64,000 nt of DNA from Nitrosomonas sp. (GCF_040240425.1 NZ_QPHG01000017.1:6806-70805), one strand, 5' to 3'; shown: positions 1 to 64,000, counted from the stretch's first letter. The notes: generated from the sequence alone by a model not told the origin. Numbers and translations are program-made.

Positions 1-679
1 ACTGGCAACTGGCAATGTCTACAAAGCAGAAGCCTTAATCCGCTGGCAGCACCCAGAACGAGGCACTGTGTATCCAGGGGAATTTATCAGCATCGCGGAA
101 GAAACCAATCTCATCACCGATATCGGCGATTGGGTTTTCAAACAAGCGGTCAATCAGGTCGCCCTCTGGCAAACCCATTTCAACGCCGGTTTTCAGATCA
201 GTATCAATAAGTCACCCAAGCAATTCATCAGCAAAATGAGCGATTGGGTCAGCCACCTCAACGAGCGCGGCTTGGATGGGCAGAGCATCATTGTTGAAAT
301 TACTGAAAACTTGCTGCTCGATGTGCACGAATTGGTAGTTAAACAATTATTAAATTACCGCGATGCAGGTGTCCAGGTGGCCATCGATGATTTCGGCACG
401 GGTTATTCCTCACTGTCCTATCTGAAGAAATTTGATATCGATTATCTCAAAATCGACCGTTCATTCATTTCCAATCTGGACAGCAAATCCAACGATAGAA
501 TTCTGTGCGAAGCGGTTATTACAATGGCGCATCGCTTGGGCATGAAGGTCATCGCCGAAGGCGTCGAGACGGATTTGCAAAAAGAATTATTGACTTCTAT
601 GGGCTGCGATTTCGGGCAAGGTAATTTTTTCAGCAAACCGATGACTGCCGATAAATTTGAAACACTCCTTCTACAATAG
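1..679 (+). CDS. EAL-domain c-di-GMP phosphodiesterase, C-terminal part (gene continues off the left edge)
   Basis: The frame of ORF 68..679 stays open back to position 2. It reads ..KAEALIRWQHPERG.., the EAL signature. Downstream motifs are DDFGTGYSSLSYLK, KIDRSFI and EGVE..Q. Stop TAG at 677-679. Confidence 0.9.
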   Translation, partial: LATGNVYKAEALIRWQHPERGTVYPGEFISIAEETNLITDIGDWVFKQAVNQVALWQTHFNAGFQISINKSPKQFISKMSDWVSHLNERGLDGQSIIVEITENLLLDVHELVVKQLLNYRDAGVQVAIDDFGTGYSSLSYLKKFDIDYLKIDRSFISNLDSKSNDRILCEAVITMAHRLGMKVIAEGVETDLQKELLTSMGCDFGQGNFFSKPMTADKFETLLLQ

Positions 680-844
680 AAACAAATCCGCTAGTATCTC
701 GTCTCCGTCCTTCAGCGATTCCGCTGAAAACCGGACAAGAAAGATAAAAAAACGTTTCTCCTGTAAGTAATTGTCTGCAATTAAGCATTTTGCTTATTCA
801 ATAAAATCGATCAAAGTGCTAATGTTAATTTTTTTGGAGGTCAT

Positions 845-1900
845 ATGAAAATATTTTTATTCCTGGCACTCATAGTAAGTTCATACAGTTATGCTCAAAG
901 CGGGCATGATCATCAAGGTGATGCGAAAAAAAAGGACGACCATCATAGCGAAATGCATGATGACGGCCATCACGGGATGGGCGGCATGATGCACGGCGGC
1001 CACCACAAGCTCGATAAAACCACGTTAAAACAATTCTTTGAACCCTTGCCGGCATCGATTATCGACGAAAAAAAGAATGCTGCTTTAATCGCATTGGGCA
1101 AAAAACTGTATCTCGATCCCAAACTATCAGTGAATGACACCATTTCCTGTAATTCCTGCCATCAGCTGAATAATTTCGGTGTCGACAGCCAACCTACATC
1201 ACCGGGTCATGAAGGAAAACGCGGCGGCAGAAATTCTCCCACCACGTTCAATGCCGCGCTGCATATCGCCCAATTCTGGGATGGACGCGCGAAAGACGTT
1301 GAAGAGCAAGCGTTGGGACCGATTTTGAATCCGATCGAAATGGGCATGCCGAGTGAAGCTGCGGTTGTCGACAAACTGAAAAAAATCGACGAATACAAAG
1401 CCATGTTTGCCGAAGCATTCAAAGATGAAAAAGATCCGATTCAATACAAAAATATTGGTAAAGCCATCGGCGCTTTTGAGCGCACGCTGATTACCCCATC
1501 ACGCTTTGACGATTTTCTCAAAGGCGATGAAAATGCGTTGAATGATGCCGAAAAAAGAGGCTTGCAAAAATTCGTCCATATGGGATGCGCCAATTGTCAT
1601 AACGGCGTGGCCATCGGTGGCAATTCCTATAAAAAAATCGGTCTTGTCGAAGAATATAAAACATCCGATGAAGGCAGGTTTGCTGTAACCGGACTGGAAA
1701 CCGACAAAAAAGTATTTAAAGTACCTAGCCTCAGAAACATCACCAAAACAGCACCTTACTTTCATGACGGTTCGATCAAAACATTGGATGAAGCCATCGA
1801 AGAAATGGCGGAACACCAGCTCGGACGGAAAGTGGGCCCTGGTTTTGTCGAGGATGTCAAAGCCTTCCTGGGCGCCTTAACCGCGAAAGATAGCAAATAA
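845..1900 (+). CDS. Di-haem cytochrome c peroxidase (CCP/MauG family) with a His/Met-rich N-terminal extension
   Basis: GGAGG at 836-840, ahead of ATG 845. Signal peptide ends ..SYSYA-QS. Two CxxCH motifs (CNSCHQ, CANCHNG). CCP-typical GRNSPT, FWDGRA, PSLRNI and APYFHDGS. Confidence 0.9.
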   Translation: MKIFLFLALIVSSYSYAQSGHDHQGDAKKKDDHHSEMHDDGHHGMGGMMHGGHHKLDKTTLKQFFEPLPASIIDEKKNAALIALGKKLYLDPKLSVNDTISCNSCHQLNNFGVDSQPTSPGHEGKRGGRNSPTTFNAALHIAQFWDGRAKDVEEQALGPILNPIEMGMPSEAAVVDKLKKIDEYKAMFAEAFKDEKDPIQYKNIGKAIGAFERTLITPSRFDDFLKGDENALNDAEKRGLQKFVHMGCANCHNGVAIGGNSYKKIGLVEEYKTSDEGRFAVTGLETDKKVFKVPSLRNITKTAPYFHDGSIKTLDEAIEEMAEHQLGRKVGPGFVEDVKAFLGALTAKDSK

Positions 1901-1937
1901 AACCTCAGCGTTTGATTGTTATTGGCTAATTTGACGG

Positions 1938-1972
1938 ATGCCGCTGCCAGATGGATAGACAGCGGCATTTTT
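1938..1972 (+). terminator. Rho-independent terminator after the peroxidase gene
   Basis: ATGCCGCTG (1938-1946) pairs with CAGCGGCAT (1960-1968). A T-run follows at 1969-1972. Confidence 0.7.
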
Positions 1973-2142
1973 ACATGCACCCCCCATTTCATCGCAAATA
2001 AGTTTCCTCACCCCCCTCTGCAATTTTTAATCCGCATCGGCTATGCTTTATCCGGCAACTGCTTTCTTTGCAGAATAGTGAGCACCATAACCGCTATACT
2101 ATCCACTCAGTCAGTATTATTTGTTAAACCGGAGGTGAAACA

Positions 2143-2574
2143 ATGAAATTGGGAATAACGTTGATCGCGGGATCCATCTTTCTGGGCTTATCGGCCTGCT
2201 CAAGCACTGGACCTGTTATATATCCGAACACGCATTTTCTATCTGTCGGCAAAGCAGCTGCTGAAAAAGACATTGAAGATTGCAGAAAAATGGCTGAATC
2301 AGCCGGCGCCAAGGAAGGCGGCGATCAATTGGGTGATGTGGCTAGCAGCACCGCAATGGGCGCCGGTATGGGGGCCGTAAGCGGTGCAGCAGGCGGGGCG
2401 ATATACGGTGCAGCCGGGCAGGGTTCTTTAGTGGGCGCAGCCAGTGGCGCGGTTGCGGGACTATTACGAGGAATTCTGTTTTCCTCGAAACCCTCACAAC
2501 CCAGTCAAGCGTATACCAATTTTGTATCGCGCTGCCTGAAAGAGAAAGGTTATGAAGTGACTGGCTGGGAATAA
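2143..2574 (+). CDS. Lipoprotein with glycine-zipper region
   Basis: Lipobox LGLSAC near the N-terminus. Gly/Ala-rich stretch (GAGMGAVSGAAGGAIYGAAGQGSLVGAASGAVAG) typical of glycine-zipper outer-membrane lipoproteins. GGAGG lies just upstream of the ATG. Confidence 0.7.
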   Translation: MKLGITLIAGSIFLGLSACSSTGPVIYPNTHFLSVGKAAAEKDIEDCRKMAESAGAKEGGDQLGDVASSTAMGAGMGAVSGAAGGAIYGAAGQGSLVGAASGAVAGLLRGILFSSKPSQPSQAYTNFVSRCLKEKGYEVTGWE

Positions 2575-2951
2575 CCGGAAACGATGATCGTTCACATACC
2601 GCTCGTTATCCCGGCAATATCAGCAAAATCACTATGCCAGATAATTGAACGATAGCCCCTTTAAGATGATGAACAATATTGCACAATCATATTTTTGTTT
2701 CTTCGTCCATGAGTTGCACACCTATTCCAAATACCAGTAGCGCTATTTCATGAGCAAACTTTCTCCTCCAGGAAAAATCAAATAGCATATATTTATAATT
2801 AAGAAGCACCGCTTAGCAAATGATTTTTTGATGAATATTATTCAAACCTCAGAATTACCGGGAAAAGCCCCGGGTGATCTTTAATTGTTTCAGCGGCAGG
2901 GTCTGTTATCAATAGCGTATCTTCAAAAATATTGACATGGAGGTAATGGCA

Positions 2952-3182
2952 ATGATTAAAGAACTTTCTTTCGATGATGACGACAGTATCTATCCTATTG
3001 ATAGTTTGAATGATGAGGATGATGTTCTAACGGATAGCAAAATACCGCCCGGAAAATTTGCAAAAATAATCGATGAATTTGAAACTGCCAAAGATGAATT
3101 TGACGATGACGAATTCGAGACCGTCAAAAATGATCTGGACGAGGATGACGACGTGACACTCGATACGTTGGGATTGCGTTAG
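2952..3182 (+). CDS. Small highly acidic protein (about 76 aa), paralog of 4033..4233
   Basis: GGAGG at 2939-2943 sits 8 nt before ATG 2952. The ORF track start 2937 and ATG 2946 are too close to or overlap the SD. About half the residues are D/E. The N-terminal LSFDDDD...VL.D..IP...IDE.E pattern is shared with the second copy. Confidence 0.6.
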   Translation: MIKELSFDDDDSIYPIDSLNDEDDVLTDSKIPPGKFAKIIDEFETAKDEFDDDEFETVKNDLDEDDDVTLDTLGLR

Positions 3183-3258
3183 CTCTAGCCGCTGCAATAG
3201 CACTGCTTGCGGCATAGCGAGCACAGCATGACAATTTTTCCGCAGGGGATAAACCGCT

Positions 3259-3876
3259 GTGAGTGCAGATGTAGAAATTTTAGAGAAAACGATTTGTTTT
3301 GAAGGTTTCTTCCGGATAGAAAAATACCGGTTGCGTCATCGGCTGTTCAATGGCGGCTGGAGCCGCCCGCTGGCTCGTGAACTGTTCGAACGTGGCCATG
3401 CCGCCGCCGTCCTGCCGTATGATCCAATTCGCGATGCAGTCATCCTGATCGAACAATTCCGTGTTGGCGCGCTAACCGCACCGGGCGGGCCTTGGCTGCT
3501 GGAAATCGTCGCTGGCATGATCGAAAGCGGTGAAACTGCGCAAGACGTAGTCAAACGCGAAAGCATCGAAGAAGCCGATTGCATCATCACCGACTTGCTC
3601 CCAGTGTGCGACTTCCTGGTCAGTCCCGGTGGCACCAGCGAACGCATTGCCCTGTTTTGTGGCCGGGCCGATGCGACACAGGCCGGTGGTATTCATGGTG
3701 CTCCCGAAGAAGACGAAGACATCAAAGTGCATGTCGTTCCGCTGGATACTGCATTCACATTTCTACAATCGGGCCGGATCAATTCGGCCAGTGCCATCAT
3801 TGCATTACAGTGGCTGGCCTTGAATCGAGAACAAGTGCGAACCCAGTGGCTATCACAACCAATCTCCGTAACTTAG
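3259..3876 (+). CDS. nudF: ADP-ribose pyrophosphatase (Nudix hydrolase)
   Basis: Nudix box AGMIESGETAQDVVKRESIEEADC. Length and N-terminal pattern (FFRIEKYRLRHRLFNGGWS) are typical of NudF/ADPRase. GTG start. Confidence 0.8.
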   Translation: MSADVEILEKTICFEGFFRIEKYRLRHRLFNGGWSRPLARELFERGHAAAVLPYDPIRDAVILIEQFRVGALTAPGGPWLLEIVAGMIESGETAQDVVKRESIEEADCIITDLLPVCDFLVSPGGTSERIALFCGRADATQAGGIHGAPEEDEDIKVHVVPLDTAFTFLQSGRINSASAIIALQWLALNREQVRTQWLSQPISVT

Positions 3877-4032
3877 CGGCACCGCACTGAAATCATCCGG
3901 ATTAGCCTTTTCTGAATGCTCTTTTCAAAGCCCGGAATTATTACAAAGAATCCTTTCTAATCCTTCCTTTCCACTTCACCGCCATATGTTCTAATGAGAG
4001 TGTATTCAACCCACATCGCAAGGAGGTTTGCC

Positions 4033-4233
4033 GTGGCATTGAAAAGACTTTCGTTTGATGATGAGGATAATGCTGATCCTTCGGATATTGATGATGACAG
4101 CGTATTAGCCGATGGCATGATTCCGGATAGCCGGATCGTGGGATTGATTGATGAGTTGGAAGATAGCTGTGATCAACTCGATGCCGAGGATGAAGACGAT
4201 GAAATCATCGCGGACTCTCAGGAATTGCATTAA
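4033..4233 (+). CDS. Small highly acidic protein (about 66 aa), paralog of 2952..3182
   Basis: AGGAGG at 4021-4026 sits 6 nt before an in-frame GTG at 4033, inside ORF 3994..4233. The product starts (M)ALKRLSFDDEDNADPSDIDDDSVLADGMIP..LIDELED, aligning with the first copy. Confidence 0.6.
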   Translation: MALKRLSFDDEDNADPSDIDDDSVLADGMIPDSRIVGLIDELEDSCDQLDAEDEDDEIIADSQELH

Positions 4234-4277
4234 GTGCTGCCATCCAACCGATGGATCGGCATCTAATGCCTTTATCC

Positions 4278-6026
4278 TCAATCAGATTGATCCGAGCACA
4301 CGCAATTACGTCCCTGTTTCTTGGCGCGGTAAAGCTGTTGATCCGCCTGGGAAATCAATTCATCCAGCGATACATTGGTCACTAAGGTATGGGCAACGCC
4401 AAAACTGGCGGTAAATAAAAGCTTTTCACCTTTGATGCTTGTCAGTTGAATCGCGTTGACTTTATTACGCATCCGTTCTGCAATGGCAATTGCATCGGCT
4501 AAACGGGTTTCCGGCAGAAAAATCAGGAATTCCTCGCCCCCCCAACGCGCCAGGATATCCCCGCTGCGCGCTTCTTTCTGCAAGGTTTCCGCCAATTGCA
4601 CCAAAACCCGGTCCCCCAAGGCATGACCGTAAGTATCATTGAGTAACTTGAAATTGTCGATATCCAGAATGATGACGGAGGTACTACTCTTGCTGCGTAG
4701 CCCCATGGCCCAGATCGGTTGTACATATTTATAAAAAGACCGCCGGTTATTCAGATTGGTCAGTGAATCGATACCGGCCATTTTTTCCGCCAATAATTTC
4801 TCGTTCTGATTGATATTAAAGCGTTCGCCCAATGCCAGCGCCAGTAAGATGGCGTCCATCATCATGCCGATATCGGTCGCCCGGTAAGTCCATTCGGTAA
4901 ACGGAATCAATCCCCAAACAGCATTGGCGGTAATAGCACCGCCGCATATCGTGAAAATCGACGCCAGCAGAAAATACTTGGCGAATTGATTACCGGCTTG
5001 CAGCGAAATGACACCCAACACGATCGAAGAAATATAGAAAAAGAAGATGAACACCAGCGATATCAGCAGCGACACGACAAATTCGCCAGCCAACATCGCT
5101 AGCAGCATGAGTGCGCAAAAAACAACCGAGCTGGCGATGATAAAGCGATATACACGGGGCCAAGCCGCTTTGATATTCAGAAATTGCAATGCGAATGCAA
5201 ATCCGCTGACAGTACAGGCCATGATCAATACCGGATTGGCCCATTTCTGCCATTGCGGCGATTCCGGCCATAGCCATTGATAACCATGGCCGGTATAAGC
5301 GGTGTTCAACAGCAGAAAGAACAGCAGATACAGCGAGTAAAACAGATAGGGGCTGGTACGCAATCCAACATAAAGCATCACGTTGTAAGCAACCAAAGCC
5401 AAGATCACACCGTACATGAAACCATAGCTATACGCCTGCCATTGATCTCTATCCGCCAGTGCCTCGTTGCTGATGAAGTAAAGCGGCAAAACCATGTCAT
5501 CATCGGATTCCACCCGGATCAACACGGTCGTCTCACCGACGCTAAAATCATGACCGGCGACAAAAAACCGGTGATTCAGCGGGCGCTGGGAAAATAATAA
5601 GCTATCTCCCGTATGATAGCTGCCGGTCAGCTCATCCTGACGCAAGAAATAAATATCGACTTTATCCAGCCAGGAAGTTTCCAGAAGAAGATTCCGGCGC
5701 ACCGCGTTATGTCCATCGTTTTTGACGCTAAATGCCAGCCATACCGGTTTTGCGCCAATCCCGAAATTGATCACTGAACTACCGGATTGTGAGAACCGGC
5801 CATCTCGATATGCTACCAAGGCATCCTGCATGCGCCAGTGAATACCTTCATCCTGATAAACCCGGATATGCTGACCGATTGTTTCCTTGTATTCTTCCGC
5901 CACATTAATTGCCGCACTTGCCGTCAGACACCAGAAAACTGACATGAGCATCATACTTAGCAGCACGAATAGCTTCTTTATGAAACGTTCGTTCTGACGG
6001 TTAAGAATGGGATAAATAAATCGCAC
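4278..6026 (-). CDS. 7TMR-DISM receptor diguanylate cyclase (GGDEF)
   Basis: An N-terminal periplasmic 7TMR-DISMED2-like region is followed by about 7 hydrophobic helices. The C-terminal GGDEF domain has an intact RWGGEEF and an RSGD (RxxD I-site) five residues upstream. GTG start. A shorter start at the MMLMSVFW signal peptide is possible. Confidence 0.85.
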   Translation of the reverse strand: MRFIYPILNRQNERFIKKLFVLLSMMLMSVFWCLTASAAINVAEEYKETIGQHIRVYQDEGIHWRMQDALVAYRDGRFSQSGSSVINFGIGAKPVWLAFSVKNDGHNAVRRNLLLETSWLDKVDIYFLRQDELTGSYHTGDSLLFSQRPLNHRFFVAGHDFSVGETTVLIRVESDDDMVLPLYFISNEALADRDQWQAYSYGFMYGVILALVAYNVMLYVGLRTSPYLFYSLYLLFFLLLNTAYTGHGYQWLWPESPQWQKWANPVLIMACTVSGFAFALQFLNIKAAWPRVYRFIIASSVVFCALMLLAMLAGEFVVSLLISLVFIFFFYISSIVLGVISLQAGNQFAKYFLLASIFTICGGAITANAVWGLIPFTEWTYRATDIGMMMDAILLALALGERFNINQNEKLLAEKMAGIDSLTNLNNRRSFYKYVQPIWAMGLRSKSSTSVIILDIDNFKLLNDTYGHALGDRVLVQLAETLQKEARSGDILARWGGEEFLIFLPETRLADAIAIAERMRNKVNAIQLTSIKGEKLLFTASFGVAHTLVTNVSLDELISQADQQLYRAKKQGRNCVCSDQSD

Positions 6027-6272
6027 GTGGATTGAATACTGAATAACCTAATTATGTCGAAGGGGACGATAGTAAATTACAATCTATAAAAATTGCAGAT
6101 TATACCCCTTCTCCACGATACGAAAAAATTTCGTATCCGTAACCCATCCATTTCCTACAGACCCTATAACCCCAAAAGTATCCAGCATTTTTACTGGTTA
6201 TAAAAAGTTTGATTATGCTGTAACAAAAGCATGTTATCTTCACCGCACACCTGACTATTTATAATCATTACG

Positions 6273-7529
6273 ATGAATCCAACGACTATACAACTCATCG
6301 CCGCGGCGTTATTCGCTCTGGCAATCATTCACACCTTCTCAACCAAATTCTTTGAACATCTGGCGCATCGTCAGCCGCAACACGCCGGTATCTGGCATTT
6401 GCTGGGCGAAGTGGAAGTCGTGTTCGGTTTTTGGGCGATGGTCTTAATCCTGTTTATATTCGCCGCAAACGGGAAACATGAAGCAATAACCTACCTCGAA
6501 TCCCGTGACTTCACTGAACCCATGTTTGTATTCGTCATCATGGTGATTGCCGGCACACGCCCGATTCTGGATTTTGCGGCGGCCTCTGTTCGAGGCGCAG
6601 CCATTGTTCTGCCAGTAAATACCGGCACAGCAATGTACTTTCTATTGCTGGCCTTTGTTCCGTTGCTCGGTTCTTTCATCACGGAACCCGCCGCCATGAC
6701 GCTGGCAGCGCTGATGCTACGCGACACATTATTCAGCAAGGAAGTATCCACTCGCTTGAAATATGCCACGGTCGGTGTGTTATTTGTCAACATCTCAATC
6801 GGCGGCACATTAACACCCTTTGCAGCACCGCCGGTATTAATGGTGGCCGGAAAATGGAATTGGGACATTTGGTTCATGATGACTACTTTCGGTTGGAAAG
6901 CGGCATTGGCTGTTGTTGTCAATGCATTTGCAGTAACTTGGTTATTCCGCCACGAACTGGGACACGTCAGTCAGAAGGATACTGTCGCGGCATCGCAAAC
7001 TCCTTTGCCGGTGGTATTGATACATATCGTATTTCTAGCGCTGATTGTTCTATTCGCACACCATCCTGCGGCATTTATGGGCATTTTTCTGTTCTTCCTG
7101 GGATTTACCGCCGCCTATCAGCAATATCAAAATCCATTGATTTTACGCGAAGCGCTGCTGGTTGCGTTCTTCCTGGGAGGATTGGTGGTATTGGGCGGAC
7201 AACAACAGTGGTGGTTGCAACCGTTGTTGCTGGAAATGGATGATACGGCGGTCTTTTTTGGCGCTACGGCATTAACCGCCGTCACGGACAATGCCGCGCT
7301 CACTTATCTGGGATCGCTGGTTGAAGGACTCAGCGAAGAGTTCAAAATCGCATTGGTTGCAGGTGCAGTAACCGGCGGTGGACTGACGGTTATTGCCAAT
7401 GCGCCGAATCCGGCAGGCTTTGCGATTCTAAAAGGCAAATTTCATGAACAATCCATTCATCCGCTGGGCTTATTAATCGCAGCACTGCCGCCAACCCTAG
7501 TGACTATCATTGCGTTTCGCGTACTCTAA
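6273..7529 (+). CDS. Polytopic inner-membrane protein, putative Na+/H+ antiporter-like (DUF1504-type)
   Basis: 418 aa and almost entirely hydrophobic helices. The N-terminal IHTFSTKFFEHLAH.. pattern resembles, from memory, the DUF1504/Na_H_antiport_2 family. Not verified. Confidence 0.5.
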   Translation: MNPTTIQLIAAALFALAIIHTFSTKFFEHLAHRQPQHAGIWHLLGEVEVVFGFWAMVLILFIFAANGKHEAITYLESRDFTEPMFVFVIMVIAGTRPILDFAAASVRGAAIVLPVNTGTAMYFLLLAFVPLLGSFITEPAAMTLAALMLRDTLFSKEVSTRLKYATVGVLFVNISIGGTLTPFAAPPVLMVAGKWNWDIWFMMTTFGWKAALAVVVNAFAVTWLFRHELGHVSQKDTVAASQTPLPVVLIHIVFLALIVLFAHHPAAFMGIFLFFLGFTAAYQQYQNPLILREALLVAFFLGGLVVLGGQQQWWLQPLLLEMDDTAVFFGATALTAVTDNAALTYLGSLVEGLSEEFKIALVAGAVTGGGLTVIANAPNPAGFAILKGKFHEQSIHPLGLLIAALPPTLVTIIAFRVL

Positions 7530-7533
7530 ATAA

Positions 7534-7567
7534 AAACAGCGCTGCAAGATGGCTTGCAGCGCTGTTT
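7534..7567. terminator. Bidirectional rho-independent terminator between convergent genes
   Basis: AAACAGCGCTGCAAG (7534-7548), loop ATGG, CTTGCAGCGCTGTTT (7553-7567). This is a perfect 15-bp stem flanked by an A-run and a T-run. Confidence 0.85.
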
Positions 7568-7579
7568 ATCCACCGAGCA

Positions 7580-10500
7580 TTAAGCTTCTTTGACCGGGCT
7601 TTGCAATGTATCCGCTGAAGGTAGCGATTCCGGCTGATTCTGTTCCGGTTCATTTTTCTTATCCGGTATATCGTCAAACCAGCGATAAATCATCGGCATT
7701 ACCACCATCGTCATCATTGTCGCCGTCATTAGCCCGAAAATCACGACGATTGCGAGTGGTTTCTGCACTTCGGAACCCAGCCCTGTTGCTGTCAAAAAGG
7801 GCGCCAAACCGAGCACCGTTGTAGCGGCTGTCATCATGACGGGGCGAAAGCGTTGCGCACAGGCTCTCCTCGCGGCTTCTTGCACGCTGAAACCTTTCTC
7901 ACGCAACTCGCGCAGAAAAGAAATCAGCACCACACCGTTCAAAATGGAAGTCCCCCACACCGCAATAAAACCTACCGATGCCGGTACTGATAAGTATTGA
8001 CCGGTTACAAATAGCCCGACTATCCCGCCAACCGATGCAAAAGGCAGTGCCAGATAAATGAGTACGGCCATTTTGATCGAGTTAAACAGCATGAACAGCA
8101 GGAAGAAAATAGCGGCTAGCGTTATCGGCACAATGACCGCCAATTTCGCCATCGCACGTTCCATGTTTTCAAACTGCCCGCCCCAGGCAAAATAATAGCC
8201 TGGCGGTAATTTAATTTCTTTGGCCGTCCGTTGCTGGAGTTCGGCGACGAAACCACCCAAGTCGCGCTCATGCACATTGGCGCCAACAACTACACGGCGC
8301 TTAGCAAACTCGCGCGAGATAATCGCGGGACCATCGATTACTTTAATTTCCGCTACCGCACTGAGCGGCACCAGCATGCCGCCAGCTCCCATTCCAGCTC
8401 GTGCGCCATCGATAGCTGGTCTAAGCAGCAATTCCTTGATGGCTTCCACATCATGGCGAAACTCTTCCGGGAATCTCAGCAACAGCGTAAAACGCCGCTC
8501 TCCTTCGAAAACCTGCGTAACTGCTTTGCCCCCCACGGCGGTGGCAATCATTTCATTGACATCAGATACATTGAGGCCATGACGGGCAATTGCACGACGG
8601 TCGATATTGATGGTTAATTCTTGTTGCCCTGACAAACGTTCAATACGGATATCCCGCGCACCACGGGTTGATTTGACGATACGCGCGACTTGTTCGGACA
8701 ATTTACGCAATTCTTCCAGGTCATCGCCAAAAATTTTGACAGCGACTTGCGAGCGCACCCCGGTAACCATCTCATCCACCCGCTGCGCGATGGGTTGAGA
8801 GATCACGATATTGACGCCCGGCAACACAGTCAGCGCTTTACGGATATCCTCTTCGATTTCCGCCTGAGTACGGCCGGATCCAATCAGATCGAGATTGGCA
8901 ATCGGATCGGATTCGTTCTGCGAAGCCGGATCGGCAGGGGTATCGCCGCGCCCCAATTTGGAAACAACTGATTTAACACCGGGGACCGCAGCAATCGCTT
9001 TCATGGCCTCGGTTTCAATTTTGATGGCTTCGTCCAAAGAAATTGACGGCGCACGAATAATCACCGGTGTGATAGAACCTTCCTTCATGATCGGAATAAA
9101 CGATTTGCCAAGTAACGGAAACAGCGCAAATGCCGCCATCAGTGCGGAAATTGCGATGATCATGGTTTTCTTCTGATTGCGGTTGGCCAAATCGTAAGTG
9201 TACAGATAGGCATTTTTCATCACGGCGATGATCTTGGTGTCTTGCTCACTGCCGCCTTTTAGCAGATAGTCACAAAGCACCGGAGACAGCAATAGCGATA
9301 CCAGTAATGCAATAAACAGCGAAATCGAAATAGTCACCGCCAATGGACTGAAGGTTTTTCCTTCCATGCCTTCAAGCGTCATCAAAGGCAAAAATACCAG
9401 CACGGTCACGATTAAGCCGAAAATAACCGGCGTACCCACCTCAGCTGTCGCATCCACGATTACATTGAATTTGGATTTTCCGGTGTCTTTGGCTTCTCCC
9501 AGGCGCTGATAAATATTCTCAACCACGACCACCGTCGGATCGACCATCATACCCAGCGCGATGGTCAATCCGCCAAGTGACATCAAATTGGCGGGCATAC
9601 CGTAATGATTCATCACCAGAAAAGTAATCAGTGGCGTGATAATCAGTGTGAAACACACGACAAAACTGGTGCGCACGGTACCGAGAAAAAGCGATAACAC
9701 CACAATTACCAGAATTAACGACTCTATCAGGGTGCTTTGCACCGTCCCTAATGCGGCATCGACCAGATCGGTGCGATCGTAAAACGGTACGATCTGCAAG
9801 CCGTCGGGTAGGATCCCACCCTCATTAATTTCTTTGACTCTCTCCTTGATTCTCCCGACGATTTCCTTGGCATTACCGCCGCGCAGCATCATCACGATGC
9901 CGGCGACCGATTCAGTGTCACCGTTTGTGATACTGGCGCCCTGACGCACTTCCCCGCCAAAAGCCACATGCGCAACGTCACGCACATAAACCGGTACGCC
10001 ATCCATTTCTCTGAGCACAATATTGCGGATATCTTCCAAACTGGAAATCAGGCCCACACCGCGAATCAGATATTGTTCATATTGCAATGCCAGAATATTA
10101 CCGCTGGCATTAGCATTATTACTCGCCAAAGCGCGATCCACATCGGTCAACGTCAGGTCGTAATGCCGCAACTTATTCGGATCGACGTACACTTGGTATT
10201 CCTTGACATGCCCGCCGATAGAATTGATCTCCGCCACCCCTCGGATTGAACGTAGCATCGGACGCACCACCCAATCTTGAACAGTGCGCCGCTCCATCAA
10301 TTCTTCTTCAGTTAATGTCCGCTTACCATCATCCGGGTGTTCAATCGTATATTGATAGACTTCACCCAGACCGGTAGAAACCGCCCCAAGCACTGGCGTA
10401 ATACCGGGTATCAGGCGCGGCGTGACATCTATAATTCGCTCCATCACTAACTGGCGCGCAAAAAACACATCGGTCTGATCGGTGAATACCAACGTGATTA

Positions 10501-10771
10501 GTGATAATCCACTTTTGTTCATCGAACGCATTTCGACCAATCCCGGCAAGCCGGTCATGGCAATTTCCACCGGCACAGTCACCAAGCGTTCCATTTCTTC
10601 GGGGCTGCGGCCAATTGCTACCGTGGCGACTTGCACTTGAATATTGGTCACATCCGGAAATGCATCCACAGTCAGTGTTTTAATCGCACCAACACCGGCA
10701 GCACACAATATCAACCCGATAATCAACACCAGCAAACGCTGGTTAAGCATTGCACGAACGATCGCGGTCAT
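7580..10771 (-). CDS. czcA: Heavy-metal efflux RND pump, CzcA/CusA family
   Basis: 1063 aa with 12-TM RND topology. The N-terminus DAFPDVTNIQVQV..FARQLVMERI resembles CzcA more than CusA. It is the third gene of an OMF-MFP-RND operon. Confidence 0.85.
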   Translation of the reverse strand: MTAIVRAMLNQRLLVLIIGLILCAAGVGAIKTLTVDAFPDVTNIQVQVATVAIGRSPEEMERLVTVPVEIAMTGLPGLVEMRSMNKSGLSLITLVFTDQTDVFFARQLVMERIIDVTPRLIPGITPVLGAVSTGLGEVYQYTIEHPDDGKRTLTEEELMERRTVQDWVVRPMLRSIRGVAEINSIGGHVKEYQVYVDPNKLRHYDLTLTDVDRALASNNANASGNILALQYEQYLIRGVGLISSLEDIRNIVLREMDGVPVYVRDVAHVAFGGEVRQGASITNGDTESVAGIVMMLRGGNAKEIVGRIKERVKEINEGGILPDGLQIVPFYDRTDLVDAALGTVQSTLIESLILVIVVLSLFLGTVRTSFVVCFTLIITPLITFLVMNHYGMPANLMSLGGLTIALGMMVDPTVVVVENIYQRLGEAKDTGKSKFNVIVDATAEVGTPVIFGLIVTVLVFLPLMTLEGMEGKTFSPLAVTISISLFIALLVSLLLSPVLCDYLLKGGSEQDTKIIAVMKNAYLYTYDLANRNQKKTMIIAISALMAAFALFPLLGKSFIPIMKEGSITPVIIRAPSISLDEAIKIETEAMKAIAAVPGVKSVVSKLGRGDTPADPASQNESDPIANLDLIGSGRTQAEIEEDIRKALTVLPGVNIVISQPIAQRVDEMVTGVRSQVAVKIFGDDLEELRKLSEQVARIVKSTRGARDIRIERLSGQQELTINIDRRAIARHGLNVSDVNEMIATAVGGKAVTQVFEGERRFTLLLRFPEEFRHDVEAIKELLLRPAIDGARAGMGAGGMLVPLSAVAEIKVIDGPAIISREFAKRRVVVGANVHERDLGGFVAELQQRTAKEIKLPPGYYFAWGGQFENMERAMAKLAVIVPITLAAIFFLLFMLFNSIKMAVLIYLALPFASVGGIVGLFVTGQYLSVPASVGFIAVWGTSILNGVVLISFLRELREKGFSVQEAARRACAQRFRPVMMTAATTVLGLAPFLTATGLGSEVQKPLAIVVIFGLMTATMMTMVVMPMIYRWFDDIPDKKNEPEQNQPESLPSADTLQSPVKEA

Positions 10772-10777
10772 AACCGG

Positions 10778-11944
10778 CTACTCCAGTTCAGCAAGCTTGC
10801 GCTCACTGTCTAAATGAAATGCACCGGCAGTCACAATTCGTTGATCGATCGTAAGTCCTTTTAGCACGGGGCGTAAAGTTGCCACTTCTTTATCCAATTC
10901 AACCGGCACGCGCTGAAAATGATTATCGCTGATTACGGTAAAGACATAGTCCTGATTCAACTCTCGAACCACGGCCGATTCAGGGACAACCAGTACTTTG
11001 TGCTGCGGATCCGTGATGTGCATATTCGCCAGCATATCCGGTTTCAGCTTCCGTTCAGGATTTTCCACCATGACACGCGTCATCACCGTTCGTGTTAAGC
11101 GATTGACGGTATCCGAAACAAAAATGATCACGCCATCCAGAAGATGCGGTCCCAATGCAGGAACATTGATCTCAACATGTTGCTCCAATTCGACATCACG
11201 CGCGATTTGTTCAGGCACATCGCCAACCACCCAGACGTGAGATAGATCTGCAATCTGAAATAGCGGATCAGCGGGTTGTACTATTTGACCTACAAGTACG
11301 TTACGCGCAATTATGTAGCCTTCTCGCGTTGACTTGATATCCAACCACGGCAGAATTTTTCCTTTTCGCTTGAGTTCTTTAAATTCCACCTCGCCCACAC
11401 CAAATAACCTGAGTTGATCAGCAGCTGCGCCCAGTTCGGCTTGCGCAATTTCCAACTCGGATTGCCGCCGTTCCACTTCAGCCAGTGGTATGGCATCGGC
11501 AGTCAGTAAATGGTGCGCACGCTCAAGCGCTTTGGTAGTGACCACTACACGCGATAAAGCGCGCAAATAAGCCAGTTGAGAATTGGTTAAATCAGGACTG
11601 GTAATGCGAGCCAGTTTCTGCCCTGGTTTGACGTAATCCCCCAGGATGACAAACAATTCAACGACACGCCCTGTCACGTAGGAACCAACTTGCGCCGTTC
11701 TTTCCTCATCGACTTGAACCCGGCTCGGCACTTGGATCTTGTCCGCCAGATCGACCAGGAATGGCTGTCCGATTTGCAATCGGCTCAATACTTCCGGACG
11801 GGCGGTAATACTGTTGAAGTCTCGTTCTTCAGCCGGTTCTTGCTGAGCTTTGTCAGCGGAGTCAGTAGATTCGCTTTTATCACACCCTGTCAGCAATAAA
11901 GTTACAGCAACGGTAAAACCGGTAAAAATTATTTTGAAATTCAT
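10778..11944 (-). CDS. czcB: RND efflux periplasmic adaptor (membrane fusion protein)
   Basis: Lipobox LLTGC. HlyD/CzcB-like coiled-coil and beta-barrel pattern. Its start overlaps the upstream stop by 4 nt, and the gene ends 6 nt before the RND pump gene. Confidence 0.85.
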   Translation of the reverse strand: MNFKIIFTGFTVAVTLLLTGCDKSESTDSADKAQQEPAEERDFNSITARPEVLSRLQIGQPFLVDLADKIQVPSRVQVDEERTAQVGSYVTGRVVELFVILGDYVKPGQKLARITSPDLTNSQLAYLRALSRVVVTTKALERAHHLLTADAIPLAEVERRQSELEIAQAELGAAADQLRLFGVGEVEFKELKRKGKILPWLDIKSTREGYIIARNVLVGQIVQPADPLFQIADLSHVWVVGDVPEQIARDVELEQHVEINVPALGPHLLDGVIIFVSDTVNRLTRTVMTRVMVENPERKLKPDMLANMHITDPQHKVLVVPESAVVRELNQDYVFTVISDNHFQRVPVELDKEVATLRPVLKGLTIDQRIVTAGAFHLDSERKLAELE

Positions 11945-13209
11945 TCTGAGACTAACTCCTTGGGATAATGAGCGCGTATACGGTCAATTTCAGCAGCAGC
12001 GGTTTGTAGCTCAAAACGTGCCTGCATGGAATCGCTCAAGATTCCCCGGAGAATACGTTGCGAATCCAAAAACTCGATTAACCCGCGTTCACCGAACCGA
12101 TAGGCGGTTTGCGCGACTTGCACCACATTTTCCGCTTCCTTGATCAAACCACCTTCAAATAAATCCACGCGCCGTTGTGCAATCTGCAAGGCTTGCCAGG
12201 CAGCTTCAAATAGCTGGCTGATCTCATAGCGGCGAAACTCAAGTGTTTCGCGTATGCGCGCGGAGTCATAAATAGCAGTATCGATTTCACCACGACGGCG
12301 ATACCAGATCGGAATTCTGACGCTTGCACCAGCAATATTGGATGTGAATTGCGCGTCTTGATAATTGGTGTACAACACACTGATCTGCGGTAGTACTGAA
12401 GCTTTTTCCTGGGAGATTCGATGACTGGCGCGTTCCTGTTCCGCTTGCAGCCGCACTACTTCGGGATTAACCTTGGGTACTTGCTCGCGCAGCTCTGCTA
12501 ATGGCGGCAGCAGGATCGGATCTTTCAACGAGCCGCTAATCTCAAAATCAATTGGAATGGCACCGGCTGTCAATTGCAGCAGCATCACCCGGGCGCGCTG
12601 TGCAGTCAGGTGTGCTGCTTGTGCCCGATTTGCCGCGCTTTGCAATTCAGTCTCAGCACGAATCAATTCAAACCGCGCGATCTCACCTCTTTCAACATTG
12701 GCGGCAATTCGATTCCGTAAATTTTCCAATAAGTCGTAAATACCCTGCTCGATCGTTGCTTGTTCCAGACGCAACATCAGCTCATAGGCTCTCACACGCA
12801 GCTGCGCCGCCAAATCGGCACGCACTTGATCTAAGCTTGCACGGCTTGCATCCACCCCAGCTTCCGATGCATCTATGCGAGCACTCCGCATGTAAGGATT
12901 CTCGATCGGCTGATTGACCGTTAATGAACGTTGCATGGAAGTAGGCCCAGTAACAGCAAGCGAATAGCGATTACTATCTGGTCCAGCGGTTACAGTCACT
13001 TCCGGATTCAGGAATGCGGATGCGGCAACCACACCAGCTTTGGCTATATTGACCTGCGAACGCGCAGCCTGAACGAGACCATTGGCTTCCAGTCCTATTC
13101 GTTGTATCTCTTCGATTGTAAGCTTGGCTTTCGATTGTCCTAATGCAGGCAGCGGTGAAATGGCTAAGAATATACTTAACACTAAATAAAAAGACGGGGA
13201 AATCTGCAT
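11941..13209 (-). CDS. czcC: TolC-family outer-membrane efflux protein
   Basis: Signal peptide. Two OEP-type repeats with long helical segments. First gene of the CBA operon. Confidence 0.8.
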   Translation of the reverse strand: MQISPSFYLVLSIFLAISPLPALGQSKAKLTIEEIQRIGLEANGLVQAARSQVNIAKAGVVAASAFLNPEVTVTAGPDSNRYSLAVTGPTSMQRSLTVNQPIENPYMRSARIDASEAGVDASRASLDQVRADLAAQLRVRAYELMLRLEQATIEQGIYDLLENLRNRIAANVERGEIARFELIRAETELQSAANRAQAAHLTAQRARVMLLQLTAGAIPIDFEISGSLKDPILLPPLAELREQVPKVNPEVVRLQAEQERASHRISQEKASVLPQISVLYTNYQDAQFTSNIAGASVRIPIWYRRRGEIDTAIYDSARIRETLEFRRYEISQLFEAAWQALQIAQRRVDLFEGGLIKEAENVVQVAQTAYRFGERGLIEFLDSQRILRGILSDSMQARFELQTAAAEIDRIRAHYPKELVSE

Positions 13210-13438
13210 AAGTTCCTTTCAATTATTACGACAACATTATCTTTTTCACATATTCTTCACATAATTTTCACATAAAATTAACTACTAATCATCATATATG
13301 AAATTTAAAATTCAGTACTCTGAATAACAGGAACAATTATTCTCTTCTTGTTACTTTTATAACCATCTATGAGTTAAGGACAATTGATTGTCAGTTACCA
13401 GGCATTTAAGCAAAAGAATCCTGAATAATTGCTGAACA

Positions 13439-15529
13439 ATGACATATATCCCAATGTATCCCAAACCATTTAGTCGTTATTTATCCCGAATAAAAATTTT
13501 ATTGCTGATTTCCAGCTTATTAGCCATTGCCTGGCTTGTAACCGGTTTATCTTGGCGGCTATACGAGCTTCGTGACAATGATTCCAATCGTGGCGCGCCC
13601 ATCAGCGGCGTCGATAAATTTGGCGGCCAGTTTTCCCGGATTGCCTATCTTGATCAAGGCTGGTCTGCCGCGGATAGTCTGTGGTTCTATACTGCAACGC
13701 AAGGCTCCAATTTGTTACCGTACAGTTTTTTCCTAGTATTGGAGCAATCCAGTTCGTCCGCTTTGTTCCGCGCAAATGAAAACATAGATCGCTACGGTTA
13801 TCTGCCGCAGCGCCAAACCAGCAGCAATCCTGATGGTTTACCTGCCGGGATGGTGCGGGATGAATATCAGGGCAAAGCGTACATGGGATTTACTTGCGCA
13901 GCCTGTCACACAACCCAGATCAATTACCAGGGCACCGGAATCCGCATTGACGGTGGCCCGGCATATTCCGATATGGAAACATTCATGATCGATCTGGCTG
14001 AAGCCTTGTATGCCACTCTGAAAAATCCGGAAAAACTGGAACGCTTTGTAGCGAATGTATTGCAACAGGGCCATTACAATAATGCGGACGATATTCAAGC
14101 TGATCTCAAGCAATATGCGCAACGCATCAAAACCTACACCATCGTCAACAACCCTCGGGACATCCAGCGCCCATTGACACGTTACGGCTATGCCCGGCTG
14201 GATGCATTCGGACGCATCTACAACCGTGTGCTTGAGCACCTCATGAGTGCGCAGCAAATGCGTGAATTGCTTGCCGGATTACTTTCCCCGGCAGAGCTGG
14301 CACAAGTAATGACAGACATGGAGCCTGTTCTCAACAGCGGCGATCGCGACCATATTGTCGAACGGACCCAAATGTACTTGACCAGGAAACAAAGCATTCA
14401 ATTGCGCAATAAAATCTATAATCCGGCCGATGCGCCGGTCAGTTATCCGTTTCTATGGGATGTGCCGCAACACGATTATATTCAATGGAATGGCCGGGTC
14501 GATAACAGCGGATTGGGACCGATGGCGCGCAATGCCGGTCAATTGATCGGTGTATTCGGCACGCTCGATTGGCAGGAAAAAGATGGCTTTACCTTATCTT
14601 CAATATTAGGCGGGCAGGGATTCGGCTCCAAACATATCGATTTTCAATCTTCCATTGATATCCGGAATTTGCGCCGGGTGGAGAATCATTTGCGCAAATT
14701 AAAGTCACCACAGTGGCCGGAACACATCCTGCCTAAAATCGATACCTTACGAATGACGCGAGGCGCCGAATTATTTTCACGCTATTGTTCCATTTGTCAC
14801 AGTGAAATTGACCGTGCCGATCTCGATCGCCGGGTCGTCGCTAAAATGATCGATGTGTCTTTGGTTGAAACCGATTCAAAAATGGCGGCAAACGCCATTG
14901 AGTTTACCGGCTATAGCGGTATCTTGCGGAATCAATACGTCAGTGTCGGCACGGGAAATATATTGCTGCAACAACAGGCGCCCGTGGTTGCGCTGCTCAC
15001 CGCCGCAACCCGCAATGTGGTGACAACACCCGATAGCGATAAATGGTTTGCGCGCCGATGGATTGAGCGATCATTTGATTTTGCCTACACCTTTTTTGAT
15101 AACGAAGTACAGCCTTCTCTGAAAAACGGCTACTACACACCCGACACTACCGTGCAGCCTTTCGCCTCAGCCATGGCGTATAAAGCTCGCCCGCTAAATG
15201 GCATCTGGGCAACTGCCCCTTACTTGCACAACGGCTCGGTACCGACACTGTACGATCTGCTGCTGCCGAAAAGAAGGCTGGATGACCCAGCGGAAGGAGA
15301 ATACCGCCCGGATGAGTTCATGGTCGGATCGCGCGAATTTGACCCGGACAAGGTGGGATTCAAATCAGCGGGTTATGACGGTTTTTTGTTCCGTACCAGC
15401 ATTTGGGGTAATCACAACAGCGGTCATGAATATGCTTCCGGCCGCACACCGCTACCGGATGGAACACTACTGCCTGCGTTAACCAAGGAACAACGGCTGG
15501 ATCTGCTGGAATATCTTAAGTCTTTGTAG
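13439..15529 (+). CDS. Large di-haem c-type cytochrome of the CCP/MauG superfamily (RoxA-like architecture)
   Basis: N-terminal membrane anchor or signal. Two CxxCH motifs (FTCAACHTT, YCSICHSE). C-terminal APYLHNGSVPTLYDLL as in the CCP family. The LLPYSFFLVLEQ segment resembles RoxA-like proteins, from memory. Confidence 0.6.
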   Translation: MTYIPMYPKPFSRYLSRIKILLLISSLLAIAWLVTGLSWRLYELRDNDSNRGAPISGVDKFGGQFSRIAYLDQGWSAADSLWFYTATQGSNLLPYSFFLVLEQSSSSALFRANENIDRYGYLPQRQTSSNPDGLPAGMVRDEYQGKAYMGFTCAACHTTQINYQGTGIRIDGGPAYSDMETFMIDLAEALYATLKNPEKLERFVANVLQQGHYNNADDIQADLKQYAQRIKTYTIVNNPRDIQRPLTRYGYARLDAFGRIYNRVLEHLMSAQQMRELLAGLLSPAELAQVMTDMEPVLNSGDRDHIVERTQMYLTRKQSIQLRNKIYNPADAPVSYPFLWDVPQHDYIQWNGRVDNSGLGPMARNAGQLIGVFGTLDWQEKDGFTLSSILGGQGFGSKHIDFQSSIDIRNLRRVENHLRKLKSPQWPEHILPKIDTLRMTRGAELFSRYCSICHSEIDRADLDRRVVAKMIDVSLVETDSKMAANAIEFTGYSGILRNQYVSVGTGNILLQQQAPVVALLTAATRNVVTTPDSDKWFARRWIERSFDFAYTFFDNEVQPSLKNGYYTPDTTVQPFASAMAYKARPLNGIWATAPYLHNGSVPTLYDLLLPKRRLDDPAEGEYRPDEFMVGSREFDPDKVGFKSAGYDGFLFRTSIWGNHNSGHEYASGRTPLPDGTLLPALTKEQRLDLLEYLKSL

Positions 15530-15597
15530 GAAAGTAGAAAGCAATCTCAGCTGCGTAGAATCCGAAATTAATCGGAGTCGGTTTTCCTTCGATACCA

Positions 15598-15960
15598 TCA
15601 CATTGCAAATGTCAGTTTCCGCGCAGGCACAACAATCTCTTGCACCACAACGGATTCCTGTGGATGGATTACTTCCTCCTCCGGTTCTATTCTCAAACGA
15701 TTGCCGGATGCGAATGCCATAATAAATTGGTAGGCGGCCGGATCGACATCTTGCAGTATCTTTTCCACTCTCACGCCTATCTTGCCTTGGCAAATGACCG
15801 GCTGGGCATAATTCGAATACACCCACCGTCCTCGATTATCGTAGCTAGCCAACGCGCCGCAAAGCCGCTCCGCCCAGTCACTGGGGCGAAATGGCCGCCC
15901 CTCGGAGGTAATACCTAAAATGAGGAAAGACTCAGATCCGGCTTGCATACACAAAACCAT
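15598..15960 (-). CDS. DUF3579-family protein
   Basis: The ILGITSEGRPFRPSDWAERL motif is characteristic of DUF3579, a family mostly found in betaproteobacteria. About 120 aa. Confidence 0.65.
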   Translation of the reverse strand: MVLCMQAGSESFLILGITSEGRPFRPSDWAERLCGALASYDNRGRWVYSNYAQPVICQGKIGVRVEKILQDVDPAAYQFIMAFASGNRLRIEPEEEVIHPQESVVVQEIVVPARKLTFAM

Positions 15961-16340
15961 GTCGAGAAGAAAAATTAAGCAGATTTAAAAATGGAATAAA
16001 TCGATGCCATAATGGTCTCTTGCGCTGGCGCGCCAGCATGGTGTGAGAAAATCTTTTGCAAGCACGGCCTAAATTCATCATGAGCGCTTTCTTTCCTTTT
16101 TAATCCAGATGCTTATATCGGCACCACTGGAGAAAAATAGAGAGCACCGATAGCAGATGCTTAAAAATTGCGATGGAATTAACCGGAGAAATTAGAATCT
16201 GATGACTTCACAACCGGAATAGCACACAATTCGATCTAGGTTTGATCTATCTCATTTATCGAGTTGAATCCCATGAACATGATGACAGCGCATACAAACG
16301 CAGCGTTTACACGAGCTGTATTATTCCATCAGGAATCGAA

Positions 16341-17432
16341 GTGTTAGCACGCATTCCACGCACCTTATTACTTACCGCGATCACGAGTCTGATCATCTGG
16401 CTCAGCGCTTGCACCAATCTTCCTTATTACGCCCAGGCTGTCGACGGACATTTCGGCGTCATACACCGTTCGCAACCGATCAGCAAAGTAATTGCAAACC
16501 CGGATATTGATCCAAAGTTGAAACATTCACTCACCAAGGTGGTACAGCTGCGTGAGTTCGCCAGCCGCGAATTAAAGTTGCCGGATAATCTGAGCTATAC
16601 CAGTTATGCCGATTTAGAGCGTCCCTTTGTGGTATGGAATGTTTTTGCAGCCCCTGAACTCTCCGTCAAGCTGAAAGAATGGTGCTTTGTGCAGGTCGGT
16701 TGCGTCAACTATCGCGGTTTTTTCTCACAAGAAAGCGCCGAGCGCTATGCGGAAGAACTCCGCAAGGAAGGCTATGACGTGCATGTTGGGGGAATCCGTG
16801 CTTATTCCACGCTAGGTTGGTTCAGCGATCCGGTCTTGAATACTTTTATCGGCTACTCGGAAATGGATCTGGCGCGTTTGATCTTTCACGAACTGGCTCA
16901 CCAGGTCATGTATGTATCCGGTGACACTGTTTTTAATGAATCCTTTGCCACCGCGGTGGAACATGAAGGTGTAAAACGCTGGTTTGAACGCAGCGGCACT
17001 GCAACGGAACAAATTGCTTTAGCCGCACGGCAGGAAAGAGAAACAATCTTTACCGGTTTGGTACTGAAACATCGCAAACGCTTGCAAGAACTTTTTCAGT
17101 CGAACTTGAGTGACACTGAAAAACGGACACGCAAGGCGCATATCTTCGACGAATTACGAACCGAGTTCTTGCACCTGAAAGCCGGAAAAAACGATCTCAG
17201 CAGTTACGACCGATGGTTTTCGCAGCCACTAAATAATGCCTTGCTGGCAACGGTTTCGATTTATACGCAATTACTCCCGGCATTCCAGGGAATTCTGAAA
17301 CAGCATGACCAGGATATGGAACGATTCTTTGATACGGTAACAAAACTAAGCAAGCTGCCGAAACATGAGCGGAATTTGATACTGCAAAAAGCTGCCGAAG
17401 GCAGTCAGTCATGGAAAACCGCCGAACAATAA
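16341..17432 (+). CDS. Putative zinc aminopeptidase lipoprotein (DUF2265/Aminopep family)
   Basis: HELAHQ zinc motif, NESFA, and the YSTLGWFSDPVLNTFI pattern. AGGAA at 16331-16335 precedes an in-frame GTG at 16341. This start gives a signal peptide with lipobox IWLSAC. The ORF track TTG at 16242 would add 33 non-signal residues. Confidence 0.7.
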   Translation: MLARIPRTLLLTAITSLIIWLSACTNLPYYAQAVDGHFGVIHRSQPISKVIANPDIDPKLKHSLTKVVQLREFASRELKLPDNLSYTSYADLERPFVVWNVFAAPELSVKLKEWCFVQVGCVNYRGFFSQESAERYAEELRKEGYDVHVGGIRAYSTLGWFSDPVLNTFIGYSEMDLARLIFHELAHQVMYVSGDTVFNESFATAVEHEGVKRWFERSGTATEQIALAARQERETIFTGLVLKHRKRLQELFQSNLSDTEKRTRKAHIFDELRTEFLHLKAGKNDLSSYDRWFSQPLNNALLATVSIYTQLLPAFQGILKQHDQDMERFFDTVTKLSKLPKHERNLILQKAAEGSQSWKTAEQ

Positions 17433-17472
17433 TCTTTACACTCCATTCCACCCTCCTTATTCACCGCACACT

Positions 17473-18825
17473 ATGCCACCCGCAGAACAAAAAACCGAAA
17501 CCCGGCCCGAACCCGTATCTTTCATGGAAGCATTCGTTTATTGGCTAAAATTGGGTTTTATCAGTTTTGGCGGACCGGCTGGACAGATCAGCATGATGCA
17601 CCAGGAATTGGTCGAGAGACGGCGCTGGATTTCCGAGCAACGTTTCTTGCACGCACTGAATTACACCATGGTGCTGCCCGGCCCGGAAGCCCAGCAACTA
17701 GCGACCTACATTGGCTGGCTAATGCACGGCACCTGGGGCGGTATTATGGCCGGTGCACTGTTCGTACTGCCATCACTTTTGATTCTGATCATTCTGACGT
17801 GGATCTACTTGGTTTATAGTGAAATGCCGGCTGTCGCAGGTATTTTGTATGGCATCAAACCTGCGGTCACGGCGATTGTGCTTTTCGCGGCTTACCGGAT
17901 AGGTTCGAGAGCGTTGAAAAACAATCTGCTGCGTGCCATTTCGGTCGCCGCGTTCATTGCCATCTTTGCATTCAACATTCCCTTTCCCTATATCGTCCTG
18001 ATAGCAGGCTTGATCGGATACATCGGATCGCACTATGCACCGGACAAATTCAGAGCAGGCGGACATCACGAAAAATCAAAAAATACCTACGGCCCGGCTT
18101 TGATTGATGATGACACCCCTATTCCGGAGCACGCCATCTTCCGGTGGAGCCAATTCATACTGCTTATCGTAATCGGACTTTTCATCTGGGGCGGGGTTCT
18201 GTCATTGCTGACCATGCAGTATGGCTGGGATGGCACGTTGACACAAATGGGCTGGTTTTTCACCAAAGCCGCGCTAATGACCTTCGGCGGTGCCTATGCG
18301 GTTTTACCCTATGTCTATCAAGGCGGTGTCGAACATTACGCCTGGTTGAATCCGGTACAAATGATCGACGGATTGGCCTTGGGTGAAACGACACCCGGCC
18401 CGTTGATCATGATCGTTGCATTTGTCGGTTTTGTCGGCGGATGGACTAGAGCGCTTTTCGGACCGGATTTTCTGATGTTAGCGGGAATTTGCGGCGCCGT
18501 TGTTGCGACGTTATTCACATTCTTACCGTCTTTTCTTTTTATTCTTTTGGGCGGCCCTGCGGTAGAAGCAACCCGTCACGACCTCAAATTTACCGCACCA
18601 TTGACTGGCATCACGGCTGCGGTTGTCGGGGTTATTGTCAACTTAGCAATATTCTTTGCTTACCATGTCCTGTGGCCGCAAGGATTTAATGCCGGATTTG
18701 AATGGTTCTCCGCTTTGGTCGGAGTCTGTGCATTTGTCGCTTTATTCAACTATAAAGCCGGAATTGTTACGGTCATCTGCGCCTGCGCCGCTGTAGGGTT
18801 AGGATATACTTTGCTGCTGCATTGA
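17473..18825 (+). CDS. chrA: Chromate efflux transporter
   Basis: Duplicated CHR domains. FGGPAGQISMMHQELVERRRWISEQRFLHALNYTMVLPGPEAQQLATYIGW is the classic ChrA N-terminal signature. A second copy of the motif (FGGAYAVLPYV..GETTPGP) lies in the C-terminal half. Confidence 0.9.
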   Translation: MPPAEQKTETRPEPVSFMEAFVYWLKLGFISFGGPAGQISMMHQELVERRRWISEQRFLHALNYTMVLPGPEAQQLATYIGWLMHGTWGGIMAGALFVLPSLLILIILTWIYLVYSEMPAVAGILYGIKPAVTAIVLFAAYRIGSRALKNNLLRAISVAAFIAIFAFNIPFPYIVLIAGLIGYIGSHYAPDKFRAGGHHEKSKNTYGPALIDDDTPIPEHAIFRWSQFILLIVIGLFIWGGVLSLLTMQYGWDGTLTQMGWFFTKAALMTFGGAYAVLPYVYQGGVEHYAWLNPVQMIDGLALGETTPGPLIMIVAFVGFVGGWTRALFGPDFLMLAGICGAVVATLFTFLPSFLFILLGGPAVEATRHDLKFTAPLTGITAAVVGVIVNLAIFFAYHVLWPQGFNAGFEWFSALVGVCAFVALFNYKAGIVTVICACAAVGLGYTLLLH

Positions 18826-18860
18826 ACCTGCACGCTTGAGTTAACCGCCAGCATGCTACT

Positions 18861-19973
18861 TTAACTGCTCATGGCAGTCGGCCGGGAAGCTATGGGTTGC
18901 TGGATTGAATTCTCGGTCAAATCTTTGTATTGCTCCCGTATTGCGATAATTTTATCGATATTCTCAATAAATAATTTCACTAATTGAGGATCAAAATGCG
19001 TTCCCGCTTTACTCTCGATATATTCGATTGCTTTCTGCATCGGCCACGCTTCTTTATATGGCCTTTGTGACGTGAGCGCATCAAATACATCACTGATCGC
19101 TGTGATACGGCCTTCAATAGGAATCGACGCTGCTCTCAGTTGTTTGGGATAACCGTTCCCATCCCAATGCTCATGATGCGACAGCGCAATACTCGCGGCT
19201 AGCTGCACCATCAGGGATTCGTGACTGGCCAGCAAATCGGCGCCCATTTGCGCATGATTGCGCATTCTCTCCCATTCCATATCGGTAAGCTTCCCTTGTT
19301 TCAGCAAAATATGGTCAGGGATACCGATCTTGCCTATGTCATGCAAAGGTGCCGCCTTTTCGATCAAGTAACAAATACGCGCGGGCAGACCCAATGCTTC
19401 CGAGAGGATGCGCGCATATTTACCCACGCGTATGACATGCTTTCCAGTATCGTTATCACGCATTTCGCTGACTCTGGCCATGATGTTGATTAATGTATCC
19501 GTGGCTTTATCCAGCTCTGAAGTGCGCTCTTTTACTTTTTTCTCCAGTTCTTTTGCAATATCTTGCTTTACTAAATAAGCAGCTCTTACCCGTAGCAAAT
19601 TCTTTACGCGCAGCATTACTTCCGCTTGGTCGAACGGTTTATTCACAAAATCCTGCGCACCCAACAGCAGTGCTTTATTCCGGGTCTCGTTGCCCTGTTT
19701 TCCAGTTAATACCAGAATGGGCACGAGTTGTTCGCTGACCGGCGACGCATTAATCTGCCGCATCACCTCGAATCCATCCATTTTTGGCATTTCAATGTCG
19801 AGCAACAGCAAATCGTAATTATTTTCCTGCATGGCAGGCAAAACCCGTGTGGGATCGGTCAAACTGGTATGATGATAGTACCCTTCAGATTCCAATAACT
19901 TACTCAATATCAAAATATTAGTAACAGAATCATCACAAATCAGAATCTTTAAATGCGCTGTATCGATGGCCAT
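18861..19973 (-). CDS. Response regulator with HD-GYP c-di-GMP phosphodiesterase domain (RpfG type)
   Basis: Receiver domain (ILICDD..LLLDIEMPKMDG). HD-GYP domain (PLHDIGKIGIPD..HHEHWDGNGYP). ATG 19973 is preferred over the upstream TTG at 20018. Confidence 0.85.
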   Translation of the reverse strand: MAIDTAHLKILICDDSVTNILILSKLLESEGYYHHTSLTDPTRVLPAMQENNYDLLLLDIEMPKMDGFEVMRQINASPVSEQLVPILVLTGKQGNETRNKALLLGAQDFVNKPFDQAEVMLRVKNLLRVRAAYLVKQDIAKELEKKVKERTSELDKATDTLINIMARVSEMRDNDTGKHVIRVGKYARILSEALGLPARICYLIEKAAPLHDIGKIGIPDHILLKQGKLTDMEWERMRNHAQMGADLLASHESLMVQLAASIALSHHEHWDGNGYPKQLRAASIPIEGRITAISDVFDALTSQRPYKEAWPMQKAIEYIESKAGTHFDPQLVKLFIENIDKIIAIREQYKDLTENSIQQPIASRPTAMSS

Positions 19974-20208
19974 AATGCTTTGTTTCTTTATAGTTGTAAT
20001 ACCGCTTGATAACGACAAAAATGACAGATTATTGAATGGTCATCGTCCGTTCATTCCGGGCATGACCGACGCACTCCTCAACCGATATTTCAGCTTATGC
20101 GCAGTAAAAAATTCGCTTGCCAAGCAATAAGCCAAAGTAACAATTCGCCAGCTGATATGATTCCGTACCCAACAAAATTCCGGATATTCTGATTACGAAG
20201 GAATCAAC

Positions 20209-21486
20209 ATGAGCGAACCCACCATTCATTGCCCCAATTGTGCAACGGAAATCAAACTCACCGAATCTCTGGCCGCTCCGCTGATCCAAGCAACGCGGCA
20301 AGAATATGAATCGAAATTGGCGCAAAAAGAAGCAGATGTTTCCAAACGCGAAGCCACACTCAAAGCCCAGCAGAGATCACTGGAAGACGCACAGAAAACT
20401 GTTGATGAGCAAGTTGCCAGCAAGTTACAGGCGGAACGCGCACTGATCGCCACCGAGGAAGGCAAGAAAGCAAGATTGGCGATGGCAAACGACTTAGAAG
20501 CGAAATCAAAAGAACTGGTCGAATTGCAAGAAATTCTCCAGCAGCGCAACAGCAAACTGGAAGAAGCGCAAAAAGCGCAGGTCGATTTGATCCGGAAACA
20601 GCGCGAGCTGGACGATGCCAAGCGGGAATTGGATTTAACCGTCGAAAAACGCTTGCAGGAATCGATCGCTCTGGTTCGTCAAAAAGCAAAACAAGAAGCC
20701 GAAGACGGTCTCCGGCTCAAAGTCAGTGAAAAAGAAGAGCAGATTGCGTCAATGCAGCGGCAAATTGAGGAACTGAAGCGCAGAGCCGATCAGGGTTCGC
20801 AACAACTTCAAGGCGAAGTTCTCGAGCTCGAACTGGAAACCACGCTGCGGCTCAAATTCCCGTTGGATAGTATCGAGCCTGTTGCAAAAGGCGAATTCGG
20901 CGGCGATGTGCTACAGAGAGTCATGGGGCCGCTGGGACAATGGTGCGGTTCGATTTTGTGGGAATCCAAAAGAACCAAGAATTGGAGTGACGGTTGGCTG
21001 GCAAAACTTCGTGGCGATCAACGCACCGCGAAAGCGGAGATAGCTGTGCTGGTATCCAGCACGTTACCGAAGGAGATCGAAACATTCGGCCAAATCGATG
21101 GTGTCTGGATTACCGAACCTCGTCTGGCGCTGCCGCTCGTCATCGCTCTACGCCAATCCCTGATCGAAATCGCCAGCACACGGCAAATCCAGGAAGGGCA
21201 GGAAACCAAAATGGAGCTGGTCTATCAGTATTTGACCGGACCAAGATTCAAACATCGCATCGAAGCCATTGTTGAGAAATTCTCCGACATGCAGGCTGAT
21301 CTCGATAGAGAACGCAAAGCCATGACACGGCTATGGGCCAAGCGGGAAATGCAAATTCAGGGCGTCATTGAATCCACTGTAGGTATGTATGGCGATCTGC
21401 AAGGCATTGCAGGACGCGCGCTACCTGCCATCGAGGGATTGGAATTACCGATGCTGGATTTGAAAGACTCCGGTAACGAGCCTTAG
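20209..21486 (+). CDS. DUF2130-family coiled-coil protein
   Basis: N-terminal CPNCATEI zinc-ribbon-like motif, a long coiled coil rich in E/K/Q, and a conserved C-terminal globular part. This matches the DUF2130 layout from memory. Confidence 0.6.
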   Translation: MSEPTIHCPNCATEIKLTESLAAPLIQATRQEYESKLAQKEADVSKREATLKAQQRSLEDAQKTVDEQVASKLQAERALIATEEGKKARLAMANDLEAKSKELVELQEILQQRNSKLEEAQKAQVDLIRKQRELDDAKRELDLTVEKRLQESIALVRQKAKQEAEDGLRLKVSEKEEQIASMQRQIEELKRRADQGSQQLQGEVLELELETTLRLKFPLDSIEPVAKGEFGGDVLQRVMGPLGQWCGSILWESKRTKNWSDGWLAKLRGDQRTAKAEIAVLVSSTLPKEIETFGQIDGVWITEPRLALPLVIALRQSLIEIASTRQIQEGQETKMELVYQYLTGPRFKHRIEAIVEKFSDMQADLDRERKAMTRLWAKREMQIQGVIESTVGMYGDLQGIAGRALPAIEGLELPMLDLKDSGNEP

Positions 21487-21659
21487 CTAGCAATTTGATA
21501 TCCACTGCAAAAAACTTCCTTTCCCCGCACACCACAATAGTTTCAGGAAAATTCATGCAATCAGCCAAGATTGACTCAGTAGGAAAATTACTCTTGTATC
21601 TAAAGAAATTTAACCAGCTTTCGTTAAAAAAGCGTACTTGTAACGCCATATGATAAAAA

Positions 21660-23381
21660 ATGAGTTTATCGATCAATACAAATCTAGGAGCGCTGAATAG
21701 TTCGCGGTATTTATCCGCAACTACAAACGATCTCGGCCGTTCATTAGAACGGCTGTCATCGGGTATGCGGATTAACAACGCTAGGGATGACGCGGCGGGC
21801 CTCGCCATCTCGGACCGGATGACATCGCAAATTCGCGGCTTAAATCAGGCGACCAGAAATGCCAGTGATGGAATCTCGATGCTACAAACCGCCGATGGTG
21901 CATTGACTTCGGTGACTTCGGCATTGCAACGCATCCGTGAACTTTCCATACAAGCAGCAAACTCAACCAATAGTCTCAGCGACAAGAAAGCATTACAAGA
22001 AGAAGCGAATCAACTGATTCAGGAAATAGAAAGCGTTTCCACCACGGCTACATTCAACGGCGACAAAATATTCGATAATTCCGGTAGCAGTGTTCTCGGC
22101 AATTCCGATCAACTGGCTGTTATGTATGGATTACAAAATGGCTGGCTGGAAGATGCGGAAAGCAAGATCCAGCAATATTTTGGCATTTCCGCCGACGGCG
22201 CTGATATGAATATCGAGCTGACAACGTTTACCGATGGCGCGGGCGGAACTGCTGCCCGGGTGGTAGGATCGGTACCCGGAAGCTATACGGGTAAGGCGAC
22301 TAATGTCAAATTGCAGATCGATATGAGCGACTTCACGCCACCCAATTTACCCGACGGCGGCAATGCGCCATTTTATAACGACCGGATTATTGCGCATGAA
22401 ATGGTGCACGCGGTGATGTACCGGAGCATGAATATCGGTTCGATGTTTGATCCCTCCGGAGATCAAACATGGTTTATGGAAGGCTCTGCGGAATTTATTC
22501 ATGGCGCCGACGAGCGTTTGCAGTCTTCGATCAGCAGTGTCGGCATCGGCGGTGTCATGGCTAAAGCAACCACTTTCGGCTCAGCCGGCGCAGCCTGGGG
22601 AGGAACTTCGGATGATTACTCCGCAGCCTACTCCGCCGTGCGCTACTTACATCAAGTCATCAAGGATAACGGCGGCTCGGGCATCAAGGATGTCATGGTT
22701 TACTTAAACCAGAATCAAAGCGCCACACTCAGCGATGCCATCAGCGCCGCGACCGGTGGCTTATATGCTAACGCCGATGCCTTTAATGCCGATTTTGTTG
22801 CGAACGGCGCCGCATACATTGCCGGTATGGATCTGACCGATACCGACACCGGAGCGATTGGCGGTTCAAATGCCGATGGAGGCGCAATCCAAACCGCTAC
22901 AAGCGTTATTTCCGATACCGCTTCAAGAGGCGGTACCAATCCGCTCGGTGGATTTAACGAAATCTGGGAAAATATAAACACCGCCGCGGTCGGTAATAAC
23001 AAACAACTACAAGTAGGGGCAAACAAAACTAACACCATGAATGTCACTTTCGGAGCGGTCAATACTGCTGCGATGAGTATCCAGAGTGTGGATCTGGTTA
23101 ATAATGCCGGATTTGCCACCTACATGATGGATCTTGCCTTGAATCATGTTAATGAGGAAAGATCGAAGATCGGTGCACAGCTGAACCGGTTGGAATCGGT
23201 CATTACCAACAACAATACCAGTGTCGAGTCTACCGTAGCCAGCCGGTCACGCATCCAGGATGCCGACTACGCGCAAGAAACGACTACCCTGACCAAAACA
23301 CAGATTATGCAGCAGGCCGCTACAGCAGTATTGGCGCAAGCCAATACATCGCCGCAAATGTTGATGGCACTGCTCAAGTAA
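21660..23381 (+). CDS. Flagellin carrying a zinc-metallopeptidase domain in the variable region (flagellinolysin-like)
   Basis: Canonical flagellin N-terminus ([28 protein letters not shown]) and C-terminus ([34 protein letters not shown]). The central insert carries HEMVH (22395-22409), with WFMEGSAEF about 25 residues later. Confidence 0.8.
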
Positions 23382-23577
23382 GCTAGTCACACTCCAGATT
23401 TCTCATTCCATTTTTATCCTGTTGTTTCTGCGCACAAATCACTTCATTAGCCTGAAATCCGGTTGCTTATTACGTTTGAGCTGATACACTGAATTCCAGG
23501 AAATAGTTACAGCGGAATCATCCGCAATTTGGTGTGAACCGCTCGAAATTCATCGTTAATCACACGAGAGGTTAATC

Positions 23578-25191
23578 ATGACAGACATTGATTATAAAAG
23601 ACGTCAGTTCCTGCAATATACCACTTTAGGTACCTTGGCTGCCGCCATGCCCGGTTTCGCATTTGCCGAAAACCGCGTTATTAATAAAACGCCCGACCAT
23701 TCATTCAAAGCCGATGTTGAAATTGCATTAACCGCTCAGACTGCGGATGTTCCTATCTTGCCGGGTGCTCATACGCACGTTTTCAAATACACTGGAAAAT
23801 TACTCAAAGGGCCTCAGACCGCACTCAAGGAATTGCCCGGTTACTTAGGGTCGATCCTCAATTTTGAACAGGGTCAGAAAGTCCGGATATTCTTTCATAA
23901 CCAATTACCGGAACCGTGCGTTACCCATTGGCATGGCATGCATGTGCCACAAGTGATGGATGGCCATCCGATGTATGCGATCCATCATGGCGAGCAGTAT
24001 GTTTACGAGTTTGAGGTAAAAAACCCAGCCGGTACCAACTGGTATCATTCACATACCCATGAATTAACGGCTTCTCAGGTATATCAAGGCTTAGCCGGAT
24101 TGATCACCATTACGGACGAAGCTGAGCGTAGACTGGAATTACCCAGCGGTGAATATGACATTCCGCTGGTCATCCAAGATCGCAGTTTCTCGCAGGGCAA
24201 TCAATTACGCTACATGTTGAACATGCATCAACGCATGCGCGGCTTTCTGGGCGACACGATCCTGGTGAATGGCCAAAGTGACAGCGCCATCGCCGTTAAA
24301 ACACGGGCATACCGCTTTCGCATACTGAATGGATCAAACTCCAGAATTTACAAGCTGGGTTGGAATGATGGCACACCGCTCATTGCGATCGGCACCGATG
24401 GCGGGTTACTGGAAAAACCGCAAACTTTCCCCTACATCATGCTCGCACCCGCCGAGCGGGTCGAACTGTGGGTCGATTTCAGCGGCCGCAAACCCGGTTC
24501 CGATCTAACGCTGCAAAATCTGGCCTATCAGGGATCTGCCGCGCATATGGGAGGAGGTATGGGAGGCGGACGCCATGGTATGGGCCGGATGGGTATGATG
24601 GACGGGGTTTCAAGCCAGAATGACGTGTTCCCCGTCGTTAAATTCCAGATCACCGAGCAAGTCAGCGACTCACCCGCATTACCGGCCACACTGGTTCCAT
24701 TGCGCCGCTTGACTGCCGCGGATGTTACTCATCCCGGCACCACGGTGCCGATTACCATCGGCATGCGGCATATGGCATTCAATCTCAACGGTAAGACGTT
24801 TGAGATGCAAAACTATTCCGAGCAGGAAAAAATTCCGCTGAATTCCGTTCAGAAAATCAAAATATCCCATGATAGCCAAGGAATGGGAGGAGGAATGCGC
24901 GGCGGCCGGGGTGGCGGCATGGGTATGATGATGGCATTGCCGCATCCCGTCCACCTCCATGGTCAGCAGTTCCAGATCCTGTCGCGCAAGCAAAACAACC
25001 CGGGCGGCGCTTACGATACGGTCAAGGACGGATTCATTACCAGCGGCTGGAAAGATACTGTCTTGGTCATGCCGGGCGAAGAAGTGGAAATCATTAAACC
25101 TTTCAAGGACTATACCGGCTTATTTCTTTATCACTGCCACAACCTGGAGCACGAAGATATGGGCATGATGCGCAATTTCTTTGTCAGTTGA
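23578..25191 (+). CDS. Multicopper oxidase with Tat signal and two Met/Gly-rich loops (CopA/CueO-like)
   Basis: Twin-arginine motif KRRQFLQY. Copper-ligand motifs HWHGMH, HSHTH, HPVHLHG and YHCHNLEHEDMGMM. Met/Gly tracts are encoded at about 24541-24605 and 24881-24945. Confidence 0.9.
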   Translation: MTDIDYKRRQFLQYTTLGTLAAAMPGFAFAENRVINKTPDHSFKADVEIALTAQTADVPILPGAHTHVFKYTGKLLKGPQTALKELPGYLGSILNFEQGQKVRIFFHNQLPEPCVTHWHGMHVPQVMDGHPMYAIHHGEQYVYEFEVKNPAGTNWYHSHTHELTASQVYQGLAGLITITDEAERRLELPSGEYDIPLVIQDRSFSQGNQLRYMLNMHQRMRGFLGDTILVNGQSDSAIAVKTRAYRFRILNGSNSRIYKLGWNDGTPLIAIGTDGGLLEKPQTFPYIMLAPAERVELWVDFSGRKPGSDLTLQNLAYQGSAAHMGGGMGGGRHGMGRMGMMDGVSSQNDVFPVVKFQITEQVSDSPALPATLVPLRRLTAADVTHPGTTVPITIGMRHMAFNLNGKTFEMQNYSEQEKIPLNSVQKIKISHDSQGMGGGMRGGRGGGMGMMMALPHPVHLHGQQFQILSRKQNNPGGAYDTVKDGFITSGWKDTVLVMPGEEVEIIKPFKDYTGLFLYHCHNLEHEDMGMMRNFFVS

Positions 25192-25230
25192 TTTGATTGA
25201 TCGCGAATCGGCTTGATGAACTTATCGCGC

Positions 25231-27609
25231 CTATTCCACTGGCAACTCAATCCAGAAAGTACTGCCCACACCCAATTCACTGTCGGCCCCGACCGTACCG
25301 CCCATTAACTCGACAATCTGGCGCGAAATGGATAATCCGATACCGGTCCCTTCAATGCCGCTATTCGTAGCATCCAATCGATTAAACAGCTGAAAGAGCT
25401 CCGCCATTTTATGCGTCGCGATACCGGTCCCGGTATCGGTAATGAGGATCCGCAAATAGCCTGGATTGTCCGATGACGCTCTCGCGTCGATATGCACTGT
25501 GCCGCCTTTGCGGTTGTATTTAACGGCGTTGGATATCAGGTTGAGAATGACTTGCTTAAACCGGACTCGATCGGTATGCAGAATCTTACCGGCCACACCA
25601 GCTTGCACCAGCTGAACATCCAGCTTATCCGCTTGAGTCCGCACCAGGCTGATACACGCTTCGATAATCGGACCAATCTCAACCGGCTCCAATTTCAGAT
25701 CGATCCGCCCTGATTCGATTCTGGCCAAATCCAGCACTTCATTAATCAACGCCAGCAAATGCGTACCCGCATTCCTGATTTCTCTGATGTACTTCACATG
25801 TTGATTGTCAGGGTCTTCCAGTTCAATTAACTGACTAAACCCCAGAATCGCATTCAGAGGTGTGCGTAACTCATGGCTCATACTGGAAAGAAATTGCGAT
25901 TTGGCTTGGTTAGCCCGCTCCGCTTCCTGTCGCGCATGGATAAGCGCCTCCTCGGCAGCCTTGCGCTCAGTAATATCTTCGGCGATACCCTCGATGCACA
26001 GATCGCCGTTAGCATCGCTGGCCGGATGCGCCGAGGCCAGGATCGTGCGTTCGCTGCCATCCGGATGAACAAAATTCATTTCGAATTGCACAAAATCAAT
26101 CTTTCCTTGCGCAATCTGAGTAACGACAGAATAAGCATGATCCAACGAATCCGGATACCAATTCACGATGCCATCCCAGAATTTTCCGATGGCTTCTTCC
26201 TTCGTAATACCAAAAACTTTATCGACACCGCTGCTGATGTAGGTGAGCTCCCCTGTCAGCGCTTTATGGCTATAAATGACAAATTTACCGCCGATGTCTT
26301 CCACCAAGCGTTGATATCGTTCCTGACTTTCCCGCAGCGCCTGTTCCGCCTGCAAACGCGCGGTGATATCTTCGATAATCGACCAGATCAATTCCCGGCC
26401 GGAAGCATCGCGGATCACGACACCGTTAAGTTGAACCTGATACCGGCTGCCGTCCTTGCGGATATATTCCTTCCGGTAAGGACCGAAACTGCCCATCGCT
26501 CGCAAACTCTCAAGCTGGCGCGCCTCATCGGCGGCATACTCCGGCGGTGTAATATCCCAGTACGTCAGATTAAGAAATTCCTCGCGTGAATAACCGGTGG
26601 GCGCTAACAAGGCATCATTGAATTCGATGAATCGACCGGTAGCATAATCGTTTAAGGCGATACCAACCGGTGACATCACGAACAGCGCTCTCAGTCGTGT
26701 CTCACTATCCCGGTTTTTCTGATGAAATCTGGCAATCGCAACCAGCGGCAGGAGAATTAAAATGCCGCTCAGAATCAGGCCCAACCGGAAAAAAATAGAA
26801 TTGCCGCCCGCAGCGGCCCAGCCACCTTTGGGGACTGCCGCCATCTGCCAGGAACCATTATCCGGCAAGGAGATATCGAGTAGTACAGGACGCTGATCGA
26901 AGATCTGATCGGTTCCGAAAAACACCTTGCCGTTTTCCGGCCCGCCGTTCCGCCGTAGCGCAATATCAAATTCCTCAGCAAGGGCCAGTAAACCGCTTGC
27001 CTGGTATAACTGCTCCACATCGATCACAGCGGAGATCACGCCCCAGAATACGTTACCCTCGCCAGACTGTTGACGGTCGAGAAATACCGGAATACGCGCG
27101 ATAAAACCTTGCCCACCTTGAACCAGATCAACCGGCCCGTCTAACAGAAGACTTTTATTGTCGCGCGCTTGTAACACGGCTTGGAGTTGCTTGGGATGAT
27201 TGCGGAAATTCAAACCGACGGCCGCTTCGTTGCCTTCGAGCGGATACATATACTTTATGATTAAATCGGGCGCGGCGCCGATATTGCGCAATTGCGAACG
27301 GCCTTTGAACAGATATTGAGCCAATTGGGCAAATTTATCCGCCGGCAGATCCGGCTCAACCGAAACCGACGCAACCAGACCTTGCACCAGTTGCGCATTA
27401 CTGGTGATGTTACCTTCCAAGGTGGCACGCAACAGGCTAAACCGGGTAAATACCGCATCACGCAGATCGCGCTCCTGGTTTCGCGAATGCAAATGATCGA
27501 CATAGAATCCGACCGGCAAAAGGCAAATTCCAACCACGAATACCGGTAAAAAAATGAATTGCCTGTTGTGCAGGCAAGACAGGAAACGAGCGGCGGCGTT
27601 GTGCATCAT
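25231..27609 (-). CDS. Sensor histidine kinase: CHASE - TM - two PAS - HisKA - HATPase
   Basis: Periplasmic CHASE-like region between two TM segments. PAS segments. H-box SHELRTPLNAILGF. N, G1 and G2 boxes (NAVKYN, DTGTGI, GTGIGLSI). No receiver domain and no adjacent response regulator. Confidence 0.85.
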   Translation of the reverse strand: MMHNAAARFLSCLHNRQFIFLPVFVVGICLLPVGFYVDHLHSRNQERDLRDAVFTRFSLLRATLEGNITSNAQLVQGLVASVSVEPDLPADKFAQLAQYLFKGRSQLRNIGAAPDLIIKYMYPLEGNEAAVGLNFRNHPKQLQAVLQARDNKSLLLDGPVDLVQGGQGFIARIPVFLDRQQSGEGNVFWGVISAVIDVEQLYQASGLLALAEEFDIALRRNGGPENGKVFFGTDQIFDQRPVLLDISLPDNGSWQMAAVPKGGWAAAGGNSIFFRLGLILSGILILLPLVAIARFHQKNRDSETRLRALFVMSPVGIALNDYATGRFIEFNDALLAPTGYSREEFLNLTYWDITPPEYAADEARQLESLRAMGSFGPYRKEYIRKDGSRYQVQLNGVVIRDASGRELIWSIIEDITARLQAEQALRESQERYQRLVEDIGGKFVIYSHKALTGELTYISSGVDKVFGITKEEAIGKFWDGIVNWYPDSLDHAYSVVTQIAQGKIDFVQFEMNFVHPDGSERTILASAHPASDANGDLCIEGIAEDITERKAAEEALIHARQEAERANQAKSQFLSSMSHELRTPLNAILGFSQLIELEDPDNQHVKYIREIRNAGTHLLALINEVLDLARIESGRIDLKLEPVEIGPIIEACISLVRTQADKLDVQLVQAGVAGKILHTDRVRFKQVILNLISNAVKYNRKGGTVHIDARASSDNPGYLRILITDTGTGIATHKMAELFQLFNRLDATNSGIEGTGIGLSISRQIVELMGGTVGADSELGVGSTFWIELPVE

Positions 27610-27998
27610 AAGTCACGAATAATTTGCATGAGAAAGCATGGCCGGGCAACGAAGTAACAGGTTAATTGACCGATGATTATCCGCTCAATCGTATCAAACC
27701 GTACACGCATTTCCGGTCAACAGCATCAGGCGCTTCGGTATTTTTCATCATAGCCCCCCACAATCTCTCATAACAATCGCCATTCGATCCCGCTCATCAC
27801 GATAAGCCACTGAGAAAACTAATTTTCATCGTCAGTATCGAGAGAATCGCGAAAAAGATTACCTTTCACATCGCTATTTATCCTATAGAAACCACACCAG
27901 CTTTTTATAATGACACATCCTGGCATGCATTCCGGCCATCGATAACTTAATGATTTTGGAACGGCATCAATGTTACGCATTAATAATAGGTAAACAAC

Positions 27999-28913
27999 AT
28001 GAATCAGATTGCATGCAATGAAATGAAATACCGGCCGGAAGAATCCGCCATATCCGGCCCTATCGATTTGGAACAAATCCTCGCACGTATCAATACGCTG
28101 CCAGCCATGCCGGTCATTGCGCAAAAATTGCTCGGGCTGGCGTTGAACACAGACCATGGCGAAACGCAGATGCTCAAGCTGGTCGCACAAGACTCGCAGA
28201 TCTCAGCCAAGATCATCGGATTATCAAATTCCGCTTTATTCGCCACGCCTGGCATTATCACGTCGATCATCGATGCCGCCATGTATCTCGGCTTGACGCA
28301 AATAAAATCGGTCGCCATCGGCATGGCAACTGTTTCGGCATTGACCAAACCACCCGAAGGCAAATTGAGATCCGCCGATTTATGGGCTCACAGCATGACC
28401 ATAGCCTCGGCCATGCGCGTTATCGCCAAACACATGCCCGTAAAAACCAGACCGGTGGACGAGCAGATCTTCCTCGCGGGATTGCTGCACGACATCGGTT
28501 ACAACGTGCTTAATTTTATTGCCAAGGATACGTGCAACGCACTCTACGAAAAACTCAGCACTCCATCGGATGCATCACCGCTGGAAATAGAACATGCGCT
28601 GCTCGGCACGCACCATGGCGAAATCGGCGCACAACTCGGCATCCATTGGGGATTACCGGCTGAAATCATTGCCGTCATCCGCTATCACCACATCCCCAAT
28701 AGCGCGAACGCTGAAATCGGCCAACCACTAGTACGGCTCGTCAACTTGGCCGAGCGAATGCTGCCGGATTTTGCGATAATCGAATCCACCGTGCAAGAAA
28801 TTACTCCACAGGAATGGATCGCTCTTGGCATCGACCCTGGTAAAGCGGACAATATTGCCGAGCAAATCAGCAGTGTCGCGGAGCAAGCCAAACAATTGGC
28901 CAGTATTATTTAA
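27999..28913 (+). CDS. HDOD-domain protein
   Basis: LPAMPVIAQKLLGL.. followed by the HDOD core (GLLHDIGYNVL, HHGEIGAQLG..WGLP). Confidence 0.8.
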   Translation: MNQIACNEMKYRPEESAISGPIDLEQILARINTLPAMPVIAQKLLGLALNTDHGETQMLKLVAQDSQISAKIIGLSNSALFATPGIITSIIDAAMYLGLTQIKSVAIGMATVSALTKPPEGKLRSADLWAHSMTIASAMRVIAKHMPVKTRPVDEQIFLAGLLHDIGYNVLNFIAKDTCNALYEKLSTPSDASPLEIEHALLGTHHGEIGAQLGIHWGLPAEIIAVIRYHHIPNSANAEIGQPLVRLVNLAERMLPDFAIIESTVQEITPQEWIALGIDPGKADNIAEQISSVAEQAKQLASII

Positions 28914-28952
28914 TTCAAAGATTCTGTTGTAATCAATTACTCGAATTCTTAA

Positions 28953-29360
28953 CTACAATTTTGAGCTATGTAAAGCTGCGATCAACTTCTTATTTGGTTT
29001 ATTTGCGCTGTAAGCCCCATGCTTCTGCCAAGACTCTGAATTCAGCCATGCGGTATGCATCTCAACTATCGCAACCAATTCATCGTGCTCGATCAAATGC
29101 CAACTATCATTTATTGGAAATGCCATAAATAGCGATTTCTCCATGTATTTCCGTGCAATTGTAAGTCTCGACTTGAGCTGTACTTTGAGAGTTTCCTTGC
29201 CAGTTTTATGGTATGCGAGAAAATCTGCGCCCCGCCAATCATCGGCAAGCTTAATGCAATTAAATCCATAGTCCGCCAAAAGCCCAGCTACTTTCTGGAA
29301 ATTGAAAATTTCTTTCTGGCGCGAATTTAGATCTGAATACTTTATTTTTTCCAGCTTCAT
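28953..29360 (-). CDS. Hypothetical protein with a PD-(D/E)xK-like nuclease motif
   Basis: 135 aa. GADFLAY...LKVQLKSR fits a D...(E/Q)xK restriction-endonuclease-fold pattern. The gene looks AT-richer than its neighbours by eye. No family recognised. Confidence 0.35.
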   Translation of the reverse strand: MKLEKIKYSDLNSRQKEIFNFQKVAGLLADYGFNCIKLADDWRGADFLAYHKTGKETLKVQLKSRLTIARKYMEKSLFMAFPINDSWHLIEHDELVAIVEMHTAWLNSESWQKHGAYSANKPNKKLIAALHSSKL

Positions 29361-29383
29361 TTGTGATCACACGGTGAGAAACA

Positions 29384-29797
29384 TCAATTTCCCGCAGCTG
29401 CATTCTGCCTCGCTGCATAAACATATCCCCCAATCGCTCCCGCAACTAGCCCCAGTGGCGCTGCGATAAAGAGTCCGATCATCGGCCCTTGGTTGGTGTC
29501 TTTGGAAATGGCCATCGGCCCGAGGAAACCCAGGGTAAAAAATAGTCCGCCCAGAATTAATGCGCCGCCGGTAACCGCAACCAAAGTGCTTATTCTTTCT
29601 CCAGCAACCAGTTTCCAAGTAAACCACGCGGCGAAGGTTGCGCAGACAACCGAAACGGTGGCGGAAAGCCAGGCAGGAAAGCCGGTCGTAATCGTTAGAA
29701 TCGTGCTGATAAAAAACAGTACAATCAAAAACATCAAAAAAGAGACGAGTGGTTTAAGGATCTGAATCATTGCAGCGTATATCCGTTGAGTGGTCAT
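29384..29797 (-). CDS. Small integral membrane protein (about 4 TM), unknown function
   Basis: Four hydrophobic helices. It lies 23 nt upstream of 28953..29360 on the same strand. Confidence 0.5.
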   Translation of the reverse strand: MTTQRIYAAMIQILKPLVSFLMFLIVLFFISTILTITTGFPAWLSATVSVVCATFAAWFTWKLVAGERISTLVAVTGGALILGGLFFTLGFLGPMAISKDTNQGPMIGLFIAAPLGLVAGAIGGYVYAARQNAAAGN

Positions 29798-29870
29798 TTA
29801 ACAGCGCAGCATTGTAAACTATCTCCCGTGCACCTATCGCTTGGATTTACCACATGAGGCTATCGTCTGT

Positions 29871-31034
29871 ATGAATACATTTAATCCGCAGCGGCGCAAG
29901 TTATTGCAGTACGGTTTCATGGGATTGGGTGCGTTTGCTGGCAATGCCTTGCTGTCGTCCGCCGTCCGGTCGGCGACTTCGCTGGCAGGTCTGGGTGAAC
30001 TCTTGCCGCCAGACCGGAACGGTGTGCGTTTGCCCGCTGGTTTTACTTCGCGCATCGTCGCGCATTCAGGTCAGAAGCTTTTCGATTACCGCTGGCATGC
30101 CGCGCCGGATGGCGGCGCTACGTTTGCCGCGTCCGATGGCGGCTGGATTTATGTTTCCAATAGCGAGCTGGATAAACAGGCGGGTGGCGCAGGCGCGTTG
30201 CGTTTCAATTCTCAAGGTGACATTGCCGATGCGTATCCGGTTCTGAGTCACACTAACCGCAATTGCGCGGGCGGGCATACACCGTGGCAGACCTGGTTGT
30301 CATGTGAGGAAACCGATACCGGCCGGGTGTGGGAATGCGATCCGTTTGGCCGCCAGGCAGCGCAAGTCCGAAGCGCGCTCGGTGTATTCCGGCACGAGGC
30401 GGTCGCGGTAGATATGCAGAACAAACAGCTTTATCTCACCGAGGATCAACCGGATGGCTGTTTGTATCGCTACACCGCGCGAACATTCGATGCCGCCGGA
30501 AATCCCAATCTCGACGACGGTGTGCTGGAAGTAGCCGAGGTCATCGATGGCCGCATTGGCGCAGTGCGCTGGCATGCCCTGCCCGATCCGCTCGCCAGCA
30601 CCACACCAACGCGTAAACAGGTCGCTAGTAGCACCCGTTTTAACGGCGGCGAGGGCATCTGGTATCACCACGGCATCGTTTACTTCTCAACCAAAGGCGA
30701 CAACCGCGTGTGGGCGTACGATGCGCATCGGCAGCATCTGAGCATTCTCTACAATGCGGCTTCATACCTCTTGCCGGTATTGACCGGCGTGGACAATATC
30801 ACCGGCAATGCCGCGGGTGAATTGCTCGTGGCTGAGGATGGCGGCGATATGCAGATCGTGGTTCTGACCGCCGGAAAGGTTTTACCGCTCTTACAGCTGG
30901 TTGGGCATGACCGTTCGGAAATCACCGGTCCGGCGTTCAGTCCCGGCGGTTCGCGGCTGTATTTCAGCTCGCAGCGCGGTAAGACCGGGCGCGTTGAGGA
31001 TGGCATGACGTTTGAAATTTCCGGGCCATTCTAA
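29871..31034 (+). CDS. Tat-exported DUF839/PhoX-like beta-propeller protein
   Basis: Twin-arginine signal (QRRKLLQYGFMGLGAFAG). NCAGGHTPWQTWLSCEE and GEGIWYHHGIVYFSTKGDNRVW are typical of the PhoX/DUF839 family. ATG 29871 is preferred over the ORF track start 29841. Confidence 0.6.
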   Translation: MNTFNPQRRKLLQYGFMGLGAFAGNALLSSAVRSATSLAGLGELLPPDRNGVRLPAGFTSRIVAHSGQKLFDYRWHAAPDGGATFAASDGGWIYVSNSELDKQAGGAGALRFNSQGDIADAYPVLSHTNRNCAGGHTPWQTWLSCEETDTGRVWECDPFGRQAAQVRSALGVFRHEAVAVDMQNKQLYLTEDQPDGCLYRYTARTFDAAGNPNLDDGVLEVAEVIDGRIGAVRWHALPDPLASTTPTRKQVASSTRFNGGEGIWYHHGIVYFSTKGDNRVWAYDAHRQHLSILYNAASYLLPVLTGVDNITGNAAGELLVAEDGGDMQIVVLTAGKVLPLLQLVGHDRSEITGPAFSPGGSRLYFSSQRGKTGRVEDGMTFEISGPF

Positions 31035-31186
31035 ATACGCATCGATACTTGATAAATCGATACCATGAACCCATTTAACCTGAAACACCGGCCGGTTTTA
31101 TGGCCATGCATGAAACTTCATTTTCAGGATGGAAGCGGCAATAATGCAGACGCGCGGTAACAGCGTGATCAACGAGGGGGATTAAC

Positions 31187-32131
31187 TTGGAATTTAAGGA
31201 TTACTACAAAACATTGGATGTCTCCCGCGATGCGACGGCGGAAGAAATCAAGAAGTCGTTCCGCCGCTTGGCGCGCAAGTACCACCCGGATGTTTCCAAG
31301 GAAACGGACGCCGAATCTAAAATGAAAGAAATCAACGAAGCCTATGCCGTACTTTCCGACCCGGAAAAACGCGCCGCTTACGATCAGCTCGGGCAAGGCG
31401 GATTTCAGCCAGGCAGCGATTTTCAGCCGCCACCCGGATGGGACAGCGGTTTTGAATTCAGCGGGCGCGGATTTGATGGTGCGCAGGCGGCGGATTTCAG
31501 CGATTTCTTTGCGCAATTATTCGGCGGAAAAATGGGCGCTGGCGCTCACCACGCGCACCATCGCATGCGCGGCGAAGATCATCACGCTAAAATCATGCTC
31601 GAATTGGAAGACAGTTATCATGGCGCCACACGCAGCCTGACGTTGCGTATGCCGAAGCTCGACAATCAGGGGCGCACCGTGCTCGCCGAACATACCTTGA
31701 ATGTGCGCATCCCGAAAGGCGTGCACGCCGGGCAAGTAATCCGGCTGGCCGGACAAGGCGGCCCGGGTCATGCCGGAGCAGCCGCCGGTGATCTGTTTCT
31801 GGAAGTGCACTTCAATCCGCACAATCGTTACCGGATCGAAAACAAGGATGTCTATGCCACATTGCCCATCGCACCGTGGGAAGCGGCACTCGGCGCAATG
31901 GTCAAAATACCGGTGCCGGATGGCGTAGTCGAAGTGCGGGTGCCGGAAAATTCCCAATCCGGCCGTAAATTGCGCTTAAAAGACCGCGGCATTCCGGCGG
32001 CCACGCCCGGCGATTTGTATTTGGTGCTGGAAGTGGTGCTGCCGCCCGCCGCGACGGAAAAAGCGCGTGAATTTTACCAAACGATGGCGCAGGAACTCGC
32101 ATTCAATCCGCGCCAGAATCTCGGAGTCTAA
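31187..32131 (+). CDS. cbpA: Curved-DNA-binding protein / DnaJ-like co-chaperone
   Basis: J-domain (DYYKTLDVSRDAT..YHPDVSKE) without a Zn-finger. C-terminal DnaJ_C repeats. cbpM follows 3 nt downstream. TTG start after GAGGGGGA. Confidence 0.85.
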   Translation: MEFKDYYKTLDVSRDATAEEIKKSFRRLARKYHPDVSKETDAESKMKEINEAYAVLSDPEKRAAYDQLGQGGFQPGSDFQPPPGWDSGFEFSGRGFDGAQAADFSDFFAQLFGGKMGAGAHHAHHRMRGEDHHAKIMLELEDSYHGATRSLTLRMPKLDNQGRTVLAEHTLNVRIPKGVHAGQVIRLAGQGGPGHAGAAAGDLFLEVHFNPHNRYRIENKDVYATLPIAPWEAALGAMVKIPVPDGVVEVRVPENSQSGRKLRLKDRGIPAATPGDLYLVLEVVLPPAATEKAREFYQTMAQELAFNPRQNLGV

Positions 32132-32134
32132 GCC

Positions 32135-32452
32135 ATGCCGCATGAAATCGATGCTGTTTTACTTGAAGATGCTCTGTTCAGTTTGGATGAACTGGCGCAC
32201 AGCTGCCACGTTAGCCGGGAATGGGTCATCGAACGCGTGCAGTGGGGTTTATTGCTGAATGACGGCGTCACCGGCACCGATCCGGATGTCTGGCTATTCG
32301 ATAGCCGCAGTTTTGTGCGCGTCAAAAGAATCATCATGATTGAGCGCAACTTCGAAGGCAATCCCGAATTGGCCGGTTTGGTCGCCGATCTGATCGAAGA
32401 AATCGATTCGCTGCGCGCCCGGCTGAAAGCATCCGGATTGGATGCAGATTAA
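32135..32452 (+). CDS. cbpM: Chaperone-modulatory protein CbpM (MerR-like fold)
   Basis: About 105 aa. Position immediately after cbpA. LDELAHSCHVSREWVIERV pattern. Confidence 0.75.
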   Translation: MPHEIDAVLLEDALFSLDELAHSCHVSREWVIERVQWGLLLNDGVTGTDPDVWLFDSRSFVRVKRIIMIERNFEGNPELAGLVADLIEEIDSLRARLKASGLDAD

Positions 32453-32494
32453 GCCATATCCGTCCGATAGATAAACTACACAGGAAATCCCGCC

Positions 32495-32926
32495 ATGTCT
32501 TTACATATCGTGTGCCCGCATTGCCATGCCACCAACCGCGTACCGGCAGACCGCCTCAGCGCATCGCCTAATTGTGGTGCTTGCCACCAGCCGTTGTTTG
32601 CCGCGCAACCGATTGAGTTAATGGAGAGTCATTTCAACCGGCACATTACCAATAACGACATTCCGCTGCTGGTGGATTTTTGGGCACCGTGGTGCGGCCC
32701 CTGCCGCATGATGGCTCCAGCTTTTGCCGAAGCAGCCGCTATGCTGGAACCCGTCATGCGCCTGGCCAAAGTCAATACCGAAGAAGAACAAGGATTGGCC
32801 GCGCGGTATAACATTCGCAGTATTCCAACTTTGGTACTATTTAAAGGCGGCCGGGAAATCGCTCGGCAATCGGGCGCGATGAGCGGACACGATCTGGTAC
32901 GATGGGCACAAGTCCATAACAAATAA
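32495..32926 (+). CDS. trxC: Thioredoxin 2 with N-terminal zinc finger
   Basis: N-terminal CPHC..CGAC zinc-binding motifs and a WCGPC active site. Confidence 0.9.
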   Translation: MSLHIVCPHCHATNRVPADRLSASPNCGACHQPLFAAQPIELMESHFNRHITNNDIPLLVDFWAPWCGPCRMMAPAFAEAAAMLEPVMRLAKVNTEEEQGLAARYNIRSIPTLVLFKGGREIARQSGAMSGHDLVRWAQVHNK

Positions 32927-32957
32927 TGAAAAATAATCAACAAAGGAGCGAATATTC

Positions 32958-34112
32958 ATGCCCAACGGATTCTTTTCCCGTTTAATCTGGTACACGCTGG
33001 CCGGTGTATTGCTGGTGTTATTTTTTCACAGCTTCCTTTACCACTATTTTCCGAATATTTTTCATTTCAATCTCTTTTCCGGTCAGAACCAGCAAGAGAG
33101 CGCGGAACCACGCGTGGTTCAAGCACGCGGCAACCTGGCCGAGGATGAGAAAAGCACCATCGAATTGTTTGAAAATTCGCGCGATTCCGTAGTGTTTATC
33201 ACCACCCGGCAGCGCGTCATGGATGCGTGGTCGCGCAATATTTTTTCCGTTCCTAGCGGCACCGGCTCTGGGTTTATCTGGGATGATAGCGGGCATATCA
33301 TTACCAATCTTCACGTGGTTAAAGGCGCCAGCGAAGCCACCGTGCGTCTGGCCGACGGACGCGATTACAAGGCTTCCCTGGTCGGCGCAAGCCCGGCGCA
33401 CGACATCGCCGTGCTGAAAATCGGCATCGGCTTCCAGCGGCCAGCCCCGGTGCCGATCGGCACAAGCAACGACCTTAAGGTGGGACAAAAAGTATTCGCC
33501 ATCGGCAATCCGTTCGGTCTGGACTGGACGTTGACCACCGGCATTGTCTCCGCATTGGATCGTTCCTTACCAGGCGGAGATGGCCGCACCATCGACAATC
33601 TGATTCAAACCGATGCCGCCATTAACCCCGGCAATTCCGGCGGCCCGCTGCTCGATTCCGCCGGCCGTCTGATCGGCATCAACACCGCCATTTACAGCCC
33701 GAGCGGCGCCAGCGCCGGGATTGGCTTTGCCGTGCCGGTCGATACCGTCAACCGCGTCGTTCCGCAAATCATCAGCCGCGGCAAATATATTCGCCCGGCC
33801 ATGGGCATCACCGTCGACAGCAAACTCAATAACCGCCTGACGCAACACCTGAAAGTAACCGGCGTCGTCATCCTAAGCATCGGCCCCGGTTCCGCAGCCG
33901 ATACCGCCGGACTGATAGGCGCCGTATTGACGCCGGAAGGCAACATCATCGCCAACGACATTATCGTTGCCGTTGACGGAAAACCGATGGACTCAGTGGA
34001 AAAATTGCTGAACCGTATTGATAATTACAAGGTCGGCGACACCATCATGCTTACGGTGCTGCGCCGGGGTGAGAAAATTGAAGTGCCGGTTACACTGCAA
34101 CCGGGTGAGTGA
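32958..34112 (+). CDS. HtrA/DegS-like periplasmic serine protease with one PDZ domain
   Basis: N-terminal membrane anchor. Catalytic His, Asp and Ser motifs (TNLHVV, HDIAVLK, GNSGGPL). C-terminal PDZ. Confidence 0.85.
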   Translation: MPNGFFSRLIWYTLAGVLLVLFFHSFLYHYFPNIFHFNLFSGQNQQESAEPRVVQARGNLAEDEKSTIELFENSRDSVVFITTRQRVMDAWSRNIFSVPSGTGSGFIWDDSGHIITNLHVVKGASEATVRLADGRDYKASLVGASPAHDIAVLKIGIGFQRPAPVPIGTSNDLKVGQKVFAIGNPFGLDWTLTTGIVSALDRSLPGGDGRTIDNLIQTDAAINPGNSGGPLLDSAGRLIGINTAIYSPSGASAGIGFAVPVDTVNRVVPQIISRGKYIRPAMGITVDSKLNNRLTQHLKVTGVVILSIGPGSAADTAGLIGAVLTPEGNIIANDIIVAVDGKPMDSVEKLLNRIDNYKVGDTIMLTVLRRGEKIEVPVTLQPGE

Positions 34113-34169
34113 TATCGAGTTAATCGGGACGGATCTTACTCTTGGAAATTGCTCGCATATCTGAATCAA

Positions 34170-35714
34170 TCAGGTATCCGCTTCCTTGCTGCCCGCACCG
34201 CTCAGTATGCGCACAACCAGCTCGGATGTGGAGATGCCGGGGGTGTAGGTCAGTTCCTGAATCATCTCCGGCGGTAAGGTTTCGCACAGTTTATATTTAT
34301 CTCGGCGTTCCTGTTCCGAGGCGCAGGCGAAAGTATAAATGTCGAAGCCGTTCTGTTGCATGAATCCCGGGGTGACACTCGCGGGGGTTTCCGTCATGAC
34401 GGCGTCGACATACTTGCAGGCGGCCACGACGGCGGCGCGTTCTGCTTGCTTCATGACGGGCAATTTGCCTTTGTTTTCCACCACGCGTTCATCGGAAACC
34501 ACGCAGACCGTCAGATGCGTGCCCAATGCGCGCGCCGCACGCAAGAAACTCACATGCCCTTCATGAAACAGATCAGCCACCATGCGTGTATACACGCGTT
34601 TTTGCTGCCGATTTTTCGGCCATACGGGAATTTCCCGATTCAGGCGCGTCATGGCGCGCTCCATCCACTGCCGGCTGCGCAGTGCAAGTACGTCGTCGGG
34701 GTCCTTCAAAACAATCTGGTGCGCGTAACACCATGCTTTGGCCAAGTCTCCCAGCAGCCAGCGCTGTATCAGCCTATGGTAGGCATAGCAACGCACGAGC
34801 TGGGTAAAGTTTTCTAGGTTACAGGCGGATATCACGGTATCCCAGTTGGGATTCGGCGTGCGCCAGTCACCGTAGAATGCGGTCAGAATTCTTTCCGGCT
34901 GACGCGGAAACCAGGCTGTGCCAAAGTCTGTATCGCGCTGAGTCAGATCGAACTTGGGAAAAACCGATACCCGCTGATATTCATCGGGATAACCTGGCAA
35001 TGCAAACCCGCCCACGATCTGTTTGCCCCGAGCTTGCAGACCGCAGACATCGAGCGTAATCCCCAACTCCGGGTGCACGTAATCGCGATAATTGGCGTAT
35101 TCGATCCGCATCGGTGCACGCGCCCAGCCCGCCTGCTCCAATGCCGCACAACAAGTGTCCCAGAATTCCATTTGCACGGCGATGTCGAGATCTTTGTCGA
35201 AATCGAGTAAACACCCGTTCCGGATCAGACCCAACAGCGTGCCCGCAAAAGGAAATACCGGAATATCCTGCCGAGCTAACTCCGCACAGGTGCGCCACAG
35301 CAATTTTTCCGCTTCTCCGGAAGCGAATACATTCGCATCGGCTTGGCCGGACTTGACTTGTTCTTTTTGCGGCGGGATTTTTCCGGATTTAGCCAGCGCC
35401 ATCAGATGATTCAGCGCGTAGGTAAAATGCGCATGCGCGGTGGATAAATCCAGCAAAATAAAACTCGCGGTTCCGAGCACATGCGCCCAGTGTGCTTTGT
35501 GAAAGTCACCTTGCACATGCGCATAAATTTTTGCGGCGTATGCGGGCACATCGTCCGTCCGGCCCGTGCGCATCGCCAACGAACACCACAAGCGCGCAAC
35601 ATCTGGAGATAACGGATATTCACTTTTCAACGGTTCAAGAATTCCGTCGGCATCGTTAAATTTGCCCGCAGCGATTAATTCCTTTGCTTTCAATAATAAT
35701 TCATCGAGTTTCAT
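34170..35714 (-). CDS. Fusion protein: N-terminal helical region - LicD-like phosphotransferase - cytidylyltransferase (HxGH)
   Basis: The central FAGTLLGLIRNGCLLDFDKDLDIAV matches the LicD nucleotidyltransferase-fold DxD motif. The C-terminal VYTRMVADLFHEGHVSFLRAARALGTHLTVCVVSDE..KGK is the CCT/ECT/TagD-type cytidylyltransferase signature. Confidence 0.7.
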   Translation of the reverse strand: MKLDELLLKAKELIAAGKFNDADGILEPLKSEYPLSPDVARLWCSLAMRTGRTDDVPAYAAKIYAHVQGDFHKAHWAHVLGTASFILLDLSTAHAHFTYALNHLMALAKSGKIPPQKEQVKSGQADANVFASGEAEKLLWRTCAELARQDIPVFPFAGTLLGLIRNGCLLDFDKDLDIAVQMEFWDTCCAALEQAGWARAPMRIEYANYRDYVHPELGITLDVCGLQARGKQIVGGFALPGYPDEYQRVSVFPKFDLTQRDTDFGTAWFPRQPERILTAFYGDWRTPNPNWDTVISACNLENFTQLVRCYAYHRLIQRWLLGDLAKAWCYAHQIVLKDPDDVLALRSRQWMERAMTRLNREIPVWPKNRQQKRVYTRMVADLFHEGHVSFLRAARALGTHLTVCVVSDERVVENKGKLPVMKQAERAAVVAACKYVDAVMTETPASVTPGFMQQNGFDIYTFACASEQERRDKYKLCETLPPEMIQELTYTPGISTSELVVRILSGAGSKEADT

Positions 35715-35814
35715 AGTTATGTTTAGCAGCTATTACTTTATTCCCAGCTACTTAATCTTTTCAATTCCAATAATCAGCAATAATAAGCATTGCATTTTAA
35801 CCATTATTTACTAT

Positions 35815-35836
35815 AATAGGAATCATTCTCATTATT
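35815..35836 (+). promoter_or_regulatory. Fur-box-like operator upstream of the RTX gene
   Basis: AATAGGAATCATTCTCATTATT. Its reverse complement AATAATGAGAATGATTCCTATT matches the 22-mers at 40614 and 43526 at 20/22 positions or better. The core matches 14 of 17 positions of the GATAATGATAATCATTATC consensus. Confidence 0.7.
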
Positions 35837-35895
35837 GTTTGCGCTGATATAGTGAGTGTAAGTTTTACATTTTTAACGCATTTGGAGAAAATATT

Positions 35896-36507
35896 ATGAC
35901 AGTTAGTACTTCACCTCGCCCGAATCTGGGCTCCGGATCCATCAAGTTTATCGACGGCATCCCTTTCGAAGGTCTTGGGTCCGCCGGATTTGACGACAAT
36001 GATTTACTCATTATCGGCGACGAACTGGACAATATTCTAACAGGCGGCGCAGGGCATGATGAAATCGAAGGCGGCGCCGGTAACGACATCATCAGAGAAG
36101 GCGACGGCAATGGCATCCTAAGAGGCGGCGACGGCGATGACGACATCGACGGACAAACCGGTACCGAAAGATTATTCGGCGGCAACGGCAACGATATTCT
36201 GCGGGCCGGCGGTTCACCGGATGATCGCGATCAGCTTAACGGCGGCGCGGGCAACGATATCTTCGGTTTTTATGGCACAGGTCAATTCAGAATCTCCGAC
36301 TTTACTTTAGGCGAAGACCGCTTGTTCTTCGATTCGGAAATTCTCGGAATCAATTCGGTGCCGGAATTATTGTCCTATATTACTGATATTGTAGATAACG
36401 GCGACACCGGTTTCACTGCCGAATTTCTCGGCGGTGTTGCAAACATTGAACTGGTCGGCGTCAACGTAAATGCGATTACCGCCGACATGATTGTTTTCAC
36501 CCTGTAA
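35896..36507 (+). CDS. Small RTX-type calcium-binding repeat protein
   Basis: Consecutive GGxGxD nonapeptides (GGAGHDEIEGGAGNDIIREGDGNGILRGGDGDDDIDG..GGNGNDIL..GGAGNDIF). No N-terminal signal peptide. Confidence 0.8.
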   Translation: MTVSTSPRPNLGSGSIKFIDGIPFEGLGSAGFDDNDLLIIGDELDNILTGGAGHDEIEGGAGNDIIREGDGNGILRGGDGDDDIDGQTGTERLFGGNGNDILRAGGSPDDRDQLNGGAGNDIFGFYGTGQFRISDFTLGEDRLFFDSEILGINSVPELLSYITDIVDNGDTGFTAEFLGGVANIELVGVNVNAITADMIVFTL

Positions 36508-36557
36508 TCTCACTGCGTTTTTTCTCTTTCTCCTTTAGTTTTTCCTTGCAAAAAAAT

Positions 36558-36586
36558 GGCCGATCCCGGATTTCCCGGGATCGGCC
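36558..36586. terminator. Bidirectional terminator between convergent genes
   Basis: GGCCGATCCCGG (36558-36569), loop ATTTC, CCGGGATCGGCC (36575-36586). An A-run lies upstream. Confidence 0.75.
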
Positions 36587-36646
36587 GTTAAATTGCCTTA
36601 TGAACCAGCTTCTTTAGCAGATAAGGCACACCTCATCATTAACCGT

Positions 36647-38089
36647 TCACAGCGCTGCAAGAAAAGCAGCCAAATCGGCTTTTTCCCTGTCGGTCAATCC
36701 GATAGAGAATCGTGTGTTGTAGAAATCAATCGCCGCCGCTATATCTTTCGCCGAACCGTCGTGGAAATAAGGCGGACGCGATGCAAGCGCACGCAATACC
36801 GGACCTTTAAAACGGCCGATATCTTTCCATCGGCCAGTGATCAAAGCGCGGCCTGGATCGGTGGTTTGAATAGTTTCACCGGTGGTTTTATTTCTGAGTG
36901 TATACAAAGGCATGTCCGGCGCACGGCGGGAAGCATCGGAAATACCGATATCCAACGGCATGGGCGTGGAGTGATTACCCGAGTTAGGGGTGTTATGGCA
37001 AGTTGTACAAGTACCGGTTAATACATCAACCCCCAAATCGTCATTGATACCCTTCACACCGCGGATCTTAATCGGTTTATTGTTAAACAAAGCCTGGCCT
37101 CGCGCAATCGCACCGCGCGCTTTCTCTCGGCTATCCCGTGACCGGCTGGAGAATCGGGTCCACGTATCGTACAACGATATCACGATGGGATTAAAAGGCT
37201 TACCGGTGCGATAATCGCCAGCCAGCGTATCGTTCATACCAAAGTAATACACTTGGTCAATCAGAGTTCTAGACCCGCCTCGAGCACCGTCATCGGTCAA
37301 ACTGCCAGCTGCGTTATCTTTAACTTGTGCAGTAAACAACCCCATTTCAAACGCAACGATCTCATCGCGTTCCGCCTGGGTAAGATCCGCCAGTGCCTCG
37401 GCGTGCCCCAATGTGGCATGATTCGCTTGCGTGGATAAATCAAACGAAATTGGAGAAAAGCATGTCGTTGTTCCGTAAATACAATCGATGGAAGTTGGAT
37501 CTAAAGTAGTTTCCCGCCCTTCCCACATGACTGCGCTAATAAACTTAAGGTTAGTCGTTGGCATCGGTCGGCGGAATAACGACAACTCGGCGGCGCTGGC
37601 AAACCCGTAAGGATCATCTGCTTCGACCAGTTCGAATTCGGCATCTGCAGGTATGCCAATTCCGACTCGGATATTAGCTTTATTCAACAGCATGCTATAG
37701 GCTCGACGGCGTTTCTCCACGGTTGACACATCCGCCAGCGGTGAATTGGCGCCGTCCACTAAACGAAAAACCGGATCCATACCTGCCGTTTTTTCAAAAC
37801 GTTCTTTGATACCCTTCGGCGTAATCGCCCATCCTTCCGTCGGCACATGGCACGATGCACAGGTCCGGCCATTGGTGCCGAAAGGTTTAAAAAAAGCATT
37901 GTTTAAATCAATAAAACCCGCACTGCTGTAAGTTCTATCGGTACCATAACGATTGCTACCGCTGATACTGACGGGATTCTCTGATCTGCTGCGATTAATC
38001 TCAGTAAAGTCGCCGCTAGCGAAAACTTTTGCGGTTGCAGCCATCTGTAACAATGACAATGAGATTGAAACAACCAGCCACCTATTCAT
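36647..38089 (-). CDS. Di-haem cytochrome c peroxidase-family protein
   Basis: Signal peptide (..ATAKVFA). Two CxxCH motifs (CASCHVPTEGW, CTTCHNTPNSG). C-terminal PPYFHDGSA typical of the CCP/MauG family. Confidence 0.8.
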   Translation of the reverse strand: MNRWLVVSISLSLLQMAATAKVFASGDFTEINRSRSENPVSISGSNRYGTDRTYSSAGFIDLNNAFFKPFGTNGRTCASCHVPTEGWAITPKGIKERFEKTAGMDPVFRLVDGANSPLADVSTVEKRRRAYSMLLNKANIRVGIGIPADAEFELVEADDPYGFASAAELSLFRRPMPTTNLKFISAVMWEGRETTLDPTSIDCIYGTTTCFSPISFDLSTQANHATLGHAEALADLTQAERDEIVAFEMGLFTAQVKDNAAGSLTDDGARGGSRTLIDQVYYFGMNDTLAGDYRTGKPFNPIVISLYDTWTRFSSRSRDSREKARGAIARGQALFNNKPIKIRGVKGINDDLGVDVLTGTCTTCHNTPNSGNHSTPMPLDIGISDASRRAPDMPLYTLRNKTTGETIQTTDPGRALITGRWKDIGRFKGPVLRALASRPPYFHDGSAKDIAAAIDFYNTRFSIGLTDREKADLAAFLAAL

Positions 38090-38279
38090 ATGATTTACTA
38101 CTCCTATAAAAAATACTGAAAAAACCTAGCAATGTAATGTCTCCACACACCAAGTTTTTTTGAAAGTCAGTGATGAGAAAATGGCTGGCTATAGACAGGG
38201 GGTGTCGTGGCTGGCTACGGCTGGCTCCGCGATCGCGGAGCCGGATCTGAAATACCGCGAGTAAATCTTTAACACGATT

Positions 38280-38312
38280 CCTCCTCGCAGAAGGGCTAAG
38301 ACTGCGAGGAGG
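38280..38312 (-). terminator. Stem-loop just downstream of the 750-aa gene
   Basis: CCTCCTCGCAG (38280-38290) pairs with CTGCGAGGAGG (38302-38312). It sits 12 nt after the stop on the minus strand. The T-tail is weak. Confidence 0.45.
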
Positions 38313-38323
38313 GGAATCTGCTC

Positions 38324-40576
38324 TTACAACAACTTACTCTCGTATTCCGCAAGAATTCCGGTCATTATTGACCGCAATGCAACGGCTCTATCGGTATTGC
38401 CGTTATTGATCGCGTCTTTCAGGTCGCGAATTGCATTTTCCAGACTGGCGCGTTTCGATGCATTCAAGCGCTGACCGAGATCGGCTAAGAAAACGCCGGT
38501 ATACAGCGACAATCTTTCCAAGGCCAACATCGCTTGATTCTTATCGGCTGTGAAATTGGCTTCGATTTGATGAATACTTCTTTCTACCTGTCCCAGGATA
38601 CCTTTGCTGATTTCACTCACGATTTTGTCGGCAACCACATTGGACAGTTCACCCGTGAACTGAGCTTTGATCTGATTGCTTCCCGATGGATTATCTTGGG
38701 CGATAAAACCTTCCACGATGCGGTAAAAATATTCGCCTTCGATTTGTTTTTCCCTGGCCTCGTCCACATCGACAGCTCTATTCTCGACAATACCTTGAAC
38801 TTCCCGTAGCACACCGATCAGAAAACTCCTGACCAGCGGAATGACGATATTTTCACGCGCCAATGCCAATGATTGACCATCTTCCATATCGGCTTTATCA
38901 AAAGTACGTTTACCTTGAATAAAGGCGGCGGTCACTTGATAGTCGAGATCAGGATCGCTACCCGACACAATTGATTGTTTATCCGATGAAAGCACTTTGT
39001 CTTCTTTGTTCACCGTTTTGGCAATCGCCGAGTACGCGGTGTATGCTCTGTCCCATTCGAGCGCGAGCGCATCCGTCGATAAATTGCCGAACTGCTCCTG
39101 AACCAGCGTGACACGGTTGTATACAACCAGCGCAAACATTTTCTGTAGCGACTTATCGATCACTTGCAGAGCGAAACGAATTTGATTACCGGATTTAACT
39201 TGTGCAATGGCTGCCGAAACATCCAGATCAATTGTTTGCCCATAGATTTGGTCGACCAGTTGTGTCAGTTGTTGCAGATCTGCGCCATATTTTGCTGCGA
39301 TAGCATCTCCATCGATCGGCGCTTGATTCCGCAGACTGTCGATTGCCTGGTAATCGGCAAGCGCATTCTCAACGATGGGGGTATGTTGCGCTACTTCATA
39401 TTGAGCACGATTCAGTGCATTCTCGTACTTGGTTAAGATTGCTGTTATCGCATTACGCGCTTGTTCGGATTTAGGAGCACTGAGTTCATTGCTGGCAGTC
39501 ATTAAATTTTCCAGCTCATTTTCCAGACTGCCACGATCTGCGGCACCCAATCGCAATTCGAGATCGGGCAACAGGACTCTGGCAAAATATTTGGCACCCG
39601 CCGCTTCGGCCACCGCATGTGGGCGGTCTTTTTCCGTGATAGCACTTGCTTGACCATTCATTTCAGCAACGACGCGGCCAATAAAACCTTTTCCTAACTC
39701 GCTGACAATCTCATCGGCAACGACTTTCGATGGATCGCCTGTCAATTGCGTTTTTATCCTCAAGCTACCGGCAGGGTTTCCTCTGGCTACCAGCGATTCA
39801 ATGATGCGATAAAAAATTTCGCCTTCTTTCTGCAAAACGCTCGTTTCATCGGGGTCGACACCTCTCTGCTTAATAATGCCGGCGACTTCACGCAACACTC
39901 CAATATAATAAGCCCGCGCAAGCGACATTCGGATCGCATACCGCGCGATTTGCACCGTGATGAAATCCTCTTCCAAATTGCTTTTATTTAAAGCCGCTCT
40001 GATTTTGGAGAATTGATCGTTCACTTCGACATCAAGCCCCGGATTGCTACCTGCTTCCAGCGCTTGCCGGTCGGCTGTCAAGATTTGATTCTCTCTGGCC
40101 ACCGTTCCGGAAATGGCTTGGAAGGCCGCCACCGATTCATCCAGCATGGCTGCTAGAACGTCCGATGTGCCGGTTTCAAATTGGTCGCGAATCGCAGCAA
40201 TGCGATTCCAAATGCTTTGATAGAAAACACGCTGCAGGGTTTTGTCGATCACTTGTGCTGCGAGCCTTGGCGCATAGTCGTTTTTGATGTCGTCGATCGC
40301 TGCCAGCACATCCTTATCTAAAGCCAAGGAATTGGCGGTGTCGATCTCTTGCGTCAATGTTTGCAAAGCGCCAGCATATTGCGCCGCGATTGCATCTCCA
40401 TTAATCGGAAATTCTCTACGCAACGTCCCAATAGTTTTAAAAGCCGTGACGGCTGATTCAATGGTCGCGACATTGGATGCTGCCGTCACATGATTCATGC
40501 CGGCAAATAAAATAAACAAACCCGCAATCATTGAATAAATCCATGAATTGCTGTACCTACTAAACTTAAACATCAT
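38324..40576 (-). CDS. Exported 750-aa protein made of two homologous halves of about 360 aa, likely alpha-helical; no family recognised
   Basis: N-terminal hydrophobic signal or anchor (..FAGMNHVTAAS). Residues ~35-390 and ~395-750 align along their full length, e.g. DGDAIAA.Y..L..LTQ, QVIDK(T/S)LQ, IGVLREV.GI, EGE(I/Y)FYRI(I/V)E and NVVAD(E/K)IVSE. A Fur-box-like site lies in the promoter. Confidence 0.75.
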   Translation of the reverse strand: MMFKFSRYSNSWIYSMIAGLFILFAGMNHVTAASNVATIESAVTAFKTIGTLRREFPINGDAIAAQYAGALQTLTQEIDTANSLALDKDVLAAIDDIKNDYAPRLAAQVIDKTLQRVFYQSIWNRIAAIRDQFETGTSDVLAAMLDESVAAFQAISGTVARENQILTADRQALEAGSNPGLDVEVNDQFSKIRAALNKSNLEEDFITVQIARYAIRMSLARAYYIGVLREVAGIIKQRGVDPDETSVLQKEGEIFYRIIESLVARGNPAGSLRIKTQLTGDPSKVVADEIVSELGKGFIGRVVAEMNGQASAITEKDRPHAVAEAAGAKYFARVLLPDLELRLGAADRGSLENELENLMTASNELSAPKSEQARNAITAILTKYENALNRAQYEVAQHTPIVENALADYQAIDSLRNQAPIDGDAIAAKYGADLQQLTQLVDQIYGQTIDLDVSAAIAQVKSGNQIRFALQVIDKSLQKMFALVVYNRVTLVQEQFGNLSTDALALEWDRAYTAYSAIAKTVNKEDKVLSSDKQSIVSGSDPDLDYQVTAAFIQGKRTFDKADMEDGQSLALARENIVIPLVRSFLIGVLREVQGIVENRAVDVDEAREKQIEGEYFYRIVEGFIAQDNPSGSNQIKAQFTGELSNVVADKIVSEISKGILGQVERSIHQIEANFTADKNQAMLALERLSLYTGVFLADLGQRLNASKRASLENAIRDLKDAINNGNTDRAVALRSIMTGILAEYESKLL

Positions 40577-40613
40577 AAAAACTCCTTTTTTTATTAAGAA
40601 CAGTAATGCTAAT

Positions 40614-40635
40614 AATAATGATAATGATTCTTATT
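40614..40635 (-). promoter_or_regulatory. Fur-box-like operator upstream of the 750-aa gene
   Basis: AATAATGATAATGATTCTTATT, 38 nt upstream of the start codon at 40576. Confidence 0.7.
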
Positions 40636-40658
40636 AATATTATCAAATAAATTTTTTA

Positions 40659-43073
40659 TTAGAAATTAGCAATTAAGCTTGCTCGGACGGCAATCGGTGA
40701 ACCTGGTGTGATATTGAAATCGTTATGCGCGGCTGCAAAATATTTGGTATCGAACAGATTTTCGATATTCAATTGCCCGCGAAAGCTTTTGGAAAACTTC
40801 GTAAATAAAGCGGCATCAACCCGAGTGAAATCCGGCAGGCTGACCCGGTTAGTCAACGATGCAAACATACTGTCACGATGGATGACACCAAATGCCGCGC
40901 CAATGTTTGGCGTAATGTCGTAACGGCTCCATACCGAAAAAGTGTGCCGCGGCAATTCCGCAACTGTTGCTCCCTTTCGAGCGATGCCGAGTATGTCGCT
41001 GGTAATTTCACCGGTCTGATATGCATAGCCGCCCATGACACTCCAGTTCTGGGTGAGTTGCCCTGCCAAGCTAATTTCAACACCTTCGGTACGCTGGCCT
41101 TTAGTCAGAAAGGTTTGTCCGCCAACCACAGAATTAATCACATTGGTGCGATCCAGTTGATAGACTGCACCGGTGAAAGCCAGATCGGGACGGATATCCC
41201 ATTTAACTCCGGTTTCCATCGTAGTGAATTTCTCTGGCTTCAGTGTTTCCACCGTGACATTTAACGCCGTCAACTGATCGCCGGCGCGTGGAACGTAGGC
41301 TTGACTGTAACTGGCATAAAACGATACCGGTTCGATCGGTTTAAAGATCACACCGAAACGCGGCGCGATCAAGTCATCATTAGTTTTTAGATGATCCTTG
41401 AGACCATTCTTCTGCTGAAAATCGACTTCAAATGAGTCATATCGCACCCCGGCAATTACCTGCAGCTGAGGAATGATCTCGATCTGATCTTGAATATACA
41501 AGGAGGTCACATTGACGGTGCTGCGATTCAATGCATCCAGGCCGTCGCCCGAATTTCTATTTCTAAAAGTAATTGGTACATTGGTCAGCGGATTGCTGAG
41601 CGGCACAAAAAAATTGGTATCGGCCGCGCTGTTATTGAATAAACCGGTCTCGCGCCGGTTGTGCGTTTCTTGCCGCCCGACCTCGACACCGGCCAGCAAG
41701 GTATGGGAAATCGGACCGGTATTGAGCGAGTACAGAAAATTGGTTTGATTAAACACATTATCGCGCGATGTCGTGTTGTTGTACGCGCCCAATGGCAACA
41801 TTCCGGTTTGCGGATTGAATCCGCCGCTGGCGAATACATTTTGATAGAACTTGTCGTAGGTGGTATAGAGTGTGCGATTTTGCAGCGTAATGCCGGAATC
41901 GAATTTATGCTCAATGAAAGAACCGAAGGACAGTACATCAATCTCCGCGAGACTTCGCCTCGGATCGCCAAAAAACTGCGAGCGGCTCACATCCACCGGG
42001 CCGGTGACTTGCCCGGTTCTTCCCACAACCGATGTGATTCCGCGATCGGCAGTGCGGTCGTCGTGGAAACGCTCCATATTGAGCACCACTTTGGTACGGC
42101 TAGTCGGTTTGATGGTTACTGTTGGCGCAATACCAAGCCGTTCCATGCTGACACCGTCCCGGAAACTGCCGGAATCCTCATACACCGTATTCAACCGGAC
42201 GGCGGCCACATCATTAATCACGTAGCCCACATCCGCAGTCATACGTTTTTGATTAAACGATCCGCCCTGGAAGGAAAACTCCCGCACCGGCTCCCAGTTT
42301 GCCATTTTGGTGACACGATTTACCACGCCGCCCGAGCCGCCACGCCCGAAAATCATCCCATTAGCGCCCTTCAACACTTCCACACGGTCAATGTTATACA
42401 GATCGCGGTAGAACTCGGCGTCATCGCGGATGCCGTCGATAAAAAAATCACCGGTCGAACGGTTGCCGCGAAACACCAGCGCATCGCGATTTCCCTCGCC
42501 TTGCGAAACACCGACACCCGGCACATAGCGCACCGCATCGGCAAGACTGCGGATCGATTGATCTTTAATTAAATCTCCGGTAATGACGGTGATCGATTGC
42601 GGCACATCGCGTAATAAAGTGTTAGTCTTAGTAGCGGTACTGGTGCTGGTCGCGGCGTAGCGATTGGTATTGCTCGCCGTGACTTGTATTGCTGGCAATG
42701 TGGTAACGGCCGGTTCAGGAGAGGCCGAAGGTACTACGACGATGGCAAAACCATCGTCGCGCTGCGCCACTTGCAAGCCAGAACCAATCAGCAATTGATC
42801 GAGCGCAGCTTTGATATCAAAATCACCCGTCAAACCATGCGTGACTTTCCCCTGCAATAGCGCAGGATCCAAGGCAAGTTTAATTCCGGCTTGTTGTGAG
42901 AATTGCGTGAGTGCATCGTGCAGATAGCCTGCAGAAATATCGTAGGTCCGCACTGCCGCTGAAGTGTTTATTGATTGTGCAACGCTAGGTTGAGGCAAGA
43001 AAGCTACCGCTAGACACACACTAACGAATACTGCACAGAAACAGATGTATCTAGTAAAACCACGAATAGTCAT
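40659..43073 (-). CDS. TonB-dependent siderophore receptor with N-terminal STN signalling domain (FecA/FpvA type)
   Basis: Signal peptide. STN domain (YDISAGYLHDALTQFSQQAGIKLALDP..GDFDIKAALDQLL). Plug (RDVPQSITVIT) and 22-strand barrel ending in the terminal ..ANF. Confidence 0.9.
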   Translation of the reverse strand: MTIRGFTRYICFCAVFVSVCLAVAFLPQPSVAQSINTSAAVRTYDISAGYLHDALTQFSQQAGIKLALDPALLQGKVTHGLTGDFDIKAALDQLLIGSGLQVAQRDDGFAIVVVPSASPEPAVTTLPAIQVTASNTNRYAATSTSTATKTNTLLRDVPQSITVITGDLIKDQSIRSLADAVRYVPGVGVSQGEGNRDALVFRGNRSTGDFFIDGIRDDAEFYRDLYNIDRVEVLKGANGMIFGRGGSGGVVNRVTKMANWEPVREFSFQGGSFNQKRMTADVGYVINDVAAVRLNTVYEDSGSFRDGVSMERLGIAPTVTIKPTSRTKVVLNMERFHDDRTADRGITSVVGRTGQVTGPVDVSRSQFFGDPRRSLAEIDVLSFGSFIEHKFDSGITLQNRTLYTTYDKFYQNVFASGGFNPQTGMLPLGAYNNTTSRDNVFNQTNFLYSLNTGPISHTLLAGVEVGRQETHNRRETGLFNNSAADTNFFVPLSNPLTNVPITFRNRNSGDGLDALNRSTVNVTSLYIQDQIEIIPQLQVIAGVRYDSFEVDFQQKNGLKDHLKTNDDLIAPRFGVIFKPIEPVSFYASYSQAYVPRAGDQLTALNVTVETLKPEKFTTMETGVKWDIRPDLAFTGAVYQLDRTNVINSVVGGQTFLTKGQRTEGVEISLAGQLTQNWSVMGGYAYQTGEITSDILGIARKGATVAELPRHTFSVWSRYDITPNIGAAFGVIHRDSMFASLTNRVSLPDFTRVDAALFTKFSKSFRGQLNIENLFDTKYFAAAHNDFNITPGSPIAVRASLIANF

Positions 43074-43235
43074 ATCAAGAGTGAGTGCAAAATTATTTTT
43101 GCAGTGCTTACCCGATTCGAGGGTAAATATTATTATTAAAATGCGATGAATTGAATAACTAACCCGGATTCACCGGCAAGATTCCACAGTCAGCCGGGAA
43201 ATCCTTATTGCGCCAAAACTATTCTTAGATTTCCC

Positions 43236-43460
43236 TCAGACCGCTGTTTCGCACACGCGAGTTGATTGAGGAGTAAAATTTTGCAGCTGAGATTTCTGCA
43301 CCAATGTTTGATCCAGAACCTCTTTTGCATGGCACGCGCACAGACCACACTGCTCCGTTACTCCCAAGCTGGCTTTTAAATCCCTCATCCGGCCCGCACC
43401 TTGGTAAACTGCTTCACGCAGCGCGCTTTCCGTTACACCTTTGCAAATACATACATACAT
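43236..43460 (-). CDS. bfd: Bacterioferritin-associated ferredoxin
   Basis: MYVCICKGVTE...CGLCAC is the four-Cys [2Fe-2S] BFD motif. 74 aa. Confidence 0.85.
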   Translation of the reverse strand: MYVCICKGVTESALREAVYQGAGRMRDLKASLGVTEQCGLCACHAKEVLDQTLVQKSQLQNFTPQSTRVCETAV

Positions 43461-43525
43461 TTTAAATACCTTGCGATCTATATTTAAAAAATTCTTGTCT
43501 TTAAAATAACGATCTAATGATCATT

Positions 43526-43547
43526 AATAATGAGAATGATTCTTAAT
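43526..43547 (-). promoter_or_regulatory. Fur-box-like operator upstream of bfd
   Basis: AATAATGAGAATGATTCTTAAT, immediately preceded by a second overlapping palindrome TAATGATCATTA. Confidence 0.75.
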
Positions 43548-43754
43548 TATACCCATTTCTTTATGAAATGCAAGATATCCAGCAAACCGGCTATCACTGA
43601 ATATAAAATACCTGATAGTCAATCCTATCTTGGTTATCAACAAAAATTTGTTGAGTCGGTGCAAGACATATAGCATACTTACTGCGCTTCGATTTTCAGT
43701 GCGCATTTTCCGCAGAACATCATCCAGATTCTCTAAATTTTCACAGGCAATTTA

Positions 43755-45134
43755 ATGTTTATCAGCGTTCTTGATCTTTTCAAAATTGGTATCGGTCCCT
43801 CCAGTTCGCACACCATGGGCCCCATGGTTGCAGCCAAGGATTTTCGCGGCCGCGTTCAGACTTTTGTTACCGGCCAACCGGTTCCGGCTTTCTTGCAGGT
43901 ACGCTGCACTTTGCGCGGATCATTGGCGTTTACCGGCAAAGGTCACGCCACCGACCGCGCGGTAACTCTGGGCATGCACGAATACACGCCGCGAGGACTG
44001 GCCAAATTGGACGTCAATGAACTGTTCCAGAAACTCTGGCAACAAAATACGCTGCCGATCAACGAATCGGTCACCGTTCATTTCAATCCACCCGAAGACA
44101 TTATTTTCGATCGTGGCGAGCCGCTGCCGGAGCATCCGAACGGTATGATTTTTCAGTTGCTGGATGGAACCGGCAAGACGCTGCTGACAGAAACTTATTT
44201 CTCAATCGGCGGCGGTTTCATCTCCACTTTGTCCGAGATTGGCCAGATCGTTGCACCGATCAAAATGGAAGCAACCAGTTCGTGCGGCTTTCCTTTCGAC
44301 TCCGCCAACCAGATGATGAAAATGGCAGCCGACAGCGGCTTATCGATTGCAGCCATGAAACGCAGCAATGAACTTGAGCGCATGAATGAAAAAGCATTGA
44401 ACGATGGTCTGGACGCCACTTGGGACGCGATGCACACCTGCCTGGAAAAAGGTTTGGTGGCGGAAGGCCGATTACCCGGCGGACTCAACATCAAACGCCG
44501 CGCGCACGCTTTGTATCTGCAATTACAAAACAATCCGCAGAAAGCCAACCTGAACGATTGGCTGTGTGCTTACGCGATGGCGGTCAACGAGGAAAATGCT
44601 GCGGGACATATGGTTGTCACCGCACCGACCAACGGCGCTGCGGGCGTTATTCCAGCGGTCATTTATTATGCCGTGAAACACGAAGGTGCGACGCAAGAAC
44701 AAGTACGCGATTTCCTATTGGTGGCTGGTGCGATCGGTGGCTTGATCAAGCATAACAGCTCGATTTCCGGTGCCGAAGTGGGTTGTCAGGGTGAAGTCGG
44801 TTCCGCTTCCGCGATGGCGGCGGCCGGTTTATGCGCAATCAAAGGCGGCTCGACAGCACAAATTGAGAATGCGGCGGAGATTGCATTGGAACATCACTTG
44901 GGCATGACCTGCGACCCGGTGGGCAGCTTGGTGCAGGTACCCTGTATCGAACGCAACGGCTTCGGCGCGATCAAGGCGTACACCGCGTCATCGCTGGCTA
45001 TCCGAGGCGACGGCCAGCATTTTATGTCGCTGGATAATTGCATCGCTGCGATGAAACAAACCGGACTGGAAATGTCAGTGAAATACAAGGAAACGTCGCT
45101 CGGCGGCTTAGCGGTCAGCATTACCGAATGCTAG
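43755..45134 (+). CDS. sdaA: L-serine ammonia-lyase (iron-sulfur dependent)
   Basis: [25 protein letters not shown]-terminus, and [20 protein letters not shown] in the alpha domain. Both are hallmark SdaA motifs. Confidence 0.9.
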
Positions 45135-45145
45135 ATTAAGAAGAT

Positions 45146-45168
45146 GCACCGGTCACTTATCCCGGTGC
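45146..45168 (+). terminator. Possible terminator of sdaA, overlapping the 3' end of the convergent gene
   Basis: GCACCGG (45146-45152) pairs with CCGGTGC (45162-45168). It is followed by AATTTG, which is only partly T-rich. Confidence 0.35.
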
Positions 45169-46508
45169 AATTTGCCGATCACTGAACGCACGCCGCGCAC
45201 GACAAAGTAAACAGCAAGTACCACGACAGGAATAGCAATACCGGTCAGCAATTCGACATTGATATCCTGCCCCGCCGCTTTCAGCGCTTTCAATCCATAG
45301 CCCACGATACCCAGTAGATAGTAACTCAACACCACTACGGACAAGCCTTCCACCGTTTCTTGCATACGCAGTTGCACGTGCGCGCGATTGTCCATGGATT
45401 TCAGCAAATCCCGGATCTGCCCTTCCATCGACAAATCGACACGCGTACGCAGTAACGCCGATGCGCGGCCCAAACGGGTCGACAGCGTTTCCAGCTTGGT
45501 ATGCACCAGCTCGCACGTCCCCATCGCCGACGACAACCGCTGAATCATAAATTCTTGCAGCATCTGCAACCCTTCGATACGCTCCTCGCGCAATTCGGTA
45601 ATGCGCAACTTGACGATATCGTAATACGCTCTGGAAGCATTGAAGCGGTGGCTGGTGAGCGCCGACAAACGCTCGGTTTCCGCTGCCAGCTGGGTCAATT
45701 CATTGAGCAAGCTCTGCTCATCTTCGATGCAGGTCAGTCCGGCACTGTTTGCGGTCAATTCGGCCAGACGCTGATCAGCGCGCGCCAGTTGCGGTATGAT
45801 CTTGCGCGTCACAGGCAGCGGCAGCATCGCCAGCATGCGGTAAGTCTCGATTTCCAGCAAACGCTGCACCAGCCGTCCGACCTGGCGGCTACGCAAGTTG
45901 TCGTCATGAATCAGAATACGGCCGAAATTATCGGCATGAATCTGGTTATCGCTCCATACACTAGCCGCGCCGCCCGCCACTTTGGAGCCGATCACCGTCC
46001 CGGAAGCGAATAAATTGACCAGTTCATGCAAACTGCGTTTAGGGTGCGAGCGATCCTCCAGCGCGATATGCGTCGCCACCAGCAATTCGCCCGGCAATTG
46101 CGCCAGCCAATCCTGCGGCACATACCCAATCGCGGGATGCGCAAACGGCGTATCAAAAGGCTTGGCGCGATAAAAGGTATAGGTTGAATATTCGGTATGT
46201 CGCTCCCAGCGCAAACGAAACTCACCGCAATCCGCGCTGAAATCGTTTTCATGCGTATTTGGTGGGTTGATGCCGTAGCGCAGACATAGCTCACCCACCA
46301 GCTGACGTTCCTGGTCGACTCGGTCGCGTTCCGACAACAAGACCAAATGCGAAAGCTCAAACGGCGGCGCCAGCAACTCATACGCCACCGCGTTCAATTC
46401 GGCATGCAAATCCTGCCGTTCCGCATATTCCGGAATCGCCAGTAATTTTTCTTCGGCAAGCGCGCCTAATTCAGTGGCAATGGATGACAACGAGGCAGGG
46501 GAATCCAT
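45153..46508 (-). CDS. DUF3422/COG4949-like membrane-anchored protein
   Basis: A large soluble N-terminal region is followed by two C-terminal TM helices. This layout and length match the DUF3422 family from memory. Not verified. Confidence 0.45.
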   Translation of the reverse strand: MDSPASLSSIATELGALAEEKLLAIPEYAERQDLHAELNAVAYELLAPPFELSHLVLLSERDRVDQERQLVGELCLRYGINPPNTHENDFSADCGEFRLRWERHTEYSTYTFYRAKPFDTPFAHPAIGYVPQDWLAQLPGELLVATHIALEDRSHPKRSLHELVNLFASGTVIGSKVAGGAASVWSDNQIHADNFGRILIHDDNLRSRQVGRLVQRLLEIETYRMLAMLPLPVTRKIIPQLARADQRLAELTANSAGLTCIEDEQSLLNELTQLAAETERLSALTSHRFNASRAYYDIVKLRITELREERIEGLQMLQEFMIQRLSSAMGTCELVHTKLETLSTRLGRASALLRTRVDLSMEGQIRDLLKSMDNRAHVQLRMQETVEGLSVVVLSYYLLGIVGYGLKALKAAGQDINVELLTGIAIPVVVLAVYFVVRGVRSVIGKLHRDK

Positions 46509-46633
46509 AACAATAGCCCGACTAAATATAACGAGCCTGTAGCATACCGAATTTTCATGACCCGCAAATGAATCTTTTGTGGAATGGTTGCAGAGAAATG
46601 GGTTAATGCAGCAGAAGCTCCGCTACACACCAT

Positions 46634-46664
46634 AAAAAAGATCAACGTTCAAAGAACGTTGATC
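46634..46664 (-). terminator. Intrinsic-terminator-like hairpin reading on the minus strand, inside a divergent intergenic region
   Basis: The plus strand reads AAAAAA-GATCAACGTTC-AAA-GAACGTTGATC. On the minus strand this is an 11-bp perfect stem with a 3-nt loop, followed by TTTTTT. Confidence 0.6.
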
Positions 46665-46830
46665 GACTAACATTCAGGAAGATACTACGTACTACGCAGC
46701 GAGTCTAGCACGGCAATTGTGAAGGTTTTGTGAGAACAAAAATGACGATGGCCTTGATCAATCGCCCGTGATTCCGTGTAAAAATCCTGCGGTATAGTAG
46801 AATTCCGCAAGCTCACTCACCGGAAACAAC

Positions 46831-49686
46831 ATGCCATCCACCGCGCCTTCAATCCTTGCCCGCTATCTGGACAGAGTCATCCAGGACAACAAAGCCATCG
46901 ATGCGCGCGGCGTCATGCAGGTAAACCGCATGATCGAACTGTCAATGGACGATGTATTTATCAACCTGACGGTGCGCATGAACCACTCGGACAAACCGCA
47001 AGCGCTACGCGACCGGCTCGAACGGGAAAACTTTCCGGTTCGTGAATCAATGCCGGAGGTAGCAGACATTCCGGAACATTTCTATCCTCAGCGTGTGGAA
47101 ACCGAACAAGGTGTTCCCACCGATGCGCTCTGGCAACGCCATGCCGCCTGGGTAATCCTGGGTGATCCGGGTGCGGGCAAAACCACGTTGCTGAAGCACT
47201 TCGCGTTGCAGGAAGCAACTACTTGCAAAACCGATCCGGGTTCCGGCTATTTGCCAGTTTTCGTGCCGCTACGTTTGCTCGGCCAGAAGCTGGAAAATCA
47301 TATGCACTGGCCGCAGGAACAAGCCCTATTGGAATATCTGACGCAATACGGCTTCAGCGAAATGGGTTTTACCGCTGAGCAGGAACGGCTGGAATTGCGC
47401 GCGCAATTTGAAACCTGGTTGTCGGACGGCCGCGTGCTGTGGTTGCTCGATGGACTGGACGAACAGCGCGATCAGCATGTGCAGAAACGCACCGTGCAAG
47501 CCATCGAAGCGCTGCGTCAATATTACCCCGGCAATCGCTTCGTCGTCACCTCGCGCATCGTCGGTTACGACGCCGCGCCGCTCGGCGGCGGGTTCAACAC
47601 CGCCACGCTGGAGCCTTTCAACGACGAGCAAATGAGTCAATTTTTCCAGCGTTGGTGCTACGCGGTAGAAAAAAGCGAAGACATCGTGGACGACGAACAC
47701 ACATTCAAACGCGCCGATGAAAAAGCCGCGCAATTGCTCGAGCAAATCAAACATAATCCCGGCATCCGCTTACTCGCCGCCAACCCGCTGCTGTGCACCA
47801 TCATCGGCCTGATCCAGCGCCAGGGCGCGACGTTGCCGGAACTGCGCGTAGAGCTTTACAAGCTGTGCATCGACACGTTCATTTTCAATTGGGAAATAAA
47901 AAAACGCCAGCGCAACGATCAAACCGGCAGTCTGGATAAAGATCAGACGCAGGCCGTATTGGAAGAAATCGCGTTGCAGTTGCACGAAAACTATCCGGAA
48001 AACCGCATCCCGCGCAAGCAACTGACTGGCATCGTCAGCCAGTTTCTGACCACGCAGCAAGGCATGGCAGAAAGCGAAGCGGAGCACAAAGCCGATCAAC
48101 TGCTGAACCTGATCCGCGATGTATCCGGCTTACTGATCGACCGCGGCAACGAAGAATTCGGCTTTTTCCATCTGACTTTCCAGGAATACCTCGCTGCGCG
48201 CGCCATCACGCGCAAAAAACGCGATATCGACCGCTACCTGAGTCGTTATCTGTTCGAGCCGCGCTGGCGCGAAGTGATCCGACTGGCCGCTGCGCATGCG
48301 GGCACGAAAGACGAGGAATCCGGTAGCGAATTCATCGAAGCCATCCTGCGTCAGAAGCATCCGCGCGACGATCTGATGCACTACACTTTCCGCTTCGCCT
48401 TTCTATGCCTGAAAGAAGCCAAAGTGGAACTGGAAACCGCCGACCGGATGTTTCGCCAGTGGATTGAATATTTCATCAGTGAAGCAGCAACCCGGGGATT
48501 ATTTCTGCAACTGCTCCGGCAACCTGGTGCAAGAATCCGCTATCGTTCAAATACACTGCAAATATTGATTATGACTCTCGCAGATAAAAACTTGGCTGTT
48601 CGCCGGATGATAGCCGAGGCACTGGGGAAAATCGGTGATAAAGCCGCTGTCGATCCGCTGATCCATTGCCTTAAAGATGAAAATTCAAGAGTTCGCTGGA
48701 CGACAGCATGGGCGCTGGGAGCAATCGGCGACAAAGCTGCTGTCAATCCACTGATTCATTCCCTTAAGGATGAAAATTCAGGTGTTCGCAGGATAGCAGC
48801 CGAGGCGCTGGGAGCAATCGGCGACAAAGCCGCTATCGAGCCACTGATCCATTCCCTTAAGGATGAAAATTCAGATGTTCGCAGGATAGCAGCCGAGGTA
48901 CTGGGAAAAATCGGCGACAAAACCGCTGTCGAGCCACTGATCCATTCCCTTAAGGATGAAAATTCAGATGTTCGCAGGATAGCAGCCGAGGTACTGGGAA
49001 AAATCGGCGACAAAGCCGCTATCGAGCCACTGATCCATTCCCTTAAGGATGAAAATTTTATTGTTTGCTGGACGGCAGCCGAGGCGCTGGGAGCAATCGG
49101 CGACAAAACCGCTATCGAGCCACTGATCCATTCCCTTAAGGATGAAGATTCAAATGCTCTCTGGTCGGCAGCCAAGGCACTGAGGGAAATCGGCGACAAA
49201 GCCGCTGTCAATCCACTGATCCATTCCCTTAAGGATGAAGATTCAAATGTTCGCTGGTCGGCAGCCAAGGCACTGAGGAAAATCGGCGACAAAGCCGCTG
49301 TCGAGCCACTGATCCATTCCCTTAAGGATGAAGATTCACATGTTCGCCAGATGGCAGTCGAGGCACTGGGAGAAATCGGCGATAAAGCCGCTGTCGAGCC
49401 ACTGATCCATGCCCTTAAGGATGAAGATTCAAATGTTCGTTGGATGACAGCTAAGGTGCTGGGAAAAATCGGTGATAAAACCGCTGTCGATCCACTGATC
49501 CATTCCCTTAAAGACGAAGGTCCGGCTGTTCGCTTGACGGCCGCCAAGGCACTGGGGAAAGTCGGCGATAAAGCCGCTGTCGATACACTGATCCATGCTC
49601 TTCAGGATGATTATTCAGATGTTCGCCGGACGGCACTACAAGCTATCGAAGAAATTGATTTGGGATACGCTCTATGTCCAGACTGA
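46831..49686 (+). CDS. NACHT-family STAND NTPase with C-terminal HEAT (PBS-lyase type) repeat array
   Basis: Walker A GDPGAGKTTLLK (47161-). Walker B VLWLLDGLDE (about 47437-). Conserved pre-NACHT N-terminal segment (RYLDRVI..IDARGV). Twelve 31-aa VRxxAAxALGxIGDKAAVxPLIHSLKDE units at the C-terminus. No recognisable effector domain. Confidence 0.85.
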   Translation: MPSTAPSILARYLDRVIQDNKAIDARGVMQVNRMIELSMDDVFINLTVRMNHSDKPQALRDRLERENFPVRESMPEVADIPEHFYPQRVETEQGVPTDALWQRHAAWVILGDPGAGKTTLLKHFALQEATTCKTDPGSGYLPVFVPLRLLGQKLENHMHWPQEQALLEYLTQYGFSEMGFTAEQERLELRAQFETWLSDGRVLWLLDGLDEQRDQHVQKRTVQAIEALRQYYPGNRFVVTSRIVGYDAAPLGGGFNTATLEPFNDEQMSQFFQRWCYAVEKSEDIVDDEHTFKRADEKAAQLLEQIKHNPGIRLLAANPLLCTIIGLIQRQGATLPELRVELYKLCIDTFIFNWEIKKRQRNDQTGSLDKDQTQAVLEEIALQLHENYPENRIPRKQLTGIVSQFLTTQQGMAESEAEHKADQLLNLIRDVSGLLIDRGNEEFGFFHLTFQEYLAARAITRKKRDIDRYLSRYLFEPRWREVIRLAAAHAGTKDEESGSEFIEAILRQKHPRDDLMHYTFRFAFLCLKEAKVELETADRMFRQWIEYFISEAATRGLFLQLLRQPGARIRYRSNTLQILIMTLADKNLAVRRMIAEALGKIGDKAAVDPLIHCLKDENSRVRWTTAWALGAIGDKAAVNPLIHSLKDENSGVRRIAAEALGAIGDKAAIEPLIHSLKDENSDVRRIAAEVLGKIGDKTAVEPLIHSLKDENSDVRRIAAEVLGKIGDKAAIEPLIHSLKDENFIVCWTAAEALGAIGDKTAIEPLIHSLKDEDSNALWSAAKALREIGDKAAVNPLIHSLKDEDSNVRWSAAKALRKIGDKAAVEPLIHSLKDEDSHVRQMAVEALGEIGDKAAVEPLIHALKDEDSNVRWMTAKVLGKIGDKTAVDPLIHSLKDEGPAVRLTAAKALGKVGDKAAVDTLIHALQDDYSDVRRTALQAIEEIDLGYALCPD
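48577..49683 (+). repeat. Tandem array of twelve 93-bp coding repeats (HEAT-like units), the last one truncated
   Basis: Exact 93-bp periodicity, e.g. CTGATCCATTCCCTTAAGGATGA recurs at 48844 and 48937. The units starting at 48844 and 48937 differ at only 2 of 93 nt. Confidence 0.95.
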
Positions 49687-51374
49687 ATCTATTGGGCGAT
49701 CAACCTGCCCGGATTGATTCCGATTGTCTGTATTTCCAGCGTTATTTAACCGCTCTTGAAACGGCGGTGCTGAACCGCGATGATCATGCACCGTTCGTTA
49801 CTGGCATCTTCGGCCAGTGGGGTAGCGGCAAATCCACGTTGCTCGGCATGCTGGAAAACAGGCTTAATGAGCTAAATGTGGATACCGCGAATGATCCATC
49901 GAAGTGGGTAATCATCAAATTCTCCCCCTGGCTATACAGCCAGGAAGAATCCTTGCTAGTGCCGCTGTTAGCTTTACTGGCACAGCAAGAAAACGCTTTC
50001 AAGCCATTGATCAAGAAAATGACGGAAACCTCCATGCGATTTCTCAAACGCACTTCCGCGACATTAGACTTCGACAGGCTCGGCATGCCGTTGAAAATTT
50101 CACTGAATAATCTCGCCGAGAAAAACAGTGACAACCGGTTTTTCCACGAAGAAATCGCTGCCGCGATCAAAACCATTACCGGGAAAAAGCGACTGGTTTT
50201 CCTGATCGACGATCTCGATCGCTGCCACGATCCGGCGCAAATCGTCCATCTGCTCGAGCAAATCAAGCTGTTTCTGCATCTCGACGGCTGTCTGTTTTTT
50301 ATCGCAGCGGACCGCAAGCAGGTGGTGGATGCTATCGATAAAACTTTTCCCGGTTCCGGCGCAGCGTATCTGGAAAAATTCGTGCAACTGGCTTTCGACT
50401 TGCCGCCGCATCACAGCGAGGATTTGGTTCGGATGCTGCCGTCCGCGGATGCGGAAACTTTGCGCGCTTACCGGCCGCTGTGCGAGGTGCTCGGCAATAA
50501 CCCGCGCAAGCTGAAATTGATCTGGAATGAAGCGGTGCTGCGGATGGCGATCCTGAAGGAGGAATTGCACACCAATCCGCAAACCAGACAACATACACCG
50601 GATTTGAATCTGTTGCTGCGCTGGTTGTTGATCCGCAACCGGGGAGAATTGGCAAAAAATCCGTACCGCTATTTGGAATTTGAGCGGCGCAAGAAAACCG
50701 CCGATGCGGCGGCACTGGAACAACTGCGGGAAGAATTTATCCGCAGGTTGCAGTTTAAGGATAAAAAGGGCCAATGGCGGAGCGACGAAGATCAGCGTTT
50801 GGCGGTCTTTTTATGGAACCGGCTCGATCAAGATGGATTTCATCACCCGGCAATCCTCACGCTGTACGCCCGCGCCAGCGGAACGGATACTTATTTTTCG
50901 CGCAATCTGCTGGAAAATGCCTGTTTTACCGGTGGCAATGAGGCGCAATTCAATGAACGGGATTTTAATTATGCCGATCTGTCCGGCGGGTATTATCCCG
51001 GCGCGGTGTTCAACCACTGCGATTTCACCGGCGCGGATTTTCGCCACAGCATCCTTAACGGAGCGCAATTCGCCGATTGCGATTTATCCGGCGTGTGTTT
51101 CGATCAGGCCGAACTGAGCGGTATCACGTGGGAAAATTGCCGTGGTTTAAATGCACTCGATACCGAGCCGATCCTGTATGAGCAAATCATCGATCAGGCC
51201 GAGGAACAGCATTGGCAAATTACTCAACCCAATATCGATATTGCCATTAGCCTGATGAAAGCCTACAAGGCCATTTTGGATAAACATGCTGAGAATAAAT
51301 CACTGGCCAGCGCCATCGAATCGCGCCTGAACGAAAAAGCCCGGCAACTCAGAGCCAAGATTTACCCGCAGTAA
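49674..51374 (+). CDS. KAP-family P-loop NTPase fused to C-terminal pentapeptide repeats
   Basis: The start overlaps the NACHT stop by 13 nt. KAP signatures are GIFGQWGSGKSTLL (Walker A), FSPWLY, LVFLIDDLDRC, YLEKFVQLAFDLP and NPRKLK. The C-terminal ADLSGGYYPGAVFNHCDFTGADFRHSILNGAQFADCDLSGVCFDQAELSG is a pentapeptide repeat (about 50953-51150). No TM insertion is visible. Confidence 0.8.
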   Translation: MSRLNLLGDQPARIDSDCLYFQRYLTALETAVLNRDDHAPFVTGIFGQWGSGKSTLLGMLENRLNELNVDTANDPSKWVIIKFSPWLYSQEESLLVPLLALLAQQENAFKPLIKKMTETSMRFLKRTSATLDFDRLGMPLKISLNNLAEKNSDNRFFHEEIAAAIKTITGKKRLVFLIDDLDRCHDPAQIVHLLEQIKLFLHLDGCLFFIAADRKQVVDAIDKTFPGSGAAYLEKFVQLAFDLPPHHSEDLVRMLPSADAETLRAYRPLCEVLGNNPRKLKLIWNEAVLRMAILKEELHTNPQTRQHTPDLNLLLRWLLIRNRGELAKNPYRYLEFERRKKTADAAALEQLREEFIRRLQFKDKKGQWRSDEDQRLAVFLWNRLDQDGFHHPAILTLYARASGTDTYFSRNLLENACFTGGNEAQFNERDFNYADLSGGYYPGAVFNHCDFTGADFRHSILNGAQFADCDLSGVCFDQAELSGITWENCRGLNALDTEPILYEQIIDQAEEQHWQITQPNIDIAISLMKAYKAILDKHAENKSLASAIESRLNEKARQLRAKIYPQ

Positions 51375-51497
51375 ATTTAACCTTTCCGCGATCAGTACAA
51401 TTTTCACGACGATCTGTGTATCATAAGCCCGAATATAACCAGTCTTTGATGCATTCCGATTTTTATAACCGATAAACCAGATCAATAAGGAAAAACG

Positions 51498-51959
51498 ATG
51501 GGTGCTATTTTCTTTTATATTTTTATCTATTTCATTGGATACTACGCTTCCAATGTGCTGAACATGCTGACGGTACGGCCGTTGGTCACCAACCGCTACA
51601 TGGCGGCATTGGTGCCGGTTTACGGTTTTGCGTTCGGGCATGCCTACATGGTCGTCACCAAACCACTGCCGGCAGGCGCGGACATTTCAATGGAATACGC
51701 GTTGCTGGTGTTCATCACGCTGCCGGTTGTGGTGGTAACCGTGGGCGCGGCTTATTTCATGTGGAACAGTAAGGGTAAGGAAGAACACTCTGACAATCAG
51801 TCCGCAGCCAATAACCAGGAATCTACAGAAGCTGTTGCCGCCGAGGCCGCTGGCGATAGCGGCGAACCAAGAACGGAAAACCCAGCCGGTGCTGCCGGAT
51901 CATCCGAAACACCATCCGCGACAGACAGTGCTAAAAACAAAGACAGCAAGGACGCTTAG
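51498..51959 (+). CDS. Small membrane protein (about 3 TM) with a disordered acidic, Ser/Ala-rich C-terminal tail
   Basis: AAGGA lies 6 nt before the ATG. Three hydrophobic helices are followed by a low-complexity tail (SDNQSAANNQESTEAVAAEAAGDSGE..). No hairpin is visible between this gene and the KAP gene. Confidence 0.55.
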   Translation: MGAIFFYIFIYFIGYYASNVLNMLTVRPLVTNRYMAALVPVYGFAFGHAYMVVTKPLPAGADISMEYALLVFITLPVVVVTVGAAYFMWNSKGKEEHSDNQSAANNQESTEAVAAEAAGDSGEPRTENPAGAAGSSETPSATDSAKNKDSKDA

Positions 51960-52004
51960 GAACATTTACGCTACGCATTGTTGTTACGTACGCCAATTAA
52001 AAAA

Positions 52005-52039
52005 CCCTCATACCTGCAACTCCGGTATGAGGGTTTTTT
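52005..52039. terminator. Strong bidirectional rho-independent terminator
   Basis: AAAA-CCCTCATACC (52005-52014), loop, GGTATGAGGG (52024-52033), then TTTTTT. Confidence 0.9.
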
Positions 52040-52076
52040 AATGCAACCGGTTTACCGGCCGATCCGGCGAAGCATT

Positions 52077-52553
52077 TTATGATTCTCTGTCGACGATCAC
52101 ATGCTCCTTCTGCGCGCTGAGTGTGCCTTGTTCAATGATCGCCAGCGTTAAGCGCGAAATCGCCACGCGCTTGCCGGTCGCTTCCTCGATGATGTCCGTC
52201 TGCCAGACTTGGGTACGGCGGCCGGTATGCAAGGGTGTGCAAATGCCGATGACATGGCCCTTGGTTACTGCGCGGATGTGATTGATATTCAACTCCAGCC
52301 CGACTGCGCGGTATTTTTCCGGGTCGATGGTCATCCAGCCGGAGACGCTGCCAAGTGTTTCCGATAGCACGCAACTGGCGCCGCCATGCAGGATCCCGAA
52401 CGGTTGCGTGGTGCGTTTATCGACCGGCATGCGCGCTTTGAGAAAGTCAGCCCCAAGCTCGGTGAATTGAATGCCGATATGTTCCCCCATATTGGCGTTG
52501 CGCAATCCTTCCAGATACTCGACGGTGTAATCTTTAAACCAAATTGCACTCAT
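52077..52553 (-). CDS. PaaI/YbdB-type hotdog-fold thioesterase
   Basis: GILHGGASCVLSETLGS motif. About 158 aa. Confidence 0.8.
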   Translation of the reverse strand: MSAIWFKDYTVEYLEGLRNANMGEHIGIQFTELGADFLKARMPVDKRTTQPFGILHGGASCVLSETLGSVSGWMTIDPEKYRAVGLELNINHIRAVTKGHVIGICTPLHTGRRTQVWQTDIIEEATGKRVAISRLTLAIIEQGTLSAQKEHVIVDRES

Positions 52554-52675
52554 GAAACATTTCCTTTGTATTGTTTGGCAAATACCGGATTATAGTGCAA
52601 TGACGGCGGCTGGCGCATTTTTACAGCACAACAGCCAAGTTTGAACCGGGATTTTTTGATACTCGCGCTGTTTTA

Positions 52676-54094
52676 TTATCTTTTCACCAGCGCTTTTATC
52701 AAATAATCCCGCAGCATGACGAGTGAAGAAAATTCCCGCGGTCTGATCACCCTCGTTTGGTCTTCTTTCCAATCCGCGTAGATTAGACCGACCTTACTGT
52801 TATTGGATATCAGCGGAAGCAAAATAAATGCACAGGCATCCGGCAATGCTTCTCGATACCAAGCAGGTATCGTGGTTTCTCTGCTGAGAGTCACATCCTG
52901 AATAAACACATCGGCTTTCTGCGCCAGGGATAAATGAAATACATCCGCAGCATAGTTCTTGGAGAAGCAAAGTTGCGCCATCGTTTCCGGCTTCAGATTG
53001 CCACAATACAAGCTCGCCTTAAACTGATCTGCGTCACGAAAAAACACAATTACCCGATTAAACCGCATGCTGTCATGGATCGTTTCCAATGCAATGTTGA
53101 GCGCGCTTTTAAAATCCATTCCCCGGGCCAGTGCAGTGCTCAATTCGAGCAAGCCAGCTGCAACTCGTTTGCGCGACCGATCCGATTCGCTATTCCCCTG
53201 TTCCAGTTCCGGATAAGCGGCCAATTGGCTCTTTTTATTCTGGATCGGCTCAATCGATCCCCAGATCACTTCGCTTGGCAGCAGCAACGATCCGCTATAG
53301 CGCGCAATAAAATTTTTCAGATTCTGGGTACTGATATTGTTAACCAATAATGTCGCCATTTTTCCTGAAAAATTGGCCATGGTTTTCAACCAGCCGGCAG
53401 AACCCAACTCAGGATTCATATTGTCCGTTAGGTCAGTAACACTGCCGGAAATTTTTTCGGGCAATTGCCAATCCTTGGCAATATTGTGCGAAATTTCATC
53501 AATGGTCATACCAAAAACTTTCAATGCAGCGTCATTTTCACGCGCTTCATCGCCCCCCGCAATCTGCTGAATCCTCGCCCATTCATCGGGAAAGTAAAAA
53601 ACCAGAACAAGCCGTCCGAGATGGTGCAATTGCGTGCAAACAATAGCTTCTTCTCCATTCGCAACATACGATTGAGCCACGATATTGCGCGCAATATTAC
53701 TCGCTAAAACCGCTTTTTCCAGCTCGCCCGATACCGTTCCGGGTTCTAATTTTGCTGCCGAGGGCGTATCAATGGTTCGTATATTGAGCGCAATGTTGGT
53801 AATCGTATCCAGGCCCAACACCACCACCGCATGAGAAACGGTCGTCACTTCACTGTCCGCTTTGGAATACAACCCAGAATTGGCCAGTTTGATGATTTTC
53901 TGGGTTAGGGTGAAATCGCTTAAGATGGCATTGGCAATGCCTGCAATGTTTCTTCCCTTATCCTGTATTAATTGCCTGATGTTTTGAATGGATTTGGATA
54001 ACGCCGGAAAATCACCCTTCTCATTTATTCTTCTTTCTAGTTGTGCAAAAAAATCAGCCTGATTGTGTTCAAATGCGGAGGTTAATGTTGTCAT
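52676..54094 (-). CDS. HDOD + GAF-like domain signalling protein (paralog A)
   Basis: N-terminal HDOD (FPALSKSIQNIRQL..DFTLTQKIIKLANS..QLHHLGRL). C-terminal GAF-like region (FNRVIVFFRD...LLPLISNNSKVGLIYADW). It aligns end to end with 54295..55722. Confidence 0.75.
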   Translation of the reverse strand: MTTLTSAFEHNQADFFAQLERRINEKGDFPALSKSIQNIRQLIQDKGRNIAGIANAILSDFTLTQKIIKLANSGLYSKADSEVTTVSHAVVVLGLDTITNIALNIRTIDTPSAAKLEPGTVSGELEKAVLASNIARNIVAQSYVANGEEAIVCTQLHHLGRLVLVFYFPDEWARIQQIAGGDEARENDAALKVFGMTIDEISHNIAKDWQLPEKISGSVTDLTDNMNPELGSAGWLKTMANFSGKMATLLVNNISTQNLKNFIARYSGSLLLPSEVIWGSIEPIQNKKSQLAAYPELEQGNSESDRSRKRVAAGLLELSTALARGMDFKSALNIALETIHDSMRFNRVIVFFRDADQFKASLYCGNLKPETMAQLCFSKNYAADVFHLSLAQKADVFIQDVTLSRETTIPAWYREALPDACAFILLPLISNNSKVGLIYADWKEDQTRVIRPREFSSLVMLRDYLIKALVKR

Positions 54095-54294
54095 ACTTTA
54101 TAAAGTTCTTAAAATATTCGAATTCTTCCGGTTTATCAAAGCAATATCTTTACGATCATTCCCCCGGACAACCCTTGCAATCCTTGGTGCTGAGTTATTC
54201 GCGCGGTACTTTCATACCCAAAATACTGGCGGTCAGTGTGTATTAAATTAATTTCAGTGTAGTGTTAACCAAAATGAATGTTCTGAGAAATGCG

Positions 54295-55722
54295 TCATTT
54301 TCTTTTAATCAAAGCTTTCATCAAATAATCCCTGAGCACACCCATCGATGTGAATTCGCGGGGTTCGATCTGATTGGTTGTTCCCGTGCACCAGTCAGCG
54401 TAGATCAAACCGATGGCCTTGCCATTGAAAATCAGCGGCAGCAGGATAAAAGCATCGACATCCGGCAAAGTCTCCCTTAACCATGCCGGTATACTTGAAG
54501 AAGACTGGGTTGAAGCAACATCCTGGATAAATACATCCGCTTTATTGGTAAGCGAAAGATGGAATACATCGGCTGCATAGGCTTCGGGAAAAATCAATCC
54601 GGGTAACACTTCCGGCACACCGCGGCCAAACCCGACTTTGGCCTTTAACATGCCTGCGTCGCGAAAGAAGGTCGCCACGCGATTAAAGCTCATGCTTGCA
54701 TACAACGATTCAAGCATCATGCTCAATGCGACATTGAAGTCTATGCCCTGCACCAGCGCCATCTTGAGCTCACGAACACTGACAGCCAGACGTTCGCGCG
54801 AATCATAGGGCTTGCCAATGGATTTTCCGCTTTCCGGATTACTAGGAAATTCAGCAGCCATCTGCTGCGCCAAATCAATCGATTCAGCAAGATCCTCGGT
54901 GGAAATCAGTAATGATTCGCTATAACGTGACACATACTGTTTTAAATCATCCGCGTTGCACTGCTGAGCTAACAGCGATGCAGCGCCACTGGCAAAATTA
55001 GCCATCACCTTCAGCCAATCGGACGAACCCGGTATGCTAATTTCCGTGAAGGTTGCCGAGCTGATCATGCAATGGGATATTTTCTTGGGCAAATGCCAGT
55101 TCCTGGCAATTTCTTGGGACATCTCATCGATAGAAATGCCAATGACTCGCAACGCCGCGTCGTTTTCACTAATCGCATCGCTTTGCGCAATTTTCTGAAT
55201 TCGCGACCATTCATCAGGAAAATAAAATATCAGCATCAGACGGCCAAGATGATGCAGCAATGCGCACACAACGGCTTCTTCACCGTTGACCATATTTAAT
55301 TTTGTCACCACGTTGCGAACGATACTTCCAGCCAGCATTGCTTGCGCCAGTTCTCTGCGCGCCTCGTCCGATGCCGGTGCGGAAGCTGAAAGCGTATCGA
55401 TGAAACGGATACTGAGGGTGATATGCGCTATGGTATCGATGCCAAGCACAACAGCAGCTTGGGTGATAGTTGTAATTTCTCCGCCCATTCCGGAATACAT
55501 GGCAGAGTTGGCCAAACGAATCACTTTCTGAGTCAAAGTGAAATCATTCAAAATCACACGGGCAATATCCGCGATATTTTTATTTTGATCGTGCATCAAC
55601 TCGTCCAGTTGCTGCACGGATTTTGCAAAGGCAGGAAAATCGCCTTTCTCGCTCATACGTTTTGTCAGCAAAGCGAGAAATTGCTCTTTGCTGTTCACAA
55701 GCTCCAAAGCAGATACCGTCAT
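54295..55722 (-). CDS. HDOD + GAF-like domain signalling protein (paralog B)
   Basis: Same architecture as paralog A. The start overlaps the stop of the GGDEF-EAL gene by 4 nt. Confidence 0.75.
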   Translation of the reverse strand: MTVSALELVNSKEQFLALLTKRMSEKGDFPAFAKSVQQLDELMHDQNKNIADIARVILNDFTLTQKVIRLANSAMYSGMGGEITTITQAAVVLGIDTIAHITLSIRFIDTLSASAPASDEARRELAQAMLAGSIVRNVVTKLNMVNGEEAVVCALLHHLGRLMLIFYFPDEWSRIQKIAQSDAISENDAALRVIGISIDEMSQEIARNWHLPKKISHCMISSATFTEISIPGSSDWLKVMANFASGAASLLAQQCNADDLKQYVSRYSESLLISTEDLAESIDLAQQMAAEFPSNPESGKSIGKPYDSRERLAVSVRELKMALVQGIDFNVALSMMLESLYASMSFNRVATFFRDAGMLKAKVGFGRGVPEVLPGLIFPEAYAADVFHLSLTNKADVFIQDVASTQSSSSIPAWLRETLPDVDAFILLPLIFNGKAIGLIYADWCTGTTNQIEPREFTSMGVLRDYLMKALIKRK

Positions 55723-57359
55723 GCCATGTATTTCTCTTTAAATGCATCCGAATGCACCGGCCTGCCGGTCAAATAGCCTTGTACCAGATTGCATCCTTCC
55801 TGCCTCAAGAAACCCAATTGCGCATCATTTTCCACACCCTCGGCGACGACCAGCAGATTCAATCCTTCCGCTAGACTCAGAATGGTGCCCACAATCGCCA
55901 TATCTTCCGCGCTGTTCACCACGTCATCTACAAAAGACTTATCAATCTTCAGCACGGACAGCGGAAATCTTTTCAAATAAGCCAATGAGGAATAACCGGT
56001 ACCAAAATCATCAATCGCGATTTTTACTCCCGCCACATGCAGCTGCGTCAGAACCGCGCCGGAACGCTGCGGGTTCTCCATTAACACGCCTTCGGTGATT
56101 TCCAGCATGAGGTTTCCCGGTAATAATCCGGACTCGTTTAGCGCTTTATGAATCATATCGAGAAAATCCTCTTGGACAAATTGGCGCGGGGATACATTCA
56201 CGGAGATATAAAAATCCTTAAGACCAGCTTCCTGCCATTGTTTAGCTTGGTAGCACGCGCTACGCAAAGCCCATGCGCCGAGAATTTTTATCAAACCGCT
56301 GTTTTCCGCGAGCGGAATAAACTTCATCGGCGAAACAAAGCCCCGGCTTGGATTTTGCCATCGCATCAACGCTTCCGCGCCCTTCAATTGACCGGTTTGC
56401 GTGCAAAAGATCGGTTGATAGTGCAGCATGAACTCACCATTTTCGATCCCCTCGTACATGGCCGATTCCAGCGACAAATCGCTTCTTTCGGTATCGTCAA
56501 CCTGATCGCTATAAACCTTCCAGTAATTCTTACCTTGCGCTTTCGCTCTGTACATCGCCATCTCGGCATTCCGGTACAAGAGAGAAGCGTCTTCGCCATG
56601 TTCCGGATACATGGAAACTCCCAAACTGGCGCTGATATGCAGTGTATGTTCACCAATGCGGAAAGACCGTTGCATAGCGGCTAAAATCTTCCTGGCAATC
56701 AATTCGATATTTTCCCGCCCCGCACTCAGCATGATCATGGAAAATTCATCATCACTGACACGCGCCACTGTATCGCTGCGCCGCACGCAATTTTGCAGCC
56801 GTTCCGCTACTGCCTTGATCAGCTCGTCACCGATACCATGTCCCAGCAAATCGTTAATTTTTCTATAGCCATCCAAGCTCAACACAATCAACGACAAGAC
56901 ATTCTTTTCCCGCTGCGCCGCTTGAATGTTCATGGCAATACGATCGTCGAGTAAGACTTTGCCCGGCAATCCAGTCAAGGCATCGTGCGTGGAGAGGTAA
57001 ACCAGGCGGCTTTCGCTATCCTTCCAGTGCGTAGCATCAAATGCCGCGATAAGATATTTATCCTCCGGCAAAGCATGCATGTAGCAGTCAACCCAAACCG
57101 GCAGTACGCGCTGCCGTAGAAGACGGCAGATGAAAGTTTGTTTCTCACCACTCTGTTTGGCTTTTTCCCGCGCTTCAACAAACATTGCCATATCTTCAGG
57201 TTGAATGAATAATTCAATAGATTCTTGCAATAACTCTGCCGGTAATTGCAAAAATGCCTGCGAAGGTTTGGATGCTTGCTCAATGACGCCGTGCGCATTT
57301 ATGCACACCGCAAAGTCACTGATACAGGAAAGCAAATCGAAAGAGGCATGCGGATTCAC
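55719..57359 (-). CDS. PAS - degenerate GGDEF - EAL protein (probable c-di-GMP phosphodiesterase)
   Basis: The GGDEF site reads SDDEF, which is degenerate. The EAL domain is intact (EALMRWQNP, DDFGTGYSSLAYLK, KIDKSF, EGVE). Confidence 0.85.
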   Translation of the reverse strand: MNPHASFDLLSCISDFAVCINAHGVIEQASKPSQAFLQLPAELLQESIELFIQPEDMAMFVEAREKAKQSGEKQTFICRLLRQRVLPVWVDCYMHALPEDKYLIAAFDATHWKDSESRLVYLSTHDALTGLPGKVLLDDRIAMNIQAAQREKNVLSLIVLSLDGYRKINDLLGHGIGDELIKAVAERLQNCVRRSDTVARVSDDEFSMIMLSAGRENIELIARKILAAMQRSFRIGEHTLHISASLGVSMYPEHGEDASLLYRNAEMAMYRAKAQGKNYWKVYSDQVDDTERSDLSLESAMYEGIENGEFMLHYQPIFCTQTGQLKGAEALMRWQNPSRGFVSPMKFIPLAENSGLIKILGAWALRSACYQAKQWQEAGLKDFYISVNVSPRQFVQEDFLDMIHKALNESGLLPGNLMLEITEGVLMENPQRSGAVLTQLHVAGVKIAIDDFGTGYSSLAYLKRFPLSVLKIDKSFVDDVVNSAEDMAIVGTILSLAEGLNLLVVAEGVENDAQLGFLRQEGCNLVQGYLTGRPVHSDAFKEKYMA

Positions 57360-57772
57360 TATAAAACAACCTCCAAATAGCGATAATCTGATTTAGTACG
57401 GAAACTATTGTGCAATCATTCATCCATTGCAGACTGTTACAAAACGCATGCGTATCATCAAGTTTTCAGAAAACAACCGAAATACCCATGCAGTGAACTG
57501 ATTGTTACGGCTTACTAATGACTTACTTGAGGTTTCGCAGGAATGCGCAAAGGCTAATCGAGAAAAGAATGGATCGTGGAATCAGCAGAGCGTCTGCTTT
57601 AAGAAAAAACATCGAGGATTACGCTGTTACGGTTATCTCGGGTTGAGAAAAAACCACAACCCGCGCTGGCATAGCAATTAGTGTGAACGGTTGCCATTCC
57701 TTGCGCAGGTTTTTATGAGGATCGATCTAAGACATAAGCGATGACAAGCACAGCTTTTTGTTATAACCAGCA

Positions 57773-58972
57773 TTAAAGCGCTTCAAACACACCGGCTGCA
57801 CCCATGCCGCTGCCTATACACATGGTCACCATGCCATATTTCAGTTTATGACGGCGCAATCCATGCAATAAAGTGGCTACCCGGATAGAACCGGTTGCTC
57901 CGAGCGGATGACCCAATGCAATCGCTCCACCCAGCGGATTCACTTTATTGCGATCCAATCCCAAATCGCGAATCACGGCCAGGCTTTGCGCCGCGAAGGC
58001 TTCATTCAGTTCGATCCAATCCAGATCGTCCTGCTTGATACCGGTTTGCGCCAATACTTTGGGAATAGCTTTGATCGGTCCGACACCCATAATTTCAGGC
58101 GGCACGCCTGCCACCGAGAAACCGATAAAGCGGCCAAGCGGCGACAGGTTAAAACGCTTCAATGCAGCTTCGCTCATCAGCACCACCGCACCCGCGCCAT
58201 CGGACATTTGCGAACTGTTGCCCGCAGTAACCGATCCTTTTGCCGCGAACACCGGTCTCAATTTCGCCAAAACATCGGCATTGGTATCGGCGCGCGGCCC
58301 TTCATCGGTATCCTTGACCGCAATCTCCTCATGCACGGTATGCGCGATCAAGTCCGGGCGTTTCTCGTCAACGGTGTAAGCTGCGATTTCATCTTTAAAC
58401 TCACCCGTAGCGATTGCTTTTATTGCCCGCTGATGACTGGTCAGGGCAAATTCATCCTGATCTTCGCGCGAAACCTTCCATTGCTCCGCCACTTTTTCGG
58501 CGGTCATACCCATGCCGTAAGCAATGGCGACATTTTCCTCATGCTGGAACATCGCCGGATTCATGGAAACTTTGTTACCCATCATCGGCACCATGCTCAT
58601 GCTCTCGGTACCGCCGGCAATCATCACATCGGCTTCGCCGAGGCGGATGCGGTCTGCCGCCAGCGCGACCGATTGCAAGCCAGATGCGCAAAAACGATTC
58701 ACCGTCATCCCCGCGACACTGTTCGGTAAACCGGCCAGCAACAGCGCCACGCGTGCGACGTTGATGCCTTGCTCGGCTTCCGGCATGGCGCAACCGACAA
58801 TAACATCGTCAATCGCGGCTGGATCGAGTCCTTCGCACTGTCTCATCACCGCGTGCAATACATGCACCAGCATATCGTCGGGACGCACATTCTTAAACAT
58901 ACCGCGCGGCGCTTTTCCAACCGGTGTGCGTGCAGCAGCGACGATATAAGCTTCTTGAGTTTGCTTGGTCAT
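57773..58972 (-). CDS. fadA: Acetyl-CoA C-acyltransferase (3-ketoacyl-CoA thiolase)
   Basis: Thiolase motifs NRFCASGLQS (active-site Cys), NEAFAAQ and GHPLGATG..CIGSGMG. Confidence 0.9.
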   Translation of the reverse strand: MTKQTQEAYIVAAARTPVGKAPRGMFKNVRPDDMLVHVLHAVMRQCEGLDPAAIDDVIVGCAMPEAEQGINVARVALLLAGLPNSVAGMTVNRFCASGLQSVALAADRIRLGEADVMIAGGTESMSMVPMMGNKVSMNPAMFQHEENVAIAYGMGMTAEKVAEQWKVSREDQDEFALTSHQRAIKAIATGEFKDEIAAYTVDEKRPDLIAHTVHEEIAVKDTDEGPRADTNADVLAKLRPVFAAKGSVTAGNSSQMSDGAGAVVLMSEAALKRFNLSPLGRFIGFSVAGVPPEIMGVGPIKAIPKVLAQTGIKQDDLDWIELNEAFAAQSLAVIRDLGLDRNKVNPLGGAIALGHPLGATGSIRVATLLHGLRRHKLKYGMVTMCIGSGMGAAGVFEAL

Positions 58973-58995
58973 AGGATTCTCCGTGAATCGTGATA

Positions 58996-61533
58996 TCAGT
59001 TTCTCAGCGGTTTGCCGGTTTTCAGCGTGTATTCGATACGCGCCTGGGTTTTTTCCGTCGCCAGCAATTCCATAAAGGCCGCGCGCTCCAATTCCAGAAA
59101 CCAGTCTTCGTCGACCAGACTGCCCGGCGTTAAATCACCACCGCACATCACGTGCGCCACTTTATTCGCGATCAGATTGTCATGTTCGGAAATAAAGCCG
59201 CCTTCGCGCATATTCACCAGCTGACTTTGGATCGTTGCAATACCGGTGTTACCCGCTACCGGAATTTCCCGCATCCGTAATGGCGGACGATAACCCGCTT
59301 CCGCTAACGCCAACGCTTGCGCCTTGGCCACGTGCAGTAATTCGAAACGATGCATCACGACCGTATCGGCACTTCGCAGGTAACCGAGCTCTTTCGCCTG
59401 CTCAGCGCTTTTCCCCAGTTCCGCCATCGCCACGGTTTGAAAATAATATTTCAATTGTGGAAAAGGATCGCCGTCCTTGGCGTTTTGCGCGGCCCGCATG
59501 GCAAACTCCTTACAACCGCCGCCTGCCGGTAGCAGTCCGACCCCGGTTTCCACCAAGCCGATATAACTTTCCAGCGTAGCCACAGCCCGGTCGCAATGCA
59601 TGACAAATTCGCACCCGCCACCCAGCGCCAGACCATCTACGGCGGCCACGGTCGGAATCATCGAATAGCGCAACCTCTGCGATGCTTGCTGAAACTGTTT
59701 GATCATGCCTTCCACTTCGGCCAGTTTCTTGGCCATCAGCACATCGGCCAGATCCAGCTCACGCGCCACATGTAGCACGGTCTCCTGGGTCGATTTACGT
59801 AATTTCTTCAGGAATGACTGGAAGGCTGTCGGCGGTTGTGGTGGCGCAGGCGGTGCGGCAGGCACGCCGCTTTGGTGTGCATCTGCTTTCGGTTTTTCCG
59901 TGGCTTTCTGCAAATTGGCACCGGCGGAAAACGGCGGTTCGGTTTGCCAGATCACCAAGGCGCGCCAGTTCTGTTCGGCTTCCTTGATCGCTTGCTGCAC
60001 CCCTTCCAACACATCGATACCGATCGTATGCATCTTGCTCTTGAAACTGAGAATGGCGATTCTGTCGCCGGTATGCCATAACCTGACCGCATCCGTTTCA
60101 AAAATGGTTTCTCCGTAGACCGCCGGTTCGCCGATCAAACGATCGGGAAACAGTTGACGCTGATACACCGGCAATGTTGAACGCAGTTGCGGCTTTCCGG
60201 AAGCTGGCGCAAATGAGCCTTGCGCGGAATGCACACCGGGTGATTCACTATCCGCAATCGTCATCACCCATTGCGGCAACGGCGCCAGGCTCATGCTTTT
60301 ACCGGCGGCGATGTCTTCCTGGATCCAGCCGGCGATCTGTTTCCATCCGGCGGCTTGCCAAATTTCAAAAGGTCCTTGATTCCAGCCGAATCCCCAGCGC
60401 ACTGCCAGATCCAAGTCACGGGCATTATCGGCAATGGTTTCCAGCTGCACCGCGCAGTAATGGAACAAATCGCGGAATATCGACCACAAAAACTGCGCCT
60501 GCGGCTCTGGACTGTTGCGCAACGCGGCAAACTTCTCAGTCGGGCTGCTATATTTCAACAAACGCTTCAGATCTTCGTTCACTTCCGCAGCTGAAAGCCG
60601 GTACGTCTGTGCCGCGAGATCAAATACATGAATTTCATTCTTGATTTTTTGATACACCCCGCGTTTGACTTTCTCACCCAGCGCACCGGCCTGAATCAGG
60701 CCTTGCAGCCAATCCGGGGCAGCAAAATAGCGATGCCAGGGATCGTCCGGTAACGTGTCACGCATGGTATTGATAACGTGAGCCAAAGTATCCAGACCCA
60801 CCACATCGGCAGTGCGGAACGTCGCACTTTTGGGACGGCCAATCAGCGCACCAGTCAGCGCATCGACCAGATCGAAACCGAAATCAAACGCCCGGCCATG
60901 ATGCATCGTCGCCAACAGCGAAAACACACCGATGCGGTTAGCGATGAAATTCGGCGTATCTTTGGCGCGAATCACGCCTTTGCCCAGATTCGTCACGAGA
61001 AATTCTTCCAGGTGATCGAGCATCCCCCCATCGCTGACTTGGCAAGGAATCAATTCGACCAAATGCATATAGCGCGGCGGGTTGAAGAAATGGATACCAC
61101 AGAATCGATGGCGCAAGGTTTCCGGAAACGCCTCGGCCAGTTGGTTGATCGATAGACCGGAAGTGTTACTGGCGAAAATCGTGTGTTCACCCAGATGGGG
61201 TGCCACTTTGACATACAGATCACGCTTCCAGTCCATGCGTTCGGCAATGGCTTCGATTACCAGATCGCAATCTTTCAGAAATTCGAGATGTTGCTCGTAA
61301 TTCGCCGCTTGAATACAGGTCGCCTTGGTCTTGACTGACAGCGGTGCGGGTTCTTGCTTTTTCAGCTTCTCCACGGCCTTGATCACGTTGGCGTTGGGAT
61401 TACCGGCATCGCCCGGCAGCTCAAACAGCAATGTTTCGATATTGGCATTCACCAAATGCGCCGCAATCTGCGCCCCCATCACACCAGCCCCGAGTACCGC
61501 CGCTTTACGCACCAAAAAACGTTGCCCGCTCAA
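58996..61533 (-). CDS. Multifunctional fatty-acid oxidation protein: 3-hydroxyacyl-CoA dehydrogenase (N-terminal) + enoyl-CoA hydratase (C-terminal), FadN type
   Basis: Rossmann motif VLGAGVMGAQIAAHL near the N-terminus. Crotonase fold in the C-terminal third (AAVDGLALGGGCEF). The in-frame TTG at 61533 lies 5 nt after AGGAGG (61539-61544 on minus). It is preferred over the ORF track ATG at 61623, which adds 30 residues before the Rossmann fold. Confidence 0.8.
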   Translation of the reverse strand: MSGQRFLVRKAAVLGAGVMGAQIAAHLVNANIETLLFELPGDAGNPNANVIKAVEKLKKQEPAPLSVKTKATCIQAANYEQHLEFLKDCDLVIEAIAERMDWKRDLYVKVAPHLGEHTIFASNTSGLSINQLAEAFPETLRHRFCGIHFFNPPRYMHLVELIPCQVSDGGMLDHLEEFLVTNLGKGVIRAKDTPNFIANRIGVFSLLATMHHGRAFDFGFDLVDALTGALIGRPKSATFRTADVVGLDTLAHVINTMRDTLPDDPWHRYFAAPDWLQGLIQAGALGEKVKRGVYQKIKNEIHVFDLAAQTYRLSAAEVNEDLKRLLKYSSPTEKFAALRNSPEPQAQFLWSIFRDLFHYCAVQLETIADNARDLDLAVRWGFGWNQGPFEIWQAAGWKQIAGWIQEDIAAGKSMSLAPLPQWVMTIADSESPGVHSAQGSFAPASGKPQLRSTLPVYQRQLFPDRLIGEPAVYGETIFETDAVRLWHTGDRIAILSFKSKMHTIGIDVLEGVQQAIKEAEQNWRALVIWQTEPPFSAGANLQKATEKPKADAHQSGVPAAPPAPPQPPTAFQSFLKKLRKSTQETVLHVARELDLADVLMAKKLAEVEGMIKQFQQASQRLRYSMIPTVAAVDGLALGGGCEFVMHCDRAVATLESYIGLVETGVGLLPAGGGCKEFAMRAAQNAKDGDPFPQLKYYFQTVAMAELGKSAEQAKELGYLRSADTVVMHRFELLHVAKAQALALAEAGYRPPLRMREIPVAGNTGIATIQSQLVNMREGGFISEHDNLIANKVAHVMCGGDLTPGSLVDEDWFLELERAAFMELLATEKTQARIEYTLKTGKPLRN

Positions 61534-61673
61534 TTTCGCCTCCTGCTTGATCCGGTTATGGAATAAGACACTGTTCGCATCGAACTGTGCAGCAAGAGTA
61601 CAAGCATGAGACTCAAAGCGCAAGCTTGTTTGTTTATGCGGTTAGGCGGGAGCCAAGACTTTACTTTGGGGCA

Positions 61674-62027
61674 TCAGCCCCATACCGCCGCAAACTGTTC
61701 CGCATTGAAACCCACGGTGGCACGCTTTCCATCGGTAACCAGCGGGCGTTTGATCAGGCGGCCATTACCTGCGAGCAAAACTAATATCTCCGGCCCGGAT
61801 AGCGCTGGCAGCCGATCCTTGATTTTCAATTCTCGATACTGCACGCCGCTAGTGTTGAACAATTTGTTCATTGAGACACCGGCGCACGCCGCAACTGCCG
61901 CCAATTCTTCCGCACCCGGCGGATTCAACGTGATGTCGATAAATTCGTAAGCAATGTTCGCCTGCTGCAAAAATTGCTCCGCCTTGCGGCACGTGCCGCA
62001 CTGTTTATAGCCGTAGAATTTAAGCAT
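61674..62027 (-). CDS. ArsC/Spx-family reductase-like protein (YffB type)
   Basis: MLKFYGYKQCGTCRKA N-terminus and LIKRPL motif. Confidence 0.75.
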   Translation of the reverse strand: MLKFYGYKQCGTCRKAEQFLQQANIAYEFIDITLNPPGAEELAAVAACAGVSMNKLFNTSGVQYRELKIKDRLPALSGPEILVLLAGNGRLIKRPLVTDGKRATVGFNAEQFAAVWG

Positions 62028-62033
62028 GTCTAG

Positions 62034-62393
62034 TCAACCCGCTGCTCCCGAGCTTTTCTCGCCACCTTTAGATCCCCAAAATACTACCCAAGTCGTAAAA
62101 TCTGGCGAGAAATTCTCGAACCGGTGTTCGACATGCGCCGCCACGAAAAACACCATGCCCGGCTCAAACACATGCCGCTCCCCGGCAATGACAATTTCTC
62201 CGCGACCGGTATGAATGAAATACAACTCATCCTGATCGTGCGGCGTTTGTATATCGGAACCTCTGGGCGCATATACTTCAACCGACATCGTGCCGTGCGC
62301 AAACGCCAGGGCAAACGGCTCCCCCATCGGCCACTCCGGACTCGCCTTGCCGGGTATGCGTTGCATCAGATCCGTTAATGTAGCTTTCAGCAT
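62034..62393 (-). CDS. Cupin-domain protein
   Basis: Two-motif cupin pattern (PHDQDELYFIHTGRGEI and FFVAAHVEHRFEN). 119 aa. Confidence 0.6.
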   Translation of the reverse strand: MLKATLTDLMQRIPGKASPEWPMGEPFALAFAHGTMSVEVYAPRGSDIQTPHDQDELYFIHTGRGEIVIAGERHVFEPGMVFFVAAHVEHRFENFSPDFTTWVVFWGSKGGEKSSGAAG

Positions 62394-62625
62394 GCTTCTT
62401 TCCTCATATCCAGTTAAACAATTCTAGTTGATTACAAATGCAGTATAAATTAACTGGACAACCAACGCCTAGTAACCATAGGCGCGATAGCCATTAAAGA
62501 CTTCGCACCACCCTGAGTTTGAATTTTTCAAGAAAAAAATGTTTTCCTATGCGATTAGCGATTAGCGATTATGCAAAAAAATAAAACTCAACTCGCCAGA
62601 AAAGAAACAACTATTTGATTAACTT

Positions 62626-63333
62626 TTGACTCTATTACATTGTCTTCCTCAAAATACTGATTTCCTAAACTTGTCTTCTAATTTAAGCAACCCCGATGCG
62701 GCAAAAACACTGAGTACAGAGGCACAACAACTGGTTCAAAAAAATGAAGGGGTATGGGCGCAATTCCAGGCAACCGAATTAATACCCGAAGAAGTGAGGC
62801 TGAGTAAAATCAAAACCGAGCAGCATGCACAGTATGTGCAATCCACTAATCAGGTTTTTCAGCTTGCGGCATCGGGCAAATTTGAGGCAGCTGCACAACA
62901 TGTATCAACGGATACCATGAAAAAATTCAGCGCACTGCGCGAAACCGTATTCACTTTGTTCGATCTGCAAAGATCGGCTTCAACAATAGAATATAACAAT
63001 GCACAAACCAGTTATGAAAGTACTTTTTCAACGACGGCAATGGTCATCATCGCAAGTTTTATCTTCGCAGCGATTTTCGGTTATTTGTTGCTAAGATCGA
63101 TTATTGCACCATTGGATGAGGCCGTTGCGATTGCTAATGCCGTTGCCACAGGTGACTTGACTCGCCGCATTGAAGTCAATTCAACCAACGAAACCGGCAG
63201 GTTGCTGCAAGCCTTGAAAACCATGAATGACAATTTATCAGACCTGGTCGAACACCAGCGCGCAAAAGAGCCGCGGGTGGTAGTAATGACTGGGAAGAAT
63301 TTTAATCAATCCTCGATCATACGTTTCGATTGA
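62626..63333 (+). pseudogene. Remnant of a methyl-accepting chemotaxis protein (4-helix-bundle sensor + TM2 + HAMP only)
   Basis: 4HB_MCP-like ligand domain, one TM (AMVIIASFIFAAIFGYLLL) and HAMP (IIAPLDEAVAIANAVATGDLTRRIEV..LLQALKTMNDNL). TM1 is missing at the N-terminus (TTG start). After the HAMP the reading frame ends in unrelated sequence, with no signalling domain. Confidence 0.5.
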
Positions 63334-63461
63334 GTCAATAAAATTCGCTGGAAAGAGAGTATTACCGGGTAAAGCAGGCACGCCAAACTGGCAGTCAGAA
63401 AACGGTAGTACTCTCACCTAACCGGATATCACCCCCCTAGTTGCACATCTCATATAAGCTG

Positions 63462-64000
63462 TCATTGCACTACACGTAACCGGCGATCCAGCCATTTTTC
63501 TATTTTCTGCAGCAATTCGGTCCGTGCGGGTTCTTGCATAAACACGTGCTGGTGATACGGCAGACCGGGTAGTTTCAGAACTTCGTTTGCTGGATTATGT
63601 TGCAGCGTCACACGGGCAAAATCCTCGTCGCCCCAAGCGGGGGTGATCGGATCCATTTCAGAATAAATCAGGTAATACGGTATCGAAAAATCCGCCATCT
63701 GCCTGCGGAAACGCACGACCTCGGCTTCGATGCCTTTCACGTAGCGCAACAGACTGCGGCGCACAATCCAGCCGTCGGCGCGCAGCCGCGCTTTCTCTTC
63801 CTCGCTATCGGTCAAGTAATCCGTCACCCACACCGGTGAGATTGGCGACGCAAAGTTGCGCAGTCCCGGCCAGGAAAATACCTCGAACAAACCATCCAGA
63901 ACCGGCACCGTGACTAATGAAAGTAATTGATTGAACAGCAGCAAAGGCAGCGGTTCACGCTGCGGATGCAAAAAATGGGTTTCTGCATGAAAAGACAGCT
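63462..64000 (-). CDS. Alpha/beta-hydrolase-like protein, C-terminal part (gene continues off the right edge)
   Basis: The frame stays open to position 64000, upstream of the TTG chosen by the ORF track. The segments YYLIYSEMDPITP and PYHQHVF resemble the Asp and His regions of lysophospholipase-like hydrolases. Confidence 0.45.
   Translation of the reverse strand, partial: LSFHAETHFLHPQREPLPLLLFNQLLSLVTVPVLDGLFEVFSWPGLRNFASPISPVWVTDYLTDSEEEKARLRADGWIVRRSLLRYVKGIEAEVVRFRRQMADFSIPYYLIYSEMDPITPAWGDEDFARVTLQHNPANEVLKLPGLPYHQHVFMQEPARTELLQKIEKWLDRRLRVVQ

Follow-up and report, generated by a model that had tools for sequence, protein, structure and literature searches.

Two adjacent genes for P-loop NTPases in a Nitrosomonas genome raise the question of whether they form one functional unit and, if so, what such a unit would do. 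The genes, here termed A and B, overlap and make up an accessory insertion of 4.65 kb. A sequence-only reading had proposed that they belong to a two- or three-gene conflict system resembling the NLR immune receptors, the possible third component being a small membrane protein encoded downstream (gene C). The window is the whole analysed stretch of 64,000 nucleotides from Nitrosomonas sp. (GCF_040240425.1 NZ_QPHG01000017.1:6806-70805), and positions are counted from its first letter. The locus is laid out as follows.

46750..46830, plus strand: left end of the cassette with the gene A 5' leader and presumed promoter region, placed at the edge of N. ureae homology
46831..49686, plus strand: gene A, NACHT-HEAT NTPase of 951 aa with NLR-like architecture (ORF call, Pfam, AF2, Foldseek)
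49674..49686, plus strand: overlap of A stop and B start, 13 nt, CTATGTCCAGACTGA, read from the sequence
49674..51374, plus strand: gene B, soluble KAP NTPase with pentapeptide beta-helix and helical C-terminus, 566 aa (ORF call, Pfam, AF2, Foldseek)
51375..51394, plus strand: right end of the cassette, where N. ureae spacer homology picks up again at about 51394
51498..51959, plus strand: gene C, 153 aa (ORF call)

Opposite-strand flanks had been described for this block and were found, namely a DUF3422 gene at 45153-46508 and a 4HBT gene at 52077-52553, both antisense to A and B. No consensus sigma-70 promoter was called in 46750..46830. The terminator placed at 52005 is present on reading the sequence as a hairpin and T-run at 52005-52039; it was not called by the consensus terminator scanner, likely because of its 9-nt loop. 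Between B and C, neither sequence inspection nor the scanner revealed a terminator.

Gene A can be divided into a short N-terminal segment, an NTPase module, and a repeat array.

46831..47115, plus strand: residues 1-95, short pre-NACHT segment of helix, strand and disordered linker (no Pfam match; AF2 model)
47116..48564, plus strand: residues 96-578, NACHT nucleotide-binding and winged-helix/helical domains (Pfam NACHT, invariant columns)
47161-47187, plus strand: Walker A, motif GDPGAGKTT
47443-47463, plus strand: Walker B (DGLDE), motif LLDGLDE
48565..49683, plus strand: residues 579-951, twelve 31-aa PBS/alphaRep-type HEAT units, presumed ligand-binding solenoid (unit listing, tandem repeat, PDB matches)

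The assignment of A as a NACHT protein holds: Pfam NACHT (PF05729) matches residues 108-276 at 38.5 bits (cut-off 26.7), and the translation carries GDPGAGKTT at residues 111-119 and LLDGLDE at residues 205-211, with the D-G-L-D-E signature at 207-211. These motifs agree with the bNACHT definition of Kibby et al. (Walker A GxxxxGK[ST], Walker B D[GAS]hDE) in columns that are invariant or nearly so among 37 homologs, in which G111, P113, G114, G116, K117, T119, and D207 never vary. In the AF2 model of A (pLDDT 84.2) the N-terminus consists of a helix (8-20), a strand (47-51), and a disordered linker (53-90), and whole-chain Foldseek alignments are obtained with NOD2, NLRP3, and NAIP/NLRC4. A hydropathy scan gave no hydrophobic window in A. 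The sequence-only reading had also described a short conserved pre-NACHT segment without an effector, and neither Pfam, PADLOC, and NCBIfam nor the AF2 model shows an effector domain before residue 91. The pre-NACHT motif YL..V...lDxRGvmQV is common to the whole NACHT clade of A, and the same short N-terminus occurs throughout the large clade of NACHT proteins whose C-termini are of the HEAT or FGE-sulfatase type; judged from this comparison, the effector-less state is a clade-wide trait and not peculiar to A. The linker (residues 53-95) exists in two allele types, with dS of 1.47 versus 0.21 between strain pairs.

All twelve of the HEAT units first counted in A were recovered as 31-aa units spanning residues 579-951, with Pfam scores of 406 bits for HEAT_2 and 246 bits for HEAT_PBS. 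At the DNA level they appear as a tandem repeat at 48597-49635 with a 93-nt unit, 11.2 copies, and 85% matches. PDB sequence matches of the array are to alphaRep binders (E down to 1e-124), with about 45-56% identity between the repeats in structure alignments. Variation among the units falls mainly on five of their positions (11, 14, 15, 18, and 22), and HEAT arrays with few hypervariable positions are classic binders. The 31-residue repeat with variable positions on one helix is shared with alphaRep and with the natural PBS-HEAT proteins CpcE/F, NblB, and YibA; the array of A differs in being fused to a NACHT NTPase. A phycobilin-lyase role is not applicable to A because the host organisms are not phototrophs. 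The number of units differs among A orthologs of ~90% identity.

Gene B encodes a second P-loop NTPase of a different family.

49674..50573, plus strand: residues 1-300, KAP P-loop domain (Pfam, invariant columns, AF2 model)
49812-49838, plus strand: Walker A, GQWGSGKST
50202-50225, plus strand: Walker B, motif LIDDLDRC
50499-50516, plus strand: motif NPRKLK
50574..50930, plus strand: residues 301-419, helical linker domain (AF2 secondary structure)
50931..51158, plus strand: residues 420-495, ~15 pentapeptide repeats forming a four-coil right-handed beta-helix (Pfam, PDB profiles, AF2)
51159..51371, plus strand: residues 496-566, C-terminal three-helix domain (AF2 helices 499-513, 521-540, 546-563)

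As had been read from the sequence, B is a KAP NTPase: Pfam KAP_NTPase (PF07693) matches residues 27-258 at 122.6 bits (cut-off 20), and GQWGSGKST, LIDDLDRC, and NPRKLK are invariant in 58 homologs, the invariant columns being W49, G50, G52, K53, I178-C184, N276-R278, and K281. Transmembrane helices inserted in the KAP NTPase domain are common, though not universal. Their reported absence from B is borne out, since no window reaches the hydropathy threshold and residues 121-152, where such an insertion would sit, form a disordered insert in the AF2 model (pLDDT 85.6, pTM 0.77). Foldseek matches of B include Orc/Cdc6, the heptameric RADAR RdrA rings, plant NLRs, and BrxC, and its NTPase module is placed close to NRC2 and NRC4, two helper NLRs. 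With intact and invariant Walker motifs, A and B are both predicted to be active NTPases.

The pentapeptide segment is recognized by Pfam Pentapeptide (PF00805) at 47 bits (cut-off 20.2) and by PDB profiles of Np275/276, MfpA, QnrB1, and HalA (E down to 1e-23), which cover this segment of B only; in the model its beta strands are spaced about 20 residues apart. The F/L/C core is conserved, the surface is variable with a conservation of 19-45% at its positions, and the net charge averages -5.2 among orthologs, ranging from -11 to +4 with a value of -8 in this window. B had been described as ending in pentapeptides, which needs correction in that a conserved three-helix domain (499-563) follows the ~15 repeats. 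A search for toxic or enzymatic effector domains in A or B with Pfam, PADLOC, and NCBIfam recognized none. Frame breaks occur in the HEAT region of A in several MAG copies and in B of isolate Nm75, and may be signs of decay or of assembly error.

The evidence that A and B form a unit begins with their junction. The 13-nt overlap from which translational coupling had been proposed is present and is kept in the other lineages, where it measures either 13 nt or 4 nt (ATGA/GTGA) and a GG 10-12 nt upstream of the B start is invariant; the overlap of stop and start indicates translational coupling. Synteny gives the same picture, as homologs of A and B are adjacent at all loci where this could be tested, including those with identity as low as 34%. 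In loci L002-L015 and L018, an A ortholog lies directly upstream of B and ends at the B start wherever upstream DNA exists; the hosts are Nitrosomonas, Gallionella, Sideroxydans, a gammaproteobacterium, Methylocaldum, and Planctomycetaceae, and B identity is 34-88%. At L081 (B identity 36%), which lies at a contig edge, the upstream gene is represented by a HEAT-like fragment that shares 4 nt with B, and about 21 B-family and A-family proteins have longest contigs of equal size. The distances of A and B co-vary across 13 loci (Mantel r 0.94, p 0.0002), a correlation that also tracks species relatedness and is not proof of physical interaction. Taken together, the comparisons strongly support A and B as a conserved two-gene unit.

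The strict family is small and comes from environmental lineages only, with roughly 25-30 clusters when grouped at 50% identity. Its hosts are mainly chemolithoautotrophs and methylotrophs of similar habitats, its distribution is patchy across phyla, and the plasmid and phage collections searched contain no full-length B homolog. Related arrangements were also found: distant relatives in the clade of A occur without a KAP neighbour, and in a more remote NACHT-HEAT relative the place of B, closely spaced downstream, is taken by a DUF922 gene. KAP genes precede NACHT-LRR genes in operons of three other lineages, a WD40 gene in another arrangement, and, on an Acaryochloris plasmid, a stand-alone pentapeptide gene.

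The unit is accessory rather than core by the genome comparisons. At the N. ureae site, 4HBT, C, and DUF3422 are present and A and B are both missing, with spacer homology breaking at ~46749 and ~51394; this empty site, together with flanking genes that differ in every lineage, speaks against a conserved core locus and indicates that related genomes either have the whole module or lack it. The comparison also decides the status of gene C, which is retained at the N. ureae site without A and B, along with its own conserved upstream DNA, and is absent from all non-Nitrosomonas A-B loci. The three-gene version of the proposal is therefore rejected, and C is, by its distribution, a resident Nitrosomonas gene. 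C had been called a 3-TM protein, whereas a hydropathy profile with a 19-residue window places the starts of hydrophobic stretches at about residue 3 and about residues 64-72 and does not show three clear ones.

Several A-B loci are flanked by PIN/VapBC, HicB, Phd/YefM, RelB/ParE, MNT-HEPN-like, Fic, IS, or integrase genes, and one has a methylase-Mrr/iREase (RM-like) gene and phage-like genes nearby. An apparent atp operon lies downstream at L009 and L010, judged by gene sizes only. Enrichment next to known defence genes, which the sequence-only reading had put forward as a check, was not found: among 143 neighbour ORFs of 11 loci, a small sample with no background rate, only nine PADLOC families were matched at E<=1e-8. 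Ten large neighbouring ORFs were scanned; none matched PADLOC, five matched Pfam families, all housekeeping (Tex, MnmG, TPP enzyme, TrkA-type channel, FAD oxidase), and the other five had no Pfam match.

Codon comparisons show both genes to be under purifying selection, although the regions differ. The dN/dS is 0.10-0.13 for the NACHT part of A (residues 96-578) and 0.07-0.20 for the KAP part of B, versus 0.01-0.04 for flanking core genes, ~0.53 for the HEAT array of A, and 0.24-0.55 for the pentapeptide and C-terminal regions of B. The fast-evolving parts are thus the C-terminal regions of both proteins. Residues 496-566 are the fastest-evolving part of B; here Nitrosomonas orthologs share 63-77% amino acid identity and dN/dS reaches 0.55.

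Among known systems, A resembles the bNACHT proteins (Kibby et al.) in its NACHT module, D[GAS]hDE Walker B, and winged-helix region, with HEAT being a listed type of C-terminal sensor. However, bNACHT01 is a single gene that does not belong to an operon, and an N-terminal effector is found in most bNACHT proteins, whereas A lacks one and occurs in obligate coupling with the gene of a second, different NTPase. A matches EruA (NCBIfam NF058535, a NACHT antiphage protein) over residues 91-132 only, at 45.5 bits against a cut-off of 1000 bits. By its logic, A would also resemble Avs, in which a STAND NTPase recognizes a protein ligand through helical repeats at its C-terminus and oligomerizes; unlike A, which has a HEAT sensor, a NACHT-clade NTPase, and no Avs model among its PADLOC matches, Avs is a single polypeptide with an N-terminal effector. 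B shares with the KAP anti-phage proteins PifA, QatA, PDC-S20, EF_KAP, and their relatives (PMC13552941) a KAP P-loop domain and, after it, a C-terminal region that varies, but it is soluble, ends in a pentapeptide beta-helix and helical domain, and is coupled to a NACHT gene. The PADLOC models PifA, PDC-S20, and QatA match the N-terminal ~260-300 residues of B; no full-length PifA match was obtained, the PADLOC alignment covering model positions 14-267 of 720 only. B scores 91 bits with NCBIfam QatA (cut-off 600), and unlike in the Qat system no QatBCD genes lie next to it, the neighbours being A, C, DUF3422, and 4HBT. As two co-encoded NTPase receptors, one without its own output, the pair recalls plant sensor/helper NLRs and animal NAIP-NLRC4, an analogy only and with no evolutionary link; A and B come from different NTPase families (NACHT and KAP).

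We consider the chances about even that A and B constitute a horizontally mobile two-gene module in which two different signalling NTPases act jointly as a conflict system of the bacterial NLR type, directed against phages or mobile elements; its defence role is what we infer. The alphaRep-type HEAT solenoid of A would bind a protein ligand through its variable concave face, which would free the NACHT module to bind NTP and oligomerize, as in NLRs and Avs. Because A has no effector domain, the signal would be handed to the co-translated partner B, a putative ring-forming KAP NTPase in which the variable C-terminal part, made up of pentapeptide beta-helix and helical domain, may carry out or gate the response. 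Precedent exists for the components: bNACHT proteins protect against phage and require Walker A, with clade 14 protecting without a known effector (Kibby et al.), and KAP NTPases fused to diverse C-terminal regions protect with both Walker B and the C-terminal region being required (PMC13552941).

Other explanations have to be weighed against this two-NTPase conflict system. The pair might instead be a non-immune signalling or assembly module that monitors or scaffolds an endogenous protein complex or stress state, which we regard as somewhat unlikely. Mostly housekeeping immediate neighbours, defence genes that are not enriched (small sample), the lack of a toxic domain in either protein, purifying selection on both genes, the similar habitats of the hosts, and the occurrence of HEAT_PBS repeats in phycobilin lyases and the degradation protein NblB would all suit such a role. 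It fits poorly with a pair that comes and goes between close relatives at one chromosomal site, is patchy across phyla, and has lineage-specific flanks that in several cases include TA, IS, or integrase genes, and it does not account for acceleration exactly at the putative binding surfaces, polymorphic repeat number, or the validated anti-phage members of both NTPase families. Hardly credible is the notion that A and B are independent single-gene systems merely side by side: adjacency in every testable locus, the conserved coding overlap, the co-divergence, and joint gain or loss at the N. ureae site all oppose it, even though single-gene NACHT and single-gene KAP defence proteins are both known and distant A-clade members do without a KAP neighbour.

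The remaining alternatives concern the part played by B, as executor or second sensor, and its sequence is compatible with either and does not decide between them. Roles could be reversed or parallel, with B the primary sensor through its variable C-terminus, as reported for PifA, A a co-sensor, regulator, or oligomerization scaffold, and the output an NTP-dependent assembly or unlinked host factor. This arrangement is distinctly unlikely in our estimation, since HEAT arrays with restricted hypervariable positions are typical of binders and the DUF922 gene downstream of the distant NACHT-HEAT relative fits a logic in which the downstream gene is the output; yet the C-terminal regions of B evolve about as fast as the HEAT array, characterized KAP defence proteins require that variable region, the coupling of KAP to NACHT-LRR and WD40 genes suggests KAP as the constant core, and bNACHT clade 14 shows that protection can occur without a known effector. 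Improbable, and further from our view, is the earlier proposal that A senses and B is the effector, a B-DNA mimic poisoning gyrase or topoisomerase, with C as third component. The repeats of B are true pentapeptides that align with MfpA and QnrB1 and, as in Qnr, MfpA, and AlbG, form a right-handed quadrilateral beta-helix from A(D/N)LXX-type repeats that is acidic on average, and the B-C gap has no visible terminator. Those proteins are, however, stand-alone beta-helices of ~200 aa with a conserved acidic surface, whereas B has about four coils within a 566-aa NTPase, with neither surface nor charge conserved; the Qnr/MfpA NCBIfam models score 17.5-25.4 bits against cut-offs of 240-500, the fast-evolving C-terminal regions resemble a recognition surface and not a mimic of invariant DNA, and the distribution of C removes the third component. 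The case for gyrase poisoning by B is thus weak.

The sequence-only reading had not recognized the pairing as a named system, and none was found in PADLOC, NCBIfam, or the literature searched. The description of its layout as NLR-like is supported for what looks like a self-contained module of two NTPases, and the earlier interpretation as a whole is partly supported. Single NACHT and single KAP anti-phage proteins are already known; what is new in Nitrosomonas and its fellow hosts is the co-encoded pair of a NACHT-HEAT and a KAP-pentapeptide protein.

A NACHT-HEAT gene (A) and the KAP NTPase-pentapeptide gene that follows it (B) very probably constitute a single two-gene unit. The region is organized as follows (window positions):

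45153-46508, opposite strand to A, B and C: DUF3422 gene, left flank
46831..49686, + strand: gene A, ORF of 951 aa
49674..51374, + strand: gene B, ORF of 566 aa
51498..51959, + strand: gene C, ORF of 153 aa
52005-52039: hairpin between the convergent C and 4HBT genes, outside the inserted A-B segment (cassette)
52077-52553, opposite strand to A, B and C: 4HBT thioesterase gene, right flank

The overlap of 13 nt between A and B, CTATGTCCAGACTGA, from which the sequence-only reading had concluded that the two genes are translationally coupled, is real. A profile of the B family, run against species-representative genomes, matched 64 loci, and wherever a near-full-length B is accompanied by upstream DNA, an A ortholog ends at the B start; the two are thus neighbours in other genomes as well. 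A-B loci are present in three further Nitrosomonas genomes and a Nitrosomonas-like 'Proteobacteria' MAG (L003), in five Gallionella genomes, one Gallionellaceae genome and Sideroxydans, and in a MAG labelled Blackallbacteria, a gammaproteobacterium, Methylocaldum and Planctomycetaceae; the pair was seen again in independent assemblies (gene calls with precomputed Pfam). The end of a HEAT-like gene overlaps even a B homolog of 36% identity that lies at a contig edge. The overlap is kept across lineages at 13 nt (betaproteobacterial loci) or 4 nt (ATGA or GTGA; gammaproteobacterial and Methylocaldum loci), and an invariant GG sits 10-12 nt 5' of the B start. Pairwise distances of the A NACHT module and of B are correlated (Mantel r 0.94, permutation p 0.0002, 13 loci), and about 21 B-family and A-family proteins have identical longest-contig sizes in the two homolog tables. 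In the cultured N. oligotropha Nm75 (L004 1965-3661), a frame change at about residue 379 divides B in two, and the HEAT region of A is frame-broken in several MAGs (loci listed with L004: L005, L006, L009, L018, L072). Such breaks could mean that an accessory module is genuinely decaying, or they could be artefacts of assembling the 93-nt repeats.

The window flanks recur in the five Nitrosomonas-type loci and differ in each lineage outside Nitrosomonas. The closed genome of N. ureae (CP013341) carries the 4HBT gene, a C ortholog (63% identity), the DUF3422 gene and a serine dehydratase gene, with neither A nor B. Its 416-nt spacer aligns to window positions 46635-46749 and 51394-51497, so that A and B correspond to an indel of about 4.65 kb (approximately 46750-51394). 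Judged from these alignments, the A-B unit is accessory, and the locus does not belong to a conserved core. No mobility gene was found within the cassette; a 6-nt GACGAT read by eye in both boundary areas may be chance. Gene C, which had been considered a possible part of the system, is resident at the site and has conserved upstream DNA of its own. As a third component it was ruled out, being kept at the N. ureae empty site and absent from the A-B loci examined in lineages other than Nitrosomonas. A perfect 11-bp inverted repeat (GATCAACGTTC AAA GAACGTTGATC, 3-nt spacer, with an A-run and a T-run on either side) lies at 46640-46664, in the spacer 5' of the DUF3422 gene. It is kept at the N. 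ureae empty site and is thus part of the resident intergenic region rather than the cassette, and might act as an operator or, on the minus strand, as a terminator.

Variation extends to the adjoining block at 52676-57359. Here a pair of HDOD paralogs in tandem (472 and 475 aa, sharing 50% identity) is followed by a GGDEF-EAL gene, with an overlap of 4 nt; N. ureae lacks the HDOD genes and has its GGDEF-EAL gene directly beside 4HBT, so this block is variable as well. At 33570-33643 (minus strand) ARAGORN called a 74-nt tRNA-Ser(tga), inside a 384-aa plus-strand ORF and within a stretch of raised G+C (30000-35000; 0.53-0.59 versus about 0.49 elsewhere). Rfam gave no match in the window, hence no tRNA match at this position, and the call is therefore probably spurious.

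The protein encoded by A contains a NACHT domain above threshold at residues 108-276 (Pfam; 38.5 bits versus a cut-off of 26.7) and a very strong HEAT_2/HEAT_PBS signal. Its translated Walker A and Walker B motifs are GDPGAGKTT and LLDGLDE, the latter fitting the D[GAS]hDE signature that is the defining mark of the NACHT clade (Kibby et al.). In a confident AF2 model (pLDDT 84.2, pTM 0.74) the segment ahead of the NACHT domain consists of one helix, one strand and a disordered linker and nothing else, so the N-terminus hides no effector; a profile search likewise found none there. The proposed layout of NACHT plus HEAT array with no effector domain is confirmed by these results, and by its sequence A qualifies as a NACHT protein while lacking the usual effector. 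The short N-terminus is a trait of its entire NACHT clade (>2,000 matches, with HEAT or FGE-sulfatase C-termini). NOD2, NLRP3 and NAIP/NLRC4 were aligned along the whole chain of A by Foldseek. In the disordered pre-NACHT linker (residues 53-95; 46987-47115), Nitrosomonas orthologs carry one of two unrelated kinds of allele, with dS of 1.47 versus 0.21 depending on the strain pair, a pattern that suggests recombination between alleles.

Residues 579-951 of A comprise twelve HEAT units of 31 residues each, encoded by a 93-nt repeat (11.2 copies, 85% matches). Their best E value against the artificial alphaRep binders is 1e-124. Both within the array and between close orthologs, the variation clusters at unit positions 11, 14, 15, 18 and 22 (the x's in DENSxVRxxAAxALGxIG), which we take to be the randomised concave-face positions of alphaRep libraries. 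The number of units differs among alleles of about 90% identity, so that the proteins range from 805 to 957 aa.

The exact B protein is on record as hypothetical protein DU481_08365 (Nitrosomonas sp. MAG). It matches KAP_NTPase (122.6 bits) and Pentapeptide (47 bits) in Pfam, and GQWGSGKST, LIDDLDRC and NPRK are invariant across 58 B homologs. According to the sequence-only reading, KAP proteins commonly have transmembrane helices at a site where the model of B places a disordered insert (residues 121-152), and no hydrophobic segment was found in B by a hydropathy scan; B passes the KAP tests and, as had been read from its sequence, lacks the transmembrane insertion. The model (pLDDT 85.6, pTM 0.77) has four parts: an NTPase domain, a helical region, a beta-helix of about 15 pentapeptides in four coils (residues ~420-495) and a C-terminal three-helix domain (residues 499-563), which means that B does not end in pentapeptide repeats as previously described. 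Foldseek groups the NTPase part with Orc/Cdc6, the heptameric RADAR ATPase RdrA, BrxC and plant NLRs, including the helpers NRC2/NRC4, and aligns the repeat part with MfpA; at the sequence level, the pentapeptide segment alone matches solved structures. In an exhaustive profile search only roughly 25-30 clusters (50% identity) make up the strict B family, and KAP-plus-pentapeptide fusions of lengths unlike B are numerous.

Both A and B are under purifying selection, with dN/dS of 0.10-0.13 (NACHT) and 0.07-0.20 (KAP) versus 0.01-0.04 for DUF3422 and 4HBT, rising to ~0.53 in the HEAT array and 0.24-0.55 in the pentapeptide and C-terminal regions of B. Together with the varying number of HEAT units, this selection pattern fits a conflict role, in favour of which there are also the presence/absence polymorphism, the patchy spread across phyla, and toxin-antitoxin (TA) and IS neighbours. 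VapBC-type PIN pairs and HicB/PIN flank the Gallionellaceae and Sideroxydans loci. One metagenomic A-B contig carries Fic, MNT/HEPN-like, Phd/PIN, RelB/ParE and EVE genes and two IS elements, a second has integrase fragments, and a third a methylase-Mrr/iREase gene and phage-like genes; the gammaproteobacterial locus has housekeeping flanks. The anticipated enrichment near known defence genes was not found in a small sample of 143 neighbouring ORFs from 11 loci, in which no more than nine PADLOC families had a match at E<=1e-8 (mad2, mad3, mad8, SoFic, three PDC candidates and two RT-Protease_XI models). None of ten large neighbouring ORFs matched PADLOC; half have a Pfam match, all housekeeping, and half have none. 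A full-length B homolog was absent from the plasmid and phage collections searched. Guilt by association thus does not speak for defence in this small sample. Validated anti-phage bNACHT proteins require the Walker A lysine (Kibby et al.), and anti-phage KAP NTPases with diverse C-terminal fusions require Walker B and the C-terminal region (PMC13552941). Overall, we give a conflict function of the pair roughly even chances.

Scans of A, B and C against PADLOC and NCBIfam gave only partial, domain-level matches (the B KAP domain to PifA, QatA and PDC-S20; A to HEAT-containing models and, across 42 residues, EruA). Membership in a named system was therefore rejected, in line with the sequence-only reading, and by curated thresholds neither A nor B belongs to Avs, EruA, Qat, PifA or Qnr/MfpA. 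The literature searched contained no paper combining NACHT, KAP NTPase and pentapeptide, and for EruA there was only an E. coli regulator, which is unrelated. The pairing is absent from the 2026 STAND survey, Kaur et al., Kibby et al., the DGR paper, the serine-recombinase paper (PMC13552941) and DefensePredictor, and further searches of the KAP, pentapeptide and anti-phage literature found no description. Within this literature the A-B pairing is new among bacterial NLR-like systems, a kind that is itself already known.

The mechanism we propose builds on the observed co-inheritance, coupling, intact NTPase motifs and selection. A protein ligand would be bound by the HEAT solenoid of A, the NACHT module would then oligomerise, and the variable C-terminal module of B, made in step with A, would supply or gate the output, a role suggested by the missing effector of A. 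The short N-terminus of the A clade fits this downstream-gene-as-output logic, as does a DUF922 gene found in the B slot. The latter lies, in place of a KAP gene, 10 nt downstream of a more distant NACHT-HEAT relative (P0146; L074 935-4415) that is 35% identical to A, and is a possible alternative partner; a NACHT-FGS relative stands alone. The C-terminus of B evolves in the manner of a recognition surface, and B may for that reason be a second sensor rather than the output. An output through gyrase, with the pentapeptide part of B as a DNA mimic, had been suggested and is now a weak explanation, since the beta-helix has only four coils, its surface positions are 19-45% conserved, its net charge spans -11 to +4, and B scores far under the Qnr/MfpA family cut-offs.

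KAP genes are also paired with repeat-protein genes in other arrangements. In Crenothrix and Verrucomicrobiaceae, a KAP gene of ~440 aa with no pentapeptide repeats precedes a NACHT-LRR gene (855-910 aa) with a 3-nt spacer in both loci examined (L027, L033), and tblastn indicates the same order in a Methylococcales MAG (L028):

L027 9974-13864: KAP/NACHT-LRR operon
L033 9896-13963: KAP/NACHT-LRR operon
L028 ~10001-12654: KAP/NACHT-LRR gene order by tblastn

This second KAP/NACHT pairing, with gene order reversed relative to A-B, is apparently undescribed. Elsewhere a KAP-only relative of B overlaps a downstream gene for a 720-aa WD40 beta-propeller (L082 4272-8061). On the Acaryochloris plasmid pREC4 (L080 6007-7952) the pentapeptide repeats are encoded by a gene of their own, downstream of a KAP gene and beside an integrase, so the KAP-pentapeptide link also occurs as split genes. 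A more ambitious interpretation, which we consider improbable, sees in A-B the bacterial equivalent of a sensor/helper NLR pair, with the two partners drawn from different NTPase families. In this scenario, rings of NACHT-HEAT protein that have bound their ligand would recruit a KAP-NTPase ring or license it to act. The pentapeptide beta-helix would then serve as a novel type of non-enzymatic effector that might, for example, block a host or invader DNA- or nucleotide-handling enzyme. Were this true, the KAP/NACHT-LRR, KAP/WD40 and KAP/pentapeptide pairs would be variations of one unrecognised, two-component, KAP-centred immune class.

The usual description of a bacterial NLR-like receptor is of one protein with its own effector on board. 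A conserved operon in which an effector-less NACHT receptor is obligately coupled to a second, unrelated switch NTPase would change this picture. The cassette is small (4.65 kb) and self-contained and has a natural empty-site control, which makes the question directly testable; the HEAT array of A is the alphaRep binder scaffold in natural form, and its clear hypervariable face makes ligand hunting and specificity swaps experimentally tractable. Such an operon would show that the division of sensing and execution between two NTPases, known from the paired or helper NLRs of plants and animals, exists in bacteria too, and it would assign a defined role to the poorly understood KAP NTPases and pentapeptide repeats.
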